A stretch of 64,000 nt of DNA from positions 192,001-256,000 of the forward strand of contig CAWDYC010000005.1 in assembly GCA_963806535.1 (NCBI GenBank), given 5' to 3'. The notes below the pieces were generated by a model, which was not told where the DNA came from, made no database searches, and saw nothing but the letters and a program-made list of their open reading frames with translations. Source of the stretch: Candidatus Bathyarchaeota archaeon (lineage in GTDB: Archaea; Thermoproteota; Bathyarchaeia; Bathyarchaeales; Bathycorpusculaceae). This document shows, piece after piece, positions 1 to 64,000 of this stretch. The stretch's first letter is position 1, and every line of letters begins with the position of its first letter. The translations under genes were made by a program, and so were the position numbers.

Positions 1-1
1 T

Positions 2-970
2 GTCGTATGCCAAAAGGGCAGAGACAAGACTTATACAAAATATTACAAGAACGTTTTTGATCATGTGCTTATGCTCGATAAGTTCTCGGATATAACAAAC
101 GAGACAAACGTAAAGAAACTTGTTGATTTGAACACTATTTTTGTTCCTAACCGATCATTTTCAGTCTATGCTGGTTACGAGGCAATAGAGAACCAGTTTG
201 CTGTACCATTGATGGGTAACCGCTCAATGCTGCGAACCGAGGAGCGCAACACGCCCAGAAACCAGTTGTATCTGCTACAGAAAGCTGGAATAGCAACGCC
301 TAAAACCTTCAAATCACCGAGCGAAATCGACTGCCTAGCGATCGTTAAAGTTCCTGAAAAGGAACGTGCCATCGAAAGAGCCTTTTTCTATGCTTCTTCT
401 CCTGAAGAGTACGAGAAAACTGCCCAAAAACGAATAAAACAGGACATAATCACCGCTGAAGCACTGAAAGGTTCAATAATCGAGGAATATGTTATCGGCG
501 CAAAATTTAACGCTAACCTGTTTTGGTCACCGTTAACCGACGAAATTGATCTCCTGGGCTTTGACAGACGCATCCAAACTGACCTCGACGGCATCTTAGA
601 CTTGCCAGCACAAGAGCAAATGGAATTAAACATCCCGACCCAAAATATTGAAATTGGGCACATGGGCGCAACCATACGTGAGAGCCAAATAGAAAAAATC
701 TTTGATGCAGCAGAAAAATTCGTCAACACATGCAAAAAAGAATATCCGCCAGGAATGATTGGCTTATTTGCGCTGCAGGGCGCTGTTACAAAGGATTTAG
801 AATTCTATGTTTTCGATGTTAGCCCCCGTGTACCAGGCTGTCCATGTGTTGAGCCAACTTCACCTTACATGAAATACAAGTACGGTATGGAAGTTGGTCC
901 AGGCAGACGAGTGGCGATGGAAGTTAAACATGCAGTTAAAGAGGGCAGGCTTGCGGAAGTAGTAACATGA
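2..970 (+). CDS. PurP-like ATP-grasp protein (FAICAR synthetase family), 5' truncated by window edge
   Basis: Frame open from base 2 (VVCQKGRDKTYTKYY...). Motifs VPNRSF, EEYVIG, DRRIQT, GLFALQG, FDVSPRVPG. Paralogue of the downstream purP. Confidence 0.88.
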   Translation, partial: VVCQKGRDKTYTKYYKNVFDHVLMLDKFSDITNETNVKKLVDLNTIFVPNRSFSVYAGYEAIENQFAVPLMGNRSMLRTEERNTPRNQLYLLQKAGIATPKTFKSPSEIDCLAIVKVPEKERAIERAFFYASSPEEYEKTAQKRIKQDIITAEALKGSIIEEYVIGAKFNANLFWSPLTDEIDLLGFDRRIQTDLDGILDLPAQEQMELNIPTQNIEIGHMGATIRESQIEKIFDAAEKFVNTCKKEYPPGMIGLFALQGAVTKDLEFYVFDVSPRVPGCPCVEPTSPYMKYKYGMEVGPGRRVAMEVKHAVKEGRLAEVVT

Positions 971-2052
971 TAACAAGCCAAGACATCGGCAAAATAATTG
1001 AGAAATATGACCAGAAAAAACTAGCCATCGGTACGTTGGGCTCACACAGCTCCCTGAACATTTTCAAAGGCGCCAAAGAAGAAGGCTTCCGCACAGTTTG
1101 CATATGCAAAGAAAAAGATGCAATAATGTACAAGAAATACCCCCTTGTAGACGAATTAATTATAGTTAAAGACTTCACCGAACTTTTAAACGAGAAAATG
1201 CAAGAAAAACTACGCAAGCTAAACGTGGTTTTGGTTCCACATGGCTCATTCACAGCATATCTTAGCACCGAGCAGTTGACCGATAGCCTTTTTGTGCCAA
1301 TGTTTGGAAACCGCCAGCTCCTCCATTGGGAAGCAAACCGCAAATCCCAAGAAGAATGGTTGCGCCAAGCAGGCCTCCTTTTACCCGCAACTTTCAAAAT
1401 GCCAGAAGACATCGACCGCTTAGTCATAGCCAAACTACCTGGAGCCAAAGGAGGACGAGGTTATTTTTTAGCAAATTCACCAAAAGCCTTTTACAAGAAA
1501 TTCAAAGAACTAGTTCAACGGGGCTTACTCAAAGAAACAGATTTGCCGGATATTCACTTGCAGGAATATGCACTTGGCGTTAACGTTTATCCCAGCTATT
1601 TCAGCTCAATTATCAATGATGATGTTGAGTTGCTGGCAATGGATAGACGATATGAATCAGCTGTTGACTGTATAGGAAAGATCCCCGCAGCAGAACAGCT
1701 TGAGATCAAAGTTAATCCAACATACACAGTGGTCGGAAACTTTCCTATTGTTCTCCGAGAATCACTGTTGCCTGAAATGATGCGCATGGGCGACAGTGTC
1801 CACAAGAAAGCCAAAGAGCTTGCGCCTCCAGGAATCATTGGACCATTCTGCCTAGAAAACGTTATTACCGATGACTTGAAAATTTTTACCTTCGAAATCT
1901 CAGCACGAATAGTTGCAGGAACAAATGTTGGCATTGGCACATCGCCCTACGCTTACCTCAAGTACGGTGAAAACATGTACATGGGCAGACGCGTAGCAGT
2001 GGAAATAAAACAAGCAATTCAGCAGAAGAGACTTCCCGAAATCTTAGCATAA
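967..2052 (+). CDS. purP: formate--phosphoribosylaminoimidazolecarboxamide ligase (FAICAR synthetase)
   Basis: GTLGSHSSL, VPHGSF, PGAKGGRGYF P-loop, DRRYES, FEISARIVAGTN. ATGA overlap with upstream gene. Confidence 0.93.
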   Translation: MITSQDIGKIIEKYDQKKLAIGTLGSHSSLNIFKGAKEEGFRTVCICKEKDAIMYKKYPLVDELIIVKDFTELLNEKMQEKLRKLNVVLVPHGSFTAYLSTEQLTDSLFVPMFGNRQLLHWEANRKSQEEWLRQAGLLLPATFKMPEDIDRLVIAKLPGAKGGRGYFLANSPKAFYKKFKELVQRGLLKETDLPDIHLQEYALGVNVYPSYFSSIINDDVELLAMDRRYESAVDCIGKIPAAEQLEIKVNPTYTVVGNFPIVLRESLLPEMMRMGDSVHKKAKELAPPGIIGPFCLENVITDDLKIFTFEISARIVAGTNVGIGTSPYAYLKYGENMYMGRRVAVEIKQAIQQKRLPEILA

Positions 2053-2059
2053 ATAATTG

Positions 2060-2827
2060 CTACGAAAGGCAAAATGCAAGCAGTCTCTCAAAGTTTTGTC
2101 TATTTTTATTTTTCTTATAAGCTTTCAAAACATCAATCAATTCCAATCTATTCTTTTCTCCAAAAATTTCATCCAAAATCATTGCTGCAGAACTATTTCC
2201 GCCAAAAAGATACTGACAAACCGCCGTAACGTTTGCTACTCTCCTTTCGAGGCTGGCAGTTTCAAAATCCACAATGAAGACTTTTTCAGCTTTGTCCACA
2301 AGCAAATGTTTTGGCGCCTTGCTCAGTTCGCCATGGTCCAAGCCGACTTGATCCAACAGAAAGCATTGTTCTAGGACTTGCGCCAAAATCTGTTTTACAG
2401 CAGCTTTATTTTTGTTTGTTTTAAGCCAATTGGGAAGCAAATCGCCATCAATAAGCTGCATTAGAAGAAGGTTTTTGCTCGCTCCAATAAGTTTTGGAGC
2501 TACCCCTGCAGAGTTTGCTTTAGACAACATATTTGCCTCATGAAGCAGGTCAGCTCGGTCTGAGTCTGTCCTTCGGATTTTGATAGCCACTCTCTCCCCG
2601 TTCAGGTGGGCGATTACTACGATGCCGACAAATCCTTTGCCCAAGACTGGAACCGCAACGCCAAACACGCTGGCTTTCCCTGAAAACTCCAAAGCTGAGA
2701 CACCATGGTTGCGCAATTCTGCAATACGATTTTGCAGTTCAGATTCCTTGGGATGTGGGAAGCAAAGAACCGACGCAAAAGGCTCTTGTGTCAATTGGTC
2801 AACTTGAATGATTATGGGCACGTTCAA
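2060..2827 (-). CDS. RIO-like/archaeal Ser/Thr protein kinase
   Basis: LGKGFVGIV glycine loop, VAIKIRR, DHGELS, IVDFE. Confidence 0.85.
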   Translation of the reverse strand: MNVPIIIQVDQLTQEPFASVLCFPHPKESELQNRIAELRNHGVSALEFSGKASVFGVAVPVLGKGFVGIVVIAHLNGERVAIKIRRTDSDRADLLHEANMLSKANSAGVAPKLIGASKNLLLMQLIDGDLLPNWLKTNKNKAAVKQILAQVLEQCFLLDQVGLDHGELSKAPKHLLVDKAEKVFIVDFETASLERRVANVTAVCQYLFGGNSSAAMILDEIFGEKNRLELIDVLKAYKKNKNRQNFERLLAFCLS

Positions 2828-2984
2828 TATCGGTTCCTTCTTGATTAATGACTACTAATCAGGGACATTATAAATTTGATATTCTTTGCGCGAGGAATCA
2901 ACATTGAAATTTGACTTATGATGAAAAGATATTTTTCAATCGCCAAAACATTATAATTTCTAAGTTTGTGTTAATAGGTGGTGC

Positions 2985-3455
2985 ATGCAATTGCCAAAAA
3001 CTCTTCTTATCGTGTACTTTTCTAACACAGGTAAAACTGAAAAAATGGCTACACAAATAGCAAGAGGCGCCGAGACTGTGAGTGCAAAAGCGATTTTGAA
3101 AAAAGTTGAGAATTGCACTCTAGATGACTTGGCGGAAGCTGATGGTATAGCAATAGGTTCTCCAACGCACTATAGCAATATGTCATGGCAAATTAAGAGA
3201 CTGTTAGACGAAAAAATACTTGCCTTCTACACAAAGGGGCGCTCACTTAGAAACAAAGTGTGCGGCTGCTTCACATCCACAGGAGCATACTGTGATGGTA
3301 AAGAATGCCTCAGAATGTTAGAGTTAGCATTTGGAAATTCTTTAAAAATGAAAATGGTTCCTGGAATTATCCTTGAATCAAAAGATGTGGATGAAAGCAA
3401 TTTGTCTGAATGTTTTGAGTTCGGGCAAAAAATAGGCCGACAACTGATGCAGTAG
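2985..3455 (+). CDS. flavodoxin / WrbA-like FMN-binding protein
   Basis: YFSNTGKTEKMA FMN loop, ADGIAIGSPTHY. Confidence 0.88.
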   Translation: MQLPKTLLIVYFSNTGKTEKMATQIARGAETVSAKAILKKVENCTLDDLAEADGIAIGSPTHYSNMSWQIKRLLDEKILAFYTKGRSLRNKVCGCFTSTGAYCDGKECLRMLELAFGNSLKMKMVPGIILESKDVDESNLSECFEFGQKIGRQLMQ

Positions 3456-3515
3456 CATCCACTTTTTGAAAATGTTATGCGAAGCACTATAAGCCGCAAT
3501 AAATGTATGACGTAG

Positions 3516-3713
3516 ATGGAACTTAATCAGCAGAGAAGCCAAATCAAGTCGGGCATCCGCGTCAAAATCGTTTTGAAGCAAGATCAGCATAGCGGTAAGT
3601 TAACCGAAGGGGTAGTCAAAGATATTCTCACTAACAGTTCAACTCATCCTCACGGAATCAAAGTAAGGCTTACAGACGGCAAAGTCGGCAGAGTACAAAC
3701 AATAATAAAATAA
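3516..3713 (+). CDS. YwbE family small protein
   Basis: IVLKQDQ..GKLTEGVVKDILTNSSTHPHGIKVRLTDGKVGRV family pattern. Confidence 0.88.
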   Translation: MELNQQRSQIKSGIRVKIVLKQDQHSGKLTEGVVKDILTNSSTHPHGIKVRLTDGKVGRVQTIIK

Positions 3714-3728
3714 CGTAGCCTTTCAGCT

Positions 3729-3851
3729 TTAAATTACATAGTCTTTTTGTTTATATTTGGTTTCTATTTCGTTGAGTGTTAAAGCTGCTTCAAATATAAT
3801 TGCATCTACAGAGTCAAATTCTTGTTTTATTGCAACTTTTATTTGAGTCAA
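3729..3851 (-). CDS. putative 40-aa small protein (not in ORF track)
   Basis: TTG...TAA, MTQIKVAIKQEFDSVDAIIFEAALTLNEIETKYKQKDYVI. Fills the gap convergent to the YwbE gene. Confidence 0.4.
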   Translation of the reverse strand: MTQIKVAIKQEFDSVDAIIFEAALTLNEIETKYKQKDYVI

Positions 3852-4076
3852 AAGTCAATTCCCCAAATAAGAAACTAGTTCGCCTGCAAATTTTACCAGA
3901 TCATAACATGCTGGAATATCTCAGGCTATACTGTTGCTACTTTAATTACTCAAAACTGTTAATATTTGTTTGTGGTTTACTTTACACTACAACAAACGGG
4001 TCAGCGACGAGTTTTTTCGAGGTTATAAATTTTAATAGGGTGATGACATTAATGGGATTCTGTTTGTGTATTATCT

Positions 4077-6185
4077 ATGCCAAGGTTCAAGCAGATACCG
4101 CAGATTCAACAGTTAATGTCTAGAAAAGAGGTTATACGAAACATCGGCATAATCGCGCATATTGATCATGGAAAAACTACGCTTGCCGATTCCCTTTTGG
4201 CTGGTGCTGGTTTGCTTTCAACGACGATGGCTGGTCAAGCCCGCGTGCTTGATTATCTTGCGGAAGAGCAGAAACGTAAAATCACAATAAAAACCGCCAA
4301 CATAACCCTTCTTTATGAAGTGGCAGGTACCCCTTACATAATTAATCTTGTAGATACCCCTGGGCATGTGGATTTTACTGGCAAAGTTACCCGAGCCCTT
4401 CGAGTTATTGATGGTGTTGTGGTGGTTGTGGATGCTGTTGAAGAGATAATGGCTCAAACAGAAATCGTTACCCGGCAAGCATTAGAAGAACGGGTCCGAC
4501 CGGTGCTTTTCATCAATAAAGTTGACCGACTGATAACAGAGTTGCATCTTAATGAAGAGCAAATTCAAAAGAAACTCGATCACATAATCAGCAGCTTTAA
4601 CGATCTAATCGAACTCTTCTGTGAAGAGCCCTTCAAAAACCAGTGGAAAATTGACGCTTCTCAGGGTAATGTAGCTTTTGGCGCAGCATTATATGGATGG
4701 GGCTTCACGCTGAATAAAGCAAAAGAAAAAGGCTTCAAATTCTCCGATATAATCAAAGCCTATTCAATTGGTGAAGGAACAAAACTTCAAAAAATCTTTC
4801 CCGTTTATGAAGCGATTTTTGAAATGGCTGTTCACAGGGTTCCAAATCCAAAAGATGCGCAAGCCTACAGAATCGAGAAAATTTGGGATGGGCACATTGG
4901 CTCGCCGATTGGCGAAGCATTGACTAAATGTAGTGATGAAGGTCCAGCAGTTTTTTGCGTGACAAACGTTTATTCTGATGAGAGAAGCGGTACTGTGGCA
5001 ACGGGAAGATTGTTTTCAGGTAAAGTCCAGAAAGGTGATAAGTTGCATCTTGTTGATGCATTAACTGAAACTGTGATTCAGCAAGTTGCCATTGATATGG
5101 GTTCCCTAAGAGAAGAAGTCGCGTCAGTCTCAGCAGGTAACTTGGCATCTTTAACTTTAACTGGAGAGATTAAAGCCGGCGAAACTCTTGTGGACATTGC
5201 CCATAAAATTTCCATGGTTCCTTTTGAAGGCATATGTTACATTTCCGAAGCCGTCGTAACCTTAGCAATTGAACCCAAAAAACCACAAGATATTCCTGTT
5301 TTGCTTGAGGGCTTGGAGAAGCTTGCAAATGAAGACCCTAACCTAAAAATTATTGTTGATAAGGAAACAGGCGAATATCTGCTCAGCGGCATGGGAGAAT
5401 TACATTTAGAAGTTTCTCTAAATCAGCTGAAAAACTTGAGTGGTAACTTGCAACTAGGTGTATCGTCACCTCGAGTTGTCTACATGGAAACAGTTGAGAC
5501 TCAAGGTATAGTGGCTTTGACAAAAAGTCCTAATAAGCAGAATAGTTTCTGGGTTCAAATTTCTCCAGATGGAAAAGAAATCGAAGAATCAGCAAATATC
5601 CTTTCAGTCGATGAACATCGAAATGTTCTCATAGATTGCAGCGGCAAAACAGAGCCTCTTTCAGAGGAAGTTTTAGAAGCTATTATTGGCGGCTTTGAGT
5701 TTGCTTGTAAAGCTGGTCCATTATGCGGCGAACCAGTACGTCATTTGAAGGTTGATTTGGTTGATTTTCAACTAAATGAGGAATTTGACTCAACAGAGAT
5801 TATGCGTGGCGTTGGAAAAGCAATTTTCGGTTCTTTCTTGACGGCTCAGCCAATACTGTTAGAACCTGTTTACAAAATAATAATCACTGTTACATCAGAA
5901 TTAACGAGTGAAATTTCACGAATACTATGTAGCAGAAGGGGCAAAGTTACCTCATTTGAACAGAAAGGACTTCAAGCAGTTATCAATGGTTTTATTCCAG
6001 TTTCTGAAGCCTTCGGTTTCTCCAAGGAGTTACGGACTACAACTTCGGGAAGAGCTTTTTGGCAATCATTTTTCGATCATTGGGAAAAAATGCCTCCAAA
6101 ATTAAGTTTTCAGGTAATAACTGATATGCGCCAACGTAAAGGTCTCGCACTAGAAGTGCCTAAACCTGATAAGTTTACGGAGTAG
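4077..6185 (+). CDS. elongation factor EF-2 paralogue (aEF-2p-like, lacks diphthamide HRG loop)
   Basis: AHIDHGKTT, RKITI, DTPGHVDF, NKVD, GMGELHL, GPLCGEP, LLEP, LRTTTSGRA. The domain IV loop reads NEEFDSTEI instead of HED..HRG. Confidence 0.9.
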   Translation: MPRFKQIPQIQQLMSRKEVIRNIGIIAHIDHGKTTLADSLLAGAGLLSTTMAGQARVLDYLAEEQKRKITIKTANITLLYEVAGTPYIINLVDTPGHVDFTGKVTRALRVIDGVVVVVDAVEEIMAQTEIVTRQALEERVRPVLFINKVDRLITELHLNEEQIQKKLDHIISSFNDLIELFCEEPFKNQWKIDASQGNVAFGAALYGWGFTLNKAKEKGFKFSDIIKAYSIGEGTKLQKIFPVYEAIFEMAVHRVPNPKDAQAYRIEKIWDGHIGSPIGEALTKCSDEGPAVFCVTNVYSDERSGTVATGRLFSGKVQKGDKLHLVDALTETVIQQVAIDMGSLREEVASVSAGNLASLTLTGEIKAGETLVDIAHKISMVPFEGICYISEAVVTLAIEPKKPQDIPVLLEGLEKLANEDPNLKIIVDKETGEYLLSGMGELHLEVSLNQLKNLSGNLQLGVSSPRVVYMETVETQGIVALTKSPNKQNSFWVQISPDGKEIEESANILSVDEHRNVLIDCSGKTEPLSEEVLEAIIGGFEFACKAGPLCGEPVRHLKVDLVDFQLNEEFDSTEIMRGVGKAIFGSFLTAQPILLEPVYKIIITVTSELTSEISRILCSRRGKVTSFEQKGLQAVINGFIPVSEAFGFSKELRTTTSGRAFWQSFFDHWEKMPPKLSFQVITDMRQRKGLALEVPKPDKFTE

Positions 6186-6190
6186 TACCA

Positions 6191-7048
6191 TTGCGGCTTT
6201 ATGTTTCATTTGACTTGGATTTTTCACTTTGTTGCGGGCAAGTTTTTAGGTGGAAGAAGTTGGGCGAGTGGTGGTATGGCGTTGTGGGCGAAAATGTGTT
6301 AAAGATTCGTCAGTGCGGAGCTGAATTAGAATTTGAAAACGTCAGCGAAGATTTTGTAACCAGGTACTTTGGTTTAGATGACAATTTGGAACAAATCGCC
6401 AATTGCATCAGCAAAGATAATTACATAAAGCAGGCGTTAGAGCGGTTTGAGGGCTTGAGGATTGTTCGGCAGCTGCCGTGGGAATGCCTCATCAGCTTCA
6501 TCTGCGCAACCTACAAGAGCATAGCGGCAATAGAGCTAATGCTAAAGAAATTATCCAAGAAGTTTGGAGAAAAAAAGACTTTTGATGGATTAGACTTTTA
6601 CACTTTCCCAACAGTTGAGAAACTAGCGTTTGCAAGCGAAAATGGGCTGTGGGAGTGCGGTTTAGGTTACAGGGCCAAATATGTACAGGCAACTGCCAAA
6701 AAAATCTGTGAACAAAAAATTGACCTTGAAACTTTGAAAAGCATGCCCTATTTAGATGCAAGGAAAAAGCTTGTGGAGTTTCCTGGAGTCGGTTTGAAAG
6801 TGGCTGATTGTGTGCTGCTTTTTTCGCTTGAAAAAATGGAGGCTTTTCCCGTTGACGTTTGGGTAAAACGCATAATCCTAAACCATTATGCAGACCAGCT
6901 TCCCGAAATACTTGTAAAAAAACTGTCCGGCCACGGCTCCTTGACAAACGGTGAATACGAAAAAGTTAATGCTTTTGGCAGAAGCTACTTTGGGCAGTAC
7001 GCTGGTTACGCTCAAGAATATCTGTTTCACTTTGAAAGAACGAAATGA
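6191..7048 (+). CDS. 8-oxoguanine DNA glycosylase (OGG1-type, HhH-GPD)
   Basis: CGQVFRW, WECLISFICA, GLGYRAKY, PGVGLKVADC, FPVDVWV, AGYAQEYLF. Confidence 0.92.
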   Translation: MRLYVSFDLDFSLCCGQVFRWKKLGEWWYGVVGENVLKIRQCGAELEFENVSEDFVTRYFGLDDNLEQIANCISKDNYIKQALERFEGLRIVRQLPWECLISFICATYKSIAAIELMLKKLSKKFGEKKTFDGLDFYTFPTVEKLAFASENGLWECGLGYRAKYVQATAKKICEQKIDLETLKSMPYLDARKKLVEFPGVGLKVADCVLLFSLEKMEAFPVDVWVKRIILNHYADQLPEILVKKLSGHGSLTNGEYEKVNAFGRSYFGQYAGYAQEYLFHFERTK

Positions 7049-7350
7049 TAGGGTAATGTTTGAAATTCGTGCAATCCGCAAAGCCTTTCATGTGGTCTTT
7101 TAGAAATATTTCACAAGTTGTGAGGGGTTTAGTTTCTCTTTCTCTCTACTATTGACAAGTAGGTCAGAAAATTTATACAGTATGATATACAATTAGAGTG
7201 TTAGTGAGATGATTTTTGTAAACCAGATTTTTTATTATTTTTTATCAGCTAATGTTTAGTTTGCTTTTTCGTTTTTCTTAAAAAAACAACTGCAACGGTT
7301 CTAATCGCGTCGTAGCACCTATCACTACGAAAGAACCCAGCGCTAAAGTC

Positions 7351-7394
7351 CGTTCCGCTTTGGAACAGCACTGTTCCGTCAGCAGAGCTAATAG
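7351..7394 (+). promoter_or_regulatory. putative operator/promoter: GTTC-N7-GAAC (7352-7366), GTTC half-site (7373-7376), weak TATA CTAATAG (7388-7394)
   Basis: Same architecture recurs at 11549-11601 (-) and 11723-11776 (+). Confidence 0.65.
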
Positions 7395-7429
7395 GTACTT
7401 GAAGCTTAAGCCAAAGCAAGTGAATAACA

Positions 7430-8515
7430 ATGAAAATCGGAATCAAACTATTTGCAGTAGCAATCCTCTCGTTAACAATGGGAATTGCATGCGCTTCGCC
7501 CCTATTAGTCTCGGAGTTGAACATTAGACCCTACATAAATTATGTGCAAGGACAAACTGCACCATTCAACATCAACGTTGTCTACGCCAACTTTACCATA
7601 CAAAACGCAGACAAGCCAGTAGAACTAAACAGTGGACCAACTATATCCTACTTTGCAATAGTAAACATAACCAACCCTTCTAACTTGGTCGCTACGCTTA
7701 CAATACTTACCTTTGAGGCTGCGCCAGAAATACTTCAGATTCCATCATCGATTCAAAATGGTTCCATTGCTTACGAAGCCCCAGGCGCTTGGGTTGATGG
7801 CAAATATTACAATCTGACCTGGGTTGACACTTCATCGCCATACTTGGGTGAAAACGGCAAGTTGTCAGAGTTTAAAATTGCTTCTCCGTATTGGATGCAA
7901 GGTGTGCAAGTATTTGATACATATGTTAACGGCAACGTTACTTCTTCATATCTAAACATGAATGGAACATGGACCAACGTAACTGGTCAAATTGAAGTGG
8001 CAAGACAACCTATAGGCAGCGAATACTCATCAGCTGGTACAACAGAAGTTGTTTTTAACCAACAAGGCTTTTCGAACGATCCAAGCGAGAACTACTCAAG
8101 CAATGGCATAATATTTGATCCGTCTGCCTCTCAACCTTTCGGACCAATAAGCTTTACCAATCATTTTGTAGGTCAAGGGTTTTTCAACAATTCTTGGAAA
8201 CCACATCAGTCCCGCTTAGTAGCAATATCTGGCAGTTGGCAAGTACTTGCATCCTTGGGGGCGAAAGACAGACCGGTGAAAGCGATACAGGCAGGCACCC
8301 TTACATTTATGACCCAAACTGACAACTTCGTAGATTTATCAGCTCCCGTGAATAATACTGTGATAAATACATCGTCTCATGACATTGAACTTAAACAAGT
8401 GCAGCTAACGCCGAGTGGCAACAGCTATCTCTATAATCCACTATCGCTCGATAACCGAGCATTCCAAATCGACAAATGGGGCGTCGAAGCAACCTTAAGG
8501 AGCCAAACGTCATGA
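7430..8515 (+). CDS. N-anchored/secreted Asn-Thr-rich protein (module A extracellular component)
   Basis: N-terminal hydrophobic anchor, many N-x-S/T sequons, shares N- and C-terminal motifs with 10672..11514. Confidence 0.85.
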   Translation: MKIGIKLFAVAILSLTMGIACASPLLVSELNIRPYINYVQGQTAPFNINVVYANFTIQNADKPVELNSGPTISYFAIVNITNPSNLVATLTILTFEAAPEILQIPSSIQNGSIAYEAPGAWVDGKYYNLTWVDTSSPYLGENGKLSEFKIASPYWMQGVQVFDTYVNGNVTSSYLNMNGTWTNVTGQIEVARQPIGSEYSSAGTTEVVFNQQGFSNDPSENYSSNGIIFDPSASQPFGPISFTNHFVGQGFFNNSWKPHQSRLVAISGSWQVLASLGAKDRPVKAIQAGTLTFMTQTDNFVDLSAPVNNTVINTSSHDIELKQVQLTPSGNSYLYNPLSLDNRAFQIDKWGVEATLRSQTS

Positions 8516-8997
8516 CCAACACTGAAAGCGATGAGCTTGAAGGCAACACTCTTAACGTGTATGCTTTTGTGGTCAAAGAAGGTAAACCAGTTGGACCACG
8601 GGAAGTAATGCGGGGCGCTAACCTCAGTGGCCCAAGTACCGCTTATCGGCAGCTTCAAAAACTCGAATCTCTTGGATTAATTCAGAAAAACGTTTACGGG
8701 GCATACGTGGTCAAAGAGAAAGCAAGCGTGAGCGGGCATGTGTGGGTGGGCAGAAACCTCGTACCGCGTCTATTATGTTATTCCATCTTCTTCTTTGGAA
8801 TCTTAAGTGTTGAAGTTACTATCTTGGTTGTGCAATTCTTTTCTCAAGGTCGAACACCTAGTTTAGCAGTTATGTATCTAGCGCCTATTACCGCTATATC
8901 AGCCGGGCTCTTTTTAGTTGAGGGGTTACTGTTGTTTAGAAAGAATAGGCCAAGTAGCGCTTCAAAAGATTACTTTGACGATGAAAAACATATCTAA
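8512..8997 (+). CDS. membrane-anchored winged-helix transcription regulator (module A)
   Basis: ATG 8512 overlaps the upstream TGA. wHTH (VGPREVMRGANLSGPSTAYRQLQKLESLGLI) followed by two hydrophobic helices. Confidence 0.85.
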   Translation: MTNTESDELEGNTLNVYAFVVKEGKPVGPREVMRGANLSGPSTAYRQLQKLESLGLIQKNVYGAYVVKEKASVSGHVWVGRNLVPRLLCYSIFFFGILSVEVTILVVQFFSQGRTPSLAVMYLAPITAISAGLFLVEGLLLFRKNRPSSASKDYFDDEKHI

Positions 8998-9033
8998 TCA
9001 CCTCTGCCACAAGAGAATCATAGTGATTCAAGA

Positions 9034-9216
9034 ATGAAAACAAGAACTTCGAATCGGCGCAAACAATCGAACTCCAAGTATCAAATAGCGGGAGTCCTCT
9101 TCGGCTTGGCAGGTTTGGGACTAATCGCAGTTTCCTCAATAAATTACATGCTTATCTTCGTTGGCATCGGACTCATAGCCGTTGGCATCTATTACTTCAT
9201 GGACAAAATACTTTAG
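9034..9216 (+). CDS. small membrane protein (2 TM)
   Basis: Basic N-terminus then two Gly-rich hydrophobic helices. Confidence 0.6.
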   Translation: MKTRTSNRRKQSNSKYQIAGVLFGLAGLGLIAVSSINYMLIFVGIGLIAVGIYYFMDKIL

Positions 9217-9329
9217 CGGGTCTCTTCTGATAATGCAGAATTGTTTTCTCAAAAATTAGATTAGTTGCTTATGGAAAGCGGAAAATGTTTAAATGTTGTT
9301 TGGAACAGCAATATTAAGAGCAGAGCGAA

Positions 9330-9405
<76 letters not shown>

Positions 9406-9467
9406 CATTAATCTTTAAGAGCCGCTGCGAAATGGGGAGGGCTAATTCGCAACAAAATTACAAAAAT

Positions 9468-9965
9468 ATGATGGATGAATCTGTCAAACGACATCAATTT
9501 TCAATAGGTTTGTTGCTGGTTTTTTTCGGAGTAGCTGACTTATGTTTTGTTATGCCAAATATGTATGCTGGGTTGGTAGGAGATTGGCATATTGATTGGC
9601 GTTCTTTAAACTTATACAAGCAGCAATGGACCTTTACCGTTCCTCTCCTTCTAATTACGACCCTGATTGGAACCTTAATGCTAAGCCTATATTGCATAAG
9701 AGGCATTAAACCAGAAAGTGTTAACAATAAACAAAATGCTGCAATTCTGGTAACGGCTCTAGGATTCACATATCAAGTGATTGGCGCATGGCCAATTTGG
9801 AATTTTTGGTATCCATGGCCTTGGCAAGCAGAAATCGCAAGTTATGGCAACTGGCTTGTTTTTCCACTTTTCATCGGTAGCATAGTTGTATTGTTAACTG
9901 GAGCCGCATCTTTATACATTCATAGCAACATATACCACAAAACGCAAGCTACTTTGACAACTTAA
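9468..9965 (+). CDS. hypothetical membrane protein (about 4 TM, Trp-rich)
   Basis: Hydrophobic segments. Start moved downstream of the tRNA because the track start at 9375 overlaps it. Confidence 0.75.
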   Translation: MMDESVKRHQFSIGLLLVFFGVADLCFVMPNMYAGLVGDWHIDWRSLNLYKQQWTFTVPLLLITTLIGTLMLSLYCIRGIKPESVNNKQNAAILVTALGFTYQVIGAWPIWNFWYPWPWQAEIASYGNWLVFPLFIGSIVVLLTGAASLYIHSNIYHKTQATLTT

Positions 9966-9986
9966 TTGCCTAAATTTAACCTGTTT

Positions 9987-10202
9987 TTACAAGGAAATAT
10001 TCAGTGAAAAATGCGGTCCAAAAATTCTTACGGGGAGAGTGTTTTTATCTTTTCTGCAATGTTGTTTGCCTGCCTCAACTTTGACTACGGGTGCAACTTT
10101 GATGATGGGGTTTCCGTTAGTATCGTAGTCAATCGAGAGGCCATATTCCGTTTTTGTATTCAGTATTAATTGAATCGCAGTAAGTATCTCTTTATTGCCC
10201 AT
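9987..10202 (-). CDS. small hypothetical protein
   Basis: ATG 3 nt after the stop of the module B regulator. No recognisable motif. Confidence 0.45.
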   Translation of the reverse strand: MGNKEILTAIQLILNTKTEYGLSIDYDTNGNPIIKVAPVVKVEAGKQHCRKDKNTLPVRIFGPHFSLNISL

Positions 10203-10205
10203 ATA

Positions 10206-10658
10206 TCACTTCAGCTCCGCATGCTTTGGATTAAGTTTCCCATAAAGCAATAATCCTTCAATTAAAAACAGAATCATTGCCACAGCAGTCATTCCGGTTA
10301 AGAAAAAGAAGCTTGTTTGGATAACTATAGCTTTTATTAGATAGCTTAACAATATAATTGCTATCTCGGCGGCGAATGCGCCTAGAAAAAAGAAGGAATA
10401 AAACATCAACCTTGGCACGAGGTTTTTGCCGACCCACACGTGCCCGTTGATGCTTGTTTTCTCTTTTAGAATATAGTTGCCATACTCGTTTTTCTCAATT
10501 AACCCGAACTCTTCCAGCTTTTGCAGATGCCTGTGAGCGACGCTTGTACTGCTAAGATTTGCTCCTCTTGTGACGTCTCTTGTGCCTACAGGTTTAGCGA
10601 CACGCACAATGTATGCATAGACATTTAATGTGTTGCCTTCAAGTTCTTCGTTAGCCAA
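10206..10658 (-). CDS. membrane-anchored winged-helix transcription regulator (module B)
   Basis: Clear paralogue of 8512..8997 (ELEGNTLNVYA, KPVG.R.V.RGANLS, LQKLE..GLI, GHVWVG.NLVPRL) plus 2 TM. Confidence 0.88.
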   Translation of the reverse strand: MANEELEGNTLNVYAYIVRVAKPVGTRDVTRGANLSSTSVAHRHLQKLEEFGLIEKNEYGNYILKEKTSINGHVWVGKNLVPRLMFYSFFFLGAFAAEIAIILLSYLIKAIVIQTSFFFLTGMTAVAMILFLIEGLLLYGKLNPKHAELK

Positions 10659-10671
10659 AGTTGCCGCATCC

Positions 10672-11514
10672 TTAAGGTTTGGTTTGCGTGTTAAAAGGGG
10701 ATCCTAAGTTGGTTTGTGAAAGTTGGTCTTGAGGTATCATGGTGTTGTAAAGAAATCCTCCGTTATATGGTGTGAGTTCTATATGTTGGATAATGGTGTT
10801 GTCTGCTGGGGTAGTTATAGTTGAGTTGGCTTCGATTGTAATGTAGCCTAGTCTTCGTATATCAATGGATATTGTGTGGGCATTTTCGATGTTTCCTGTT
10901 TGTTCCCGCTGAATGTCAATCCAACTGCTTGTCATGTTTATGCCTTGTAACGCAAAAACTGTATAATTTTCGTGGATATCTGATTTTGCGGGGGTTGCGA
11001 GTTTTCCGTTGAAGTTTGGTAGAAACAGAAAATAGTTGTAGGTTGGAAAGCTGTTGTTAAAGTATTGTTGTTGAGTGATAGCTTGTGAACCTGTTGTTAA
11101 AGTATTGTTGTTGTTAAAGTAGGTTTGAAGCCCGTTGAGCCATGTGTTATATGGGTTAATAGAGCCTGTACAGTTGGCGCCGATAAAGTAAGTCCAGTTT
11201 TGAATTGATCCTTGGTCAGAATAAACTTGTATTTGGTAGAATTCTATTCGACTGTTTGGGAGCGTTTTTATAGCGTCAGCATTTGTGGTGACTTTAAGCT
11301 CTACGTAGTATGCTTCAGCGAAAGTTGTATTTCCCGGTTTTGTTGTTGTGTCTGCTATCCAGTAGGCGTAAGGTACACTAAGATTAAACCATGGGTTCTC
11401 CTGTGACGTTGATGCTTGGGCGCCTCCTGACATAAAGAATTCTAGTGGCACTATTGAAGCAATTCCTATAGCTATTGCTAGAATTCCGCATAGTATCAGT
11501 TTTTTCTCAATCAT
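10672..11514 (-). CDS. N-anchored/secreted Asn-Thr-rich protein (module B extracellular component)
   Basis: MIEKKLILCGILAIAIGIASIVPL anchor. WFNLSVPYA and IELTPYNGGFLYN match motifs of 7430..8515. Confidence 0.85.
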   Translation of the reverse strand: MIEKKLILCGILAIAIGIASIVPLEFFMSGGAQASTSQENPWFNLSVPYAYWIADTTTKPGNTTFAEAYYVELKVTTNADAIKTLPNSRIEFYQIQVYSDQGSIQNWTYFIGANCTGSINPYNTWLNGLQTYFNNNNTLTTGSQAITQQQYFNNSFPTYNYFLFLPNFNGKLATPAKSDIHENYTVFALQGINMTSSWIDIQREQTGNIENAHTISIDIRRLGYITIEANSTITTPADNTIIQHIELTPYNGGFLYNTMIPQDQLSQTNLGSPFNTQTKP

Positions 11515-11548
11515 TGGTTTTACGCCGCTCTATATTCCCTCAAGGCAG

Positions 11549-11601
11549 CTAATAATTCTCTCCCAAGAACAAAACATCTCCAAAGTGTTCTCAAAGAGAA
11601 C
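11549..11601 (-). promoter_or_regulatory. putative operator/promoter of module B: GTTC-N7-GAAC (11587-11601), half-site (11567-11570), TTATTAG box
   Basis: Reverse complement aligns with 11723-11776. Confidence 0.72.
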
Positions 11602-11722
11602 GGTCTCAAAAGAAGACTTACAGCTATCCTGTAGAGCGATTCACAACTTACCAAGCGGAAATGCCTTAGTATGCTCCAAGACTGCCTTTGCTGGCAAATC
11701 TATCGGCAGACATGCGTAATCT

Positions 11723-11776
11723 GTTCTTTTTGAGAACAGTTAGGGCGCAAATGTGTTCTTCGGGGAGAATTATTAG
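11723..11776 (+). promoter_or_regulatory. putative operator/promoter of ABC operon: GTTC-N7-GAAC (11723-11737), half-site (11755-11758), TTATTAG box
   Basis: Third copy of the architecture. Confidence 0.72.
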
Positions 11777-11867
11777 CCGCTTTACTGGTTGGTTTAGCGG
11801 TGAAAAGTCAAATGAAGCATTACAAAACCAACTATAACCTTCAAAGAGATTTTTTGGGGGAAATTAC

Positions 11868-13193
11868 TTGGGAATCTTAACAAGGGCATTCAAAAATATC
11901 TCAAGGAGGAAAACCCGCTCACTCTTAGTTATTGTTGCATTGAGTCTTGCTTTAACACTGCTAATTATTTTGCCGCCAAGCATCAGCGCAAGCCAAGCAA
12001 CCACCAAACAAACAATTCACAACTTAACAGATAGCGCTTATATGATGGGTTCAACTGTAACTTTGGCAGCAACCGAAATAGACTGTAACATGGGCACCAA
12101 TTTTAGCTTTGCAGATTACCTGCCGGGCGGCACTTACTGGAACACCACCGCTACCCCGTTTATTCAATATAATACCTTTAACATCAGCGATTACTCAGGA
12201 TTAAGTGGCATCACAGACATCAAAACGGTGGTGCCCATTATTCATCAAAACGTTGAGGAGAACAAGTACGGTTCAGTCTATGGCATACCGTTAGATAACG
12301 CTTCTCTGCTCAAAGATTACCCGTCAATTTTGTCCGCGAACATTTCGCAAGGACGCAACCTTGAGGCTGGCGACATCGGCGTAGTTATAGTGCAAGAACG
12401 CTTAGCCAAAATCTTAAATGTTAACGTCGGCCAAGACCTTGCGCTTTCAGGGAAAAACTTCAAGATTGTAGGCATTGAAGGCACAGAACCAATCAATACA
12501 ACCGACATCACCATGAGCTTAATCGACGCCCAACTGCTAACCAATACAACTGGACAAGCCTCAGGATTCAAAATCTTTGTCGACAACATAAACAACGTAA
12601 ACACAGTCGAGTCACGCATCAAAAGCGACTACCCCAACCTGCCCGTTACGCAAGTTGGCTTATCTTTAGTTAACACAGCTCAGCAAGTGCAAGCCCAAAC
12701 CGACCAGCAAATAGCGGCAGCGCAAAACACCCTAAACCAAATACAAAACATCGGAATAGTGGAGATAAGCATCGCTGTTGTCGCCGACGCCGCCATAGTC
12801 CTCTTTATAATGCAGTACAGTGTCAGGGAGCGAACCAAAGAGATTGGTACCTTCAAAGCCATGGGCGCTGGTAACACAACGATTCTTGGGCAGTTCTTGT
12901 TTGAAGGCATACTGCTTAGCCTCGTCGCTGTCGTAATCGCCTTGGCTGCCGATGCAGTCAGCGCAACAACCTTAGCCAATCTGCTGTTGCCTCATCCTGT
13001 TGAATCCGGACAAAACTACGTTATGTCGGCAAATGGGCATCTGACCATTTTGCCAGCCATCGTCGTCAACATGACGCCGCAGCTTATTCTCGGCGGTGTA
13101 GGCTTTGCAGTCGTATTAGGTGCTGTTGGAAGTTTGTATCCGGCTTTGAAAGCGGCAAGAACCAGACCAGCGCAGGCGATGAGATATGAATGA
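11868..13193 (+). CDS. ABC transporter permease, MacB/FtsX family
   Basis: RAFKNISRRKTRSLL, large extracellular loop, SVRERTKEIGTFKAMGA, GSLYPALKAARTRPAQAMRYE. Confidence 0.92.
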   Translation: MGILTRAFKNISRRKTRSLLVIVALSLALTLLIILPPSISASQATTKQTIHNLTDSAYMMGSTVTLAATEIDCNMGTNFSFADYLPGGTYWNTTATPFIQYNTFNISDYSGLSGITDIKTVVPIIHQNVEENKYGSVYGIPLDNASLLKDYPSILSANISQGRNLEAGDIGVVIVQERLAKILNVNVGQDLALSGKNFKIVGIEGTEPINTTDITMSLIDAQLLTNTTGQASGFKIFVDNINNVNTVESRIKSDYPNLPVTQVGLSLVNTAQQVQAQTDQQIAAAQNTLNQIQNIGIVEISIAVVADAAIVLFIMQYSVRERTKEIGTFKAMGAGNTTILGQFLFEGILLSLVAVVIALAADAVSATTLANLLLPHPVESGQNYVMSANGHLTILPAIVVNMTPQLILGGVGFAVVLGAVGSLYPALKAARTRPAQAMRYE

Positions 13194-13914
13194 TTCAGTT
13201 TTAAAAACTGAGAACCTAACCAAATCGTACAAGCTTGGCAAACGAGACGTGCAACCCCTGACCAACCTGAACCTTGAAGTGGCAAAAGGCGAGTTCGTAG
13301 CTGTCATGGGTCCCAGCGGCAGCGGCAAAACCACTCTGCTCAACATCATTGGCTGTATCGACAGGGCAACAAGCGGCAAAGTCTTCCTGGACGGCGTGGA
13401 CGTCGCGCAACTGCCCGAATCGCAGTTGTACAAGATACGCCGTGACAAAATCGGCTTCATCTTCCAAAACTTCAACCTTGTACCCTACCTCAACGCCCGC
13501 GAAAACGTGGAGTTGGCCATGGAGCTTGCAGGCAAATTCCCGAATCAAAGAAAAGACAGAGCCAAACAGCTTCTTGCCACTGTAGGTTTATCAGGGCGAG
13601 AACAACACCGACCTCAACGGCTAAGCCAAGGAGAACAGCAACGAGTCGCTATAGCCAGAGCCTTAGCTAACGACCCTGCCATCATTTTGGCTGATGAACC
13701 TACAGGAAACTTGGATGCAACCAACAAACAAGAAATTGTAAAACTTCTATCTGACCTTAACCAGAAACAAGGCACAACCATCATAATGGTAACGCACGAC
13801 GAACAAGTGGCGGGGCAGACACAACGTATGCTATACCTCAGTGAAGGAAGAATTGTCCAAGACAAACAAGCCCAAAGCAGTCAACCGCAAACAAAGGAGC
13901 GCTCTCAACAATGA
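13186..13914 (+). CDS. ABC transporter ATP-binding protein (LolD/MacB type)
   Basis: [36 protein letters not shown]. Confidence 0.95.
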   Translation: MNDSVLKTENLTKSYKLGKRDVQPLTNLNLEVAKGEFVAVMGPSGSGKTTLLNIIGCIDRATSGKVFLDGVDVAQLPESQLYKIRRDKIGFIFQNFNLVPYLNARENVELAMELAGKFPNQRKDRAKQLLATVGLSGREQHRPQRLSQGEQQRVAIARALANDPAIILADEPTGNLDATNKQEIVKLLSDLNQKQGTTIIMVTHDEQVAGQTQRMLYLSEGRIVQDKQAQSSQPQTKERSQQ

Positions 13915-15107
13915 AACCATCAGCGACCAAAACAGTGGGTGTATGCTGCATCCTTCTCTTCCTGTTTCTTTGCGTTTTTACTTTCCTGCCTTACACGGCT
14001 CACGCATCTTCCGATGCGTCGGCAACGGTGACTGTAGGCGGTACTCCTTTTTCGGTGGCTATAACCCCTGACGGCAAGTACGCCTATGTTCCTATTTCCG
14101 ACAAGATTTCGGTGATAGATACGGCTGTGAACAGGGTTACGGCGACAGTGAACGTTAGGGGCTCTATGGGTATAGTCATAGCGTCTGATGGCAAATATGC
14201 CTATACTATAAATTCAGTTCAAGACCCTAAAGCTGGCACTGCAAATTTTGTCTCGGTCATAAGTACCACTACAAACAAGGTAACTAAGACAATACCCCTT
14301 GATGGCAACCCTAATGGTTTAGCCATAGCGCCAAACGGTGAATACGTTTATGTGGCTGAAGGCGACGAGAAAAATGGTAACATCGGTTATGTTGCGGTTA
14401 TTAGCACAGCCACCAGCCAAGTTAAGGCGGCGGTAGCTGTTACAGGCACTTCTCAGGCCGTAGCGGTAACCCCCAATAGCCAATACGCGTATGCGGCATG
14501 TCAAATCAACGCAGGCAGCGGCGAGGTTTCAGTGATAGATACGGCTACGAATACGGTCGCGGCGACGATTCCTGTGGGGTTGGGTCCTCAGAGCTTGGCT
14601 GTAACACCCGACGGCGCACATGTTTATGTCACAAATCAAGGTAACAATTCAGTGTCGGTGATAAACACAGCTAGCAATACCGTGACGGCGACGATAACGG
14701 GTTTAAGTTTTCCTTACGGTGTAGCTTTAACCCCAAACAGTGAATATGCTTACGTTACCTGCCAAGACCTTGACAACTGGGCTGGCTTAGCTTCAGTGAT
14801 AGATACAGCCACAAACAAAGTAACGGCTACAGTAAACCTTGTTCAATACCCATACGGCATAGCCATAACTCCAAATGGAGACTACGCCTATGTCGCAGAT
14901 GGCGTTAACGGCACATTATCCGTGATAAACACCGCGGATAACCAAGTGCTACCTGTTTCTTCCCCTGAACCAGAAAACCCAAGTTTCCCTGCTCAATGGC
15001 TAATAATCACTATAGTTGCAATTGCCGTTGTTATGATAGGCGTAATTGCTTCTGTTGTTTTTAAGAAAAAACAAAAAAGCCAAGCTGACCGGAGCCGAAA
15101 CGTATGA
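13911..15107 (+). CDS. YVTN/YncE-type beta-propeller surface protein with C-terminal TM anchor
   Basis: About 7 repeats of P.G.A.TPDG.YAYV / VSVIDTATN.V.ATI, signal peptide, C-terminal TM plus basic tail. Confidence 0.92.
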   Translation: MKPSATKTVGVCCILLFLFLCVFTFLPYTAHASSDASATVTVGGTPFSVAITPDGKYAYVPISDKISVIDTAVNRVTATVNVRGSMGIVIASDGKYAYTINSVQDPKAGTANFVSVISTTTNKVTKTIPLDGNPNGLAIAPNGEYVYVAEGDEKNGNIGYVAVISTATSQVKAAVAVTGTSQAVAVTPNSQYAYAACQINAGSGEVSVIDTATNTVAATIPVGLGPQSLAVTPDGAHVYVTNQGNNSVSVINTASNTVTATITGLSFPYGVALTPNSEYAYVTCQDLDNWAGLASVIDTATNKVTATVNLVQYPYGIAITPNGDYAYVADGVNGTLSVINTADNQVLPVSSPEPENPSFPAQWLIITIVAIAVVMIGVIASVVFKKKQKSQADRSRNV

Positions 15108-16417
15108 GTATACTGAGCCGAGCAGTAAGAAACATCACCAGAAGAAAAACACGGTCGCTCCTTGTGATATTGGCTTTGAGTTTCGCCTTGGCGATGATAA
15201 TCTCTATCCCTGCAAGCATTGCCGCAAGCAAAGCCACCACTCAGCAAACCATTGATAACTTAACAGCCAATGCCAGAGCAGTTGATGACACGATAAATCA
15301 GGTGGCAAGGGAAATAGATTGCCAGCTTCCAGGGGTTTCTATTCCTGATTCAGGACCTAATCACGATGAAACCGTCGTTGAACAACCTCTTATGAACATA
15401 ACCGATTATTATGATAACATCACATCAACTTCGCATGTGGTCAGCGTCATACCCATACTTGATCAGGTAGAATACAGTGGCAACTTTGCATACAACGTCT
15501 ATGGCATACCATTGGATAATGGCACTTTGCTAGATGATTATCCATCGATTTTGCCCTCGAACATCACCTCTGGGCGAAACCTGCAGGCAGGTGATACTGG
15601 CGTGATTGTTCTACAGGAGCGTCTTGCACAAAACTTGGGTGCAACTGTTGGTGGAACAGTTAACATTTTAGATGAAGCCTTCAAGGTTGTAGGTATCGAA
15701 GGCTACACCCCAATAAGCGAAACCGCCGCATACATGAGTCTATGTGAAGCCCAAACCATAACTAACAATGTTGGAAACGCAACCAGCCTCAAAGTGTTCG
15801 CCGACAGCATCAGCAACGTACAGGATATTTCTCAAAGCATCGGCGCCAACTTCCCCAAATTATCCGTTTCAATAGCCGCAACTTTGCTGGATTCAATTGA
15901 CCAGATGCAAACCCAAACTGCCCAGCAACTTCAAAACGCAAAAGCAACCATGGATCAAATCCAAAGCGCTGGTACAGTTGAAATAGAAATTGTTGTCATT
16001 GTAGCCGGGGCAATCGTATTTTTCATCATGCTATACACCGTGCGTGAACGGACAAGAGAAATCGGAACCCTCAAAGCTTTAGGCGCCAGCAACATAGTTA
16101 TTTTGGGGCAGTTTATGCTTGAGGGCATACTGCTAAGTTTAATCGCAGGTTTAGTCGGCATTGCAATCGGAGTATTCGGCGCAACATCCCTTGCCAACCT
16201 GCTGCTTCCACACCCAGCTCAAGCCATCAACACTTCAAATTCAACAGCGGGCGTAACCATTCCAACTTCTACGTCAGCAGCTATCTCTGTAACCGTTACC
16301 CCTGAACTTGTGCTGCTTGGCTTAGTTGCTGCAGTATTGTTAGGCGCAATAGGCAGTTTGTATCCCGCGTGGCGAGCAGCAAGAACCAGACCAGCAGAGG
16401 CCATGCGATATGACTGA
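15104..16417 (+). CDS. ABC transporter permease, MacB/FtsX family (paralogue of 11868..13193)
   Basis: RRKTRSLLVI, VYGIPLDN, TVRERTREIGTLKALGA, GSLYPAWRAARTRPAEAMRYD. Confidence 0.92.
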   Translation: MSILSRAVRNITRRKTRSLLVILALSFALAMIISIPASIAASKATTQQTIDNLTANARAVDDTINQVAREIDCQLPGVSIPDSGPNHDETVVEQPLMNITDYYDNITSTSHVVSVIPILDQVEYSGNFAYNVYGIPLDNGTLLDDYPSILPSNITSGRNLQAGDTGVIVLQERLAQNLGATVGGTVNILDEAFKVVGIEGYTPISETAAYMSLCEAQTITNNVGNATSLKVFADSISNVQDISQSIGANFPKLSVSIAATLLDSIDQMQTQTAQQLQNAKATMDQIQSAGTVEIEIVVIVAGAIVFFIMLYTVRERTREIGTLKALGASNIVILGQFMLEGILLSLIAGLVGIAIGVFGATSLANLLLPHPAQAINTSNSTAGVTIPTSTSAAISVTVTPELVLLGLVAAVLLGAIGSLYPAWRAARTRPAEAMRYD

Positions 16418-16539
16418 GTCAATGCTGAAAAATAGAAAATTCTCAGCTGTCATACTTAAATGAAATTAAGAGTTAAACAACAGCACCAATACAGTGTGGA
16501 AATAAAATCGACCTTAAAAACCTGAACAACCTGAGATAT

Positions 16540-18240
16540 ATGTCAAAAAATACCCTAAACCTAAAACCAAAGCAAGCAATAACTCTTTTTCTTGCTTTTC
16601 TCTTGGTTCTTAGTTGTTTTGCTGATGGAGTAAGATTTGCTGGTGGAGAAACGACCATTTTCTCAACGCAGACAGATGGTTCTGCCACGGCAATAGCCGC
16701 TTTGGAAAACAGCATAGAGGATAATGGCGGTTGGAACAGTAGTTTGCAAACGATTTATGACGGCATTGCTTTAGGTCAAACAACGGTTAATCAGCTTCAG
16801 AATGCAGTGGATTCGATTAGCATTTCTTCTGCGTCCGCGGCTGAGTCCGTGTTTTACTGGTATTTTCAACTGAGCAAGTTCGGCGTTAGTATTAACGCAA
16901 CAACGATAGAGGCAGCGTTAAATGAAGCAACAATGCTGCCTAGCGTCGGCGGGTTACCTCACGATTACTCTAACTCGGGCACTGCATCTTTTGAGGTCTA
17001 CAACAGATACGATTTGTATGCTTATCAATGGGCTGCCCAGCTGGGCTACGAGACTTCCAAATGGAACCTAACTCAAGCCTACACAGTTTTCGACAATGCT
17101 ATCAACGAATCCGGCAAGCCTATTCTTTGGGTGGGTTGTAACGGTAAAGGTTCAGGCATAGGCTATGGGCCTAGATACTATGATGAGGGTGCTGAGACGA
17201 TTGACATGTACCTGACGTTTTGGTTACTAGGAATACCTGGTGGGTTAACGCAAGCCGAATATTGGTGGAACTGGGAAAACCTGCATCTATGGGATGCCAA
17301 CGACAGCGGCGACGGAGGCTTCTACAAATATGCAATCAATTGGACTGCCTTTGAATGCGAGGCTGGCGGGTTAGACCAGATAATTTGGAAACTCTATAAC
17401 TATGATCCATCAATACAAAATGTAACTAATTTATTCACTGACATGGAAACAAGAGCGCTTAGCCAAGGTTGGAGTAGCCCCCAGTGGGCTGACAATGTTG
17501 CAGTGCATGCGTCAGGCGTGAACGGCAGTGCCATCAACTCGCAGGAGCGGTTGGAAAACACAATTATGTCTTGGGCAGCCATACTTGGACTTTACGGTAA
17601 CATGACTGGCACAATGCAAAGTCAAGTGCAAGCCCTGTTAGATGGCTCGGCAGGTTCCGCTCCAGCGTGGAATCTAACATTGCAAAGCAAATTGTACGAT
17701 AACGATACAGACCTGTTCAAAGGCATCTCCGATGCTTCAGACAGTGTTGAAGATACAGCGGATGGCGCTGCCTTATTGATGCTGTTGTCTACGGTTCCAG
17801 TGACAGGTTCGTTGGCGGTGCCTTTGCAAGATTGCACTTATCAAGATATTAACGGGGTAATTGACGGTGGAGTCAGCAGCATAGACCTTGCAAGTAGAAC
17901 TGTAATAGTAAGCGTTGCCAAGCCAGGAACATTTCTATCCTTGTTTGGAACAGACATTTTCGAATATAATATTAGTACTGCAGGTGTTTGGCAGCTAACT
18001 TTCGGCAACAACTGGAACAGCATTACCTCCCAAACCTTTGTATCCACGCTGCCTAGCTCAAGAATATATATTGGTGTCGTAGGCTCCACGCCTTTATCCG
18101 CTTCAACCCCAACAATCTCCGCAATTTCAGATCCACCAGTGTACAACGCTGAGTTTCCATCAATAGCTATAGCTTTAATGATACTTTTGGCAGTTTCAGC
18201 AACAATATCAGTCTTTATTAAAAAACGGACAAACAGATAA
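16540..18240 (+). CDS. secreted surface protein with PEF-CTERM-like anchor, function unknown
   Basis: Signal peptide, W/Y-rich core, S/T/P linker, AEFPS + TM + KKR tail. Confidence 0.85.
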   Translation: MSKNTLNLKPKQAITLFLAFLLVLSCFADGVRFAGGETTIFSTQTDGSATAIAALENSIEDNGGWNSSLQTIYDGIALGQTTVNQLQNAVDSISISSASAAESVFYWYFQLSKFGVSINATTIEAALNEATMLPSVGGLPHDYSNSGTASFEVYNRYDLYAYQWAAQLGYETSKWNLTQAYTVFDNAINESGKPILWVGCNGKGSGIGYGPRYYDEGAETIDMYLTFWLLGIPGGLTQAEYWWNWENLHLWDANDSGDGGFYKYAINWTAFECEAGGLDQIIWKLYNYDPSIQNVTNLFTDMETRALSQGWSSPQWADNVAVHASGVNGSAINSQERLENTIMSWAAILGLYGNMTGTMQSQVQALLDGSAGSAPAWNLTLQSKLYDNDTDLFKGISDASDSVEDTADGAALLMLLSTVPVTGSLAVPLQDCTYQDINGVIDGGVSSIDLASRTVIVSVAKPGTFLSLFGTDIFEYNISTAGVWQLTFGNNWNSITSQTFVSTLPSSRIYIGVVGSTPLSASTPTISAISDPPVYNAEFPSIAIALMILLAVSATISVFIKKRTNR

Positions 18241-18262
18241 CGCAAAAGCCTTTGATTATAGA

Positions 18263-18742
18263 TTACTGATTTACTTTTAGAACTAGCTCCGCGACTCTTT
18301 TACCTAGTGTTTCGCATTCGGTAAGGTCTTCTTTTGTTGGTGCACCTGTAACGGCGACGCCGTAGTGTTTGTCATCTGCTCTACCCTGTACAATCACCCC
18401 GTGAATCAACATCGCATGTACAATGGACAGAAGCGTGGTTTCGCCGCCTGAAGCGGTTCCACCGCTGCTTGTGAAAGCGCCGCCAACCTTGCCTGTTAAG
18501 TTTTTTGTGAACTTTTATTGAGTCGTCGATGACGGCTTTGAGTTTGGCTGACATTTGCCCAAAATATGTCGGCGACCCCATAATTATGCCGTCAGCTGCA
18601 AGAAGGTCGCTGCTTTTTGTTTGCTCTGCTCTCTTCGCTGTCACTTCTACGTCGCCTGCCTTTTCTGCTCCTTTGCCACAGCTAAAGCCATCTTTTCAGT
18701 GTTACCCGACCTTGAATTATAAACAACCAAGGTTTTCGGCAT
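18263..18742 (-). CDS. flavodoxin/WrbA-like protein, broken by two compensating indels (probably sequencing error)
   Basis: MPKTLVVYNSRSGNTEKMA / AADGIIMGSPTYFGQM / GKVGGAFTSSGGTASGGETT joined across shifts near 18672 and 18497. Confidence 0.8.
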
Positions 18743-18746
18743 AGTT

Positions 18747-19310
18747 TCACTTCACTATTTCCTTGATTACGTCGTTAACCATCATTATTTTGGCGTTGTA
18801 AACGTTTTCTAAGTATTTTAGACCTTGTTCTTGGTCTTCTTTAGTGAATGCTTCTACCCCATCTTCTGCGATCACTATGTGATAGCCTCGGAAATATGCG
18901 TCAGCAGCCGTGTGTCGTACGCATGTGTGAGCGTGTAAACCGCCGAGAACCACCGTTTTTGCTCCTTCGCCGTTGTAGAGGCTGCGAAGAAGTGGGTCCA
19001 AACCTGTTTCAAAGAAACCGCTGTAAGTTCGCTTCTCAACTATGTAATCCTTGCCTTCTTCGGACTTAAGCTCAGGAATAACTTCTGCACCTTTGGTTCC
19101 TTTTATGGCATGGGTGCCCCATTTTCTAGCAACCTCAACATCCTGAGGATAATGGGCGTCATTGCAATAAATAACTGGTACATCGTTTTTGCGGGCAGCC
19201 ACCACTAGTCTTTGTAGCGGCGGAATAACGGTTTTTGCGCGATTAACTTCTAAGGCCCCTATGAAAAAATCATTTAATAAATCAATAAGTATGATAGCTG
19301 GCTTATCCAA
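18747..19310 (-). CDS. isochorismatase-family cysteine hydrolase
   Basis: IDLLNDF, EKRTYSGF, HTCVRHTAADA triad D-K-C. Likely TTG start at 19310. Confidence 0.9.
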   Translation of the reverse strand: MDKPAIILIDLLNDFFIGALEVNRAKTVIPPLQRLVVAARKNDVPVIYCNDAHYPQDVEVARKWGTHAIKGTKGAEVIPELKSEEGKDYIVEKRTYSGFFETGLDPLLRSLYNGEGAKTVVLGGLHAHTCVRHTAADAYFRGYHIVIAEDGVEAFTKEDQEQGLKYLENVYNAKIMMVNDVIKEIVK

Positions 19311-19362
19311 AAATTTTTCACTCTCATCTAGATAAATTCCTGAGATGCTTTTTAGTTTTACT

Positions 19363-20433
19363 TTAACGAGAGGTTTCCAGCGAGTAGGGTCCGATCGTAA
19401 GCCTCTCAGCACCTTGCTGAGTTACTAGAACAGTGTCTTCAATTCTGACTCCGCCATATCCTGGGAGATAAATTCCAGGCTCATCTGTCACCAAATTGCC
19501 TGGGGTTAAAATGTCTTTGCTGTCAGGGCTCAGTATAGGTGCTTCATGAATTTCCAAGCCTACCCCATGTCCAAGGTTATGAACAAAATACTCGCCAAAA
19601 CCTGTCGCTTCAATTACATTCCTTGCTGCAGCATCAACCTCTTTTGCCTGAACGTTAGGTTTTATGGTTTCAAAGGCCTTTTGCTGTGATAGCTTCACAG
19701 TCTCATAGATTCTTTTTTGCTTTTCAGAAGCCCTTCCAGCTATGAAGGTTCGAGTCATGTCAGAGCGGTAAAACTTGTAGGTTGCCCCTATATCCACCAC
19801 AACCAAATCGCCATTCTTTATTGTTCGGTCTGAACAGGAACCATGAGGAAACGCTGAGCTCGCACCTGAAGCAATTATTGTTTCAAAAGCCGTTCCGTCT
19901 GACCCCTTTTTGCGCATTGCATATTCAACTTCAGCTGCTATGTCCTTTTCTTTCATGTCAGGAAGGATGGTTTGGGCCGCCACTTTCATACCGATATTTG
20001 TTAATTTGCATGCTTTGCGGATGAGCTGGATTTCCTCCTGGTCTTTCACTTTTCTCAATTCACGAATAAAGTTGTTGGCGGGCTTAAGTTTTTCTTCTCC
20101 GCCGAATATTTTGGCTAATGTTTGCCAAAATTCAATTGAAACTGAATCAACTGCCAGTTTGGTCGTTTTTTTGGGTACTTCATAGTTTGAAATTTTTTCT
20201 ACTAAATTTTCACCGCGTTTAAGGAGTTCCACAATCAAACCGCTTGTTTCTGCTTTTGCTTGCTCATAGTTAACGGCTGAAACATAAAGGATGCTTTCGC
20301 CTTGATCAGGAATTAGAAGCGCTGTCGCTCCGGCAAAGTCTGTGAAGTAAGTTAAGTTGGAACCGTTAAAAATTAGAAAACTATCAAATTTCTCTTTAAC
20401 CATTTTTTGCTGAAGGCAACTTATTCGGTTCAT
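19363..20433 (-). CDS. Xaa-Pro aminopeptidase (M24 family)
   Basis: FPHG, VDIGA, SDMTRT, HNLGHGVGLEIHE, DEPGIY, GVRIEDT. Confidence 0.95.
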   Translation of the reverse strand: MNRISCLQQKMVKEKFDSFLIFNGSNLTYFTDFAGATALLIPDQGESILYVSAVNYEQAKAETSGLIVELLKRGENLVEKISNYEVPKKTTKLAVDSVSIEFWQTLAKIFGGEEKLKPANNFIRELRKVKDQEEIQLIRKACKLTNIGMKVAAQTILPDMKEKDIAAEVEYAMRKKGSDGTAFETIIASGASSAFPHGSCSDRTIKNGDLVVVDIGATYKFYRSDMTRTFIAGRASEKQKRIYETVKLSQQKAFETIKPNVQAKEVDAAARNVIEATGFGEYFVHNLGHGVGLEIHEAPILSPDSKDILTPGNLVTDEPGIYLPGYGGVRIEDTVLVTQQGAERLTIGPYSLETSR

Positions 20434-20610
20434 GGAGTTCGCCTGCTTACCAAAGGGAAATGTTTTGGTAGGTTTAAATTTTCGCTTCTTTCTTGCGTTA
20501 TGTAATTAAAAACAAGTCGTTTTTAGTCGAGAATTTTTAGATGAATTAGCCATTAACTTAATATACGGTTTAGATGACTTCCATAATCAACGATTTGAGG
20601 GGAAAAAAGC

Positions 20611-22500
20611 ATGTTCTCTTATGCTGGAAAAATTTTACATGTTAACCTCACAACAGGCGAAACAAAGACAGAGCCATTATCAGAAGATATGGCTAAAAGT
20701 TACATTGGCGGCATAGGGTTAGGCATACGTCTTCTCATGGACAATTCAAAACCAGGCACAGATGCCTTTGACCCAGATAACCCATTGATTTATTGCACTG
20801 GTCCACTAAGTGGCACCATGGGTCCAACCGCAGGAAACGGCTACGCTGTTGTTTCTAAATCGCCAGCCACAGGCGGAGTAGGTGAAGGAAAAGCACACGG
20901 GTTCTTCGGTCCAGACCTTAAACGTGCAGGATACGACGCAGTCGTCATCAAGGGCAAAGCACCAAAATTATCTTACCTTTGGATTGACGATGACAAAGTT
21001 GAAGTCCGAGACGCAACGTACCTTAAAGGCGCAACCGTTAACGACACAGATAACAAAATCCGAGATGAACTCGGCGACTTTTACATTCGTGTTTCAGCCA
21101 TCGGCGAAGCAGGAGAAAAACTTTGCAGGTTTGCAGCCATAATAAATGACGAGTTCCGCGCTATCGGAAGAAGCGGCATGGGCGGAGTTATGGGCTCAAA
21201 AAACCTCAAAGCAGTTGCTGTCCGTGGAACGCATGACGTTAACGTAGCAAACCTTGAAGGATTCAAAGAATTTATCAAAATGATCCATGAACGCATGAAG
21301 GGTCCAGCAACCAAAAAATACAAGACCTTGGGAACACCCGAAAACGTTTTGGTGCTTAATTCACTCTCAGCCTTAGCCACAAGAAACTGGACTAACGCAA
21401 CTTTTGAAGGAGCAGACAAAGTCAGCGGCGAATACTTAAACGAGCATTATGTAAAGAAAATTGTGGGTTGCGCAACCTGCGGAATGCGTTGCGACCATAT
21501 TGCTGTGGTTCCAGAAGGACCATACAAGGGCTCAACTTCAAGGCTTGAGTTCGAATGCCTTTGGAGCATGGGACCACTTTGTGGTGTTGACCGATTAGAT
21601 GCAGTTATTGAAGCAATGCGAATCGTCAATGAGTACGGAATGGACGGCATTTCCATTGGCGTCGTTGTTGCATTTGCGATGGATCTCTATGAACATGGCA
21701 TAATAACAAAAGAACAAACTGATGGAATCGACCTTCGCTTCGGAAATGCCGAAGCCTTAATCGCCATGATACATAAAATTGGCAAACGTGAAGGCTGGCT
21801 TGGCAACATCCTTGCTGAAGGAGTAGCTAAAGCTGCTGAATTAATCGGCGGAGACGCATACAAATACGCTTGCCACATCAAAGGCTTAGAACTGCCTGGC
21901 TACGATTTGCGAACATTAAAGACTGCGGCGCTTGGCTTCAGCGTCAGCTTCCGCGGTGCGTGCCACCTAAGAAACGGAGCTTACTCACCAGACGTGAAAG
22001 GCAAAGTAAACCGTTTCAAAATTGAGAAAGGCAGGGGCAAAATGATTACTGATGAAAGTCTCATGTATAACATCATTGACTCACTTATAGTATGCAAATT
22101 CAGCAGAGGCACATACTACGACGGCTGGAAAGATCTATCTAACTACTACACTTTAGCCACAGGTATCCCAATTACAGTCGAAGAAATGGCCAAAGCCGGA
22201 GACAGAATCGAAAACTTAGCCAGGCTCTTCAACATTCGAGAAGGCAAAGGCACACGCAAATACGACGACGTACCATACAAGATAAAGAATTTTCCAGTAC
22301 CTGATGAGGGACCAGCCAAAGGCGTTTGTGTCAGTGATGAAGAAATGGCTGTAGGCTTAGATGACTATTACGCTTCAAGAGGATGGACAGTTGAAGGCAT
22401 TCCAACAATTGAGCGCTTGCAACAAGTAGGTTTGGGCGAATTAGCATACATCGCAGAGAACGCAATGAAAGCTGAAGCAATGGTTCAAGGAGGAAACTAA
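20611..22500 (+). CDS. tungsten aldehyde:ferredoxin oxidoreductase (AOR family)
   Basis: SKSPATG, GRSGMGGVMGSKNLKA, CATCGMRC, RGACH, DSLIVCKF, YYASRGW. Confidence 0.95.
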   Translation: MFSYAGKILHVNLTTGETKTEPLSEDMAKSYIGGIGLGIRLLMDNSKPGTDAFDPDNPLIYCTGPLSGTMGPTAGNGYAVVSKSPATGGVGEGKAHGFFGPDLKRAGYDAVVIKGKAPKLSYLWIDDDKVEVRDATYLKGATVNDTDNKIRDELGDFYIRVSAIGEAGEKLCRFAAIINDEFRAIGRSGMGGVMGSKNLKAVAVRGTHDVNVANLEGFKEFIKMIHERMKGPATKKYKTLGTPENVLVLNSLSALATRNWTNATFEGADKVSGEYLNEHYVKKIVGCATCGMRCDHIAVVPEGPYKGSTSRLEFECLWSMGPLCGVDRLDAVIEAMRIVNEYGMDGISIGVVVAFAMDLYEHGIITKEQTDGIDLRFGNAEALIAMIHKIGKREGWLGNILAEGVAKAAELIGGDAYKYACHIKGLELPGYDLRTLKTAALGFSVSFRGACHLRNGAYSPDVKGKVNRFKIEKGRGKMITDESLMYNIIDSLIVCKFSRGTYYDGWKDLSNYYTLATGIPITVEEMAKAGDRIENLARLFNIREGKGTRKYDDVPYKIKNFPVPDEGPAKGVCVSDEEMAVGLDDYYASRGWTVEGIPTIERLQQVGLGELAYIAENAMKAEAMVQGGN

Positions 22501-22501
22501 A

Positions 22502-23014
22502 TTGGTGCGACCACAAGACAGAAAATTCGTAACGGCCGACCCCGAGAAATGTATTGGCTGCTGTGTTTGCGAATATGCTTGCAGCATGGTGAACGAGAAA
22601 ACCTTCAATCCTACTAAATCACGCATTCGCGCAATGCGCATGGGACCGCTAGTAAACTTGGCTATTACTTGCCGCCACTGCGAAGAACCAGCTTGCGTCG
22701 CTGCATGCCCAAGAGATGCACTTACTCAGGAAGAGAATAGCGGCATTATCCGTGTCGACGAACAAGCTTGTAACGGCTGCGGATGGTGCATAAGCGCATG
22801 CCAATTTGGCGCAATGAACATGCATCCAGAAAAGAAAATCGTGTTCACCTGCAACAGCTGCACAGACAACGAGACAAAAGAACCACAATGCGTCAAATGG
22901 TGCCCTGAAGAAGCATTAAGCTACGTTAGCGCAGAAACACTATCACAAAAGTACCGGCAGAAAGCTGTTAAGAACTTGTTCCAAACAGCAGAAGCCGAAG
23001 CCAAATCAAAATAA
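22502..23014 (+). CDS. 4Fe-4S dicluster (polyferredoxin) subunit of AOR
   Basis: CIGCCVCEYAC, CRHCEEPACVAACP, CNGCGWCISAC, CNSC...CVKWCP. Starts 1 nt after the AOR stop. Confidence 0.93.
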   Translation: MVRPQDRKFVTADPEKCIGCCVCEYACSMVNEKTFNPTKSRIRAMRMGPLVNLAITCRHCEEPACVAACPRDALTQEENSGIIRVDEQACNGCGWCISACQFGAMNMHPEKKIVFTCNSCTDNETKEPQCVKWCPEEALSYVSAETLSQKYRQKAVKNLFQTAEAEAKSK

Positions 23015-23030
23015 ATAAAAACACTTAATA

Positions 23031-23064
23031 GCGCTTTTTTTAGCGCAAGTTCTTAATTTTTTTT
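23031..23064 (+). terminator. putative terminator between convergent genes
   Basis: GCGCT-T6-AGCGC hairpin followed by a T8 run. Confidence 0.45.
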
Positions 23065-23080
23065 GTTTTCATTTCGGAAT

Positions 23081-25147
23081 TTAATTTGTTTTAGCTATGG
23101 CACCTTTAGTGTACGGTACAAACTCTCTAATTTGCTCAATCGAAGTTTTCCCAGCTTTTTCCCGCTGCTCTTTTGAAAGCTTAAACGTTAATGACTTGAG
23201 AATTTGTTTCAAAAGATCTTTCCCTTGAGTGTCCCCCGGCGATAAGACTACAAATGCTTTGGTTTTTGCTTTGACTGCATCCACGGGTCCACCGACATAA
23301 CTTGCTTCTTCAGAGACAATTATCCCAACAGCCGTTTTAAGAGGCACATTTCGCGTCCAATTCCGTTTGCCGACAACGGCAAAAGCGCCGTGGGGAACAG
23401 ATTCGCCTGAAGGCCCACTCTTGCTTAGCTGATCAACTTTAACCCAGTAAACATCCGCTGAACCAGCATTTTCACGCCAAGCCCGCGAAAAAGACGCCGC
23501 AAACTCTCCAGCTTCATGAAGCGTCTGGTCACTTATCGTTTTGCCCTCAGCTTTAACAACGACAAACGGCGCACCTGAAATTTCAGCATGAAAAACCACA
23601 TCCTCCTGGGCAGCGTACTTCTTAACAAGCACTTCGTTGCTCACTGTATCTTTGCCAGCGACCACCAAGAAACCGTCAGAAGAGGTAAACCAATGGAACT
23701 TTTCAAACCACTCCTTATTCTCCATCTCAACCTTTCGTTTCGAGAGAGCTTCCATAATTTCCGCTGGCTTAAGGTTCTTCAAGGCTTCAGCATCGCTTAG
23801 CTCTTTCTCGATTTTTGCTAATTTTTTCCGTGAATCCTCCAACGCAGTTAATGCGCCATCAGATTTCTGTTTGGCTTTTTTGCCGCGATCATAATATTCT
23901 GCTGCATTATCAAAAAGGGAATTCCTCAAAGCGAAGCTAAAATGAAAGTTGTCCATAAAGAGGTTTAATGCAAGGTTTTTGCCGTCAAACCCTTCGATGT
24001 ACGCTTCAGGTATTTTTCCTGTTTTCTTTGCAACTAACGCATCTGCGATTACAGTGTTCCAATCTTTGCCTTGTTGATTGGCTTTTAGGAGTTTTTCTTG
24101 GAATGTTTGGAGTTCGCTATAGTGAGCATAGATGGTGTCGCCGATTAGTTTGTCACGTTCAGCTTTAGCTTCATCCTCATGAATGGATTTTTCCTGTTCA
24201 GCCACGACACGTCGCAGCCGTTCAGCCTCTCTTTTTAACTTGTCAACTTCAACACGGTCAATCGCCCTTTCAGCAACAGTTACTCTCAGGTAAAACTCAT
24301 CTAAAGCCTGATTAAACGAATCGTAAATTTGTGTTTTGAAGCCTTCATAACGCTTAAGCTTGAGAGGTACAACATCCAAGAAATCGCCGTCTTCACCCAG
24401 AACAATGCATGGCTCCAAATGCTTACTTGAAATAGGCAAAAGCAAATCTTGAAGCGACCCAAAAATGCCCTCAATTTCACCTTTTGATATGGTGTTGGCT
24501 GCTTTAGTTTTTTCTACTTTGGCCCTGAGAAGGATTTCTTCAGCGTAAACTCCGCCCACACCCAAGAAACGAGCTATTGACCTAACAACTTCAGTTTCTC
24601 CTGCGTTTTTTAGGTTTTCTTCCAACTCAATTTGGGTTACTCTAAAAGGGTTTTTGCTGATTGATGGCGGAAGCTGAAGAACTACATTGTGAAGGATGTC
24701 ACGGTCACGCATTTTTTTGAAAGCCAAAGCGTGAATGATCACATTTTGTTCGTTTGTTAATATGATGTTGCCTTCACCGAAAAGCTCTACAACAAGCTTT
24801 AACAAACCAGTTTTTGTGCGGAAGCCAACAGTTACTATCCTTTCAAACTCATACTGATCAATCCCAGCCACCCAAGCGCTACGTAAATATTTTCTCAGAG
24901 CCATACAGAATGCTGGTGGTTCAGACGGGTTTTCTTCAGCATAACTAGTGGCGTGTAATCTTCGGCCTGCTTCAATAACTAATCTAATCGGTGGAGTGTC
25001 TGTCTTGTGGAGCTTAAACACTAAGGTTTTTTCATCAAGTTGGTAGATATTGTTCACTCTGGAATCTGCGATTACCCCTTTTAGTTCTTGGATTGCCGCG
25101 GCAATATCAAAGCTAGAGAAGTCTTTTTTTTGCAATACACCCATCAA
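23081..25147 (-). CDS. rqcH: ribosome quality control NEMF/Rqc2 homologue (NFACT family)
   Basis: FSSFDI, PPAFCMALRKYL, ELFGEGNIIL, WFEKFHWF.SSDGFLVVAGKD, FHAEISGAP, HGAFAVVGKRNW. Confidence 0.92.
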   Translation of the reverse strand: MMGVLQKKDFSSFDIAAAIQELKGVIADSRVNNIYQLDEKTLVFKLHKTDTPPIRLVIEAGRRLHATSYAEENPSEPPAFCMALRKYLRSAWVAGIDQYEFERIVTVGFRTKTGLLKLVVELFGEGNIILTNEQNVIIHALAFKKMRDRDILHNVVLQLPPSISKNPFRVTQIELEENLKNAGETEVVRSIARFLGVGGVYAEEILLRAKVEKTKAANTISKGEIEGIFGSLQDLLLPISSKHLEPCIVLGEDGDFLDVVPLKLKRYEGFKTQIYDSFNQALDEFYLRVTVAERAIDRVEVDKLKREAERLRRVVAEQEKSIHEDEAKAERDKLIGDTIYAHYSELQTFQEKLLKANQQGKDWNTVIADALVAKKTGKIPEAYIEGFDGKNLALNLFMDNFHFSFALRNSLFDNAAEYYDRGKKAKQKSDGALTALEDSRKKLAKIEKELSDAEALKNLKPAEIMEALSKRKVEMENKEWFEKFHWFTSSDGFLVVAGKDTVSNEVLVKKYAAQEDVVFHAEISGAPFVVVKAEGKTISDQTLHEAGEFAASFSRAWRENAGSADVYWVKVDQLSKSGPSGESVPHGAFAVVGKRNWTRNVPLKTAVGIIVSEEASYVGGPVDAVKAKTKAFVVLSPGDTQGKDLLKQILKSLTFKLSKEQREKAGKTSIEQIREFVPYTKGAIAKTN

Positions 25148-25309
25148 CTGTTGAAATCTATTAATGGAACTTGACTATAAAATAACCTTTCACTAGAAAA
25201 AGTGACAATTCAGATGGCGGTGGCTTTTTGGGAGCAGAAACGATTAATATCTAGGCATCTTTTTTAAGTAAGAACAAAAATATAGTCAACTCGAAGGATT
25301 AGATTCGAC

Positions 25310-25609
25310 ATGACACCAATAACGCAGCTTTACTGGATAAGAGTCATCTTAGGCATAATCTCAGGAGCAATAAGTGCAGTCTTAGTTATCTTACTAAATA
25401 CTCCAAAAGACATTACCTCTTTAGTCAACGGTTTTACAATAGCCCTAATACTGTACCTGGTAACTTACTACATTTTGAAAGCATCATTTAAGAATAAGAT
25501 CGAAAAACAAGGAAAAATATTAAGCACAGCAATAGCGATGTACTTTTTCTCCTGGCTATCATTCTTCGTACTGTTTTATACGATAATTTGGGTAGCTACA
25601 GGCCATTAA
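25310..25609 (+). CDS. small 3-TM membrane protein, EMC6/Rab5ip-like
   Basis: YWIRVILGIISGAISA...YLVTYY...YFFSWLSFFVLFY, 3-TM layout recognised by eye. Confidence 0.7.
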   Translation: MTPITQLYWIRVILGIISGAISAVLVILLNTPKDITSLVNGFTIALILYLVTYYILKASFKNKIEKQGKILSTAIAMYFFSWLSFFVLFYTIIWVATGH

Positions 25610-25618
25610 ACAAGTTTT

Positions 25619-26080
25619 TTATTCGTTTTCGTTTTTCTGGAAAAAATTAGCGATTGTAGCTTGACTCTTGTCACTTCTCACGGTCTCTATTTTTTCCTCT
25701 CCACTCGCCGCTTTCTCGATGCTGTTTTGTGGAGGTGCGATTTCCATGCGTGTTAAAATTCGCATGCAATCTGCCCATGCAGAGAAGTATCCTCGGTCAA
25801 AATCTCCATGTAAACCATTACGCATGTGATCAAGAAACTCTTTCCTGTAAGCGTGCAGATTTACTTTGTCACTTAAATCGAGCTTTGTAAAGAAAGCATA
25901 GTCATCATTGCTGTTTTTGCGTGAAAGATACATTCCGTATAAAGCTCGGAAGTATCCCCTGTTCCAATCGGTTTTCTGCATTTTCTGTTTGACTCTTTCC
26001 AACTCTCGTTCAGCTTCAGTGAATTGTCTGCTGACTATGAGTTGGAAATACCTTGCAACTAGGGCTTGTGGTATAGGCAT
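25619..26080 (-). CDS. hypothetical helical protein with C-terminal PIP box, downstream of radA
   Basis: Starts 2 nt after the radA stop. QATIANFF near the C-terminus. Confidence 0.85.
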   Translation of the reverse strand: MPIPQALVARYFQLIVSRQFTEAERELERVKQKMQKTDWNRGYFRALYGMYLSRKNSNDDYAFFTKLDLSDKVNLHAYRKEFLDHMRNGLHGDFDRGYFSAWADCMRILTRMEIAPPQNSIEKAASGEEKIETVRSDKSQATIANFFQKNENE

Positions 26081-26082
26081 AT

Positions 26083-27162
26083 TTACCGTCGACTCTTGCT
26101 TGCTTTCTCAGCTTTCTCTTCTTCTGAGACATCCTCTATACCGTTCTCTGTTACTTTAATTATTTCCTCTCCCTCGGGCAAATAGGGGCTTGAAACTAGT
26201 CTTGCAATTCGTATAGGTCCATGAGGCGCTCTGCGGAGGTAGATGCGTGTGTGACTTGTGTGACCGACGATGTTACCGCCTATGGGGTGAATTGCGTCGC
26301 CGAAAAATTGGTCGGGTTTTGCCATTACTTGGTTAGTTACGACCGCCACAGCGTTGAATGCTCTAGCTAAAGCAATTAGTTTATGCATGTGTTTATTGAG
26401 TTTTTGCTGCCTTGAAGCCAACATTTCTCTTCCGAGATATTCACTTCGGAAATGCGCTGTTAACGAATCAACTATAATTAATTTGATGTTGTTTGCCTTA
26501 ATTATTTCGTCAGCGTTTTCAAGTAGGAACATTTGGTGATCTGAAGTGTACGCTTCAGCGTAAATGATGTTTTTAACTACTGTTTCAGGATCTAACCCTA
26601 AGAATTTAGCCATCTGCACTATACGTTCAAGCCTGAAAGTGTTTTCTGTATCCACATACAAAGCTCCCCCATTAAGTCCCCCTCTTTCAGGCGGAAGTTG
26701 AACGTTCACGCATAATTGATGGCACATCTGGCTTTTTCCACTGCCATATTCACCGTAAAATTCTGTTATGGTTTGTGTTTCTAAGCCGTCACCCACAACT
26801 TTGTCTAAGGCTTTGCTGCCTGTGCTTAGTCGCAGAACGTTTTTGCGCATTTTGAAAAGTTCATCTGCGCGGATGAAGGAAATGCCGATGGCTGATCGTG
26901 CTGCTTCAATAATTTGGAACGCCTTTTTTTCGCTTACCCCAACCGGTTCAAGTTCCCGCGAGGTAGCCATTGCTAAAGACTCGACAGTGTGGTAACCGAG
27001 TTCTCGGAGTTTCTGGGCCGTGGCGGGTCCAACGCCTGGAAGGTCTTCTATGAATTGGTATTTTTCCTTATTTAGTTCCATTTGTGTTTTTGGGGTTTCA
27101 GATTCTTGTCCTTCATCCTGTTCCCTTTGATTTTCAGCATCTTCTTCAGTCATTAATTCCAC
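26083..27162 (-). CDS. radA: DNA repair and recombination protein RadA
   Basis: LPGVGPATA HhH, GEYGSGKSQ Walker A, YVDTENTFR, IVDSLTAHFRSEY.GR, GGNIVGH. Confidence 0.97.
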   Translation of the reverse strand: MELMTEEDAENQREQDEGQESETPKTQMELNKEKYQFIEDLPGVGPATAQKLRELGYHTVESLAMATSRELEPVGVSEKKAFQIIEAARSAIGISFIRADELFKMRKNVLRLSTGSKALDKVVGDGLETQTITEFYGEYGSGKSQMCHQLCVNVQLPPERGGLNGGALYVDTENTFRLERIVQMAKFLGLDPETVVKNIIYAEAYTSDHQMFLLENADEIIKANNIKLIIVDSLTAHFRSEYLGREMLASRQQKLNKHMHKLIALARAFNAVAVVTNQVMAKPDQFFGDAIHPIGGNIVGHTSHTRIYLRRAPHGPIRIARLVSSPYLPEGEEIIKVTENGIEDVSEEEKAEKASKSRR

Positions 27163-27410
27163 ACTTTGATGATGATGTAATGTTTGGCATATTTAAAACA
27201 ACCGAAGAATGGGGGTTATCTACTGAGTGGAGGGGTGAGTGAAAGTGAACCCATGAGAAGTTATCTTTTCTAGGATAAAAAGGCTATAACCTGTTTGAGC
27301 GCAATATGGGATTCTATTTGGCTCATCTATTGAACCCTAGGATGCAGCGAGGGAGATAAAGAAGTAGACAGCAAGGAGAAACCAGAGCCCAAACCCGCAT
27401 TTGTAATTTT

Positions 27411-27460
27411 AGTAAAGAAATCTTGACTAAAAAAATTTGTTTAGTCAAGAAACCTTGACA
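27411..27460 (+). promoter_or_regulatory. tandem palindromic operator AGT(C/A)AAG-AAA(T/C)-CTTGAC(T/A), 2 copies 32 bp apart, upstream of TATA-like TTTATT
   Basis: AGTAAAGAAATCTTGACT (27411-27428) and AGTCAAGAAACCTTGACA (27443-27460). Confidence 0.65.
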
Positions 27461-27506
27461 AAAAATCTTTTATTGCTAAGACCAGCAAACAAAAAGTAGT
27501 GGAAAA

Positions 27507-27914
27507 ATGAAAAAAATTACGGCCGCAGCAATGCTCAGCATAATCTTAGTAACAGCTGCTCTCTTAATTTTTGCACCAAATAAAACCGCTGAAAAAACCA
27601 TTGTTTATGACAGCATGAACAATAAAACTGCGTTACAAGTTTCGCCATCTGTCCCAACAAGTAGCCCAACGGCAAATTTATCACAGACGCAACAACCAAC
27701 GTCTATCGAGGGGCTCCAAAAGATTCAGTTATCACACAATGAAAAAGCCCTGCCTTTACCTTCGCCATTTGTGGTTGCCGTCTTCATAATCGGTTCAGTC
27801 GCAGTATTCGGTTTGATTTTGTCGCTTTGCCTCAGAAAACGCAATAAGAGCAAAAACTCCGAAAGCTCTCATGCAACTCGAATTGCAACTTCTCACAGAA
27901 AATTAGAAGACTAA
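27507..27914 (+). CDS. small surface protein (signal peptide, S/T/P/Q linker, C-terminal TM)
   Basis: Two hydrophobic termini, RKR tail. Confidence 0.7.
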   Translation: MKKITAAAMLSIILVTAALLIFAPNKTAEKTIVYDSMNNKTALQVSPSVPTSSPTANLSQTQQPTSIEGLQKIQLSHNEKALPLPSPFVVAVFIIGSVAVFGLILSLCLRKRNKSKNSESSHATRIATSHRKLED

Positions 27915-27947
27915 AATCAATTTTGATTTAAAATAAAAAAATGAAGG

Positions 27948-28229
27948 TTATTCTTTACATTCTTTGAGGCTGCGGAGTTCCTCCATTGTCTGATTCAAGA
28001 TTGCTTTGTCCTGATAAGACTCAATAGTGGAAACAGGTAAACAAACCACAACTTTCCCAAGTAATGGCCTCTTGAATCCCAAAAATCTAGTCGCTTCGTC
28101 AGTTAAGCCAATGTAAAAATTCTTTATTTGCCAGGTAGTCATGTCTAATTCAGCGCTTTCTACTTCGCCAAGGAGAACTGAATCAGATGTGTATGCTTTT
28201 TTCCAGAATAATCTGCTAATTTCAACCAT
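27948..28229 (-). CDS. PRC-barrel domain protein
   Basis: KKAYTSDSVLLGEVESAELDMTTWQI...LPVSTIESYQDKAIL. Confidence 0.75.
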   Translation of the reverse strand: MVEISRLFWKKAYTSDSVLLGEVESAELDMTTWQIKNFYIGLTDEATRFLGFKRPLLGKVVVCLPVSTIESYQDKAILNQTMEELRSLKECKE

Positions 28230-28337
28230 AACAAGACCTTGATAGTTATTTTATTAGCGCTTCTTATATTTGTTTTTCATTAATGAAGTTCAGAATCCTT
28301 TTTTAATATAAAAAACGTTAGTTGTAATTGGTAAATT

Positions 28338-28724
28338 ATGACTGCTTCTCAAAAAGAAACCGCTAAAAAGTTTACTCCAGAAGAGGAACGCATAATATCA
28401 GGCAAAGGCACTGAAACGCCCTTTACCGGCAAATATTTTGCTTTTTGGGAAAAAGGCACCTACGTTTGTAAGCGCTGCGGAGCAAAACTTTACCGTTCAG
28501 AAAATAAGTTTGAAGCAAACTGCGGTTGGCCAAGCTTTGATGAAGAAATTCCAGGCGCGGTTAAGCGGCTGCCTGACCCAGACGGGGTGCGGACTGAAAT
28601 TGAATGCGCTAACTGTGGGGCTCATTTAGGTCATGTTTTTGTGGGCGAGCATTTCACAGGAAAAGATACAAGGCATTGTGTGAATTCGATTTCGATGGAT
28701 TTTATTCCAGACAAAAAAGAATAA
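28338..28724 (+). CDS. msrB: peptide-methionine (R)-S-oxide reductase
   Basis: GTETPFTG, CKRC, CGWPSF, RTEIECANCGAHLGHVF, RHCVNS. Confidence 0.95.
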   Translation: MTASQKETAKKFTPEEERIISGKGTETPFTGKYFAFWEKGTYVCKRCGAKLYRSENKFEANCGWPSFDEEIPGAVKRLPDPDGVRTEIECANCGAHLGHVFVGEHFTGKDTRHCVNSISMDFIPDKKE

Positions 28725-28729
28725 GATGT

Positions 28730-28755
28730 GCGACCATTTTTTGGGTTGCTTTTTT
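28730..28755 (+). terminator. putative terminator of msrB
   Basis: GCGACC...GGTTGC hairpin plus T6 immediately after the stop. Confidence 0.5.
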
Positions 28756-29032
28756 GGTTTAGAGTTTGAATTGTTTTCTGACTGGTGTGAAAAACAGTTT
28801 TTTCTTTAATAGAAGAAGAAAGTCGGAAGTAGCAAGTTTGTTCTTCTTCTTCCTCGAAAACTCGATATTCAAACAAACCATTTCCTTAAGAGAAAAACAA
28901 CAGTCGCAGGGCAGCATATGTTGTTCTTCTACTCTTCTGCTTGTTGTTTTTTCTCTTCTGTTTGAGGTTTGACCAAAAGATAAAGAAAGGCGCCATATCT
29001 TCAATAAGTATTGTTTAAGGTGAAAAAGTTAG

Positions 29033-29368
29033 ATGTCGAAAAAGGTAGTAGGCACGTTAACAGCTAAAGTCTCCGACCTCGCGGGACTTATTGATTATCA
29101 GGAGGGCTCAGTGGTTAGCCGAACAATAATTGACAAGAAAACAGGCACTGTTACCTTATTTGCGTTTGATGAATACCAAGGTTTAAGCGAGCATACGGCA
29201 CCCTATGATGCAATGGTTTACGTTCTTGACGGCGAAGTTGAAATCATCATATCGGGCAAGCCACTCAGCCTCAAACAGGGAGAAATAACCATAATGCCAG
29301 GCAATCAACCCCATTCTTTAACTGCCAAAACAAAATTCAAAATGCTACTGACAATGATAAAAGCCTAA
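29033..29368 (+). CDS. cupin domain protein
   Basis: GSVVSRTII, LFAFD..QGLSEHTAP, PGNQPHSL. Confidence 0.9.
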   Translation: MSKKVVGTLTAKVSDLAGLIDYQEGSVVSRTIIDKKTGTVTLFAFDEYQGLSEHTAPYDAMVYVLDGEVEIIISGKPLSLKQGEITIMPGNQPHSLTAKTKFKMLLTMIKA

Positions 29369-29979
29369 AACTTTTTACCCCACTTATTTGTGAAACAATA
29401 ATCTCCAAGAACTTTTCTAGTTGGCGCAATTGACTTCTCATCGGGGTAACCTAACGCAATCAACGCCTGAGGCTCAACCTCATCGGGAATTTTCAGCGCT
29501 GCCCTCACTGTTGCCTTGCAGAAGCTGGGGGCGCAGAACCAGCATGCACCCAACCCTTTAGCATGAGCCGTTAACAGCAAGTTTTGTATGGCCGCGCCTA
29601 AACTTTGCATCGCCAAATCACGCTCAACTTTCCGTCTTTCTTCGTCGGGCTGCTTGTACATGCCCTCCATTGTAGAACATGCGAGAATCACAACAGGCGC
29701 AGACGCAAACCTTTCAACCCTAACCCTGTGAATATCTTCTTCAATCTTGACGCCGTCTTTTGCCATATCCTCCGCCCAAGCCTCCGCCATAGCCTCAGCT
29801 AAATCTTTCTTTGCAGCCTCTTCAGTTAAAACTATGAACCGCCACGGCTGAGCATTGTGAGCTGAAGGAGCCCAACCAGCAGCTATCAAAATCTCTTCAA
29901 TTGAGCCTCGCGGAACGGGTTTGTTTTGGTACTTCCTGATACTTCGTCTATCTCTGATTATGTCGAATAGGTCTTGCAT
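29365..29979 (-). CDS. nitroreductase family protein (FbiB C-terminal-like)
   Basis: RRSIRKY, WAPSAHNAQPWRF, GAAIQNLLLTAHAKGLGACW, LGYP. Confidence 0.92.
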   Translation of the reverse strand: MQDLFDIIRDRRSIRKYQNKPVPRGSIEEILIAAGWAPSAHNAQPWRFIVLTEEAAKKDLAEAMAEAWAEDMAKDGVKIEEDIHRVRVERFASAPVVILACSTMEGMYKQPDEERRKVERDLAMQSLGAAIQNLLLTAHAKGLGACWFCAPSFCKATVRAALKIPDEVEPQALIALGYPDEKSIAPTRKVLGDYCFTNKWGKKF

Positions 29980-30020
29980 AAAAAAGAATATGCGCGTGTT
30001 GCTTTTTATCTCTTGACTGC

Positions 30021-31049
30021 TTAAGGGCGGTTGGGTTCCAAAATCACTTTCAATGATTGCCCTGCTTCAGCCATTAACCTGAAACCTTCCTGTGCCTCCA
30101 CTAAACTCAACCTATGTGTAATCATATCTTTGACATTAAGTTGTTTAGTTGCTAAGATACGCATTGAATCCGCCAAATCGTTTGGTGCAGCCCCATAACT
30201 TGTACGCATCGTGATCTCGTTTCTCCAAAATTGGTTAATTGGAACGGGCAGTTTTACGGTTGGGTCTGGCACTGCAAAAAACAATATCGTTCCTCCGTTT
30301 TCAACGCAATCTAGCGCTGATATGGCTGCAGAAGTGGCGCCTGTGCAGACGACAACTTGGTCGGCTAGCCTTCCAGCGTTGACTTCTTTGAGTCTCTGAG
30401 GCAAGTTCTCTTTTGCATTTAACACTTGGGTTGCACCGAATTTCTTAGCAAGATCAAGCCTGAAGGGGTTAATGTCAGCTACAAAGATGTTTTCGATTCC
30501 TTTGAACTTTGCAAGTTGCGTATGCAAAATTCCTGCGATGCCTCCGCCAATAATCAAAACAGTGTCATCCTTTTCTAATTCTGATAAGCGTTGACCTCGC
30601 GAAACACATGCTAATGGCTCAATAAACGTTCCTTCTTCAAAAGACATGTCATCTGGCAACTTGTAAATACCGAAATCTACGTTAATTTTTGGTACTCGAA
30701 CGTATTGTGAGAACCCGCCAGGATAATAATTTGTGGTGTGCAAAGTATGACAGGCTGTATGGTTGCCTCTTTGGCAGTAACGGCATTGATTGCAAGGAAC
30801 ATGGTGAGATACAAAAACTCTGTCGCCTACTTTGAGAGTTTTTACTTTGCTACCTACTTTATCGATTAAGCCTGTGGCTTCATGACCCAAAACAATTGGA
30901 GCCTTAGGAACACGGTACCACTCAATAACATCGCTACCGCATATGCCACTCGCCATAACCTTCAACAACGCTTCATCTTCGCCGATTTGAGGGATTGGCG
31001 CTTCCTCAATGCGAACGTCATGGTTGTTGTAGTAAACGCCGGTTAGCAA
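30021..31049 (-). CDS. Zn-dependent alcohol/polyol dehydrogenase (MDR family)
   Basis: GICGSD, GHE, CNQCRYC...C, IEPLAC, GGGIAG. Confidence 0.93.
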   Translation of the reverse strand: MLTGVYYNNHDVRIEEAPIPQIGEDEALLKVMASGICGSDVIEWYRVPKAPIVLGHEATGLIDKVGSKVKTLKVGDRVFVSHHVPCNQCRYCQRGNHTACHTLHTTNYYPGGFSQYVRVPKINVDFGIYKLPDDMSFEEGTFIEPLACVSRGQRLSELEKDDTVLIIGGGIAGILHTQLAKFKGIENIFVADINPFRLDLAKKFGATQVLNAKENLPQRLKEVNAGRLADQVVVCTGATSAAISALDCVENGGTILFFAVPDPTVKLPVPINQFWRNEITMRTSYGAAPNDLADSMRILATKQLNVKDMITHRLSLVEAQEGFRLMAEAGQSLKVILEPNRP

Positions 31050-31060
31050 TTTTTCACCGA

Positions 31061-31876
31061 TTAAAAAGAAAGTTTAGGTGAAGCTTTGCCTATTTTTACC
31101 TGATTATATAGGTCTAAGGCTTCTTGAGGTGTATAATTATCGTGTACAATTGCCCTTATTCCTCGAATTGCGGCGACAGGGTTCTCCGTTTGCCAAACAT
31201 TCCTACCCAAATTAACGCCTATAGCCCCTTTCTGCATTCCATCATAAACAAAGTCGAAAACTTCTTTTTGGGTTTCAGTTTTTGGTCCACCCGCCATAAC
31301 TACAGGAACTGGGCATCCGTCAACCACTTTCTCAAAGTTTTCTTTACAATAATATGTTTTAACGACACGAGCACCTATTTCGGCTGAGACTCTAGCAACC
31401 AACGCTAAATATCTGGCTTCACGTTTTTCAAGTTCTTTGCCGACGGCAGTAACTGCCATGACTGGTACGCCATAATCTTCGCAGTCGTCAACAAGTTTTG
31501 CTAGGTTGCTTAAACTTTTATTTTCATATTTTGTTCCTGCAAAAACGGACATTGAAACCGCTGATACATTTAATCTAAGTATTTCCTGAATTGATGTGAC
31601 GACGCTTTCGTTAGCTAGGTCTTCACCTACTACTGTTACTGCTCCTGAAACTCGCAGTATAATTGGTTTCTCTATCGCTGGGTCAATGCAATTCCGTAGA
31701 ACGCCTCTTGTAAGCATAATTGCATCCGCGTACTGGTAGATTGGTTTTAGTGTTTTCTCTGGCTTCTCAAGTCCATGCGTTGGACCTTGGAAGTAACCGT
31801 GGTCAACGGGCAAAAATAGGGCTTTTCCGTCTTTCTGGATGAGCCTTGTTAGCCTGTTTTTCATTCCCCAATCCAT
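31061..31876 (-). CDS. lsrF: LsrF-type class I aldolase/thiolase
   Basis: MDWGMKNRL, DHGYFQGPT, VKTYYC, PVVMAGGPK, GVNLGRNVWQ. ATG at 31876. Confidence 0.88.
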   Translation of the reverse strand: MDWGMKNRLTRLIQKDGKALFLPVDHGYFQGPTHGLEKPEKTLKPIYQYADAIMLTRGVLRNCIDPAIEKPIILRVSGAVTVVGEDLANESVVTSIQEILRLNVSAVSMSVFAGTKYENKSLSNLAKLVDDCEDYGVPVMAVTAVGKELEKREARYLALVARVSAEIGARVVKTYYCKENFEKVVDGCPVPVVMAGGPKTETQKEVFDFVYDGMQKGAIGVNLGRNVWQTENPVAAIRGIRAIVHDNYTPQEALDLYNQVKIGKASPKLSF

Positions 31877-31878
31877 AA

Positions 31879-32103
31879 TCATTTCTCCGAGGAACCTTTT
31901 GGTTTTAGAATTAAATAACCTTTTTCTATCAGCCAATGGTGGAATTGCCATGTGGTGTATAGGCATTCGTTGCTACACTTCTGTCTTGTCTGCCCGTATG
32001 CAGGCGAAGCCTCTGCAAGTTTGTTCAGCTCTATTTGAACTGGGCAATTGACGTCTTTGCAAAATTCTCGTCGTTTATATTCTACGTATCCATCAGGTGT
32101 CAT
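31879..32103 (-). CDS. small Cys/His-rich putative metal-binding protein
   Basis: FCKDVNCP...KCSNEC..TWQFHHWL. Stop 2 nt before the lsrF start. Confidence 0.75.
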   Translation of the reverse strand: MTPDGYVEYKRREFCKDVNCPVQIELNKLAEASPAYGQTRQKCSNECLYTTWQFHHWLIEKGYLILKPKGSSEK

Positions 32104-32197
32104 TTTAATCGCCGCTTACTTTATGTTTTAGCTTAATAAGCATTTTTTAGACAAAGCACCATGTGCTTTTAAGGAGCTTTTTCAATCTGTTGCTTGT

Positions 32198-32827
32198 ATG
32201 CCCAAGCTGTATCTACTAGGCGGAGAAAACGTCTTCAGAAGAAGTTCAATGGAAGTAAATGAGCAAGCTTTCAAAGATGCAGGAGAACCTCTCGCTATTC
32301 TTGTTTTTTCTTGGGCACGAGCATCATTCGACAACTCTTATAAAAAAAGAAAAACGACAGTTGATTACTTTAGAAACCTAGGTGCTAACACAATTACCTT
32401 TGCAGACTACTCCGATTCAAACAAAACGCTTAACGAAAAAATGGCTAATTCAAACTTGATCTATTTAACGGGTGGGCAAACATCAGTTCTTATTGAACGA
32501 TTAAGAAAGATGGATGTTGACCGCCTAATACATAATTATAGCGGAACCATCGTGGGACGAAGTGCAGGAGCATTAGCGCTTTGTCGAAAATGTATAATTA
32601 CTTGTCGCAGCAATTCGAAATCCAAAATTATCAATGGTCTTGGTTTGGCAGACCTAACTCTTAAAGTCCACTATAAACCCGAAAAAGACTTAGTGCTTGA
32701 ACAGTTATCAAAGCAAGGAAAAATTTACGCCGTACCTATGGGTTCAGCGCTTATTTACAAAGATGGCGTTTGCTCGTCCATTGGAGACATGTATCTATTT
32801 GAAAATGGAAAAAAGGTCAGGTTATAG
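32198..32827 (+). CDS. peptidase E (S51) / GATase1-like protein
   Basis: IYLTGG, GRSAGA nucleophile, VHY. Confidence 0.88.
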   Translation: MPKLYLLGGENVFRRSSMEVNEQAFKDAGEPLAILVFSWARASFDNSYKKRKTTVDYFRNLGANTITFADYSDSNKTLNEKMANSNLIYLTGGQTSVLIERLRKMDVDRLIHNYSGTIVGRSAGALALCRKCIITCRSNSKSKIINGLGLADLTLKVHYKPEKDLVLEQLSKQGKIYAVPMGSALIYKDGVCSSIGDMYLFENGKKVRL

Positions 32828-32835
32828 CCTTTCGC

Positions 32836-33066
32836 TCAATTTTTCTTTGAATAAGCCGCCAAAACAACTGTTACTAGAGCAAGAACCAAGAGTATCGCAC
32901 CAAAGATAAAAAGTGGAATCTTAAATGCTGGCTCCGAATGCAAAACCGTTGTTTGAGGAGTATAAAATAATCCACCCAAGTAAGCAGCCAAGAAAATACC
33001 GACAAACACAGCGCCTACCCCTTCAATAACAAACAAGAATTTAGTCAGTTTATTATCGTTCATCAT
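32836..33066 (-). CDS. small 2-TM membrane protein
   Basis: Two hydrophobic helices flanking VLHSEPAF. Confidence 0.7.
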   Translation of the reverse strand: MMNDNKLTKFLFVIEGVGAVFVGIFLAAYLGGLFYTPQTTVLHSEPAFKIPLFIFGAILLVLALVTVVLAAYSKKN

Positions 33067-33200
33067 AGACAAGAACGCCTCTGTTACATTAATAATAAAT
33101 AAGTTCAATATTTAAGCTAAATAGTTAGATGAGCCTGCTACCACAAGTATAATATATCTACATAGAGAATTTATTATCAATTGATTCACGGAAGATTTTT

Positions 33201-34184
33201 ATGGCGCCGCAAAAAGTTACTCCGTTAAAAGTAGGCTTGCTCATAGTTGCATTTGCATATTTCTTATTTAACGCACACAGCCTATTCAATCTAAATTGGG
33301 TCGGTGAATGGAACCGCTTTACTAACATCTCTGCATCAGCTAGATTTGACGTTTACATAACAGACGTTTCAGCTTTTGCAGGTATAGTTCCTCGGTTTAT
33401 CGCTGGCATAATCGCCATAAGCTCAGTCATATACTATATGGTGAAGGGAACGCCTTCAATAAACAGAATTTTCAACATTTTGAAAGCCATTTTAGTTTTA
33501 GAAGCAATCTACTGGTTTGGATTAGTTACGACGGCGGCGGTGGAAATTCGCAGCTTAATACAGGGTCCGCTTCAGCCGTCAATAATCAATGCGCTAGCCT
33601 CCGTGATGTCTGGAGCCCTTCCTAACTTGGTTGAGTCAGTAGTGCTCCCCATCGTTCTATTAATTTTAGCTTTCAAGCTGAACCCAAACAAACCCTCTTC
33701 CGCTATAAAATGGGCGTTAATATCTGGGACACTTTTAGTTTTCGTGTTTTGGCTAACAAACATGAGTATCTGGATTGAGATGATTCAGGTATATGGAACA
33801 AGCGCCCTCACCAACTACACTGTGAATACGGTCAGTTTCATCTTGACAGTTTTTGGGTTGCTAGCGCTGGCGCTTTCTCTAGCAGGGTTCACCATAGCTT
33901 CTGTCAGAAAAAAAATGCAGCCCACGCTAAACCTCAGGATTGCAGGGGCAATTATTACAGCGTTTGGACTGTATTTTCTCTGGGAATATTTATCATGGAT
34001 CTTCTTTGGCGGTGACTACCTCTGGAGCGACTGGTACGCATGGTTCCTAGGGCATAACTTAGACTTATGGCTACTTTCACTTCCAATGCTTGGCCTACCA
34101 TTGCTTTTCACAAATAAGAGATCTCCAAGAAAATCTTCCTTCATGACTCGTAAGCTTAATCAAACATGCTTCGATAAAGTTTAA
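33201..34184 (+). CDS. multi-pass membrane protein, unknown function
   Basis: About 8 hydrophobic helices, Trp-rich C-terminal loop. Confidence 0.8.
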   Translation: MAPQKVTPLKVGLLIVAFAYFLFNAHSLFNLNWVGEWNRFTNISASARFDVYITDVSAFAGIVPRFIAGIIAISSVIYYMVKGTPSINRIFNILKAILVLEAIYWFGLVTTAAVEIRSLIQGPLQPSIINALASVMSGALPNLVESVVLPIVLLILAFKLNPNKPSSAIKWALISGTLLVFVFWLTNMSIWIEMIQVYGTSALTNYTVNTVSFILTVFGLLALALSLAGFTIASVRKKMQPTLNLRIAGAIITAFGLYFLWEYLSWIFFGGDYLWSDWYAWFLGHNLDLWLLSLPMLGLPLLFTNKRSPRKSSFMTRKLNQTCFDKV

Positions 34185-34220
34185 GAGTTTCTTCAAACTA
34201 TTTTTGATTGGTTATTTTCA

Positions 34221-34999
34221 TTGCAAAAAATCTTGTTTTTAGCCTTAATGATTTTAGGTATACTGCTTCTTTGGATCTTTTAGCGTTGCTTTTGGTGAAA
34301 TGATGTCTTCACACAGTTGGAGTGGCAAACGGCGATGTTTTTCGCTACAGCTATACCTGCTACTTTAATTCAAATGACCCCCACGCCGTTCCTCCAACTG
34401 CATTTTCCTGGATAAACCAGACAAATTATTTCATGATTAATGTCACTGGAGTTTCTGATTCATCAGTTAATTTTAACACGATGTTGCTTGGATTGAATGG
34501 TTCAAGCAGTTTTGGCGTCTGCAGCATGAATGTTGGGACTGGAATGGCTTCAATTTCTGGATATGCAGGTCCTACTGATGCGAGCAACTTCTACTTCATG
34601 GCACGTAATGTTGGAATGATGGGAAGGATGTTTCCGTCATCCCTTACTGAGTCCAACTATAAACGGTACCCTTATGATGAATTATGGTGGCAGTCCCGAT
34701 TGACCAATTATCTAACCACAAGCACAAATCAAAACGGTGTTACGGTTAATTCTGATTATTATTTTGACCAAGCCACAGGCATGATGGTACAATGGCGTCA
34801 AGAAGCTATTCAGACCAGCGGAAATTTTCAAACTAACAGTACTCAGATGATGAAAATATCATCATCTTCGGTTTGGGTTATACCTGAGTTTCCAACTTCT
34901 TTAATAATTCTATCTTTCATTGCTATTACAACTGTCTCAGCGTTAATTGTGTCAGCCAGAGCCAAATTCAAAAAGGCTTACCCCTTTAAGGTGTTTTGA
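34221..34999 (+). CDS. secreted PEF-CTERM protein (several indels)
   Basis: Signal peptide from TTG 34221 in another frame. VGVANGD.F.Y, YFDQATG, VIPEFP + TM + basic tail. An internal out-of-frame segment reads SPTINGTLMMNYGG in the alternate frame. Confidence 0.8.
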
Positions 35000-35000
35000 C

Positions 35001-35340
35001 TTGAATGAGAAAAAAAGTAAAACCGAAAATAGTCATGATGAATGTGTTAGGGCTGTTGCCGATGAATTAAAACGTGATAATTGGACAGTTAAAGCGGATT
35101 TGGAGGGTTACGAGAAGCCAACCGAAATAGGCAAGGGATACCTTCCAGATATTAAAGCAGAAAAGAAAGGCTGTTTAACACGTATTTGTGAAGTGGCAAC
35201 CCCTGAAATGTTTGAAGGCAACAAGGCAACGGTACATTGAGTTTAAGAATTACTGCGATGAATATGACTTTCACTTTTACGTTGTGGATAAGGATGGTAA
35301 GCGTAAGCAGATTGATCCTGAAACATTTGGAAAGAAATAA
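35001..35340 (+). CDS. small PD-(D/E)xK-fold-like protein (one indel near 35225)
   Basis: H...V..VA..LK, PDIKAEK...ICEVAT. Continues RYIEFKNYCDEYDFHFYVVD...KK* after the shift. Confidence 0.7.
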
Positions 35341-35486
35341 TAAGAAAATAGAATATGCTTTTGAATTTTCTCTTACATGAAAAAGCTGAAGCCTTTTTCC
35401 TGCTTCTGACCATTTTTGTAGCGATTACATCTTTACTATTGACAACTTTTAAAAGCACAAAAACGACAAAACAATGTGACCCAACA

Positions 35487-36158
35487 ATGAAGAAATCTAT
35501 CTTCCTTGTAATCGCTTTAATCACACTCATGGCGCCAACATTATTTGCTTCAGCTTCAGCTGAAGGCACGGTTCGCGTAAAAGAAGGTGACTGGATAAAA
35601 TATCAGGTAACAGAAACAGGCAATCCAACTTCCGACTACAACATAACTTGGGCAAGAATGGATATAACTGGCGTTCAAGGAGAAACCATAAACATCAATG
35701 TTGTAACGGCATATGCAAACGGAACCATTTATCCGGAAAATGGGATAACCCTCAACTTAGCGACTGGCGCCATAGGAGACGGCTTCTTTATACCTACAAA
35801 TCTGAATCCAGGCGATAAATACAACAGTGAATACGAAGGCAACATAACAATAACCGGTGTTGAGCAACTCGAAGCTGGAGGCGCCGAACGGACCGTTCTT
35901 TCAGGCGTTGCAAACCAGACCACTTATTATTGGGATAAGCAAACAGGCATTATGGTTGCTGCTACGTCAAACTTTAATGGATTTTCGTTGTTTACAAGAA
36001 CAAGTGAAACCAACCTATGGCAACCACAAATTCTAGGCTTAGATTCAACCGTATTTTATGTGCTAATAATCGCTATTAGTAATCATTTTAGTCGCTGTAA
36101 CAGCAATTTCGGGTTGGCGACTAAAGTTATATTCGAAAAACAAAACAAAAATGAATAG
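35487..36158 (+). CDS. secreted/membrane-anchored protein, same family as 34221..34999
   Basis: Signal peptide MKKSIFLVIAL, VKEGDWIKY, YYWDKQTGI. Confidence 0.82.
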   Translation: MKKSIFLVIALITLMAPTLFASASAEGTVRVKEGDWIKYQVTETGNPTSDYNITWARMDITGVQGETININVVTAYANGTIYPENGITLNLATGAIGDGFFIPTNLNPGDKYNSEYEGNITITGVEQLEAGGAERTVLSGVANQTTYYWDKQTGIMVAATSNFNGFSLFTRTSETNLWQPQILGLDSTVFYVLIIAISNHFSRCNSNFGLATKVIFEKQNKNE

Positions 36159-36250
36159 CTTCAAGTAGGCAATTTAGCGAGCAAAAAGATGCTTTGATAT
36201 TATGCCAAAGCTTATAGGCAGCCTACTAGATAGCCAAGAATGAACGAAAA

Positions 36251-37591
36251 TTGTTTAAACCAAAAAGAAAAATTTTTGGTGCTTCGATAATCTTTTGTTT
36301 GCTTGTTGCAGCACTATTTCTGCTTATTCTTTGCTGTTTCTCAGCTTATGCTGCTGCTTCTTCTACTCAACCGGTATCTGACAAGCGGAAACATCGTTGT
36401 CATAGCCGATTTTAATGTTCAGGTAGATCCTGGTTCAGTTGCTTTCATGTCCCGTGTTGTATCAACTGCACAGAGCCAAAATGCAGCCGCCATAGTTATA
36501 GAAATGAATACGCCTGGCGGAAGCCTCAATGATATGCTCTCCATAATATCCTCTATTACAGCAGCAAATCAATCGAGCATTCCAATCTACACATTTATTG
36601 TGCCAAACGGCTTAGGTGCTTCTGCTGGCAGCTACATAGCCATGGCGACAAACAGAATTCTTATGGCTCCCGGTTCAATAATTGGTCCAAGCACACCATA
36701 CATAATCGGTGGCACAGCGTCTGGAGCAAAATCACACCCAAGCTGCCATGCTTAGTTTGCTAACAAGTCTTGCTGAGAATTGGGGACGCAACACTACTGC
36801 AGTTTATGGTATGGTTCAATCTAATCAAGCATTTACAGCCAATCAGGCAGTAGCTATCCACGTCGCAGACGGCTCAGCAAATTCACTATCTGATGCACTT
36901 AACCAACTGGGCTTATCAGGAAATCCTCAGGTGACATTTAAGTGAAGACTTATACGAGCAAATAATTAGCGCTTTGAGCAATGCTACTTTGGACGGCATT
37001 CTTTTTCTCGTAGGAGTTATCGCAATTGTGCTGGATATTTATCACCCAACAATAGTGCTCACAATCCTAGGTGTTATCGCTATTGTTGCCGGCTTGGTTG
37101 GAGCAGAAATAATTGGCGCCTCTCTGCTTGGCATCGTCATATTGGTTATAGCGGCGGCGTTGATTGTCGCGGAGTTAAAGCTTGGACATGGGTTTGCACT
37201 TATGGCGGGGGTAGTGCTTGGTGCTTTTGGCATTTATTATCTTTCGTTAGGACTGCAGTATTCACCGTCGCCGATTACTGAGCTTGTGGAAATTGAACTT
37301 GGTTTACTGGTGGTTTTTGGAGTAATTATTGGCTTATACATCAGATGGGTGATTGGACCAATTAGGCGACGCTCTAAACTTACAGGTCCCGAAGCAATGA
37401 TTGGCAAAGTAGGAGTAGCAATTACTGATCTTAACCCTAAAGGAGAAGTCAGAGTAGAAGGGGAAATCTGGAGGGCTGAATCGTTATCTGGAGACATAGC
37501 GAAAGGCGAGCAAGTGAGCGTTAAGGCTTTGAAGGGTTTGGTTGTTATGGTTGAAAAAGTTCAAACAATCAAACGATTCATCTATGAATAA
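36251..37591 (+). CDS. NfeD-family membrane protease (ClpP-like + TM + OB domain), split by about 3 indels
   Basis: NTPGG, GASAGSYI, MAPGSIIG, TM block, TGPEAMIGKVG...GEVRVEGEIWRA. Confidence 0.85.
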
Positions 37592-37781
37592 CCAGCACTA
37601 ACAGAACAAAATGTGATGTGCTTTGGCGTTGTTTTTTGAAAATGTTAATAAATCTAAAAATCGGCTTTTATTTATGGGCAAGCAAATAATATTTCTGGAG
37701 AAACGCGTGTAACGGTTTCGACTTCAAACTCTATAAGAACTACTAATTTCTTGGAGAAAGAAGATAGAACAAACAAAATAC

Positions 37782-38756
37782 TTGATTTTTGTTATCGTTG
37801 CGATTGGTGTGCTTATTCGGGTTATTTCAATTCCTTTATTCGCAAATGCACCTTACAATCCAGTGGATGTCTACTATGTAGATAATCAAGCTGCAAAACT
37901 AATTCTGGATTTTCAAAATCCGTATTCTCAAAATCTTATTGCCCACGGATATGCACTAAATATGTTTGCTTATCTTCCTATGGTGCCAATATATTATGCT
38001 CCTTTTTACCTTTTAGGAGACATTCGACTTGGCAGCATCTTTGCAGATATTCTCATAATGTTTTCACTGTATTTTATTGCCAAATCCATCAATCGTGGAG
38101 CAGCATTTTTCGCACCGTTAGCGTATGCTATTCTTCCTTTTTCTATCTGGTTAACAAGCGTCGCCTCAACAAATATCATGATTGGAACATCTTTTCTAGC
38201 TGTTTCTACAGCGGCATTACTTAGGAAAAAACATTTAGCAGCAGCAATATTCCTCGGTTTGGCACTGGCAACAAATCAATTAGTTTTTCTCGCACTTCCA
38301 CTGTTTTTTATCTATTTTTGGAGAGAACGTAAAATCTTGTATTTTTTGGGTTCTTTACTAGTTACTGCTGGAATAGTTCTTCCATTTTTGTTGCAAGACA
38401 CTTTTCGCTTCATATATGATGTTATCTTGTTTCAATTTCAGAGACCACTTCAAATCAACGGAATTTTTAGCCTTTACAGCCTGATCAATACCACTACAGG
38501 GCTATCATTAACATCTTGGATTAGAGTGGCGCTGTTTTTTGCTGCAACTTTGATTGCGGTAATATGTCTTAGACGAAAAACACTTTTACTAGTTCCATTA
38601 ATTGGGACGTTGCTGTTTTTAGGGGCTTTCATTCTTCCTGTGAATGGTTTCTGGAACTACTTCTTACCTGGAGCTACTTTCCTTATCGCTGGAATACCTT
38701 ATGTTATTGACGAAATAACCATTAAAATAGAAAGGTCAACTCAACCGCAGGGTTAA
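37782..38756 (+). CDS. GT-C fold membrane glycosyltransferase (GT87-like)
   Basis: DVYY, NPY, AYLP, LGLALATNQ, multiple TM. Confidence 0.75.
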   Translation: MIFVIVAIGVLIRVISIPLFANAPYNPVDVYYVDNQAAKLILDFQNPYSQNLIAHGYALNMFAYLPMVPIYYAPFYLLGDIRLGSIFADILIMFSLYFIAKSINRGAAFFAPLAYAILPFSIWLTSVASTNIMIGTSFLAVSTAALLRKKHLAAAIFLGLALATNQLVFLALPLFFIYFWRERKILYFLGSLLVTAGIVLPFLLQDTFRFIYDVILFQFQRPLQINGIFSLYSLINTTTGLSLTSWIRVALFFAATLIAVICLRRKTLLLVPLIGTLLFLGAFILPVNGFWNYFLPGATFLIAGIPYVIDEITIKIERSTQPQG

Positions 38757-38817
38757 TAATGAATGACACACATATTTTATTTTAATCACTTCTAGAGTTT
38801 CAGAAGGCTACATTGTA

Positions 38818-40269
38818 TTGTCTGTTTCCTACAAAATTGACACTGAAGTTCCTCCCAGCTACTTCGAAAAACTATTTGACTTCATTTACAAGCAATATTT
38901 GGTTTCGCAGAAGCAACGGTTCACAAGCATCTCCCAAGAAATAACACCGAATAGTAACCGCTTATCCTATGATGTCCTTGATGCTCAGGGAAAACGAATC
39001 TTGCAAGTGAAAATAGCGGGAACTGATTCTGTAAACGTGACCATAACACCTCTTGATTCGCAGGTGCCCGATTCTGTTATAGCTGAAGCCAGACAGGATG
39101 TTGTTATTGCTACTCAGATGTTTGAGGAAAAAGCCCGTAATGTAACATGGTACTTTGCTTGGCAAGAAGGAGAAAAAATTGTTCCTGAAAAGGTGAGGCT
39201 TCACGAAAAAAGTTTTCAACGTATCTTTCTGGAAACTCAAGTTCTTCTCTCATTCGTATTTATAGTAATGGGTTTGGGTTTATTCTTCGTTGTTACCACT
39301 CTTTACCCCCAGTATTTCTGGACTGTTCCAATAATCTTAATCGCCTCTCAATCTGTTTTCGTTTTTTACTCCGACAAAATAATTGCTCGTTCAGGCGACT
39401 GGACAATTACCAAAGACAACCCTTCAATACATTTCTTGGAGTATAAGCCGCCAATTGGCTCACTGGGCACGTTGGATGATTACAAACAAATCCCCCCCGA
39501 GCAACTGGTAGCAATCAAAAACGAAGTCTACGAAGAAATAAAAGCTAAACACGGCGAAATCGATTGCACTGAAGCCGAAGGCGTCTTCTCCAAATACAAC
39601 GTTTCTTGTCGGCAAGGCAGCTTGTCAGCCAAAAAAATCAACGTATACGAACTGGTAAAGAAGGTCGCTGACCGCTTCGGCTACAAAGTGCCTAAAATCG
39701 TTGTTTCCAACACGATGGTTCCTAACGCCGCTGCGTCAGGTCCCTCTCCCAGCCGAGGCATAGTTCTCATAACTACAGGCTTGCTTGTGCAACTCGACGA
39801 ACCTGAGGTTGAAAGTGTTTTAGGACACGAATTCGGTCACCTCAAAGGCAGAGACCCGCTCATCCTCTTTGGTCTTTTAAGCGCTGAATTCATATTTCGA
39901 TTCTACGTTTTGCTTGCCTTATTCCCTGCAATATTTCTGTCTTTACTGTTCTTTGTCTACTTCTTTGCAGTTATGACCCTGATTTTCTTCATTGCTAAAT
40001 TCTTCGAAGCTCGCGCTGACCTTACCTCAGGCATTATTATTGGGCATCCAAAAATCTTGGCGAACTCTTTAGAAAAAATCGGTTTCCGCCGCCTGTTATT
40101 CGAACGTACACCAAGTTTCCGTTTTCAAGAATGGCTTGGACTAGACAGTCACCCTCCTATTTACTGGCGGGTAGAACGTCTGCGAAAACTGCCTGAACCC
40201 GTACAAGTCAAGCATCCACTTATCCAATCCATTAAAGAAGTGCTCAGTGGATTCCGCTCAACCCTCTGA
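38818..40269 (+). CDS. M48 (HtpX-like) zinc metalloprotease with N-terminal extension
   Basis: [25 protein letters not shown]. Confidence 0.9.
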
Positions 40270-40302
40270 GTCAACGGTTGCAATGTTTGATTCCGAAAAT
40301 AC

Positions 40303-40378
40303 TGGTAGCCCGGGAGAGATTCGAACTCTCGTCGGAGGGTCCAAAGCCCTCTATGCTTGACCACTACACCACCGGGCT
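40303..40378 (-). tRNA. tRNA-Gln(TTG), CCA encoded
   Basis: AGCCCGG/CCGGGCT acceptor stem (A1-U72), GAGGG-CT-TTG-GA-CCCTC anticodon arm, GTTCGAATC. Confidence 0.96.
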
Positions 40379-40732
40379 TCGACAGTTTTTTTTTGACTTG
40401 ATGCTAAATCTAAGGACAATTTTTTTCCTAATAAGCGTTCTTACAGCCAACATAATAATATCCATCTTAAAAACGAATGGCGAGCTTATTCAATCAATTT
40501 ATTTCTTCAAAATTGAGCATTTTAGGAATTATCATTAATAATAAAGAAAGATGCGATTGCAACGTCTCAATATGCCCCAATTTAGAATTTCTCGTGAGAT
40601 TCTTTTTGTGATTCTAATAATAGGTTTGCCCGCGCTTAAGCAATTTCTTATGTTTTTTCCCATTAGTCCATTTTGCTTGTAGTAGATAAATCGAATGTAT
40701 TGTGTGCAATAACTTTATTAAGACCACAAACC

Positions 40733-40740
40733 TTAAATAA
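40733..40740 (+). promoter_or_regulatory. TATA box upstream of tfb
   Basis: TTAAATAA, 22 nt before ATG 40763. Confidence 0.5.
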
Positions 40741-40842
40741 TAGTGACGTTCATCTGCTAAGAATGCGCGGGCCGAATGTACTATTTCTAGCCCAATATGG
40801 ACATGGTGACGGTTCTACGCATGTTGAAACGGAGAGAAAAAA

Positions 40843-41781
40843 TTGAGCAAAAAAGAAGTTAAAACACAGGCACGCTTATCCGATAAATGCGCAGAATGCG
40901 GAAGCCAAAATTTAGTTCACGATTATGACACAGGAGAAACTGTATGCGGCGACTGTGGTTTGGTTTTATATGAGCAAATGATGGATAAAGGGCCAGAATG
41001 GCGTGCGTTTACTCAAGAAGAGAAAGCGTCGAGAAGCCGAGTTGGTGTTCCAACATCTTATTCAGTTCACGATAAAGGGTTATCTACGGCCATTAGCCAA
41101 GTTGACCGGGATGCGTTTGGAAGAAAACTACCCCTATCCACACGACTGCAGATGTGGCGTCTTAGGAAATGGCAAATACGCAGTAGAGTTCACTCATCAA
41201 TTGACCGCAATTTGGCTCAAGCTATGGCGGAACTTGACCGTCTTTCAGACAAAGTCTACATTCCTCCGCCAATCAAAGAGAAAGCCGCAGTCGTTTACCG
41301 TAAAGCCTTAGACAAGGGCCTAGTTCGGGGAAGATCAATCGCTGCAATCGCTGCTGCTGCGCTTTATGCTGCTTGCCGCGGAAGCGGAACACCTCGCACC
41401 TTACGGGAAATAGCTGAAGCCAGTCTCGTTGACAAGAAAGACGTTGCAAGATGTTATAGGCTACTGCTACGTGAGCTTGATGTTCATATGCCAATAGCTG
41501 ATCCGTTGACTTACGTATCAAAAATTGCAGAGAAAACCGGGATTTCAGGGAAAACTCAAGGTGCCGCCATCCAAATTCTCAGGGATGCAAGACGCAAACG
41601 TGCTGCCGCAGGAAAAGACCCTATGGGATTAGCCGCTGCAGCCCTCTACATTGCTTGTTTGCAAAATGGCGAGAAAAAAACACAGAAAGACATCGCAGAA
41701 GCTGCAGGCGTAACAGAAGTAACAGTGCGCAATCGCTACAAAACACTTAAAAAACAACTAAATCTTGAATTGCCTGATTAA
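40843..41781 (+). CDS. tfb: transcription initiation factor IIB
   Basis: CAECG..CGDCG ribbon, GPEWRAF, HDKGLST, LVRGRS, GKDPMGLAAA, GVTEVTVRNRYK. Confidence 0.97.
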   Translation: MSKKEVKTQARLSDKCAECGSQNLVHDYDTGETVCGDCGLVLYEQMMDKGPEWRAFTQEEKASRSRVGVPTSYSVHDKGLSTAISQVDRDAFGRKLPLSTRLQMWRLRKWQIRSRVHSSIDRNLAQAMAELDRLSDKVYIPPPIKEKAAVVYRKALDKGLVRGRSIAAIAAAALYAACRGSGTPRTLREIAEASLVDKKDVARCYRLLLRELDVHMPIADPLTYVSKIAEKTGISGKTQGAAIQILRDARRKRAAAGKDPMGLAAAALYIACLQNGEKKTQKDIAEAAGVTEVTVRNRYKTLKKQLNLELPD

Positions 41782-42011
41782 GGCATCTCTTCTTTAGAAG
41801 TATTATTTTCTTCTTTTTCTTTTTCAAGCTCCATAACAACAATACCAATGTAGTGGCAATCCTCACAATAATATTGTTTAGGAGTTAACCAAATAGCTAA
41901 ACTGGTTGTTAGCCGAATCTTTGGGCTACAACATCTTGGACAAAAAATCTGTGTTGGTTTTTGATGTTTTGCTGCTTTGAATACTTCCCGTATGTCATCT
42001 ATTTTCTTCAT
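41778..42011 (-). CDS. small zinc-finger protein
   Basis: CPRCCS...YYCEDCHY. Confidence 0.78.
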   Translation of the reverse strand: MKKIDDIREVFKAAKHQKPTQIFCPRCCSPKIRLTTSLAIWLTPKQYYCEDCHYIGIVVMELEKEKEENNTSKEEMP

Positions 42012-42042
42012 GACGTATGCATCTCTATTTTTTGACTGCGGC

Positions 42043-42351
42043 TTATTGAACTTCGATGTTTTCTGTCGGATAACCCAATTTAATTAAGAAATCACGAACT
42101 CTGTCCCGATGATCTCCCTGCAACATAATTTGTCCGTTCTTGCTTGTTCCACCGCAAGCGCAATATGTCTTCAGTTTTTGTGCAATGCTTGCTAAATCGA
42201 TGTTTTTATCTTCCATGCCATCAATTACGGTGCTTGGTCTACCGAATTTTCGTGTTTCAAGTCTAACGCGTATACGCTGTTGCTCTTTCTCTATTTCTCC
42301 ACAAACGCATAAGTCCTTAGGAAGCCCACATGTTGAACAAACTTCAGCCAT
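42043..42351 (-). CDS. translation initiation factor SUI1/aIF1
   Basis: CSTCGLPKDLCVC, LKTYCACGGT, LQGDHR. Confidence 0.93.
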   Translation of the reverse strand: MAEVCSTCGLPKDLCVCGEIEKEQQRIRVRLETRKFGRPSTVIDGMEDKNIDLASIAQKLKTYCACGGTSKNGQIMLQGDHRDRVRDFLIKLGYPTENIEVQ

Positions 42352-42561
42352 GACACTCAACAGTCAATTATCATCTGAAATATATAAGAGTTTCAAATCC
42401 AAAATGGATTCATTCAATCGAATAAGATGTTCCTTAGACTGCGTAAATTGAATGCTATAGCTTTCACACTCCCTTTGGAAGTTGCTTTCTCTTTCCATTT
42501 GAGACCGTAATTATTTTATTGCTAAAGAAACCACATAGGATTCACAATAAAGCTTTAGAAG

Positions 42562-43176
42562 TTGAAGATTATGGAGAAAATTGACTTTAAAAAAGAATTA
42601 AAGAATCTCTACAATCCATCCGCCAAAGAAGTAGGCACTGTTAATGTTCCTGCAATGAATTTTCTATTGGTAAACGGCGAAGGTGCACCAACATCACCGC
42701 AATATGGCGAAGCTATTGGGGCGTTATTTAGTGTTGCTTATACGCTCAAATTTATGGTTAAGAAAAGTATTGGAATTGATTTTTCGGTTATGCCGCTCGA
42801 AGGATTGTGGTGGGTTGATGACATGACAAAGTTCAGTTCAGAACGAAAAGATGAATGGAAGTGGACAGCCATGATTATGCAGCCAAAATACGTTATTGAT
42901 AACGATGTTAAATTGGCGATTGAACAAGTAAAAAAGAAAAAGAGTCTGTCTGCATTGCCCAAAGTTCGATTCGAAAATTTCACTGAAGGGCCCGCTGCAC
43001 AAATAATGTATTTTGGACCTTTTTCGGCTGAAGGACCAACAATAACAAAAATACATGGCTACATCAAAAACAGTGGACACGAATTAACCGGCAAACACCA
43101 TGAAATCTACCTTAACAACCCTGCCACAACAGCGCCAGAAAAACTAAAAACCATCATAAGACAACCCATGAAGTAA
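42562..43176 (+). CDS. GyrI-like small-molecule-binding protein
   Basis: KIDFKKELK.LY, VMPLEGLWW, WTAMIMQP, HHEIYL, KLKTIIRQP. Confidence 0.9.
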   Translation: MKIMEKIDFKKELKNLYNPSAKEVGTVNVPAMNFLLVNGEGAPTSPQYGEAIGALFSVAYTLKFMVKKSIGIDFSVMPLEGLWWVDDMTKFSSERKDEWKWTAMIMQPKYVIDNDVKLAIEQVKKKKSLSALPKVRFENFTEGPAAQIMYFGPFSAEGPTITKIHGYIKNSGHELTGKHHEIYLNNPATTAPEKLKTIIRQPMK

Positions 43177-43215
43177 CCAGGGCCAGTTTGGTTATACCCT
43201 GCCGCTTCCTTCTCG

Positions 43216-43725
43216 TTAAAAGTTCGTTTGAGCTATTAGCCTTGATAATTCCGCGATTTGTTCTCTAAACTTTTCTCTCATTTTGGTGAAACGCATGGCT
43301 GCTGAGGGATGAATTATTTGAACATATTTGATGCCTTCTAGCCGCGGGGTTTCTTTTGCTGATGCACCAAGGAGTACAATTATTTTTGGTTTGATGATGC
43401 TGATTTGGGTGTTCAAGTATGGTAAGCATGCAACTACCTCATCAGGGTATGGTTTTCGATTTTCTGGAGAAACATGCTTTACTATATTAGTGATGAAGAC
43501 ATCTTCACGATTTATGCCGTATTCAGCGAGGGTTTTGGTCAGATATTTTCCTGCTCTTCCAACAAAAGGCCTGCCTGTTTCGTCCTCATCGGCTCCTGGA
43601 TTCTGCCCTATTAGCATAACTTTAGCATTTAATGGTCCTTCTCCGGGTACACCATGCTTTGCTCCTTGCCAGAGCCTGCATTTCTTGCAACTATAAACTT
43701 GGAAATTTATATCTTCAATCGCCAA
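43216..43725 (-). CDS. uracil-DNA glycosylase, family 4-like
   Basis: CKKCRL, GQNPGADED.TGRPFVGRAG, ITNIVK, HPSA. Confidence 0.9.
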   Translation of the reverse strand: MAIEDINFQVYSCKKCRLWQGAKHGVPGEGPLNAKVMLIGQNPGADEDETGRPFVGRAGKYLTKTLAEYGINREDVFITNIVKHVSPENRKPYPDEVVACLPYLNTQISIIKPKIIVLLGASAKETPRLEGIKYVQIIHPSAAMRFTKMREKFREQIAELSRLIAQTNF

Positions 43726-43860
43726 ACCAATCGCCTTGTTGTTGGGTATTGACAGTCACACAACCTTAAAAAAATGGCTCCGTTATTCTTAATATCAAGT
43801 TCAGGCTCCCTTCTTTAGGAGCCAAATAAAAGAATTCTGAGAAGCTGTGAAGGTTGAAAA

Positions 43861-44163
43861 ATGACAGAGGAAGAGTCCGTATCTGAATCGCTTATCACAA
43901 GTGCTATACGTGTGCTTTCAAAAGTTATTTTTGTTTTTGAACCACTGGCCCCAGCAGCAATAACTGTTGTAGTGAATCAGCAGCTCCACCGATTCAAAGA
44001 ATCAGGTGCGATTGGCAACTACAAAACAAAAACCAAACGCCTCGGGAAATTCCATTACCGCATTCAAATTGATTTAGACTTAACAGGCATACAAGCGATT
44101 CATCTTCTCGGTAACTTATTCCCCAAACAATTAAGCCGATTTAGGAGGTGGTTCCATGACTGA
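43861..44163 (+). CDS. hypothetical protein
   Basis: ATG ORF coupled to a downstream small ORF. Confidence 0.7.
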   Translation: MTEEESVSESLITSAIRVLSKVIFVFEPLAPAAITVVVNQQLHRFKESGAIGNYKTKTKRLGKFHYRIQIDLDLTGIQAIHLLGNLFPKQLSRFRRWFHD

Positions 44164-44308
44164 AATGCCCGAAAAGAAAGGAAAATTGAAAATTACCGTT
44201 GAATTTGAAGTAAACGAGGAACTGATGGCGTTAGCTAAAGAGTCTATGTCCAAGATGTCAATGAAGTTGCCTGAAATGATGAGAGGACACACAGAAAAGA
44301 AAGAATAA
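44156..44308 (+). CDS. 50-aa small protein (not in ORF track)
   Basis: AGGAGGTG SD, MTEMPEKKGKLKITVEFEVNEELMALAKESMSKMSMKLPEMMRGHTEKKE, followed by T-rich tract. Confidence 0.75.
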   Translation: MTEMPEKKGKLKITVEFEVNEELMALAKESMSKMSMKLPEMMRGHTEKKE

Positions 44309-44410
44309 ACAATGACAATCTGAATACCTCTCAAATTTTTCCATTTTTTTAGACTTTTGATGTTTAAGAAACATTTTAAAACATTCTCAACTTTGTATTA
44401 ATTGATAATT

Positions 44411-44707
44411 ATGAAATTTTTAATTATACAGAAAGTAAAACGCGAAGTACCAATTGAAAAATGGGCAAAACTGCTTCCTCTACAGTTCAAATATTTTGAT
44501 AATTTGGAAAAGGAAAAAGTGATCGAAGTAAATTACCATTTGATTGGGCACCAAGGCACAATGATTGTAGTTAATGTTGAGTCAGACGAGAAACTCTCAA
44601 AAATAATTGGTCAAGATCCATTGTTTTTTGAATGTGAACGCGAAATCTATCCACTAACAACTCGGCAAACGCATGAGAAACAAATAAGAGAATTGCTAAA
44701 GCCTTAG
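44411..44707 (+). CDS. muconolactone isomerase-like / dimeric alpha-beta barrel protein
   Basis: MKFLII...IVVNVESDEKL...DPLF...EIYPL. Confidence 0.7.
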   Translation: MKFLIIQKVKREVPIEKWAKLLPLQFKYFDNLEKEKVIEVNYHLIGHQGTMIVVNVESDEKLSKIIGQDPLFFECEREIYPLTTRQTHEKQIRELLKP

Positions 44708-44725
44708 GCAAAATCGGTTTTCTGT

Positions 44726-45280
44726 ATGACTTGTCACGGTGGGTTTGCCCTCGACGAGGCAACAAGACGCTCATGGTATGATCCAGAGGATATTTTGCAT
44801 GACTTGCGCCCAGGTATGGTGTTTGCTGATGTAGGCTGTGGAGACGGTTTTTTCACAATTTTAGCTGCAAGAAAAGTTGGCGAACACGGCAAAGTTTACG
44901 CTATGGATGTAGATGCATCAGCTATCAGGAAACTTAACTCCAAAGTCGAAGTTGAAGGTTTGAAAAACATTACTGCCAAAGTTGGGATGGGTGAGGAAAC
45001 TGTTTTCTGCAGTAAATGTGTCGATTTTGTTTTTTATAGCATGGTGCTTCATGACTTTGCTGATCCAGTGAAGGTATTGAAAAATGCTAAGCAAATGATG
45101 AAGGCTGATGGGCGGTTGATTGATTTGGATTGGAAGAAAAAAGAAATGACTTTTGGTCCGCCATTTAGAATTCGGTTTAGCGGAGAGCACGCATCAGCTT
45201 TGATTAGACATGCAGGCTTTCAAATTGACAGCATCAAGTCCGCAGGAAAATACCATTATGTTGTAACTGGAAAACTTTAG
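44726..45280 (+). CDS. class I SAM-dependent methyltransferase
   Basis: ADVGCGDG, VYAMD, VLHD. Confidence 0.9.
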   Translation: MTCHGGFALDEATRRSWYDPEDILHDLRPGMVFADVGCGDGFFTILAARKVGEHGKVYAMDVDASAIRKLNSKVEVEGLKNITAKVGMGEETVFCSKCVDFVFYSMVLHDFADPVKVLKNAKQMMKADGRLIDLDWKKKEMTFGPPFRIRFSGEHASALIRHAGFQIDSIKSAGKYHYVVTGKL

Positions 45281-45298
45281 CCAAAGAAAAGATTATGT

Positions 45299-45898
45299 TT
45301 ACTCTGTGTTGGCATAGAATTCTAGTAAGTCGCGTTTGAATTGTTCAGGCTCATCCTTGTAAGCCGAGTGTCCTGCTCCATTGTACACTAAAAGTTTGGC
45401 ATTAGGTAATTTGTGCGATAAGGTTCGCATTTCTTCCCCCGAAATAACATTATCTTGCGAACCCCAAATTATCTTAACTGGAAAATTAAATTTCACATAA
45501 GACTGCAACAAATCATCTGTCAAAGCTCTACCTGGCGCAATCAAAAGCAACCCCTTAACAGGAAACTTTGCTGCATACATCAATGCAATGTGTCCTCCAA
45601 TACTTGCGCCGACAAGAACTGGCACTGTTGAACCAAACAGGCTCTTAATCGCTTCAGTTGCAAACACAACATTAGTTTCGGGGTTTCGGCTTTTAGGTTG
45701 ACATTTACTTCTTAAACCATACGGCATGTCCAAGGCTAAAAACGGCACATGCTTCTCAATTAACAATTCAGTTACTCCAATATGCTCCCAAATATCTAAG
45801 GTGTAAGACAATCCATGCAGAAAAACAATTGGGGTACCCGGCGCGTCGGAGTACAGAGCCTGACATTTGTGTTCAGCAACAGTTAATGTTTTTTCCAT
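45299..45898 (-). CDS. alpha/beta hydrolase
   Basis: FLHG, GASIGG, WGSQD, AGHSAY. Confidence 0.92.
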   Translation of the reverse strand: MEKTLTVAEHKCQALYSDAPGTPIVFLHGLSYTLDIWEHIGVTELLIEKHVPFLALDMPYGLRSKCQPKSRNPETNVVFATEAIKSLFGSTVPVLVGASIGGHIALMYAAKFPVKGLLLIAPGRALTDDLLQSYVKFNFPVKIIWGSQDNVISGEEMRTLSHKLPNAKLLVYNGAGHSAYKDEPEQFKRDLLEFYANTE

Positions 45899-45997
45899 AG
45901 ATTCTACTTAGTTTTCGTTTCTTATAACATTTGACCGCCCCTCGCCGAGATGCGAAAAGAATAATAGCTGTCAAAAGTTTCTTTCATCGGTGAATTC

Positions 45998-46474
45998 TTG
46001 TCTATTAAAGTTGGCAATAAAGCGCCAGATTTTACGCTTCCTTCACAAATGGGCGACAACGTAACTCTATCTGAATACTTCGGTAAGAAAAATATTGTTT
46101 TGTACTTTTATCCTATGGATGAGTCGCCTGGCTGCACTAAAGAAGCGTGCACATTCAGGGATAGCTACGAGGAATTAACAAGTTTAGACGCTGAAGTTCT
46201 CGGGGTTAGCGCTCAAAGTATAGCTTCGCACAAATCTTTTGCAAGCCATTATGGACTGCCGTTTTTACTTTTAAGCGATGAAGATAACAAAGTTCGCAAA
46301 CTTTACGGCGTACATTCAACAATGGGCATCATTCCAGGGAGAGTCACTTATATCATTGATAAAAAGGGCATCGTCAGGAATGTCTTCTCTTCTCAATCCC
46401 AAGCCCCCCGCCACGTTGAGGAAGCCAAAAAAACACTTCTGGACCTTCAAAAAGAACAGACGCCAACAACGTAG
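45998..46474 (+). CDS. bcp: peroxiredoxin (Bcp/PrxQ)
   Basis: YFYP...PGCTKEAC, GRVTYIID. Confidence 0.93.
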   Translation: MSIKVGNKAPDFTLPSQMGDNVTLSEYFGKKNIVLYFYPMDESPGCTKEACTFRDSYEELTSLDAEVLGVSAQSIASHKSFASHYGLPFLLLSDEDNKVRKLYGVHSTMGIIPGRVTYIIDKKGIVRNVFSSQSQAPRHVEEAKKTLLDLQKEQTPTT

Positions 46475-46490
46475 ACTGGGGAAAAAAAGA

Positions 46491-47726
46491 TTGCTGAATC
46501 TCTATAACTCGTTAAGCCAAAAAATTGAGCCGTTCCAACCCTCCTTAAACATGCAAGTTAAAATGTACACTTGTGGCCCATCGACTTATCTGCAACCTCA
46601 CATTGGCAATTACCGAACCTTTCTGTTTGAAGACATACTCCAGCGTTATATGGAGTACTTGGGGTACAAAGTAACAAGGCTCATCACTTTAACTGATGTA
46701 GAAGACAAAGCAATAGCTCAAGCAAAAAAAGAAAACATAACGATTGAGCAATTAACTGCAAATAACGAAGCATTCTTTTTCAAAGACTTCAAGCTTCTGA
46801 GAATCAAAACACCAGATTATTCTATAAGGGCTTCTTCATCCGTAGATCAAGCAGCAAAATTAATCAGTCAACTTTTAGAGAAAGATTACGCTTACCGATA
46901 CCAGTACGAAGGAGCGGAAAACGTCTATTTCGACCCATTAAAATTCAATGGATTCGGAAAACTTTCGCATTTGGATATGACTAAATGGCCTAAAAAGAAA
47001 AGGCGCTTTCATAAAGATACTTACCCTGGAACACCTTGGAACAAGGGCGATTTTATTATCTGGGATGGTTGCAAGCAAGGAAATGTTTGCTACGAAACGT
47101 CGATAGGTAGTGGCCGGCCAGCTTGGAATATTCAAGATGCAGCAATCGTAACTAAGCATTTGGGCTTCTCAATTGATGTCGCTTGTGGCGGAATTGACAA
47201 TCTGGTTAGGCATCATGATTATGTCCTTGCGATTGTTGAAGCCGTTTCAGAAAAACAGTTCTCAAAGTATTGGCTTCACGGTGGGCATCTTTTTGTTAAT
47301 GGAAAAAAAATGTCCAAAAGCACAGGTAACGTCTATTACCCCAATGATCTTATAGTCAAAGGATTTAGTGGAGAACATTTGCGTTTCTTTCTAATTTATG
47401 GACCTTACAGGGAAAAACTAAACTTTACTATGGAAAAACTGGCTGAAACAAGTCGAAAGCTCGATTCTTTAAAAAACATGATCAAAGATTTGCAAGAGCA
47501 AGAATCGCATCGTTCTCACCCAAAAATGGATGTACTTATAAGCAGAATTGTTTCAGACTTTGAACACGCAATGAACAATAATTTATCCGTAAAATCAGCT
47601 TTCGACAAACTATACGAAACTATCTTTGACTTACATAAAAACCTTGAATCCTTAAGCAAAGCAGATGTAAAAAACATAATGGATGGTTTACACAATATTG
47701 ATTCTGTGCTTCAATGTATTTTTTAG
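46491..47726 (+). CDS. cysteinyl-tRNA synthetase-like class I ligase (divergent paralogue)
   Basis: CGPSTY..PHIGN, TDVEDK, KMSKS. GRPAWNIQD and HHDYV replace GRPGWHIEC and HHENE. TTG start at 46491. Confidence 0.85.
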   Translation: MLNLYNSLSQKIEPFQPSLNMQVKMYTCGPSTYLQPHIGNYRTFLFEDILQRYMEYLGYKVTRLITLTDVEDKAIAQAKKENITIEQLTANNEAFFFKDFKLLRIKTPDYSIRASSSVDQAAKLISQLLEKDYAYRYQYEGAENVYFDPLKFNGFGKLSHLDMTKWPKKKRRFHKDTYPGTPWNKGDFIIWDGCKQGNVCYETSIGSGRPAWNIQDAAIVTKHLGFSIDVACGGIDNLVRHHDYVLAIVEAVSEKQFSKYWLHGGHLFVNGKKMSKSTGNVYYPNDLIVKGFSGEHLRFFLIYGPYREKLNFTMEKLAETSRKLDSLKNMIKDLQEQESHRSHPKMDVLISRIVSDFEHAMNNNLSVKSAFDKLYETIFDLHKNLESLSKADVKNIMDGLHNIDSVLQCIF

Positions 47727-47738
47727 GCGCTCATTTGC

Positions 47739-47975
47739 TTAAACTAAGTCGCCTACAAATTTTACTTTCTCAAGATTTTCTTCTCTATGAGGCGCCATCT
47801 CTAACTCTTCAGTTAAATCTTTCCCAGCCTCATGCATACCCAAATGGTCTCCATCAAGCCAAAAACTACTTTCGGAAACATCATAAACTTTGCCTTTATA
47901 GGCTAAGTAGGCTGGTTTACCATTTTTTCCGTTATTTGCTTTAAGTTCTTGCATAGTTATTTTTCTTTCAGTCAA
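47739..47975 (-). CDS. cytochrome b5-like heme/steroid-binding protein
   Basis: NGKNGKPAYLAYKGKVYDVS, HLGMHEAGKDLT..APH. Confidence 0.9.
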   Translation of the reverse strand: MTERKITMQELKANNGKNGKPAYLAYKGKVYDVSESSFWLDGDHLGMHEAGKDLTEELEMAPHREENLEKVKFVGDLV

Positions 47976-48065
47976 AAAAATCCTTCCGTTAGTTAAACTT
48001 AGAGACCTGTGTTTTAAATAATTTACGCCTTCGAAGAATAAGTTCGGGGTATTTGATTTTAAGTC

Positions 48066-48383
48066 TTAAAAGTGGGTAACGGCACCTGTTTTATGAACTA
48101 TAGCATTAAAAATTAGATTTAAAGTGTTGAAGTTCGATTGGTTTGAATTGTTCTGGCCGAAGTTTACATGAAAGAATACAAGAAAAATTATAGCGCCGAT
48201 AATTACCGCAGAGATTACAACAGCAGCTATGACGATGCCGACTAAAAAAAGCGGGTCATTTCTAGCAGGTTTCATTGTTGCCGCAGGAACTGGAGGCACA
48301 GAAGTGACAACCGGAGTTCCGCATTTATGGCAGAACCGCGCGTTTTCTTCAAGTTTAGTTCCACAACTTCGACAGTAAGGCAA
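48066..48383 (-). CDS. zinc-ribbon domain membrane protein
   Basis: CRSCG...FCHKCG plus one TM. Confidence 0.85.
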   Translation of the reverse strand: MPYCRSCGTKLEENARFCHKCGTPVVTSVPPVPAATMKPARNDPLFLVGIVIAAVVISAVIIGAIIFLVFFHVNFGQNNSNQSNFNTLNLIFNAIVHKTGAVTHF

Positions 48384-48442
48384 CTCTAAAACCTCAAGGT
48401 ATGGATATTGCGATTAACAAAATTTAAGCCTTCCCAAAAAAT

Positions 48443-49060
48443 TTACTCATTCCATTCAGGTTCAGGACGTTTGAAATCCCTATTTACACCAATCAAATAT
48501 CCAAGGATCCCACCTATCGCCGGAGCAACAACAAGTAATGCAAAAGCAAAATACAATCCATCTCCAAAAAAGAATCCGGGAGAATTAAAGAAGAGTCTGG
48601 AAAAAATTGTGAAAAATGCGCTGAGGAAGAAAAAAGCAGAGAATCCCCCAGCAGCTCCAGCAAGAGTATACGTAATTTTGCGGTTTTGGTAGGCTTGTTT
48701 GCTGTGAAATTTTTCATCAATTTTTTCTTTGTAATCTGCGGCTTTTATTTCGGGGTAAGCTATCATTTCGGTTACTGCGTCAAGTCCCCTTTCGGTAAGT
48801 ACGTATTGTTCGCCTGTCTTTTTTTCGACTCCTTGCTCATTTAACAAATATTCGTCTTCTGTTTTTGAAACTAAATCGCCCAGAACCTTCAATTGGTTGA
48901 GAACTAGCTGCTGGTCATCGACTTTGAGCTCTTTCATCAAAGTGTCAAGGCTCAAGCCATTGTGCTCCCCAAGTTTTAGCAATATTTTTTGTCGGAAAGG
49001 ATCGCTTAAGAGTTTATTCAACTCAGCAAGCTTGTCATCGCTCATGCTAACTTGATACAT
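48443..49060 (-). CDS. ArsR-like winged-helix protein with two C-terminal TM helices
   Basis: LSDPFRQKILLKL...QLKVLGDLV...YVLTERG then 2 TM. Confidence 0.8.
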   Translation of the reverse strand: MYQVSMSDDKLAELNKLLSDPFRQKILLKLGEHNGLSLDTLMKELKVDDQQLVLNQLKVLGDLVSKTEDEYLLNEQGVEKKTGEQYVLTERGLDAVTEMIAYPEIKAADYKEKIDEKFHSKQAYQNRKITYTLAGAAGGFSAFFFLSAFFTIFSRLFFNSPGFFFGDGLYFAFALLVVAPAIGGILGYLIGVNRDFKRPEPEWNE

Positions 49061-49154
49061 ATCACTTAAGATTTTAGCTTTTCCCGAAGGTAATGCGTAT
49101 GCTAAAAACGAGCCTTAGCAATTTTAAATAAGGACGAAACAGAACGGTTTGTAG

Positions 49155-50864
49155 ATGATTCCTTTGCCTGAAAAAGTTTTAGTCACATCCGCTTGGCCAT
49201 ACATTAACGTCACACCGCACCTTGGCAACCTTGTCGGCTCTGTCCTATCTGCCGATGTCACAGCAAGATATTACAGGCTAAAAGGCGACGAGACATTGAT
49301 GGTTAGCGGTTCAGACACGCATGGTACACCCATCGAGGTGGAAGCGATTAAGCAAGGTATTTCGCCTAAAGAATTAACGGATCGCAACCATGCCAGAGTA
49401 GCTGAGCTTTTTCGCCGATGGGGCGCTTCCTTTGATAATTACACAAGCACCGAAAGTCCCATTCACAAAGAGTTTGTACAAAAAACCCTGTTGGAAATCG
49501 AGAAGAACGGCTACATTTTCGACAAGGAAACCCAGATGCTCTACTGCGAGCATGACCAACGCTTCTTACCAGACCGTTTTGTAGAGGGTAAATGTCCATA
49601 TTGTGGTTGCGAAAAAGCGCGCGGCGATCAATGCGACCTGTGCGGCAGGCTACTTGAACCAACAGCGCTGGTTGAGCCATACTGCGTAATATGCAAAAAT
49701 AAGCCCACAATTAAAACTACCCGACATTGGTACATTGACCTCTCAAAACTATCAGAACCGTTAACAGAATACCTAAAAAATAACCAGCAGTTACCGGTCA
49801 ACGTCAAAAACTTCAGCCTGAACTGGATTAAAGAAGGCTTAAAACCACGAGCAGTCACCCGTGACGTTGAATGGGGAATTCCTGCACCTTTCAAAGGGGC
49901 AGAGGGCAAAACCATCTACGTTTGGGTTGACGCCGTCTTAGGTTACATTTCAGCAACGATAGAGCAATCGGAACGAATGGGGCAACCCGAGTTGTGGCGT
50001 GAATTCTGGTTTAACAAGCAAGCCAAAACTCTATATTTCGTGGGCAAAGACAACATTCCCTTTCACACAATAATTCTCCCAGCGTTGCTGTTGGCTTCAA
50101 GGCAAGGCTATAATTTGCCGTGGAATGTTTCAGCAACCGAATTTCTACAGTTTAAAGGGCAAAAAGCTTCCAAAAGTCAACGTGTCGGCATCTGGATAGA
50201 CGAAGCATTAGAAATGTTCCCCGTTGATTACTGGCGCTTTTTCCTAATAGCTACAAGACCGGAAAGCAAAGACACCAACTTCACATGGAGTGCCTTCATA
50301 GATAAAATAAACGCTGACCTCAACGACACCTTCGGCAATTTCATCCACCGCACTCTGTCATTCATAAACAGCAAATTTGATGGACAAATTCCAGCACCAA
50401 CCAAACTTGAAAAAGACGATGAGGCAATACTGCAAGCGGTGAAAGAAAAGGTTAACCAAGCTGCTAAAGAAATCGAAGATTCATGGCTGCAATCCGCCGC
50501 CAACACACTTATCGGTATAAGCCGAATCGGCAACCAATACCTCAATGACAAAGAGCCATGGAACCTAATGAAAACCGACAAAGAAAAAGCTGGAACCATC
50601 TTCTACGTTACAGCGCAAGTTGTGAAAGCCATCGCGGTTGTATCAGCACCTTTTATCCCAGACACTGCTGAGCAGCTTTGGCAAACACTCAGCCTCCAGG
50701 GAAGTGCAGCTAAAACTAATTGGAACGAAGCCTTAGTTCCTCTTGAAGCTGGACATAAAATAGCCAATCCAAAACCACTATTTCACAAAATTGACTCTGA
50801 CGAAGCAAAACTGGAAGACCAGTTAGCTCAAATTAGGGCTAAACTTGGAAGCCAGCCGAAATAG
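49155..50864 (+). CDS. metG: methionyl-tRNA synthetase
   Basis: SAWPYIN..HLGN, SGSDTHG, Zn knuckles, YVWVDA, GKDNIPFH, KASKS. Confidence 0.96.
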   Translation: MIPLPEKVLVTSAWPYINVTPHLGNLVGSVLSADVTARYYRLKGDETLMVSGSDTHGTPIEVEAIKQGISPKELTDRNHARVAELFRRWGASFDNYTSTESPIHKEFVQKTLLEIEKNGYIFDKETQMLYCEHDQRFLPDRFVEGKCPYCGCEKARGDQCDLCGRLLEPTALVEPYCVICKNKPTIKTTRHWYIDLSKLSEPLTEYLKNNQQLPVNVKNFSLNWIKEGLKPRAVTRDVEWGIPAPFKGAEGKTIYVWVDAVLGYISATIEQSERMGQPELWREFWFNKQAKTLYFVGKDNIPFHTIILPALLLASRQGYNLPWNVSATEFLQFKGQKASKSQRVGIWIDEALEMFPVDYWRFFLIATRPESKDTNFTWSAFIDKINADLNDTFGNFIHRTLSFINSKFDGQIPAPTKLEKDDEAILQAVKEKVNQAAKEIEDSWLQSAANTLIGISRIGNQYLNDKEPWNLMKTDKEKAGTIFYVTAQVVKAIAVVSAPFIPDTAEQLWQTLSLQGSAAKTNWNEALVPLEAGHKIANPKPLFHKIDSDEAKLEDQLAQIRAKLGSQPK

Positions 50865-50879
50865 AAAAGGGGTCGATTA

Positions 50880-51530
50880 ATGCGAATTATCGCTGATCTT
50901 CACGTACACACAACGTACTCAAAAGATTCTTTGATTACGCCAAAAGACCTTGTTTACTATGCCAAAAAACGAGGTTTGAATGCAGTAGCTGTCACAGACC
51001 ATAATCAGTTAGATGGCGCCTACAAAATAGCTAAAGAAACAGATTTCTTGATTATTCCAGGCATGGAAATCTCCAGCGCTGACGGACATATCGTTGCACT
51101 CAACGTTCATGAACTCATCCCACGAGGCTTAAGCGCTCCCGAAACAGTCAAGCGAATTCATAAAGCAGGCGGAGTGGCAATTGCCTGTCACCCCTACGTA
51201 TACTTCAAAGGATGCCTAAAAGAAAACGTCTGCAGCACCTTTGACGCTGTGGAAGTTATAAATTCTCGAGCTTTCCCCTTCAAACGTAGCGTAAAGAAAG
51301 CGGAGGAAACTGCTAAGAAGCTTGGGCTTGTGCGGGTGGCGGGCACTGACTCGCATTATGGTCCACAAATAGGTTATGCTTACACAATTATTGAGGCACC
51401 AGAGCCAAGTGTTGAAGCTATCGCCAAAGCCATAGTTGAGGGCAATTGCCAGCCTTTCGGAAAAGCTGTGCCCGTTACTTTAAATGTTCTGCTAGAGATC
51501 CATAGAGTCATAAGGATGATTAAAAAGTAG
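50880..51530 (+). CDS. PHP-domain phosphoesterase
   Basis: DLHVHT, AVTDHN, PGMEIS, CHP, GTDSH. Confidence 0.92.
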   Translation: MRIIADLHVHTTYSKDSLITPKDLVYYAKKRGLNAVAVTDHNQLDGAYKIAKETDFLIIPGMEISSADGHIVALNVHELIPRGLSAPETVKRIHKAGGVAIACHPYVYFKGCLKENVCSTFDAVEVINSRAFPFKRSVKKAEETAKKLGLVRVAGTDSHYGPQIGYAYTIIEAPEPSVEAIAKAIVEGNCQPFGKAVPVTLNVLLEIHRVIRMIKK

Positions 51531-51550
51531 GCTATAAATAAAAAGCGTAA

Positions 51551-53020
51551 TTATGGCTTTGTCGTTTTGAACCTTATGTTTTGCAGTTGGCATATTTTCT
51601 TAATTGTGTTTCGACCTTGTGCAGCGCATCCTGGTAATCCAGCTGCGCCCCCAACGAGGTAGAAACTCTTGAGCCCAGGCAAATTTTTTGGTTGTGACCT
51701 TATGAAAGATAAAGTTCCAAACAACCCCCAATTCACCTCAAATTGTGGTCCTACTCCAGTATATCGTTCTGTAGTCATGGGAGTTGCGACATCTGTTACT
51801 TCTACTTGCTCCTGTATTCCTGGAAAACGCTTTTCCAATGCTTTCAAAACTGTTGCCGCTATCTTTTGCTTTTCCGCTGCGTAGCGCTCGGGGTTTGTGT
51901 GCAGTTCCTTCCAATAGTTGTAGCTGGTCTTGATGAGTACTTTGAGGACTGACTTGCCAGCAGGTGCGAGGGTCTGGTCGTAGCCGAAGAGTTCTAAATC
52001 CAATTTTGTGCGCTGTTCATTAGCTATGTTTATTGGTTCTTTCAAGAAAAGTACTAGCGCCCTTGGTTCCCTTGACAAGTCTCTTGATAATCCAAAAGAT
52101 ACGTGAACGCCCATTTCAATTTCATCCTTCGGCTTGGCGTATTGAGCCTTAATCTTATCGTCAAGATATTTTCCTTCAGTTAGATTGAAAACTGTGGAGT
52201 AGCCAAAGGCATCGGAAATTATGACATCAGCGCGGTGTTCATTGCCGTTTGTGAGTTTCACACCGACTGCTTGGTTATTTTCAACAAGAATCTTCTCCAC
52301 TTGAGAGGTGTAATTTACAACTCCGTTTAGCCTACGGTACCGTTGCTCAATCGCGCGTGAAAACTCCAGCGAGCCTCCTTCAGGTGAGCCATAGTTGTGG
52401 GAATAGCAGTTGCCTATCATGTTAAGGTGAACAAAAAATGGGGTGTCTACCCAATCATATTGAATGGTAGGAAATGTTTTTCGCATGTAAGGATTCTTAA
52501 ACTTCAATGCAAACTTTGCCATCGGTATTTGCCACTTCATTAGTCCCATCATTTTTAAGAATCGTTTGGCAAAGCCAGTGCTTGTTAAAAGTGGCGTGTC
52601 AAGAAAATCCATGTTCACGAATGTTTTGCAGGATTTAATATAATTGTTGATTGTATCTTTGTCTTCGGGTGCAAGTTCCAGCATGTGCTGTTGTAACCGC
52701 TCAAGGTCGATGTATACCATGAATCGTTTGCCAGCTTCATCTTCTACCTGACACATATCTTCTGGAAAAATTATTTTGCGAGTTGGCAAAGCCCCAAGTT
52801 CTTCCCACATATTATAAAGTAATGCTCCCGGTTTGCAGCCTGCCAAGTGGTGGATGCAACCGTCGAAGGTGAATCCCTCTCTTTTCCACGCTGTGCATTG
52901 TCCGCCCGGGAGATTGTGCATTTCAAAAATTTGAGTATCCAAACCATTCATTTGGGCATAACAGCCCGCTGATAATCCTCCGATTCCAGCACCAATAATA
53001 ATCGCGCTTTTGCTAGACAA
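51551..53020 (-). CDS. FAD-dependent oxidoreductase, phytoene dehydrogenase-like
   Basis: IIGAGIGG, PGGQCTAWKREGFTFDG, DVATPMTTERYT. Confidence 0.9.
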   Translation of the reverse strand: MSSKSAIIIGAGIGGLSAGCYAQMNGLDTQIFEMHNLPGGQCTAWKREGFTFDGCIHHLAGCKPGALLYNMWEELGALPTRKIIFPEDMCQVEDEAGKRFMVYIDLERLQQHMLELAPEDKDTINNYIKSCKTFVNMDFLDTPLLTSTGFAKRFLKMMGLMKWQIPMAKFALKFKNPYMRKTFPTIQYDWVDTPFFVHLNMIGNCYSHNYGSPEGGSLEFSRAIEQRYRRLNGVVNYTSQVEKILVENNQAVGVKLTNGNEHRADVIISDAFGYSTVFNLTEGKYLDDKIKAQYAKPKDEIEMGVHVSFGLSRDLSREPRALVLFLKEPINIANEQRTKLDLELFGYDQTLAPAGKSVLKVLIKTSYNYWKELHTNPERYAAEKQKIAATVLKALEKRFPGIQEQVEVTDVATPMTTERYTGVGPQFEVNWGLFGTLSFIRSQPKNLPGLKSFYLVGGAAGLPGCAAQGRNTIKKICQLQNIRFKTTKP

Positions 53021-53081
53021 GAAATACCACAATACGTCTATCGAAAACTTATCAAGTTAACTTTTTCGGTCTCTTTCTGAA

Positions 53082-53771
53082 TTAATTTTTTCTTGCTTTG
53101 CACAAAATAGAAATCCCAAACCAATAATTCACTTTGGACTCTGCTAACAACCATTTTTCAAGAAGTCTTGAAAGCAGTTTTATGTTTGAAACTTTTTCAT
53201 GCGGGTAATCTTTTTTGGAAATTTTAATCGACACGGTAATTGGAAGTGCTAGCAGATTCCAGTGTCTTAATTTTTCGATTCTGAAACCAGAATCTTGCAG
53301 CTTAGATTCAAGTTCTATATTGGAATACCGCCGTTTATGGCCTAAAGCGGCGTCGTGTTTACTAAATAATGATTGATATGCAGGTACATTCACCACAATG
53401 CAGCCGTTAGGTTCCAGCATTTCACGGATTTTCCTCATAGCTAATTTGTCATCTTCAATGTGTTCTAGGACGTCGCCAAGGATTACGCAATCAAATTTTT
53501 CTTGGGTTTGCCATGTATTTATGTCGGCAACAAATCCGTTAATTCCTTTCTTTTTTGCAATCTCAATTGCTTTACTGTCATTGTCAATTACCGTTACATT
53601 GTAGCCCTTCGTTAGCAAGGTTTTGGATAGAAGACCAGACCCGCATCCAACATCTAAGACTTTTTTGCCTTCGACTAGCTTCAAAATTAGTTTTACCTTG
53701 ACTTTGCTCCAAAAATCTGATTCTTCAAAACGCTCTAAGTCTTCTGCGTGACTATGTAGGTTTTCACCCAT
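53082..53771 (-). CDS. class I SAM methyltransferase (glycan-cluster type)
   Basis: LDVGCGSG, DVLEHIEDD, VPAY...HD..LGHKRRY. Confidence 0.9.
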   Translation of the reverse strand: MGENLHSHAEDLERFEESDFWSKVKVKLILKLVEGKKVLDVGCGSGLLSKTLLTKGYNVTVIDNDSKAIEIAKKKGINGFVADINTWQTQEKFDCVILGDVLEHIEDDKLAMRKIREMLEPNGCIVVNVPAYQSLFSKHDAALGHKRRYSNIELESKLQDSGFRIEKLRHWNLLALPITVSIKISKKDYPHEKVSNIKLLSRLLEKWLLAESKVNYWFGISILCKARKN

Positions 53772-54442
53772 AATCTGAGTACCCCCCTGCCCATCTTTAA
53801 TGTATCTTGAAAAAGGCTAAGCTTTGAATCGGGCTTGTAACTCCAAGTTACAGGTATCTCTCTTATTTCGTACCCTGCTCTCTTACATCTGAACAAAAGT
53901 TCTGCATCAAATTCAAAGCCATTACTTTCCACGCTGGATAGAACTTTTTCTAAAACTTCTTTTTTGAACGCCTTACAGCCGCATTGAGTATCCTTCACAT
54001 TAAGATTGAATAAAGCATTGAATATTCTTGAAAAGGCTTTACCAGCGAAAACTCTTGCAAGCGGAGGATAAACCAAGATTTTTGTATCCTTGAGTTCTCT
54101 TGAAGCAACCGCAACATCAACTTGCCTAACATAAGTGGCAACTTTTTCAACGTCTGACACTGGCACAGGCAAGTCTGAATCAAGAAGCATCACAATTTGT
54201 CCATGAGCTTGTGTTACACCTTTCTTGAAAGCCCCTCCTTTACCCAGCCTTTTGCTTGATGTTAAAAGCTTGATGATTGCCGAGTTTTTGGAGAATTCTG
54301 TGACAATATCGTCTGTTTTATCGTTGCTTTCTGATACAACTAAAATTTCGCAGGAACCATCAAACCGCGCAACCAAGCTCTCCAACGTGCTCTTGATTCT
54401 TTTTTCCTCGTTGTACGCTGGTATTACGATTGATAACTTCAT
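53735..54442 (-). CDS. GT2 dolichyl-phosphate hexosyltransferase (ALG5/DPM1-like)
   Basis: IPAYNEE, GKGGA, DSD, DTQCGCK, FEFDAE. Confidence 0.92.
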   Translation of the reverse strand: MKLSIVIPAYNEEKRIKSTLESLVARFDGSCEILVVSESNDKTDDIVTEFSKNSAIIKLLTSSKRLGKGGAFKKGVTQAHGQIVMLLDSDLPVPVSDVEKVATYVRQVDVAVASRELKDTKILVYPPLARVFAGKAFSRIFNALFNLNVKDTQCGCKAFKKEVLEKVLSSVESNGFEFDAELLFRCKRAGYEIREIPVTWSYKPDSKLSLFQDTLKMGRGVLRLWVKTYIVTQKT

Positions 54443-54690
54443 TTAGCGTTTGCCATCCATCCAGAGCATATTTTTGGGTGAGCTTATTTCATAACATTTT
54501 AAGCTGCTACCATATGTCTCTTTGGGTAAAAACGGCTATAGCCAAGAAATTGCCTTGTTGGCGAAGTAGAATCTTAATAGGTTTCATTTGACTTCAGCTC
54601 ATTGCTTTTGCGGTAAAAATTATTGAATTTTAACAAACGCTTTTTTATTATGACTGAATTAATGCTTGTCTAAGAGGAGAGAGGCTCAAC

Positions 54691-56349
54691 ATAAAACAAT
54701 CAAGCGCATTCCCCGATGCAACGCAGCCGTTAGCTGACGCCTCCGCAGCGTCGCGGCTAAAGCTTGCGGCTAAAACGCATAAGTGGCGGCTGGCTTTCCT
54801 TGTTTTCATTGTAGTTTACGTTGTTTTTCTTTTGTGGAATTTAGGGTGTATGTCGCTTCAATGGGACGAAATGCCTCACCTGTACGGCGGCTTGCTGTTA
54901 ACCCGGGGACAAACAAATCTCTACATGACAACTTATGGCTATTACCCGCCACTGTTCGACTTGATAACAACTGGGTACCTGGAAATTTTCGGCATGACCT
55001 CCATAGCAGGCAGGCTCGTTTCAGTTACATTTGCAGTGCTCGCCGTCTGGGTAGTGTTCGAACTTTCAAACAAAATGTATGGACCCAAAAACGCCTTGTT
55101 AGCAAGTATTTTGCTCGGTACAATGCCCGGGTTCTTTTGGGTTTCAAGAGTAACTATGCTAGAAACAATACTCATTTTCTTTTTCACATTAGTGATGTTT
55201 TTCTTTTATTCCTGGATAACCAATAACAGTTACAAAGCGCTTTTTTTCACTGGCTTAACTTTAGGCATAGGAATTCTTGCAAAATATGAGATTTTAATTG
55301 CAGCCTTAGCAATGTTAACAACTGTTTTGTTGCTTTTGCGCAAACGTCTAAAGATTAGCCTAGCAAAGGTTATCGTAATTGTTGTAATTGCTGTTTTGGT
55401 TGCGGCTCCATGGTTTCTAATGGTTTATCAACTTAACGGTATGACAAAGTTTCAAACTGTCGGTTATGTGATGCAAAGCGGTGCTGAAAATCGACTGGAA
55501 TACAGCAACCGATTTTTTGCGCCTGTTTTCTACTTAATTGAAATAACCTGGCCCTACAACTACGCCCCGGTTCATCCAGTCTCGTTGCCAATCGTCATTT
55601 TAGGCTTGTGCGGCTTAGGGCTTTTTGCTTATCGCCGCAAAAAAGAGGACCTTTTCCTGCTAACTTGGTTCATAGTAGTTTACCTTTTCTTCACCGCGAT
55701 TCCAAACAAGCAGTGGAGATATGTAGACCCGTTCTTTCCCATCTTGGCGATTTCAGCCGCTAGCTTCATCTTTTTCCTCTACGGTAGAGTTCGCGCATGG
55801 AAACCTCGACTAATTGGTGCCAGTGATGTTAGAGCTAAGAAACTTGCTTCAGTCATTTTCATTGTAGTTATTGCTTCTACGATTGCTTATGCTAGTTATG
55901 ATTCCTACCTTATGACTGGAAGAGACCAAATCCACATTCCTATCGATGAAGCAACAAACTATTTGGCTCATCACCTTGACCAAAATCAATCAGCGGTGTT
56001 GGTTTGCGCTTCCAACCTTTTGGATCAAGATATGTTTAGGTTTTATTTGCCTGCAAACATGTCAAAAGACCAGGTTTGGCAGTACCCTGAGCTAGCAGTT
56101 GATGCTTTCACTCCTAACTTTAACATAACAGAATTCGTCCTTCTTTGCCAGCAACATAATGTAAAATACATTATACTTTTTGACTATGGACCTCACACGT
56201 TGTTTTTCAACTCTACTATGGATTACCAGCAGGTTCAGACTTTGATTTACAATACTGGACGATTTGATGTTCCTACAGATCGCCCATTCTTCGGGGATTT
56301 TGCTAACAACAAAGGATACAGACTCTTTCTCGTTCGCTTCCTAGGTTAA
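54691..56349 (+). CDS. GT39/ArnT-like membrane glycosyltransferase (GT-C)
   Basis: QWDE..H, YYPPL, GRL.S, LAKY, RY..P. Frame is open 47 codons upstream of TTG 54832 and includes TM1, so a probable ATA start at 54691. Confidence 0.85.
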   Translation: MKQSSAFPDATQPLADASAASRLKLAAKTHKWRLAFLVFIVVYVVFLLWNLGCMSLQWDEMPHLYGGLLLTRGQTNLYMTTYGYYPPLFDLITTGYLEIFGMTSIAGRLVSVTFAVLAVWVVFELSNKMYGPKNALLASILLGTMPGFFWVSRVTMLETILIFFFTLVMFFFYSWITNNSYKALFFTGLTLGIGILAKYEILIAALAMLTTVLLLLRKRLKISLAKVIVIVVIAVLVAAPWFLMVYQLNGMTKFQTVGYVMQSGAENRLEYSNRFFAPVFYLIEITWPYNYAPVHPVSLPIVILGLCGLGLFAYRRKKEDLFLLTWFIVVYLFFTAIPNKQWRYVDPFFPILAISAASFIFFLYGRVRAWKPRLIGASDVRAKKLASVIFIVVIASTIAYASYDSYLMTGRDQIHIPIDEATNYLAHHLDQNQSAVLVCASNLLDQDMFRFYLPANMSKDQVWQYPELAVDAFTPNFNITEFVLLCQQHNVKYIILFDYGPHTLFFNSTMDYQQVQTLIYNTGRFDVPTDRPFFGDFANNKGYRLFLVRFLG

Positions 56350-56354
56350 AGAGG

Positions 56355-56801
56355 CTAAATTAAGTCTAAAACTTCAAAACTGCTTTCTTTATTTTTTGCC
56401 CTTTTAGCAGTAGAACCAGTCAACTCCAAAATGACGACTTCGCCTATTAGCCAAATATTAACTCCCATTCGCACGCAACCTGTAACTGCTGTCTCATTTC
56501 TTCCAAAACTTGCATGCATGTGAAGTTTTGGTTTGCCTTGTTCGTTGGCGAATATGGTTCCTACACCGCAGGCTTCATGTACACCCTTCAAAAGAGTTAC
56601 CATAGGGTCAATAGTGCATCCTTTTCCCTCTTTTGGTCCAACAACAACTTTGCTTTTGTCTTCTGCGCCGCCTAAAAAGAAGCATAGCGCGCTGGAAACC
56701 TTTTTTTCAGCTGCAAATTTCTCGACAACTTCATCGAGACGCTCGTCTTGGTGAAGTCTGAGTATGAAGATTCTTCCGAGTTTTGCTTCAGTAAAGTCCA
56801 A
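56355..56801 (-). CDS. PPC/DUF296 domain protein
   Basis: GRIFILRL, GVGTI, LHMHASFG. Confidence 0.88.
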   Translation of the reverse strand: MDFTEAKLGRIFILRLHQDERLDEVVEKFAAEKKVSSALCFFLGGAEDKSKVVVGPKEGKGCTIDPMVTLLKGVHEACGVGTIFANEQGKPKLHMHASFGRNETAVTGCVRMGVNIWLIGEVVILELTGSTAKRAKNKESSFEVLDLI

Positions 56802-56869
56802 TTTTTAATCCTTCTTTTGATTGAAAATTGGCTATTAGTATTAAAGTTTCCCTTTTTATTTTATTTCGG

Positions 56870-58255
56870 TTAACGTTTTTCTGTCTCAATCGAACGTTTT
56901 GCTGGTTTAGATAATGAATTAAAAACACTCTGGAGTTTGCGTCTGCTTAACCATAGAAATCCAGAGAGCAAAACTGCGAATCCCAAATATTGAAGGTTCA
57001 TTAGAAAGCTGTTTTGACTGATTGGTGCATGATTGAAAAGGGAGTAGCCAACGGCTTGATCCATTGTCACTCTGAAAAGCAAATAGTCCGATGTGGACAG
57101 TTGATGAGCCGAAATCATATTGGCAAAAATGGTTGCCGCTAACAGAAGGATTCCAACAATAACTATGGTGAAGATCAGTTTTCTGTTAAGTTTAGTTTTT
57201 ACTAAGCTCATTCGTGAAATACTTTTACTTACTATTGACGCTGCGATCAAGCAGAAGAAAGGCAACGCTAAATAATCATATTTGATGGCGTTGTTGTAGG
57301 GTGCTTTAAGATTTAGCCCCACTCCTAAAATCATATCAAGGATTAAAATAGGGAGAATCGTTGCCAAACAAATAAGGTCGAATCGAAATGTCTTTGGTAA
57401 TTCTTTTCTGAATGTAACAAGCAAAAGCAACGAAAACGCTGTTGCAACTACAAAGAAGGCACCTAAACCATAATTCCATAGAAAAACCCCGACGAACGAG
57501 TATGACAATTTAACTCCAGTATAATTAAGATCACTGAAATCACTGTGCTGAAACATGTAGAACAAGTTTTTTCCTAAAATTACTTGATACCAGAACAAAG
57601 AAGACAATAGTGCAGGTAACAAGAAAGCTGTTACTTGGTTGAGAAACAGCTTGACCTCTTTTGGTTTTGAGTAAAAAAGAAAGAGGAATAGTGGGATAAG
57701 CATAAAGGCAGCAAAATACTTTGTCAGCAACGCTGCTGCAAATAGAATACCCGAAATCAAAGAAAGCTTAACTGACCCTCTTCGGACAGCTAAGACTCCA
57801 GCGTATAAACAAAGAAGGCTAAAGAATAAGCATTGTGCGTCTATCAAAAAGCTTCTTGATAGCACGAGTTCCCATGGGCTTAATGCAAAAAGTGCAGCCG
57901 CCACGAGCCCTGTAGGTTTACTGTATAATTCTTTACCGATTTTATAGATAATAACCGTGCTTCCGAGCCCAAGTAGTGTTACAAGAATTGTGCCGTTATA
58001 AACCGATGCGCCTACGCCTTTGAAAAATAATCCTTCGATGTAGAAGCCCAATGGAGGCTGATTAATTATATTACCGATACTATTAACATAAGGCATTCCC
58101 CATTTCAAAACGCCTTTTGCAGCTGCAAATTCCCAGTCAGTATCCCCATTTTGAAAAGGCCCTATTGAAAGCGAAATAAACGTAATTCCGATTAGGATGC
58201 TTAAAAGCGGGTAATTTTCGCTTAGTAGTTTTTTAACGTCATCCTTGACAAACAT
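56870..58255 (-). CDS. GT39/ArnT-like membrane glycosyltransferase (GT-C)
   Basis: NQPPL, SRSFLID, ALLTKY, many TM. Confidence 0.85.
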   Translation of the reverse strand: MFVKDDVKKLLSENYPLLSILIGITFISLSIGPFQNGDTDWEFAAAKGVLKWGMPYVNSIGNIINQPPLGFYIEGLFFKGVGASVYNGTILVTLLGLGSTVIIYKIGKELYSKPTGLVAAALFALSPWELVLSRSFLIDAQCLFFSLLCLYAGVLAVRRGSVKLSLISGILFAAALLTKYFAAFMLIPLFLFLFYSKPKEVKLFLNQVTAFLLPALLSSLFWYQVILGKNLFYMFQHSDFSDLNYTGVKLSYSFVGVFLWNYGLGAFFVVATAFSLLLLVTFRKELPKTFRFDLICLATILPILILDMILGVGLNLKAPYNNAIKYDYLALPFFCLIAASIVSKSISRMSLVKTKLNRKLIFTIVIVGILLLAATIFANMISAHQLSTSDYLLFRVTMDQAVGYSLFNHAPISQNSFLMNLQYLGFAVLLSGFLWLSRRKLQSVFNSLSKPAKRSIETEKR

Positions 58256-58422
58256 AAATACTCATTTTAGCGGAACCATTTATCTTCAAAGGGTTTCTTG
58301 TTATCATCTTTGAATACACTTTGAGTATAAAACTTTCCATTTAGCCTTTTATTTCTAATGATGCCCTCTAGTGCAGTTTAAAAAAATGTTGAGTCGGAAA
58401 AAAAACCGTTAACAACAGTTGA

Positions 58423-58608
58423 TTATATTCTGTTTATGTAGAGAATCTTTTTTGCATCTTCTTTTCGTTTTTGCTTAGGCACATTTAATGAGCTGTCACT
58501 TGTTGTGATAACTGCGTTGTCTGCAGTTATCTGACAGTTTGAAGAGTGCCTTGCTTGTTTTTTCTGAGCCATGTTTTTCAACTTCTTGAAGAGTCCAGTG
58601 AGTATCAC
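58423..58608 (-). CDS. possible small basic protein
   Basis: Only ORF in an AT-rich gap, no motif. Confidence 0.3.
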   Translation of the reverse strand: MILTGLFKKLKNMAQKKQARHSSNCQITADNAVITTSDSSLNVPKQKRKEDAKKILYINRI

Positions 58609-58811
58609 TATAGGCTTATAAATCTTATCCCGATTTTAAACGCCACTTTTTGAATCAATTAGTTTATTTCTAGACAAAAATATGAGCGGCAATTGATTGC
58701 GTTTAAACAGCATTTTTTAGTTAAACTTAATCCTAAAAGCGTTAATGCTGAACAATTGAAGTCTAATTTAAAGTCAAAAAACTAGGAAAAAAGTCTTAAC
58801 AATATCGAACG

Positions 58812-59405
58812 TCAGTAATTAAAACGCTGATTTTTCCAAACGTCGGCATTGTCATTGTATCCGCGTCGTTCCCAGAAACCCAGCTCTTTGTTGCGGGTAA
58901 ACCGTAAATGCACCACCCACAACGCGCTTTTATATGCATACTTGCTCGGAACTATCAGGCGCACCGGAAATCCTAAACCTTCTTCCAAAACTTCATCATT
59001 AAGCTTGTAAGCTAAAAGCACATCGTCGCCGTAAAGTTCTTCTCGAAAAAGCGAAGTGGTATACGAGTCGGCGCATTCAAAAGTTACAGCTTTCGCAACT
59101 TCTTTGGGTTTAACGAGCTTTTCGATTTCACGAATGTGAATGCCCTCCCATTTGCAATCTAAAACGCTCCATCCTTCGACGCAATGAAAATCGCTTGTTG
59201 AAACGGTTTTTGGCAGTTTCATGAAGTCATTCCAGCTTAGCTTGATTGGGTTTTCTACTTCGCCTTCAATTGTTAGCGAGTAGGTTTCGAGTTTGAGTTG
59301 CGGGTTTGTTGACTTTATGCCTGGGTGATCAATACCCCAACGTAAAATGCGATTTGTTGCTTCTTGATTAGGTGGCAACTTCTTTTTCTTAGGTTCAGAG
59401 GACAA
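58812..59405 (-). CDS. sulfite oxidase-like molybdopterin oxidoreductase (no signal peptide)
   Basis: DFHCVEGWS, GFPVRLIVP, YAYKSALW, GFWERRGY. Confidence 0.92.
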   Translation of the reverse strand: MSSEPKKKKLPPNQEATNRILRWGIDHPGIKSTNPQLKLETYSLTIEGEVENPIKLSWNDFMKLPKTVSTSDFHCVEGWSVLDCKWEGIHIREIEKLVKPKEVAKAVTFECADSYTTSLFREELYGDDVLLAYKLNDEVLEEGLGFPVRLIVPSKYAYKSALWVVHLRFTRNKELGFWERRGYNDNADVWKNQRFNY

Positions 59406-59458
59406 AAGAATTACCTAGAAAAGTATTGTTTAGCATAAACAAAAAGTTTGCTTAGAAT

Positions 59459-60562
59459 TTAACTTGTTTGGAAAAAGCTTGTTAATCGCTTCTGCTGCGG
59501 CTCTTCTTTAACAAAACTGCCGATTCTAACTCCCGCCCGCCTGATTGGGAGTTCCGAATCTGCAAGATATTTTTCGAAAAGTTCCTGTGCTCCTTTGTAG
59601 ATAGTTTCTTTGTCTTTTGCCGGTTTATCCAAAGTCTTCGATCGGCTCTTGCCCGAAAGATCAGTCATAACTGCACTTATTCCAACAAGGCGAAAACTCA
59701 TGTTTTTTGAGGTAAATTCATTACAAATATCCTCAATTTGCTCGTGAATCTTTGCCATAATTACCGAAATGTCGCGAGTGTCTTCTTTTAGGGTGCCCAT
59801 TCGCCCTATAGATCCAGCTTCGCCTGTTTCTTGTACGGGCTCGTTGTCGATACCTCTTGCGGCGTCATGGAAATATAGTCCGAGACTTTTTCCAAAAACT
59901 GCAACAAGTTTCTGAACATCAACTTTCTCCAAGTCGCCAATGGTTTTTATGCCCATGGAATCCATTTTTGCACTTATCTTTTTGCCAACTCCCAAAAGGC
60001 GATCAACGGTCAACGGCGACATAAAGCATCCGACTTCATCCGGAGTAATAATGGTTAAGCCGTCGGGTTTTTGGCTGTCACACGCAATTTTAGAAACAAG
60101 TTTGTTCGGTCCGACACCTATTGTGAAAGATATGCCCACCTGCTTTTTGACTTCAGTTTTAATTTCTTGAGCATAATCTTTTGCCCTCTCAAAGCTGCAT
60201 TGAACTTGCTCTGTAACATCCAAGTAAGCCTCATCAATACTGACTTGCTCCATATTGGTTGCATAGTTGCTAAAAATCTGCATTATGCGTTCGCTTATTT
60301 CTTCATAATATTCATGGTCAACTGGCAAGAAAACGGCATCAGTTCCTTCCAATTTTCGGATTGCTAGGAACAGGGGCATTCCTGATTTAACGCCACATTT
60401 TCTGGCAATATAGTTGCTCGTACTTACTGCTCCGCTTATCTCAGTGCGTCCTGAGTAGACGCCTACAACAACAGGCTTATCCTTCAGAGCTGGGTTGCGT
60501 AGCTCTTCACATTGGGCAAAGAAATAATCAAAATCTGCCAGCATAACAACGCGGTTCTGCAT
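59459..60562 (-). CDS. dinB: Y-family DNA polymerase IV
   Basis: DFDYFFAQ, SNY.AR..GVKSGM, SIDEAYLD, KPDG, C-terminal PIP box QKRLTSFF. ATG at 60562. Confidence 0.95.
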   Translation of the reverse strand: MQNRVVMLADFDYFFAQCEELRNPALKDKPVVVGVYSGRTEISGAVSTSNYIARKCGVKSGMPLFLAIRKLEGTDAVFLPVDHEYYEEISERIMQIFSNYATNMEQVSIDEAYLDVTEQVQCSFERAKDYAQEIKTEVKKQVGISFTIGVGPNKLVSKIACDSQKPDGLTIITPDEVGCFMSPLTVDRLLGVGKKISAKMDSMGIKTIGDLEKVDVQKLVAVFGKSLGLYFHDAARGIDNEPVQETGEAGSIGRMGTLKEDTRDISVIMAKIHEQIEDICNEFTSKNMSFRLVGISAVMTDLSGKSRSKTLDKPAKDKETIYKGAQELFEKYLADSELPIRRAGVRIGSFVKEEPQQKRLTSFFQTS

Positions 60563-61434
60563 TACGTTGCGCTTCCTTTGCTTTTTGGCATTAGCCAAGA
60601 CCCATCACAGACTGCTGTGTTTAACTGATCTAAACCCTCTCGGCAAACACCAAACTTCATCCCTTTAGCCTCTGCCAAATCTCGAATATCCTTAAGAAGC
60701 TTATATCTTAGGTCTTTTGGTAAAAGAGTGCTGCCGCCGATTTTTTCGCCTTGCTGAAAATAAAGCGGTTTAAGCTTCTCCGCTATCTTTGGCATGGCTT
60801 GGTTAAGTCGCATCCAATTGTCCGCTTTTGCCTTATAAGTTGAGCAGGTAACGTGTTTAACACCTATGCTTGCTAGCTCTATGATGAGTTTTTGCGGTTG
60901 GTCATTTACTAATGGTATAATCGGATCTATTCTGACGGAGACGGGTATGCCTGCTTTGATTAAGTCTTGGGCCGCTCTAAGCCGTAGAGACGGTGGAGGT
61001 GCCCACGGTTCAATCAGTTTCGCCACGTTATCGTCGTCAGTGGTTATGGTTAACGCGACCGTTGAAGGAATTTTTGTTAGTAGGTCGTCGTCTCTGGTTA
61101 CGATGTTGCTTTTGGTGATGATTTGGATTTTGCAGTTGCTTTCAGTTAGAATTTCAAGGCAACGCCTTGTTAAGCCAGTGGACGCTTCTACACGTGGATA
61201 TGGGTCAGATGAATTAGCTATTGAAATTGTTTCGCCTTTGAGTTTTGCTGCTTCCCGCTTCAAAGTTGCAAGCAGGTCTTTTTTTGGTCTGCAATCGCTG
61301 AAACTTGGAATGTAGCTGGAGGCGTAACAGTAGATGCATTGGTGGTCGCATCCAGTGTAAGGGTTAAACGTAAGCTTCGGTGGGCAAGTGCAGAGGCCAG
61401 AACGCCAAGGGTCAAAATTTGTAATTAACGGCAC
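60562..61434 (-). CDS. radical SAM protein, SplB/spore photoproduct lyase-like
   Basis: NPYTGCDHQCIYCYA, SSDPY, ITKS, RIDPIIP. TAATG overlap with dinB. Confidence 0.9.
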   Translation of the reverse strand: MPLITNFDPWRSGLCTCPPKLTFNPYTGCDHQCIYCYASSYIPSFSDCRPKKDLLATLKREAAKLKGETISIANSSDPYPRVEASTGLTRRCLEILTESNCKIQIITKSNIVTRDDDLLTKIPSTVALTITTDDDNVAKLIEPWAPPPSLRLRAAQDLIKAGIPVSVRIDPIIPLVNDQPQKLIIELASIGVKHVTCSTYKAKADNWMRLNQAMPKIAEKLKPLYFQQGEKIGGSTLLPKDLRYKLLKDIRDLAEAKGMKFGVCREGLDQLNTAVCDGSWLMPKSKGSAT

Positions 61435-61569
61435 CTAACTTCACTTACTCAATAATGATTTGACGGCAAACAAAAACTATTCGCAAAAATTTGCACAAAA
61501 TGTAATCAATTTTACTTGAGAACATCCTCTCATAAAAATGAAGAAAATGTTATGAAGATTTTGATTCTT

Positions 61570-62475
61570 TTAAGGTGGTATTACGCCCATTCTTGAGAGT
61601 TCTTCTTTGAGGCTGTCTCTGATATTTTTGAGGGTTTGCCGTTTTTGGACATAGTCGTCGCCGCGATATTTTGTCTGCTTTGAAGTCGCGGTCTAACTGG
61701 TCAAGCTCCATCATAATTTCGGTGATTCTTGCTTTAAGCTGGTCGACATAGGAAACGGCTTTTTCTCTAACTATAACTTCTGAAGGTGCAAGAGACGTTT
61801 TTATTACGCCATCTTCTATGCGCAAGAATTCTGTTAGATGCACGAGCTACGCTTGGGTCATGAGTAACCATAATTATGGTTTTACCAAGTTCTTGATTTA
61901 CTTTTGTACAGGTACTCCACAATCATTCTTGCGTTGTGCGTATCCAATTCGCCAGTTGGCTCATCTGCCAGCAGAACCGGAGCGTCATTTGCCAAGTGCA
62001 GCCGCTATAGCTATTCTTTGCTGTTCACCACCACTTAATTCTTCAGGCTTATGGTCAGCACGTGTTTGTAGAGCCAACGATTTCAAGCAGCTCTTGTAGT
62101 TCGTTGCTTTCTTTTGCCGCGTGAGATTCCGGATGCAACCATTGAGAACTCTATGTTTTCCTTTGCTGTTAAGGTGGGAATAAGGTTTAGGTTTTGGAAG
62201 ATGTGCCCAACCATTTTTCTTCTGTAATCGACAAGTTGCCTAACTGATAGATCTGTGACGGTTTTTTCGCCAACTTGAACGGTGCCTGCGGTGGCTTTGT
62301 CTAGACCGCCGATAATGTTTAGAAGGGTTGTTTTGCCGCTTCCACTTGGACCTATGATTGAAATTAACTCTCCTGATGAGATGTCAAGGTTTAACCCGCG
62401 TAGGGCTTGCACTTCAATTTTGCCTGTGTGATGTACTTTAACTAGGTCTCTTACTTTTACGTTTAATCCACTCAT
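61570..62475 (-). CDS. ABC ATP-binding protein with C-terminal coiled-coil extension (several indels)
   Basis: [31 protein letters not shown] recovered across frames. Ends ...[11 protein letters not shown]. Confidence 0.85.
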
Positions 62476-64000
62476 TTCATTCTCACCATTTTTTCAAGTT
62501 TAGTGACATATTGGCTGGACATTACTAGGATTGCCCAATTACAGAGGTAGCGTATATCATAACGATGTAGGTGACTATGCTTTCGATGGCGCTTGGTGGA
62601 TATATAAACCGTTGAACTATAAGCTGTGATGCGGCACCACCTGTTGAAATTATTGTGCCATAATCGATTATTAATCCAACAGCAATACCCAAGTATCACT
62701 GAGAATGTTATTATGGCGATGTTTTCGTTCAGGAAGCATCCAGACTATTTGCCTATATGATAATCCTCTGACACTCATGAGAGTAGCTTCACGGCTTCTT
62801 TCACGTAGACTAACAACCGCAACCAGCGCTGTTCCTACAGTTGCAAAAAGGACAGCGAAGATAACGCCCAAGCTTTGAACGTCAAGAACTTGCAAGGTAT
62901 AGAATGTATTTTGATTGCCACTTGGACTGCTGGTATAAACTATCTGATTACCATTGGAACTAACCATTACGCTGCCCTGATTCTGAATGTTAGAGCTAAT
63001 CGTTGCTTGCCATTGCTCATTAAACGATTCAACGCCTAAAATATCAAGGTTTAAACCTCTAATCTGCTCAGCAACTGCTGTTCCATTCACGCCTGGGTTC
63101 AATCTGAGCAGAATTTGAACATCAAAGCTTTCCAGTTTGTAAGCGTCACTTCCAACAGTCATGTTGAAGAGGTTTCTGGGCACATATGACCATGTTGGGA
63201 TAGTATACGATGATCCTCCGAAAGCTCCTTGAGGCGTAGATGGTGCTGGACCAAACAAGCCTACAATTGTTAGTTTTCGTGCTCCTGACGGAAAGTCTAT
63301 GCCGATTGTGTCGCCTACCTTAAGGTTAAGCTGATGAGCTACTCTGCGTTCCAGAATTATTGTCATGTTGTTTGATTTCATGGCGTTGAAGGCTTGTTGC
63401 ATGCTAGTTCCTGTAGAACCAGTCGTCTTCATGATAGGCAGTTGCAAGCCAAGAGTCAGGGTCAACAGTCCTAATTGTTGTGTCAGCGTAATTTTGAACT
63501 AGTTGGCACTGCATGGTTGAGTTCCTTATTCCTGAAACATTGCCCAAAATGTCCGATAATATTGCAGGGGCCAGTGATGAATTTAAAACGCTCACAGATA
63601 TGTCAGCGCCCACACCATAAGTAGGGTCAGACTGTACTTGTCTAACAAGATAATCTTGTTGACTAACCAGTTGCCCAGTTACTTGAACACTGTAACCAAC
63701 TATCAACGCTATAAGGAACGCAACAGCTGCTGCACGGCCAGCGTTGCGTCTCACGTTTTTTGCCGCCAAAGCGCCTAAATCACCAAGTACGCTTGAAATT
63801 TTGGAGCTTGCTCTTTGGAAAAGTTGAGAGTTTTTTATTAGAAGTTGTGTGATGCCCCAAAAGAACAGAAGAGGACCAATATATGTTAGGGCTAGGTCAA
63901 TTAGAGTAACTGGTATAACCAGGAATGATAGGAAATATGTTCCTCCAGAGGAGTAAGTCGCGTTGGAAAGTAGCGTTGGAATGTTTAGACCCAAAAGGTA
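62472..64000 (-). CDS. large FtsX/MacB-type ABC permease, 5' truncated, several indels
   Basis: LAAKNVRRN, GADI, SLRERSREATLMSVRG. Fragments 63404-63994, 62671-63465 and 62472-62699. Confidence 0.82.

Follow-up and report, generated by a model that had tools for sequence, protein, structure and literature searches.

A 64,000-nt window of a Candidatus Bathyarchaeota archaeon genome, which is the whole stretch of DNA analysed here, carries two gene pairs that each join an exported protein to a membrane-bound winged-helix (wHTH) protein. The locus raises the question of whether each pair forms one regulatory system, and which genes such a system controls. The earlier note read it as a ToxRS-like co-component system, in which the partner senses an outside cue and relays it to a wHTH protein with two transmembrane (TM) helices (wHTH-2TM), whose regulon includes an envelope-stress ABC exporter. 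We favour another reading and consider it fairly probable that each module is a self-contained autoregulated operon of an exported partner and a minimal transmembrane regulator.

Gene pairs and predicted protein architecture

The window-wide ORF listing showed two convergent two-gene modules at 7430–8997 (+) and 11514–10206 (−), as the earlier note had described. The exported partner gene comes first in each module, followed by a gene for a winged-helix protein of 150–161 aa that ends in a membrane hairpin of two helices (Table 1). The two regulators are paralogs with 53% identity (E 6e-59). The regulator 1 ORF is open from 8476, and comparison with orthologs, which begin MANLE..ELEGNTL, placed its true start at the ATG at 8512. 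This ATG overlaps the partner 1 stop codon as ATGA, and a 13-nt gap separates partner 2 from regulator 2. The first ~45 residues of the small ORF behind regulator 2 are kept at the same position in 16 of 80 orthologous loci.

Table 1. Genes and promoter elements of the locus, in window coordinates
Feature	Position	Strand	Description
Module-1 operator palindrome GTTCCGCTTTGGAAC	7352-7366	no strand	GTTCC-N5-GGAAC type
Module-1 proximal third half-site TGTTCC	7372-7377	+	5 nt past the palindrome
Module-1 BRE/TATA-like box AGAGCTAATAGG	7384-7395	+	directly downstream of the TGTTCC half-site
Partner 1	7430-8515	+	361 aa, exported; N-terminal hydrophobic helix or signal peptide; many N-x-S/T sequons
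Regulator 1	8512-8997	+	161-aa wHTH protein ending in two TM helices; start ATG 8512
Small ORF, possible third cistron	9987-10202	-	71 aa; starts 3 nt past regulator 2
Regulator 2	10206-10658	-	wHTH-2TM, 150 aa; Glu98 (TM1) near-invariant, Glu134 (TM2) invariant
Partner 2	10672-11514	-	280 aa, exported beta-sandwich (model); N-terminal 28 residues highly conserved
Module-2 TATA-like element AATTATTA	11550-11557	-	core promoter; kept in the 70-promoter footprint
Module-2 proximal half-site TGTTCTT	11565-11571	-	core promoter; kept in the 70-promoter footprint
Module-2 operator palindrome GTTCTCAAAGAGAAC	11587-11601	no strand	PWM 27.8 bits
Module-2-type operator palindrome GTTCTTTTTGAGAAC	11723-11737	no strand	ABC promoter; PWM 27.4 bits
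Copied promoter body, ABC operon	11754-11814	+	half-site TGTTCTT (11754-11760), AATTATTA (11768-11775), GGTGA Shine-Dalgarno, ATG 11812
MacB/FtsX-type ABC operon	11868-16417	+	permease, ATPase, YVTN beta-propeller with C-terminal TM, second permease

The AlphaFold2 model of regulator 2 (pLDDT 75.6) showed helices H1-H2-H3 with a beta wing and a continuous helix (71–107) that runs into TM1. A 7-residue loop joins TM1 to TM2 (115–142) in the model, leaving a cytoplasmic C-terminus and no ectodomain. The best Foldseek matches of the head were the winged helices of IclR, Sso10a, YodB and MarR. The Pfam search of the regulators gave no match above the cut-off, and its sub-threshold matches were IclR, LexA, TrmB, MarR-like and RNase R winged-helix (HTH_12) domains. 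Model and sequence bear out the earlier description of a kinase-free winged helix with two C-terminal TM helices and nearly no extracellular part. With a predicted DNA-binding fold and TM helices in one protein, the regulators belong to the general class of transmembrane transcription regulators. Among the best 150 of 842 family clusters, most proteins are about 130–190 aa long; fragments below and a few proteins above this range also occur. The two glutamates of the hairpin (Table 1) are conserved across distant paralogs.

No sensing domain is present in the regulator, so that any input must enter via the membrane hairpin. Partners are missing for 4 of 8 family members in the source genome and for clades D and E. 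Because about half of the examined members have none, the hairpin must be able to function without a partner.

The partners are more divergent. BLAST showed a weak likeness between partner 1 and partner 2 (E 0.003), and profile-profile comparison by hhalign matched 76 N-terminal columns with 94% probability (E 1.3e-7). Partner 1 fell into no family of Pfam or NCBIfam. The mean pairwise identity of partner 2 is 73% over its N-terminal 28 residues vs 42% for residues 29–280. A beta-sandwich with long hairpins was modelled for it (pLDDT 73). Foldseek found no match to the model at E ≤ 0.001, and the top VIA matches had Z 5.9 or less and were Ig/FN3-like domains. The fold searches recognised no sensor-type fold in the partner.

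The partners had been called membrane-anchored. Export and an N-terminal hydrophobic helix agree with this, but anchoring is not settled: small residues at −3/−1 (GIA|S, ACA|S, AFA|A) indicate that the N-termini may be cleavable signal peptides. A cleaved signal peptide would not be a stable membrane neighbour of the regulator. Type IV pilin-like class III signal peptides carry [KR]-[GA] ahead of the hydrophobic helix. The partners were rejected as pilin-like, with N-termini (MIEKK-LIL.., MKIGIK-LFA.., MDFKYK-LIV...) that have no G/A after the basic residues.

A gene-neighbourhood survey, suggested in the earlier note, confirmed the linkage of the pair in other genomes. A partner 2 homolog lies directly upstream of the regulator in 78 of 80 module-2 orthologous loci, as it does in the first samples of these loci, and the pair is linked in all module-1 and module-3 type loci. 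The locus tags of the pair are also adjacent in a public annotation. The flanking genes vary around the module-2 orthologs while the pair stays one operon. Across the wider family, the exported proteins adjoining the regulators are not homologous to one another, so that a regulated cargo fits them as well as a co-sensor does.

Operators and their covariation with the recognition helix

The motif GTTC-N7-GAAC occurred three times in the 64-kb window (7352, 11587 and 11723) vs 0.77 expected, each time in one of the three promoter regions. A count of three was reached in 4 of 100 shuffled sequences. These promoters had been said to carry the same palindrome. They do have the GTTC/GAAC core in common, but the arms differ, reading GTTCC..GGAAC in module 1 and GTTCT(C/T)..GAGAAC in the promoters of module 2 and the ABC operon, and this difference is kept in other genomes. 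The module-1 operator is the sole GTTCC..GGAAC with N7 spacing in the source genome. The PWM scan of the 2.95 Mb genome found two sites in the true-site range (P_mod2 and P_ABC), and the next best site scored 18.8 bits. In four of five other genomes, the perfect 17-mer has a single copy, located at the module promoter; the fifth carries a further copy at a second, broken module.

A strict GTTCY-N5-RGAAC was found within 200 nt upstream of 70 of the 80 module-2 loci, and four more had variants. In these 70 promoters, the distance from palindrome to start is 77–82 nt (39), 86–90 nt (22), 96–101 nt (8) or 107 nt (1). The operator arms hold 1.6–2.2 bits per position vs 0.04–0.07 at the centre. GTTCC-N5-GGAAC lies 75–78 nt upstream of the partner 1 orthologs in 5/5 loci, and the module-1-like arrangement of palindrome, half-site and BRE/TATA was present in 5/5 clade-B promoters. 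The promoter architecture common to three clades is palindrome, spacer, half-site, BRE/TATA, GGTGA and ATG, and longer promoters have extra half-sites at about 10–11 bp spacing. Promoters of the partner-less clades D and E had no such palindrome. Judged from these sequences, the modules seem to regulate themselves through the palindrome, as had been proposed, and the conserved regulon appears to be the operon itself.

Arm bases 5–6 of the operator vary with the recognition helix. The helix STSVAHRH pairs with GTTCT(C/T), SPSTAYRQ with GTTCC (5/5 loci), and SPSVAYWH with GTTCTA at N8 spacing (8/9 loci). The change to GTTCGG at locus L196 affects both arms of the palindrome together with the third half-site. 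Each paralog thus has its own operator (GTTCTC, GTTCC, GTTCTA or GTTCGG). As helix and operator diverged together across paralogs, the two window modules are expected to be insulated from each other. One common regulon, as first suggested, does not agree with these separate operator variants or with an ABC operon that goes with module 2 only.

This covariation also bears on whether another soluble factor binds the palindromes, the wHTH-2TM protein being non-cognate or not DNA-binding. The sub-threshold Pfam matches of the regulator HTH would suit such a factor. We consider it very improbable, since operator bases 5–6 of four variants follow the recognition helix that the neighbouring gene encodes, with the third half-site changing each time as well. 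The restriction of the perfect site to the module's own promoter, apart from the broken second module, and the predicted canonical wHTH fold also argue against it.

A further set of palindromes raises a different alternative. Among the GTTCY-N6-RGAAC palindromes of the source genome, 15/26 lie outside ORFs vs 22.5% background, and most precede by 55–90 nt a gene whose product is a surface protein with a signal or TM segment. The module-3 operator also precedes a downstream exported protein and a paralog of that protein. These sites would fit a partner that is merely a regulated product (surface protein or adhesin), with the regulator acting as a one-component factor that reads membrane state or another cue and makes no specific contact with it. 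The partner-less family members point the same way, as does the account of ArnR, a characterised archaeal HTH-2TM factor, as a regulator of surface structures (PMC6396743). We regard this alternative as possible but rather unlikely, as it leaves unexplained why the N-terminal 28 residues of the partner are conserved far above the mature part and why the pair persists as one operon among variable flanks in 78/80 loci.

An inverted promoter copy at the ABC operon

The promoter of the ABC operon copies that of module 2 in inverted orientation. The inverted repeats are 11514–11571/11754–11811 (58 nt, 71%) and 11580–11601/11723–11744 (22 nt, 86%), and the ABC-promoter site nearly equals the autoregulatory one in PWM score (Table 1). 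The ATG at 11812 opens a 22-codon upstream ORF that ends at 11880. The ABC operon adjoins the module-2 locus in 0/12 other genomes, and among homologous ABC loci in 40 relatives the palindrome was present in 0/29. The ABC cassette interrupts conserved synteny and has a higher G+C content. It is a genome-specific insertion added to the module-2 regulon. In two further genomes, MacB-type ABC operons have a more distant family member at a distance of 1–3 kb.

The proposal that the system drives the ABC exporter agrees with the full-strength site in the source genome, but the link is not conserved; an envelope-stress role of the exporter was not supported. We judge the ToxRS-like reading as a whole to be unlikely. 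It accords with the tight linkage and common orientation of the pair, the conserved N-terminal helix of the partner, the full-strength site in the ABC promoter and the distant family members near MacB-type operons. The fast evolution of the partner also resembles that described for ToxS/VtrC-type co-components (PMC9214523). Against it stand the predicted 7-residue outside loop, which would exclude an ectodomain heterodimer of the ToxR/ToxS kind, the lack of a recognised sensor-type fold in the partner, the operon itself as conserved regulon, and the ABC link that is missing in 12/12 other module-2 loci and 29/29 homologous ABC loci.

Proposed mechanism and comparison with known systems

In the self-contained operon that we favour, the first gene would encode an exported, glycosylation-rich beta-sandwich protein with a fast-evolving ectodomain and a strongly conserved N-terminal hydrophobic helix. 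The second would encode a MarR/IclR-like winged helix, from which an unbroken helix leads into a membrane hairpin made of two helices. The regulator, most likely a dimer, would bind the 15–17 bp palindrome and a third, equally specific half-site abutting the BRE/TATA of its own promoter, and so control its own operon. It is probably an activator, judging solely from the position of the sites relative to the BRE/TATA. We speculate that the hairpin reads the conserved N-terminal helix of the co-translated partner, which may serve as a co-sensor or give feedback on its own amount in the membrane. The inserted MacB-type ABC operon would have come under the module-2 regulator through the inverted promoter copy in the source genome only. 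A signalling system with itself as the only conserved target is unusual, which counts against this reading. Such modules would be a compact, so far undescribed archaeal wiring of the cell surface to gene control.

ToxR/ToxS, VtrA/VtrC and TcpP/TcpH are described as having a CadC/OmpR-type HTH, a single TM helix and an alpha-beta domain in the periplasm; this domain heterodimerises obligately with a lipocalin-like protein, the product of the downstream gene (PMC9214523). The modules resemble this account in being two-gene cassettes of a membrane-tethered, kinase-free factor and a separate exported partner, with adjacent or overlapping, co-oriented genes and a fast-evolving extracytoplasmic component. 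They differ in the MarR/IclR-like wHTH, the two-TM hairpin without ectodomain, the beta-sandwich model of the partner and the partner gene lying upstream. No CadC/OmpR-type winged helix was found in the regulators by Pfam or among the best Foldseek matches. Since the regulator has no ectodomain, contact with the partner, if any, would take place within or at the membrane. The cassettes are analogous to ToxRS and not members of that family; DNA-binding domain type, number of TM helices, missing ectodomain and gene order all speak against membership.

The preferred mechanism is also similar to pilin inventory control by PilA-PilS in Pseudomonas aeruginosa, where, as reportedly proposed by Kilmury and Burrows in 2016, PilS reads the N-terminal helix of pilin and tunes the pilin gene. 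In both cases, a membrane sensor without a large ectodomain would recognise an exported protein by its hydrophobic N-terminal helix, which is conserved, the globular domain being variable, and would adjust expression of the gene for that protein. PilS acts as a histidine kinase via PilR, whereas here the sensor itself would be the DNA-binding protein, and the partners have no [KR]-[GA] prepilin cleavage motif. Inner-membrane PilA pools are a subject treated in PMC6058289.

Of 404 archaeal species, 367 have transmembrane transcription regulators in the census of Demey et al. (2023), which counted 1,384 of them, or about 4 per genome (PMC10269533). The regulators have the DNA-binding domain and TM region(s) of this class as the census describes it. 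The wHTH-2TM family may be missing from it, because the census needs recognised domain models and the wHTH-2TM head falls below the Pfam cut-offs.

Literature searches found no description of an archaeal membrane-tethered regulator paired with an exported partner from a separate gene, in agreement with the earlier statement that no characterised archaeal system with this pairing was known. A characterised archaeal HTH-2TM regulator does exist, namely ArnR. ArnR and ArnR1 of Sulfolobus acidocaldarius are reported to be membrane-bound one-component activators that control genes of cell-surface structures (PMC6396743). According to this account, two domains, one HAMP-like and one for sensing, separate the HTH and TM helices of ArnR, whereas our regulator, with 150 aa in total, has one ~20-residue helix linker. 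As far as the description in PMC6396743 goes, ArnR has no co-encoded exported partner. Compared by description, both are proteins of Thermoproteota with an N-terminal HTH, two C-terminal TM helices and no ectodomain. The target of each is a 15-bp inverted repeat of 5-N5-5 form upstream of the promoter, given as TCGAC-N5-GTCGA for ArnR and putatively GTTCY-N5-RGAAC here. ArnR is the closest archaeal precedent for these modules.

Gene content and linkage of the two modules

The own assembly is 2.95 Mb and 91.75% complete, and the window corresponds to positions 192001-256000 of its contig C5. ORF calling confirmed the gene layout that the earlier note had read from the sequence. Each of the two facing modules encodes an exported protein (the partner) followed by a small winged-helix regulator with a C-terminal hairpin of two transmembrane (TM) helices. 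The two regulators are 53% identical. The two partners are distant paralogs (BLAST E 0.003), with a profile-profile probability of 94% (E 1.3e-7) across the N-terminal 76 columns.

Coordinates of the modules and neighboring features in the window
Feature	Position	Strand	Remarks
Partner 1	7430-8515	+	361 aa
Regulator 1	ATG 8512	+	ORF open from 8476; start set by orthologs; ATG overlaps partner 1 stop
Membrane protein	9375-9965	+	196 aa; three predicted TM segments
Small ORF	9987-10202	-	71 aa; 3 nt past regulator 2
Regulator 2	10658-10206	-	150 aa; 13 nt after partner 2
Partner 2	11514-10672	-	280 aa
Upstream ORF	11812-11880	+	22 codons
ABC permease	11868-13193	+	MacB/FtsX-type operon, divergent from module 2; own start TTG at 11868
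ABC ATPase	13186-13914	+	
YVTN beta-propeller	13911-15107	+	ABC operon; signal and C-terminal TM
Second ABC permease	15104-16417	+	
Surface protein	16540-18240		566 aa
Flavodoxin	18381-18644	-	87 aa

A scan with one genome per species covered 257 relatives. The best 80, nearly all labelled Bathyarchaeia or Bathyarchaeota, were taken, and all were module-2 orthologs of 62-91% identity. A homolog of partner 2 was located directly upstream of the regulator in 78 of the 80 loci, which upheld the proposed linkage of the gene pair. The exceptions were one locus with just 124 nt upstream and locus L147, in which the adjacent ORF was unmatched and the promoter and start were present. Three of the 80 partners were short (88-139 aa), and one was truncated by the end of its contig. 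Regulators of 62-91% identity came with partners that were mostly 24-50% identical. The N-terminal 28 residues of the partner were 73% identical on average, the remainder 42%, and the middle 29%.

No family for partner 1 or partner 2 was found in Pfam and NCBIfam. The partner family is small (73 matches), and all source-named matches were labelled Bathyarchaeia or Bathyarchaeota. The model of partner 2 (pLDDT 73, pTM 0.69) comprises an N-terminal helix at residues 3-20, a disordered linker, and a beta-sandwich. Foldseek of this model against the PDB returned nothing at E <= 0.001, and the wide VIA search gave generic Ig/FN3-like sandwiches with a top Z of 5.9, which is not proof of a new fold. 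Neither a sensor fold nor a lipocalin was recognised in these searches. On inspection, all three partner types (the third from module 3, a further module of the own genome) showed a hydrophobic stretch of 10-14 residues followed by small residues at -3/-1. The N-terminus may serve as a signal anchor or be cleaved off as a signal peptide. The partner was rejected as a pilin, as the prepilin motif is absent.

The gene order around the modules is EF-2, a glycosylase-like gene, module 1 (in some genomes), the 196-aa membrane protein gene, module 2, flavodoxin, an isochorismatase-like gene, M24 peptidase, and aldehyde:ferredoxin oxidoreductase. This conserved synteny around the modules spoke against a mobile element or a defence island, and that reading was rejected. 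The 196-aa membrane protein, without a family match in Pfam or NCBIfam, stays beside module 2 in several relatives, in the order EF-2, glycosylase-like gene, 196-aa membrane protein, module 2. The first ~45 residues of the 71-aa ORF are kept past regulator 2 in 16 of the 80 orthologous loci, and close relatives may have this ORF as the third cistron of their module 2. A bacterial sigma-70 and terminator scan, a model wrong for an archaeon, showed no excess over shuffles. A search of sequencing runs listed no RNA run and one DNA run with 0.07 of the words.

Regulator protein, operators and promoter architecture

In the AlphaFold2 model of regulator 2 (pLDDT 75.6), the head (residues 9-64) is predicted to form three helices and a beta-hairpin wing. 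A single unbroken helix (71-107) would run from the cytoplasm into the membrane, followed by a 7-residue loop and a second TM helix (115-142). Foldseek matched the head to winged helices of the IclR, Sso10a, YodB, and MarR types with a probability of 1.00, and the E of ~0.01 is in the range expected for so small a domain. Pfam HTH models matched the regulators below cut-offs only, and no NCBIfam model matched. The regulator profile gave weak matches to PDB sequences (MJ223, E 0.033; LrpC, E 0.098). Across distant paralogs, S36, S39, and A41 of the recognition-helix scaffold are invariant. In the LVPR motif ahead of TM1, L80 and P82 are invariant and R83 is near-invariant. Of the two membrane glutamates, Glu98 (TM1) is near-invariant and Glu134 (TM2) is invariant.

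The palindrome GTTC-N7-GAAC occurs at three sites in the window (7352, 11587, and 11723) versus 0.77 expected, and 4 of 100 shuffles reached three. All three sites are in the promoters to which they had been assigned, those of module 1, module 2, and the ABC operon, and these promoters align. The strict form GTTCY-N5-RGAAC was found within 200 nt upstream of 70 of the 80 module-2 loci, and four more carried a variant with N8 spacing or one altered arm. The remaining six had no site by this criterion; two of them were contig ends, and L147 carries the site by promoter alignment.

Alignment of the 70 promoters on the start codon showed TGTTCTY-N3-RAGAACA, a spacer, a third half-site TGTTCTT, and the BRE/TATA element GGGAG-AATTATWW. 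After ~25 nt follows GCGGTGAAAAACCAA-ATG with a GGTGA Shine-Dalgarno. Each arm position of the operator carries 1.6-2.2 bits of information, and each central position 0.04-0.07. Measured from the first base of the GTTC core, the start codon was 77-82 nt (n = 39), 86-90 nt (n = 22), 96-101 nt (n = 8), or 107 nt (n = 1) away, and the longer spacers hold extra GGAACA half-sites. Because the spacer grows in steps of ~10-11 bp, the bound protein may line up on a single face of the DNA.

Regulators were then grouped into clades using 63 regulator ORFs on 59 stretches of the own and related genomes; modules 1 and 2 are counted twice, since two own-genome stretches overlap. Clade A (module 2) has the helix LSSTSVAHRH, partner 2-type genes, and the operator GTTCT(C/T)..(G/A)AGAAC, strict in 8 of 11 loci. 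One further locus has an altered arm, and two with the helix HYH pair with GTTCTA-N4-TAGAAC. Clade B (module 1) has the helix LSSPSTAYRQ, with the variants LSGPSTAYRQ (regulator 1 of the window) and LSSPSVAYRQ (locus L166), partner 1-type genes, and GTTCC-N5-GGAAC in 5/5 loci. Clade C, represented at C5:123640-125323 of the own genome, has the helix LSSPSVAYWH, partners of 343-439 aa, and N8 palindromes in 8/9 loci, mostly GTTCTA-N4-TAGAAC. The specificity bases of the palindrome arms recur in the third half-site in clades B and C, and in locus L196 both arms and the third half-site have all become GTTCGG. Clades D and E lack such a partner; they also have no GTTC..GAAC upstream, except at locus L180, where the site precedes an unrelated upstream ORF. 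The proposal of one palindrome for all promoters thus held for the common GTTC-N7-GAAC core, and each paralog has its own operator variant. The joint change of the helix and all three half-sites is taken as the best evidence at hand that the operator would be bound by the regulator encoded beside it.

Regulon of module 2 and the ABC operon

An operator matrix was built from 69 orthologous sites, with true sites scoring 17-31 bits. Its scan of the 2.95-Mb genome gave two places in the true-site range, the promoters of module 2 (27.8 bits) and of the ABC operon (27.4 bits); the next match (18.8 bits) lies inside an ORF. In five other genomes, the perfect 17-mer was present once in four, in the module-2 promoter, and twice in the fifth, where the second copy precedes a broken second module. 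With one mismatch, there were 2-7 sites per genome versus 1-4 for a reversed control. Therefore, module 2 has its own operon as its conserved regulon. The module-1 type, GTTCC-N5-GGAAC, occurs once in the own genome. GTTCTA-N4-TAGAAC occurs there three times, always intergenic: before partner 3, before an exported protein downstream of module 3, and before the paralog of that protein on contig C10.

The related palindrome GTTCY-N6-RGAAC (N8) is over-represented in the genome. Fifteen of its 26 sites are outside ORFs, against a background of 22.5% and 0-25% for other spacings. At least 10 of these 15 lie within ~130 nt (most 46-90) upstream of genes for surface or membrane proteins bearing a signal or TM segment. 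N8 palindromes outside the window include C4:377792, C4:506177, C6:81274, C8:126627, C10:87705, and C11:94602. Other family members may control a wider set of surface-protein genes through the N8 palindromes.

The ABC exporter had been regarded as part of the system, with a role in envelope stress. The ABC operon was beside module 2 in 0/12 other genomes, and the palindrome was present at 0/29 homologous ABC loci within the stretches fetched from 40 relatives; these loci are at most 59% identical and are no clear-cut orthologs. Four relatives have flavodoxin, the isochorismatase-like gene, M24 peptidase, and aldehyde:ferredoxin oxidoreductase next in line after partner 2. Because this order resumes in the window at 18381-22500, the intervening ~6.7 kb, comprising the ABC operon and the 566-aa surface protein gene, is, judged by gene order, an insertion. 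Its G+C content is 0.46-0.48, whereas the flank with the modules has 0.40-0.42 and the far flank 0.44. The exporter thus belongs to a strain-specific insertion, and the envelope-stress role was not borne out.

The region 11515-11867 is an inverted duplication, with arms at 11514-11571/11754-11811 (58 nt, 71% complementary) and 11580-11601/11723-11744 (22 nt, 86% complementary). The ABC promoter copies that of module 2 from the palindrome through the Shine-Dalgarno and ATG. This copying is read as regulon growth through promoter duplication in this strain and not as a core property of the system. The copied ATG opens the 22-codon upstream ORF, which overlaps the permease TTG in another frame. 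The window flavodoxin has an Arg-rich, frame-shifted-looking tail, and relatives have 160 aa; this points either to a pseudogene or to misassembly at the edge of the insertion. Two distant family members, L219 (G006:C211) and L220 (G020:C30), 35-41% identical, are 1-3 kb from MacB-type ABC operons with the gene order of the window, and an overlapping small protein with an N-terminal TM precedes the L219 regulator. Because of these two neighborhoods, regulator and ABC operon may be loosely and recurrently associated.

Wider family, proposed mechanism and comparison with known systems

The own genome has eight family members, of which one is broken by a TAG and four have a same-strand exported protein directly upstream. 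The broken paralog (C7:49411-49846, -) is split into ORFs of 133 and 60 aa, and interrupted copies were also found in several relatives. Clustered at 50% identity, the family has 842 clusters at E <= 0.001 and 550 at E <= 1e-10. The best 150 of the 842 are mostly 130-190 aa and match most of the profile, with shorter fragments and a few longer forms. Members were present in 39/41 relatives and, in a phylum-level sample of 301 genomes, in 173 (E <= 1e-8). Single copies prevail in most families; 4-10 copies occur in the family of the window genome and in one further family.

Twelve loci of the phylum-level sample were fetched, and the regulator ORF was recovered in 10 (among L223-L233). Nine of the 10 are closest to C4:539411-539857 of the own genome, the phylum-wide member, which is mostly single-copy. 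Downstream is a 79-115-aa protein with TM segments at both ends (5/10) or a 617-aa N-anchored protein (1/10), and in 3/10 loci the regulator is between grpE and dnaK. The gene downstream of C4:539411 looks fragmented across several frames. Adjacency to some exported or membrane protein is common in the family, and these neighbors are mutually non-homologous. A second, unrelated type of membrane-bound regulator, with an ArsR-like N-terminal HTH and 4-5 TM helices, is encoded at C4:372766-373470, C4:378980-379657, and C4:380805-381539 (all -); one of the three adjoins the gene of an N-anchored protein, and an N8 palindrome lies 134 nt upstream of one.

The regulator most likely resides in the membrane with a cytoplasmic head and would bind the palindrome as a dimer. 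It would also occupy the third half-site beside the BRE and from there most likely help to recruit TFB/TBP. Archaeal activators typically have their sites upstream of the BRE. One such activator is ArnR (PMC6396743). Repression through occlusion of the BRE may occur instead. Through the rigid helix from wing to TM1, hairpin packing could directly dictate how the two heads are placed relative to each other.

The most economical reading of the input is an intramembrane contact with the N-terminal helix of the partner, because this helix and the two membrane glutamates are conserved and the operon linkage is unbroken. The partner would then be a co-sensor or the object of feedback; feedback of an exported protein on its own gene has reportedly been proposed for pilin and PilS. 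The rival reading, that the partner is cargo only, is favored by the existence of partner-less paralogs and by the wider linkage of related palindromes to surface-protein genes. The predicted complex of regulator 2 and partner 2 (score 0.00, mark 0.32, no controls) speaks neither for nor against binding. Building on the intramembrane contact, we speculate, with considerable doubt, that a minimal sensor-less winged-helix family, widespread in the phylum and expanded in Bathyarchaeia, reads the N-terminal helix (or cleaved signal peptide) of its co-translated partner inside the membrane. This would be a kinase-free, single-protein "inventory control" coupling export of a fast-evolving surface protein to its own transcription, into which new genes such as the ABC operon could be plugged by a promoter copy of ~100 bp.

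Membrane-bound transcription factors in archaea number in thousands, and ArnR was the only studied one found in full-text literature searches. The same searches, with subscription journals largely outside their reach, found no paper on this regulator family and no account of such an archaeal pairing, in agreement with the claim of no precedent. The family, which lacks a Pfam or NCBIfam model, is a compact, uncharacterised, ready-made testable package, with a defined operator and promoter architecture and natural variants whose specificity shifted by concerted change of recognition helix and operator. The ABC promoter is a natural case of regulon growth by promoter copying. The system offers a direct handle on the action of a membrane-bound archaeal factor at the BRE/TATA, and perhaps on the feedback of exported proteins on their own production in Bathyarchaeia. 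This matters because few of these archaea have been cultured and we know of no direct study of their gene regulation.

The regulator belongs to the transmembrane transcription regulators as Demey et al. define them (PMC10269533). ArnR is the closest by architecture, but its HAMP and sensor domains are absent from this regulator (PMC6396743). The ToxRS-like reading stands in part: the likeness to ToxR/ToxS is limited to a two-gene cassette with a fast-evolving exported component, and the type of DNA-binding domain, the number of TM helices, the absence of an ectodomain, and the gene order set the system apart from that family (PMC9214523).

Follow-up and report, generated by a model that had tools for sequence, protein, structure and literature searches.

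Putative transcription unit of radA and the 153-aa gene

What does a small protein do when its gene immediately follows that of the archaeal recombinase RadA? The window, by which we mean the whole 64,000-nt stretch of DNA analyzed here, contains such a gene, and a first-pass annotation had taken its 153-aa product for an adaptor linking RadA to the PCNA clamp. The reading that we favor, with a probability of roughly 40%, is that the protein would be an accessory factor of the RadA operon, RecX-like by analogy and tethered to the clamp in this lineage. The unit comprises the following features.

27190..27198, minus strand: TATA-box-like element TTTTAAATA, read from the sequence, ~28 nt upstream of the radA GTG
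26083..27162, minus strand: radA, full-length recombinase, assigned by NF003301, TIGR02236, Pfam Rad51 and HHH_5 matches and by its translation
25619..26080, minus strand: 153-aa ORF of an undescribed family, final gene of the radA unit, assigned as an ORF and by homologue searches

The 153-codon ORF starts with an ATG at 26078-26080, and the radA stop codon TAA occupies 26083-26085, which confirms the 2-nt spacer reported by the annotation. The upstream product scored 455.6 bits against NF003301 (cut-off 259) and 439.5 bits against TIGR02236 (cut-off 361) and matched Pfam Rad51 (8.8e-85) and HHH_5 (8.6e-11, residues 39–89); its translation contains an N-terminal HhH domain, the polymerization motif SFIRA and the Walker A sequence GEYGSGKS. 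Judged by the archaeal TATA consensus as generally known, TTTTAAATA is likely to be the promoter of the unit formed by radA and the 153-aa gene. Among 16 public sequencing runs, no RNA run carrying the locus was found, and sampled words stood at 0.10 or less in every carrier.

An undescribed family widespread in Bathyarchaeia

The protein had been placed outside any described family, and this view was borne out: Pfam, NCBIfam (0 families) and PDB searches returned no match for it, and fold searches revealed no relative. Literature searches found nothing on this gene. A total of 2140 homologues were retrieved at E ≤ 0.01, all of them unnamed or 'hypothetical', and 203 cluster representatives were taken at E ≤ 0.001. 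The family was detected in 40 of 41 relatives, in 182 of 201 sampled Bathyarchaeia genomes (119 of the 121 high-quality ones) and in 124 of 251 genomes of the phylum Thermoproteota, including Ca. Methanosuratincola and Ca. Terraquivivens. By these genome counts, it is close to a core gene of Bathyarchaeia.

Linkage to radA

The neighborhood survey covered 69 loci: 29 from the window's order, 20 from other orders of the class, and 20 from other classes. An intact RadA (at least 55% identity) is encoded directly upstream on the same strand in 53 of them (27/29, 18/20, and 8/20, respectively), and in four more the upstream position is held by a full-length divergent RadA-like gene in which the Walker A motif is present. 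The coupling to radA noted in the window is thus kept in homologues well beyond the genus. Among the script-parsed loci, which left out L058 and L048, the gap to the adjacent RadA or RadA-like gene was mostly −4 to +6 nt, with extremes of −20 and +41.

In one case the public gene call reads RadA and the 153-aa homologue as a single polypeptide (P0271, 448 aa). As it was found on one contig only and the two genes lie 2 nt apart, this fusion could be an assembly or indel artifact. A search for longer homologues yielded five matches, among which the sole fusion to the product of another gene was the one with RadA. A complex model of RadA (31-row alignment) with residues 1–118 of the small protein (77-row alignment), run without controls, scored 0.00 and 0.00, the mark being 0.32; it is neutral on binding.

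Downstream neighbors

Two further genes recur at this locus.

25310..25609, plus strand: 99-aa predicted membrane protein, converging on the 153-aa gene; ORF, with tblastn matches in other loci
23081..25147, minus strand: NFACT/Rqc2-type gene, 688 aa, next gene on the same strand (PF05833, 3.1e-66; PF05670, 1.4e-33)

Pfam matches of the 99-aa ORF to membrane families were all sub-threshold. NFACT lies downstream, on the same strand and within 1.5 kb, in 52 of the 69 loci, and in 40 a homologue of the 99-aa membrane ORF was found by tblastn on the opposite strand between it and the 153-aa homologue. Eight loci place the 153-aa homologue beside NFACT without an adjacent radA; four of these come from family f44, to which L054 (Ca. 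Methanosuratincola) belongs. NFACT, a neighbor that the annotation did not mention, is thus about as persistent as radA, and this weakens guilt by association with radA alone. Furthermore, in five out of five Thermoproteota genomes without the family, radA and NFACT are either distant from each other or split between contigs, and the radA–NFACT cluster therefore exists only where the 153-aa gene exists. The persistent cluster of radA, the 153-aa gene, the membrane protein and NFACT could reflect an unrecognized tie between recombination and NFACT.

The same observations would also suit a protein that is a partner of the membrane protein and of NFACT as an Rqc2-type ribosome-quality-control factor; its adjacency to radA would then be accidental, and its tail would not be a PCNA ligand. 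We consider this distinctly unlikely. Where the opposite-strand gene lies between the two, it precludes a shared transcript with NFACT, whereas radA is translationally coupled to the 153-aa gene. In addition, in 14 loci the 153-aa homologue remains next to radA with NFACT not within 1.5 kb, the fusion described above is with RadA and not with NFACT, and the tail motif is of a kind common to RNase HII, PolB, and DinB, which points to DNA transactions.

A helical domain built from two three-helix units

The folded part of the protein and its repeat signatures map as follows.

25745..26080, minus strand: helical domain, residues 1–112, six helices as two three-helix units (AlphaFold2 and hhalign)
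25943..25966, minus strand: repeat signature 1, WNRGYFRA, residues 39–46, at the start of helix 3 (sequence, family alignment, and model)
25778..25801, minus strand: repeat signature 2, FDRGYFSA, residues 94–101, at the start of helix 6 (sequence, family alignment, and model)

The AlphaFold2 model, generated with a 77-sequence alignment, contains helices at residues 5–16, 20–33, 38–55, 63–66, 72–87, and 93–111, and its first 110 residues have pLDDT values of 89–98. An internal repeat, WNRGYFRA/FDRGYFSA, had been noticed in the sequence, and profile comparison upheld it: the N-half and C-half profiles aligned over 36 columns with an hhalign probability of 80.5% (E = 1.3e-5). No columns of the family alignment are more highly conserved than the repeat signatures; G42 is invariant, and Y43, A46, D95, G97, F99, and A101 of the 153-aa protein are kept in at least 90% of the family alignment. 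By sequence comparison, the six-helix domain arose through duplication of a three-helix unit. This helical domain is the ancestral, widespread part of the protein. A reading of the GY[F]xA signatures as a mimic of the RadA/BRC FxxA polymerization peptide was dropped, since both signatures begin helices within the confidently folded domain of the AlphaFold2 model.

The modelled 112 residues are acidic to neutral, no DNA-binding motif was recognized in them by Pfam and structure searches, and an ATPase motif is absent from the domain. Foldseek with the domain model gave no match in the PDB at E ≤ 0.001, and a PDB profile search returned nothing but a portal protein (E = 0.5). In a VIA-align comparison with 48,161 chains, the best Z score was 5.9; 20 chains had a Z of at least 5 and none a Z of at least 8. 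The top rows were of TPR type (RapI, Z = 5.9 over 56 residues; SRP72, Z = 5.7), in a range that is common for helical models. In the ESM Atlas, the only matches were clusters of Bathyarchaeota without a name (0.89–0.90).

Paralogues with additional domains

In one paralogue (L029:3890-4330), the same helical domain is joined to a C2H2 zinc finger, and four representatives (P0144, P0175, P0200, and P0265) carry an N-terminal domain of ~100 aa with winged-helix topology; the P0175 model has a mean pLDDT of 66.5. A local Foldseek search matched the winged-helix paralogue to winged-helix proteins with probabilities of 0.95–1.0 but E > 0.01. Its weak top matches were GntR/FadR regulators, which consist of a winged helix and a helical domain (E = 0.017–0.02). 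Fusions of this kind, between the helical domain and modules that bind nucleic acid, suggest a task on nucleic acid or close to it.

Such architectures bring to mind a regulatory module. Sensing or oligomerization would then be the task of the helical domain, as in the paralogues where it is attached to DNA-binding heads, and the protein on its own would adjust how strongly the radA unit is transcribed or would titrate a regulator of that type. The four winged-helix representatives with their weak GntR/FadR matches speak for this, as does the zinc-finger-fused paralogue. Nevertheless, we regard it as very improbable: the stand-alone form has no DNA-binding head, no FadR-type domain was found by Foldseek or VIA-align with the model of the 153-aa protein's domain alone, a clamp-type tail would be unexpected on a transcription factor, and the P0175 model is of modest confidence.

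A PIP-like tail conserved in the window's order

Behind the helical domain, the C-terminal part of the protein falls into three features.

25697..25744, minus strand: variable charged linker, residues 113–128 (pLDDT 55–73; low identity in homologues)
25640..25696, minus strand: conserved tail island, residues 129–147, EKIETVRSDKS followed by QATIANFF (identity in 121 close sequences)
25640..25663, minus strand: PIP-box-like motif QATIANFF, residues 140–147, conserved in homologues and fitting QxxhxxAA as given in PMC4929162

In the AlphaFold2 model, residues 113–153 are disordered, with pLDDT values of 55–60 and no secondary structure, in line with the flexible charged linker described by the annotation; the motif lies six residues from the C-terminus. 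QATIANFF had been presented as a PIP box, and it does match the consensus as defined in PMC4929162 (QxxhxxAA; Q-x-x-[L/I/M]-x-x-[F/Y]-[F/Y]). A lone match of this kind is within chance for this proteome. C-terminal PIP-pattern matches numbered 12 against ~9 expected among 3580 ORFs of at least 100 aa, and a count over the translated ORFs (854,147 residues) gave 121 occurrences of the pattern Qxx[ILM]xx[FYW][FYWLI], from which the expected number derives. A degenerate DNA pattern for the motif was matched 12 times in the window where 5.5 matches were expected, but this carries no information, as the pattern ignores the reading frame. It is therefore the conservation in homologues, and not the match itself, that lifts the motif beyond chance.

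Across 121 close sequences, the mean identity to the majority residue was 0.95 for residues 128–145 as against 0.57 (113–127) and 0.53 in the flanks, and reached 0.99 for the PIP-like motif itself. E132, D137, K138, Q140, T142, and F146 were kept in all 121; position 143 was I in 115 and M in 6, and position 147 was always hydrophobic (L in 59, F in 32, I in 29, and M in 1). The eighth position of the motif departs from the strict PIP definition: 89 of the 121 close homologues have a non-aromatic residue there (L, I, or M), and several of the distant homologues have S, A, V, or E. Diverged relatives carry variants of the motif (QTDIFQFL, QVSIEHFV, QITIEAFV, QASIVKYA, QTSIIQYS, QRTLTDFS, QSTLFDFE, and QTTLDKFE). 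Among 84 representative tails of at least 12 aa, 15 contained Q..[ILMV]..[FYW] compared with 0.6 expected from shuffled tails and a maximum of 5 in 2000 shuffles, a comparison that relatedness inflates. Selection on the PIP-like motif in this lineage is supported by the pattern of sequence conservation.

The distribution of the tail is narrower than that of the domain. At the 29 loci of the window's order, 18 tails were full-like and 2 truncated, 8 loci were without the PIP-like tail, and 1 was unparsed; it was absent in 19 of 20 loci of other orders and in all 20 loci of other classes. Conservation of the PIP box in homologues thus held for the close sequences, with variants in sister families, but it did not extend to other orders (1/20) or other classes. 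Since the larger part of the family as a whole does without the motif, a role as PCNA adaptor can only be a derived one; elsewhere, the domain works without a clamp tether, and its core job is therefore independent of PCNA.

The clamp and its clients in these genomes

The genome has a single PCNA gene (L030:1063-1818, minus strand). DinB of the window had been said to carry the same kind of tail, and this was correct: the protein (59459-60598, minus strand; NF002677, 272.7 bits, cut-off 256) ends in QKRLTSFFQTS, with QKRLTSFF at its C-terminus. Other accepted clamp clients have tails in this style: elsewhere in the same genome, PolB has the C-terminal motif QRTLKEFY and an NreA-like protein has QKKITDFF. 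PMC4929162 counts RNase HII among the core PCNA partners of archaea, and in 23 relatives the C-terminus of this enzyme is mostly Q-x-[KT]-L-x-COOH. Its last residues in genome G030 are KAKQTKLV, and those of the 153-aa homologue there are KRIVQTKLV. For PCNA in archaeal recombination, PMC6009593 provides a precedent in the PIP-like motif of Thermococcales Mre11.

A clamp client that makes no contact with RadA would carry such a tail too. Its domain would bind DNA, a recombination intermediate, or a replisome protein, and the linkage to radA would be a matter of co-regulation only. The tail evidence is equal to that behind an accessory factor of RadA; the paralogues in which the domain is joined to a C2H2 finger or to a winged-helix-like module fit it as well, and at locus L064 the gene upstream is that of the PCNA-binding nuclease NucS in place of radA. 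We think it unlikely all the same, as overlapping or 2-nt-spaced genes that stay together across several classes usually encode co-acting proteins. Moreover, the small domain has 112 modelled residues that are acidic to neutral and contain no recognizable DNA-binding motif, and the clamp motif is missing in most family members.

A proposed role in the control of RadA filaments

As an accessory factor of the RadA operon, the 153-aa protein would be made from the same transcript as RadA, and its six-helix domain would act on RadA or on RadA–DNA filaments. A disordered C-terminal tail has been added to the domain within the window's order of Bathyarchaeia, and the conserved PIP-type peptide of this tail (QATIANFF here) would dock in the hydrophobic pocket of the genome's single PCNA. 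Docking would concentrate the factor at loaded clamps, for example at stalled forks or at the 3' end of a D-loop, where it might limit or clear RadA filaments beside the clamp so that the polymerase takes over. By analogy with RecX, Srs2, and PARI, we think a modulatory role more likely than simple recruitment of RadA. The analysis establishes how the gene is built, the class of its fold, the spread of the family, the coupling within the operon and the conservation of the motif; the RadA contact, the PCNA contact and the direction of the effect are what we infer. A further-reaching reading, which we hold to be doubtful, would make the protein the archaeal counterpart of RecX: a novel duplicated three-helix domain that binds RadA, near-universal in Bathyarchaeia and present also in Methanomethylicia and thermophilic Nitrososphaeria, with a PIP tail acquired in one order.

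If true, it would be the first case in a prokaryote of a Rad51-type recombinase with a regulator tethered to PCNA, one that is Srs2/PARI-like in function but has no helicase. To our knowledge, little is known of the control of archaeal RadA filaments beyond RadA paralogues, and we know of no RecX-like or Srs2-like factor described for archaea. The protein is small and co-translated with RadA across an ecologically dominant class, with a candidate clamp hook in part of that class. Confirmation would bring a new domain family into the biology of recombination and show how, in evolution, a clamp-binding motif can be attached to a factor that already exists.

RecX consists of three three-helix repeat units; the 153-aa protein, whose model shows two such units, may resemble it in having an internal repeat. 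Like the 153-aa protein, RecX is small and all-helical. Its gene lies immediately downstream of the recombinase gene, overlapping it or nearly so, and is co-transcribed with it; the 153-aa gene holds the same position relative to radA. RecX is reported to interact with and modulate RecA (PMC3062782) and to promote disassembly of RecA filaments (PMC9252578). Homology with RecX was rejected on the Pfam result: RecX models matched 0 of 77 family members even at E ≤ 10 and did not appear among the Pfam matches of the 153-aa protein itself at E ≤ 1. RecX chains were likewise not found among the 50 best structural matches in VIA-align, and neither Pfam nor the structural matches revealed similarity of sequence or fold to any recombination mediator. 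A further difference is that RecX is not known to have a clamp-binding tail and acts with RecA, whereas the 153-aa gene accompanies a recombinase of the RadA/Rad51 type.

Srs2 and PARI, the eukaryotic PCNA-bound anti-recombinases, are large helicase or helicase-like proteins. Homology with them is not expected. What they share with the role proposed here is an idea only, that of a PCNA-docking peptide positioning a Rad51-directed regulator at the fork; the large helicase or helicase-like body contrasts with a 112-aa helical domain devoid of ATPase motifs.

Other archaeal systems with small clamp-linked proteins

PMC11791011 also describes a system with clamp-binding motifs in which the gene that follows a member of the RadA family encodes a small helical protein. 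There, PPB2 (arCOG07300), which has three helices and, at its N-terminus, a conserved MGRT arm, adjoins PolB2 and iRadA, the latter lacking the N-terminal domain and the ATPase residues. On this resemblance, the 153-aa protein might be taken for PPB2, the small helical subunit of the PolB2–iRadA translesion 'mutasome', an identity that we find scarcely credible and that three defining features contradict. The 153-aa protein has six helices and begins with MPIPQALV in place of three helices and the MGRT arm. Its neighbor is not iRadA but a complete RadA with HHH_5 and Walker A that passed the RadA equivalog cut-off. Finally, there is no PolB2: no polymerase was found among the ORFs of at least 150 aa in 17000–36000, where the large ORFs are NFACT, an aldehyde:ferredoxin oxidoreductase, and a 566-aa ORF without a Pfam match, and within ~9 kb no ORF of polymerase size was seen besides the first two.

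Non-core archaeal PCNA clients with C-terminal PIP tails, namely NucS, NreA, and TIP, are described in PMC4929162. In common with these and with Thermococcales Mre11 (PMC6009593), the 153-aa protein has a PIP-type peptide on a flexible tail, at or near the C-terminus; it too is limited in phylogenetic range and linked to genes for repair or recombination. Its globular domain is unrelated to theirs, and NucS or Nre models were not among the Pfam/NCBIfam matches of the 153-aa protein; binding was shown by experiment for those clients, whereas the 153-aa protein is a candidate. In T. kodakarensis, according to PMC4929162, nucS overlaps radA.

A conserved small gene follows radA

The gene upstream of the 153-codon ORF encodes a complete RadA, which scored 455.6 bits against NF003301 (cut-off 259), contains the Pfam Rad51 and HHH_5 domains and carries the Walker A sequence GEYGSGKS. 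The first-pass annotation had described a gene starting just after radA, with an internal repeat and a QATIANFF end, and this observation proved correct as written:

26083–27162, (-) strand: radA, stop TAA at 26083–26085
25619–26080, (-) strand: 153-codon ORF, ATG at 26078–26080
residues 39–46 of the 153-aa protein: repeat signature 1, WNRGYFRA
residues 94–101: repeat signature 2, FDRGYFSA
residues 140–147 (25640–25663): C-terminal QATIANFF
23081–25147: NFACT/Rqc2-type gene, the next same-strand gene (PF05833, 3.1e-66; PF05670, 1.4e-33)

In RadA, an acidic N-terminal extension of ~35 residues (MELMTEEDAENQREQDEGQESE..., 27055–27162) precedes the profile-matched region.

For the 153-aa product, NCBIfam gave no match and Pfam none below E 0.16, and no description of its family was found in a full-text literature search or in family libraries, which agrees with the earlier view of it as undescribed. 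A word-index search returned 2140 proteins at E ≤ 0.01; among the 120 of these matches listed, identity was 78–92%, and all were unnamed or 'hypothetical', one being labelled Candidatus Bathyarchaeia. When 1.84 billion cluster representatives were searched exhaustively, 203 matched at E ≤ 0.001, the matches being limited to residues ~1–113. Among whole genomes, 40 of 41 relatives carried the family, as did 182 of the 201 from the class (119/121 of the high-quality ones) and 124 of the 251 from the phylum; several families of the phylum had no match (0/37, 0/19, 0/11, 0/9, 0/9 and 0/7). Out-of-class carriers include Ca. Methanosuratincola (Methanomethylicia) and Ca. Terraquivivens (Nitrososphaeria). 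The 153-aa protein belongs to a real, widespread and undescribed family of small proteins coupled to radA.

The gene is the hinge of a cluster with radA and NFACT

Neighbours were scored by tblastn and family HMM at 69 loci: 29 from the order of the window's genome (window included), 20 from other orders of its class and 20 from other classes.

Conserved neighbours of the 153-aa gene (order; other orders; other classes; total)
RadA (at least 55% identity) directly upstream, same strand: 27/29; 18/20; 8/20; 53/69
NFACT downstream, same strand, within 1.5 kb: 22/29; 13/20; 17/20; 52/69
99-aa membrane ORF in between, opposite strand: 24/29; 8/20; 8/20; 40/69

The radA synteny proposed as a check was thus seen at 53 of the 69 loci. 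The 153-aa gene mostly starts -4 to +6 nt from the radA stop. One of the two order loci lacking an upstream RadA lies at a contig start and the other represents a second paralogue. A further four loci outside the class are preceded by a divergent RadA-like gene (33–39% identity); the three measured scored 214–254 bits against NF003301, just under its cut-off, and possess the N-terminal domain and Walker A.

NFACT is a second conserved neighbour, which the first-pass annotation had overlooked. The four-gene neighbourhood of radA, 153-aa gene, opposite-strand membrane ORF and NFACT/Rqc2 (window 23081–27162; loci L001–L085) spans Bathyarchaeia and other Thermoproteota classes. NFACT is kept without an adjacent radA in eight loci, four of them from a single family, f44, to which L054 from Ca. 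Methanosuratincola belongs; at the out-of-class locus L064, the PCNA-binding nuclease NucS (L064:2277-2990) lies directly upstream of the homologue in place of radA, with NFACT downstream. Conversely, radA is kept without NFACT in fourteen loci. In each of five genomes examined from the phylum that lack the family, radA and NFACT were far apart or on separate contigs, and nothing similar was found after radA. This pattern of retention identifies the 153-aa gene as the hinge of the cluster. Where the opposite-strand gene intervenes, the 153-aa gene can share a transcript with radA only.

One public gene call (P0271) joins RadA and the 153-aa protein in one polypeptide, which may be an artefact, the spacer being 2 nt. 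At locus L046 (G411:C9), the upstream radA (~3399–5972) is split by an insertion of ~1.5 kb into tblastn pieces covering RadA residues 26–182 and 174–358, a layout that an intein could explain; L074 may be a comparable case.

A helical domain with a likely internal duplication

An AlphaFold2 model built from a 77-sequence alignment contained six helices (residues 5–16, 20–33, 38–55, 63–66, 72–87 and 93–111) in a block with pLDDT 89–98, followed from about residue 113 by a tail of pLDDT 55–60 without secondary structure. In each three-helix unit, the third helix begins with a GYF signature, and profiles of the N- and C-terminal halves matched each other in hhalign (probability 80.5%, E 1.3e-5, 36 columns). 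Together, these results suggest that the domain likely arose by internal duplication of a three-helix unit.

Foldseek returned no match to the domain model at E ≤ 0.001, and a PDB profile search with the 153-aa protein was empty. The best hits in an exhaustive VIA-align search were TPR-type proteins (Z 5.9 over 56 residues), a level that is common for helical models according to the tool, and a search of the ESM Atlas returned only unnamed Bathyarchaeota clusters. By these model and profile comparisons, no convincing resemblance to a solved structure was found.

The PIP-type tail is conserved within one order

The PIP pattern occurred 121 times in ORF translations of the window's genome, and 12 C-terminal matches were seen where about 9 were expected (3580 ORFs of at least 100 aa). 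Taken alone, the tail match is not more than chance; the case for more than chance comes from its conservation among homologues. Q140, T142 and F146 do not vary across 121 close sequences, in which position 143 is occupied by I or M and position 147 by L, F, I or M; mean identity was 0.95 in the island 128–145, compared with 0.57 in the linker before it and 0.53 in the end after it. Distant relatives vary the wording and keep the pattern (QTDIFQFL, QVSIEHFV, QITIEAFV, QASIVKYA, QTSIIQYS, QRTLTDFS, QSTLFDFE and QTTLDKFE). Q..[ILMV]..[FYW] was found in 15 of 84 representative tails versus 0.6 expected from shuffled tails (maximum 5 in 2000 shuffles), a comparison inflated by shared ancestry. In P0272–P0275 (~300 aa), a normal domain is preceded by a roughly nine-fold amplification of the first helical hairpin (RQFTEAExELExxK), and the PIP-like tail is kept.

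Conservation of the box, which had been proposed as a check, held within the order (18 full-like and 2 short among 29 loci) but not in other orders (1/20) or other classes (0/20). Its conservation in sequence argues that the PIP-type tail is under selection in one order of Bathyarchaeia. In one family of the class (L071, P0159 and P0256), the PIP-like motif gives way to another conserved C-terminal peptide, EGLT[PQ]YLAESS.

Four of the 12 C-terminal matches belong to proteins best matching expected clamp clients, among them DinB, whose similar tail had been noticed before:

G000:C8:37309-39609: PolB, tail QRTLKEFY; model match below curated cut-off
59459–60598 of the window, (-) strand: DinB, tail QKRLTSFF (protein end QKRLTSFFQTS); above NF002677 cut-off
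G000:C8:81782-82618: NreA-like protein, tail QKKITDFF; model match below curated cut-off
G000:C3:327344-328702: TIGR00375-family PHP protein (presumably the EndoQ family), tail QMNMSDFF; model match below curated cut-off

The genome's own Fen1 (G000:C3:246892-247926) ends KSKMTLEKWFG, a PIP-like sequence with K rather than Q at the first position.

Some relatives of the 153-aa protein have a shorter end, Q-x-x-L-x-COOH. In 23 related genomes, RNase HII (L094–L122; own gene, G000:C8:145981-146643) mostly shares this ending as Q-x-[KT]-L-x-COOH (for example QQKLV, QTKLV and QKKLA), and in genome G030 both RNase HII and the 153-aa homologue end QTKLV. The RNase HII end peptide looks like a truncated clamp-binding motif without the aromatic pair. 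RNase HII is listed among the core archaeal PCNA partners in PMC4929162.

A possible clamp-tethered modulator of RadA

PPB2 of the PolB2–PPB2–iRadA mutasome was considered as an identity for the 153-aa protein. According to PMC11791011, PPB2 has three helices and an MGRT arm at its N terminus, and adjoins PolB2 and an iRadA without the N-terminal domain and ATPase residues. None of these features is present; in contrast, the 153-aa protein has six helices and neighbours a complete RadA with an intact GEYGSGKS. This identity was therefore rejected. Membership of RecX was not supported by sequence.

The ancient part of the protein is the helical domain, whose only constant companions are the translationally coupled radA and the NFACT cluster. 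We read this domain as a putative RadA accessory factor, and the tail, in the window's lineage, as a candidate PCNA hook that would concentrate the factor at loaded clamps. RecX offers a parallel: this small protein of helical repeats, whose gene immediately follows recA, restricts RecA filaments (PMC3062782 and PMC9252578). A modulating direction of action on RadA would follow only from such analogies, to RecX and to Srs2 and PARI. The latter two are PCNA-bound anti-recombinases. Overall, a clamp-tethered RadA modulator is a tentative reading, to which we give a probability of roughly 40%. The adaptor between RadA and PCNA proposed earlier is supported in part: the radA-coupled undescribed family and the tail selected in one order stand in its favor, but the motif is lineage-restricted.

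Paralogues of the helical domain carry additional N-terminal domains: a C2H2 zinc finger (CLLCGKEYNTQRGLFSHLTRVH) in L029:3890-4330, and a winged-helix-like domain of ~100 aa in P0144, P0175, P0200 and P0265. These architectures fit a role at nucleic acid.
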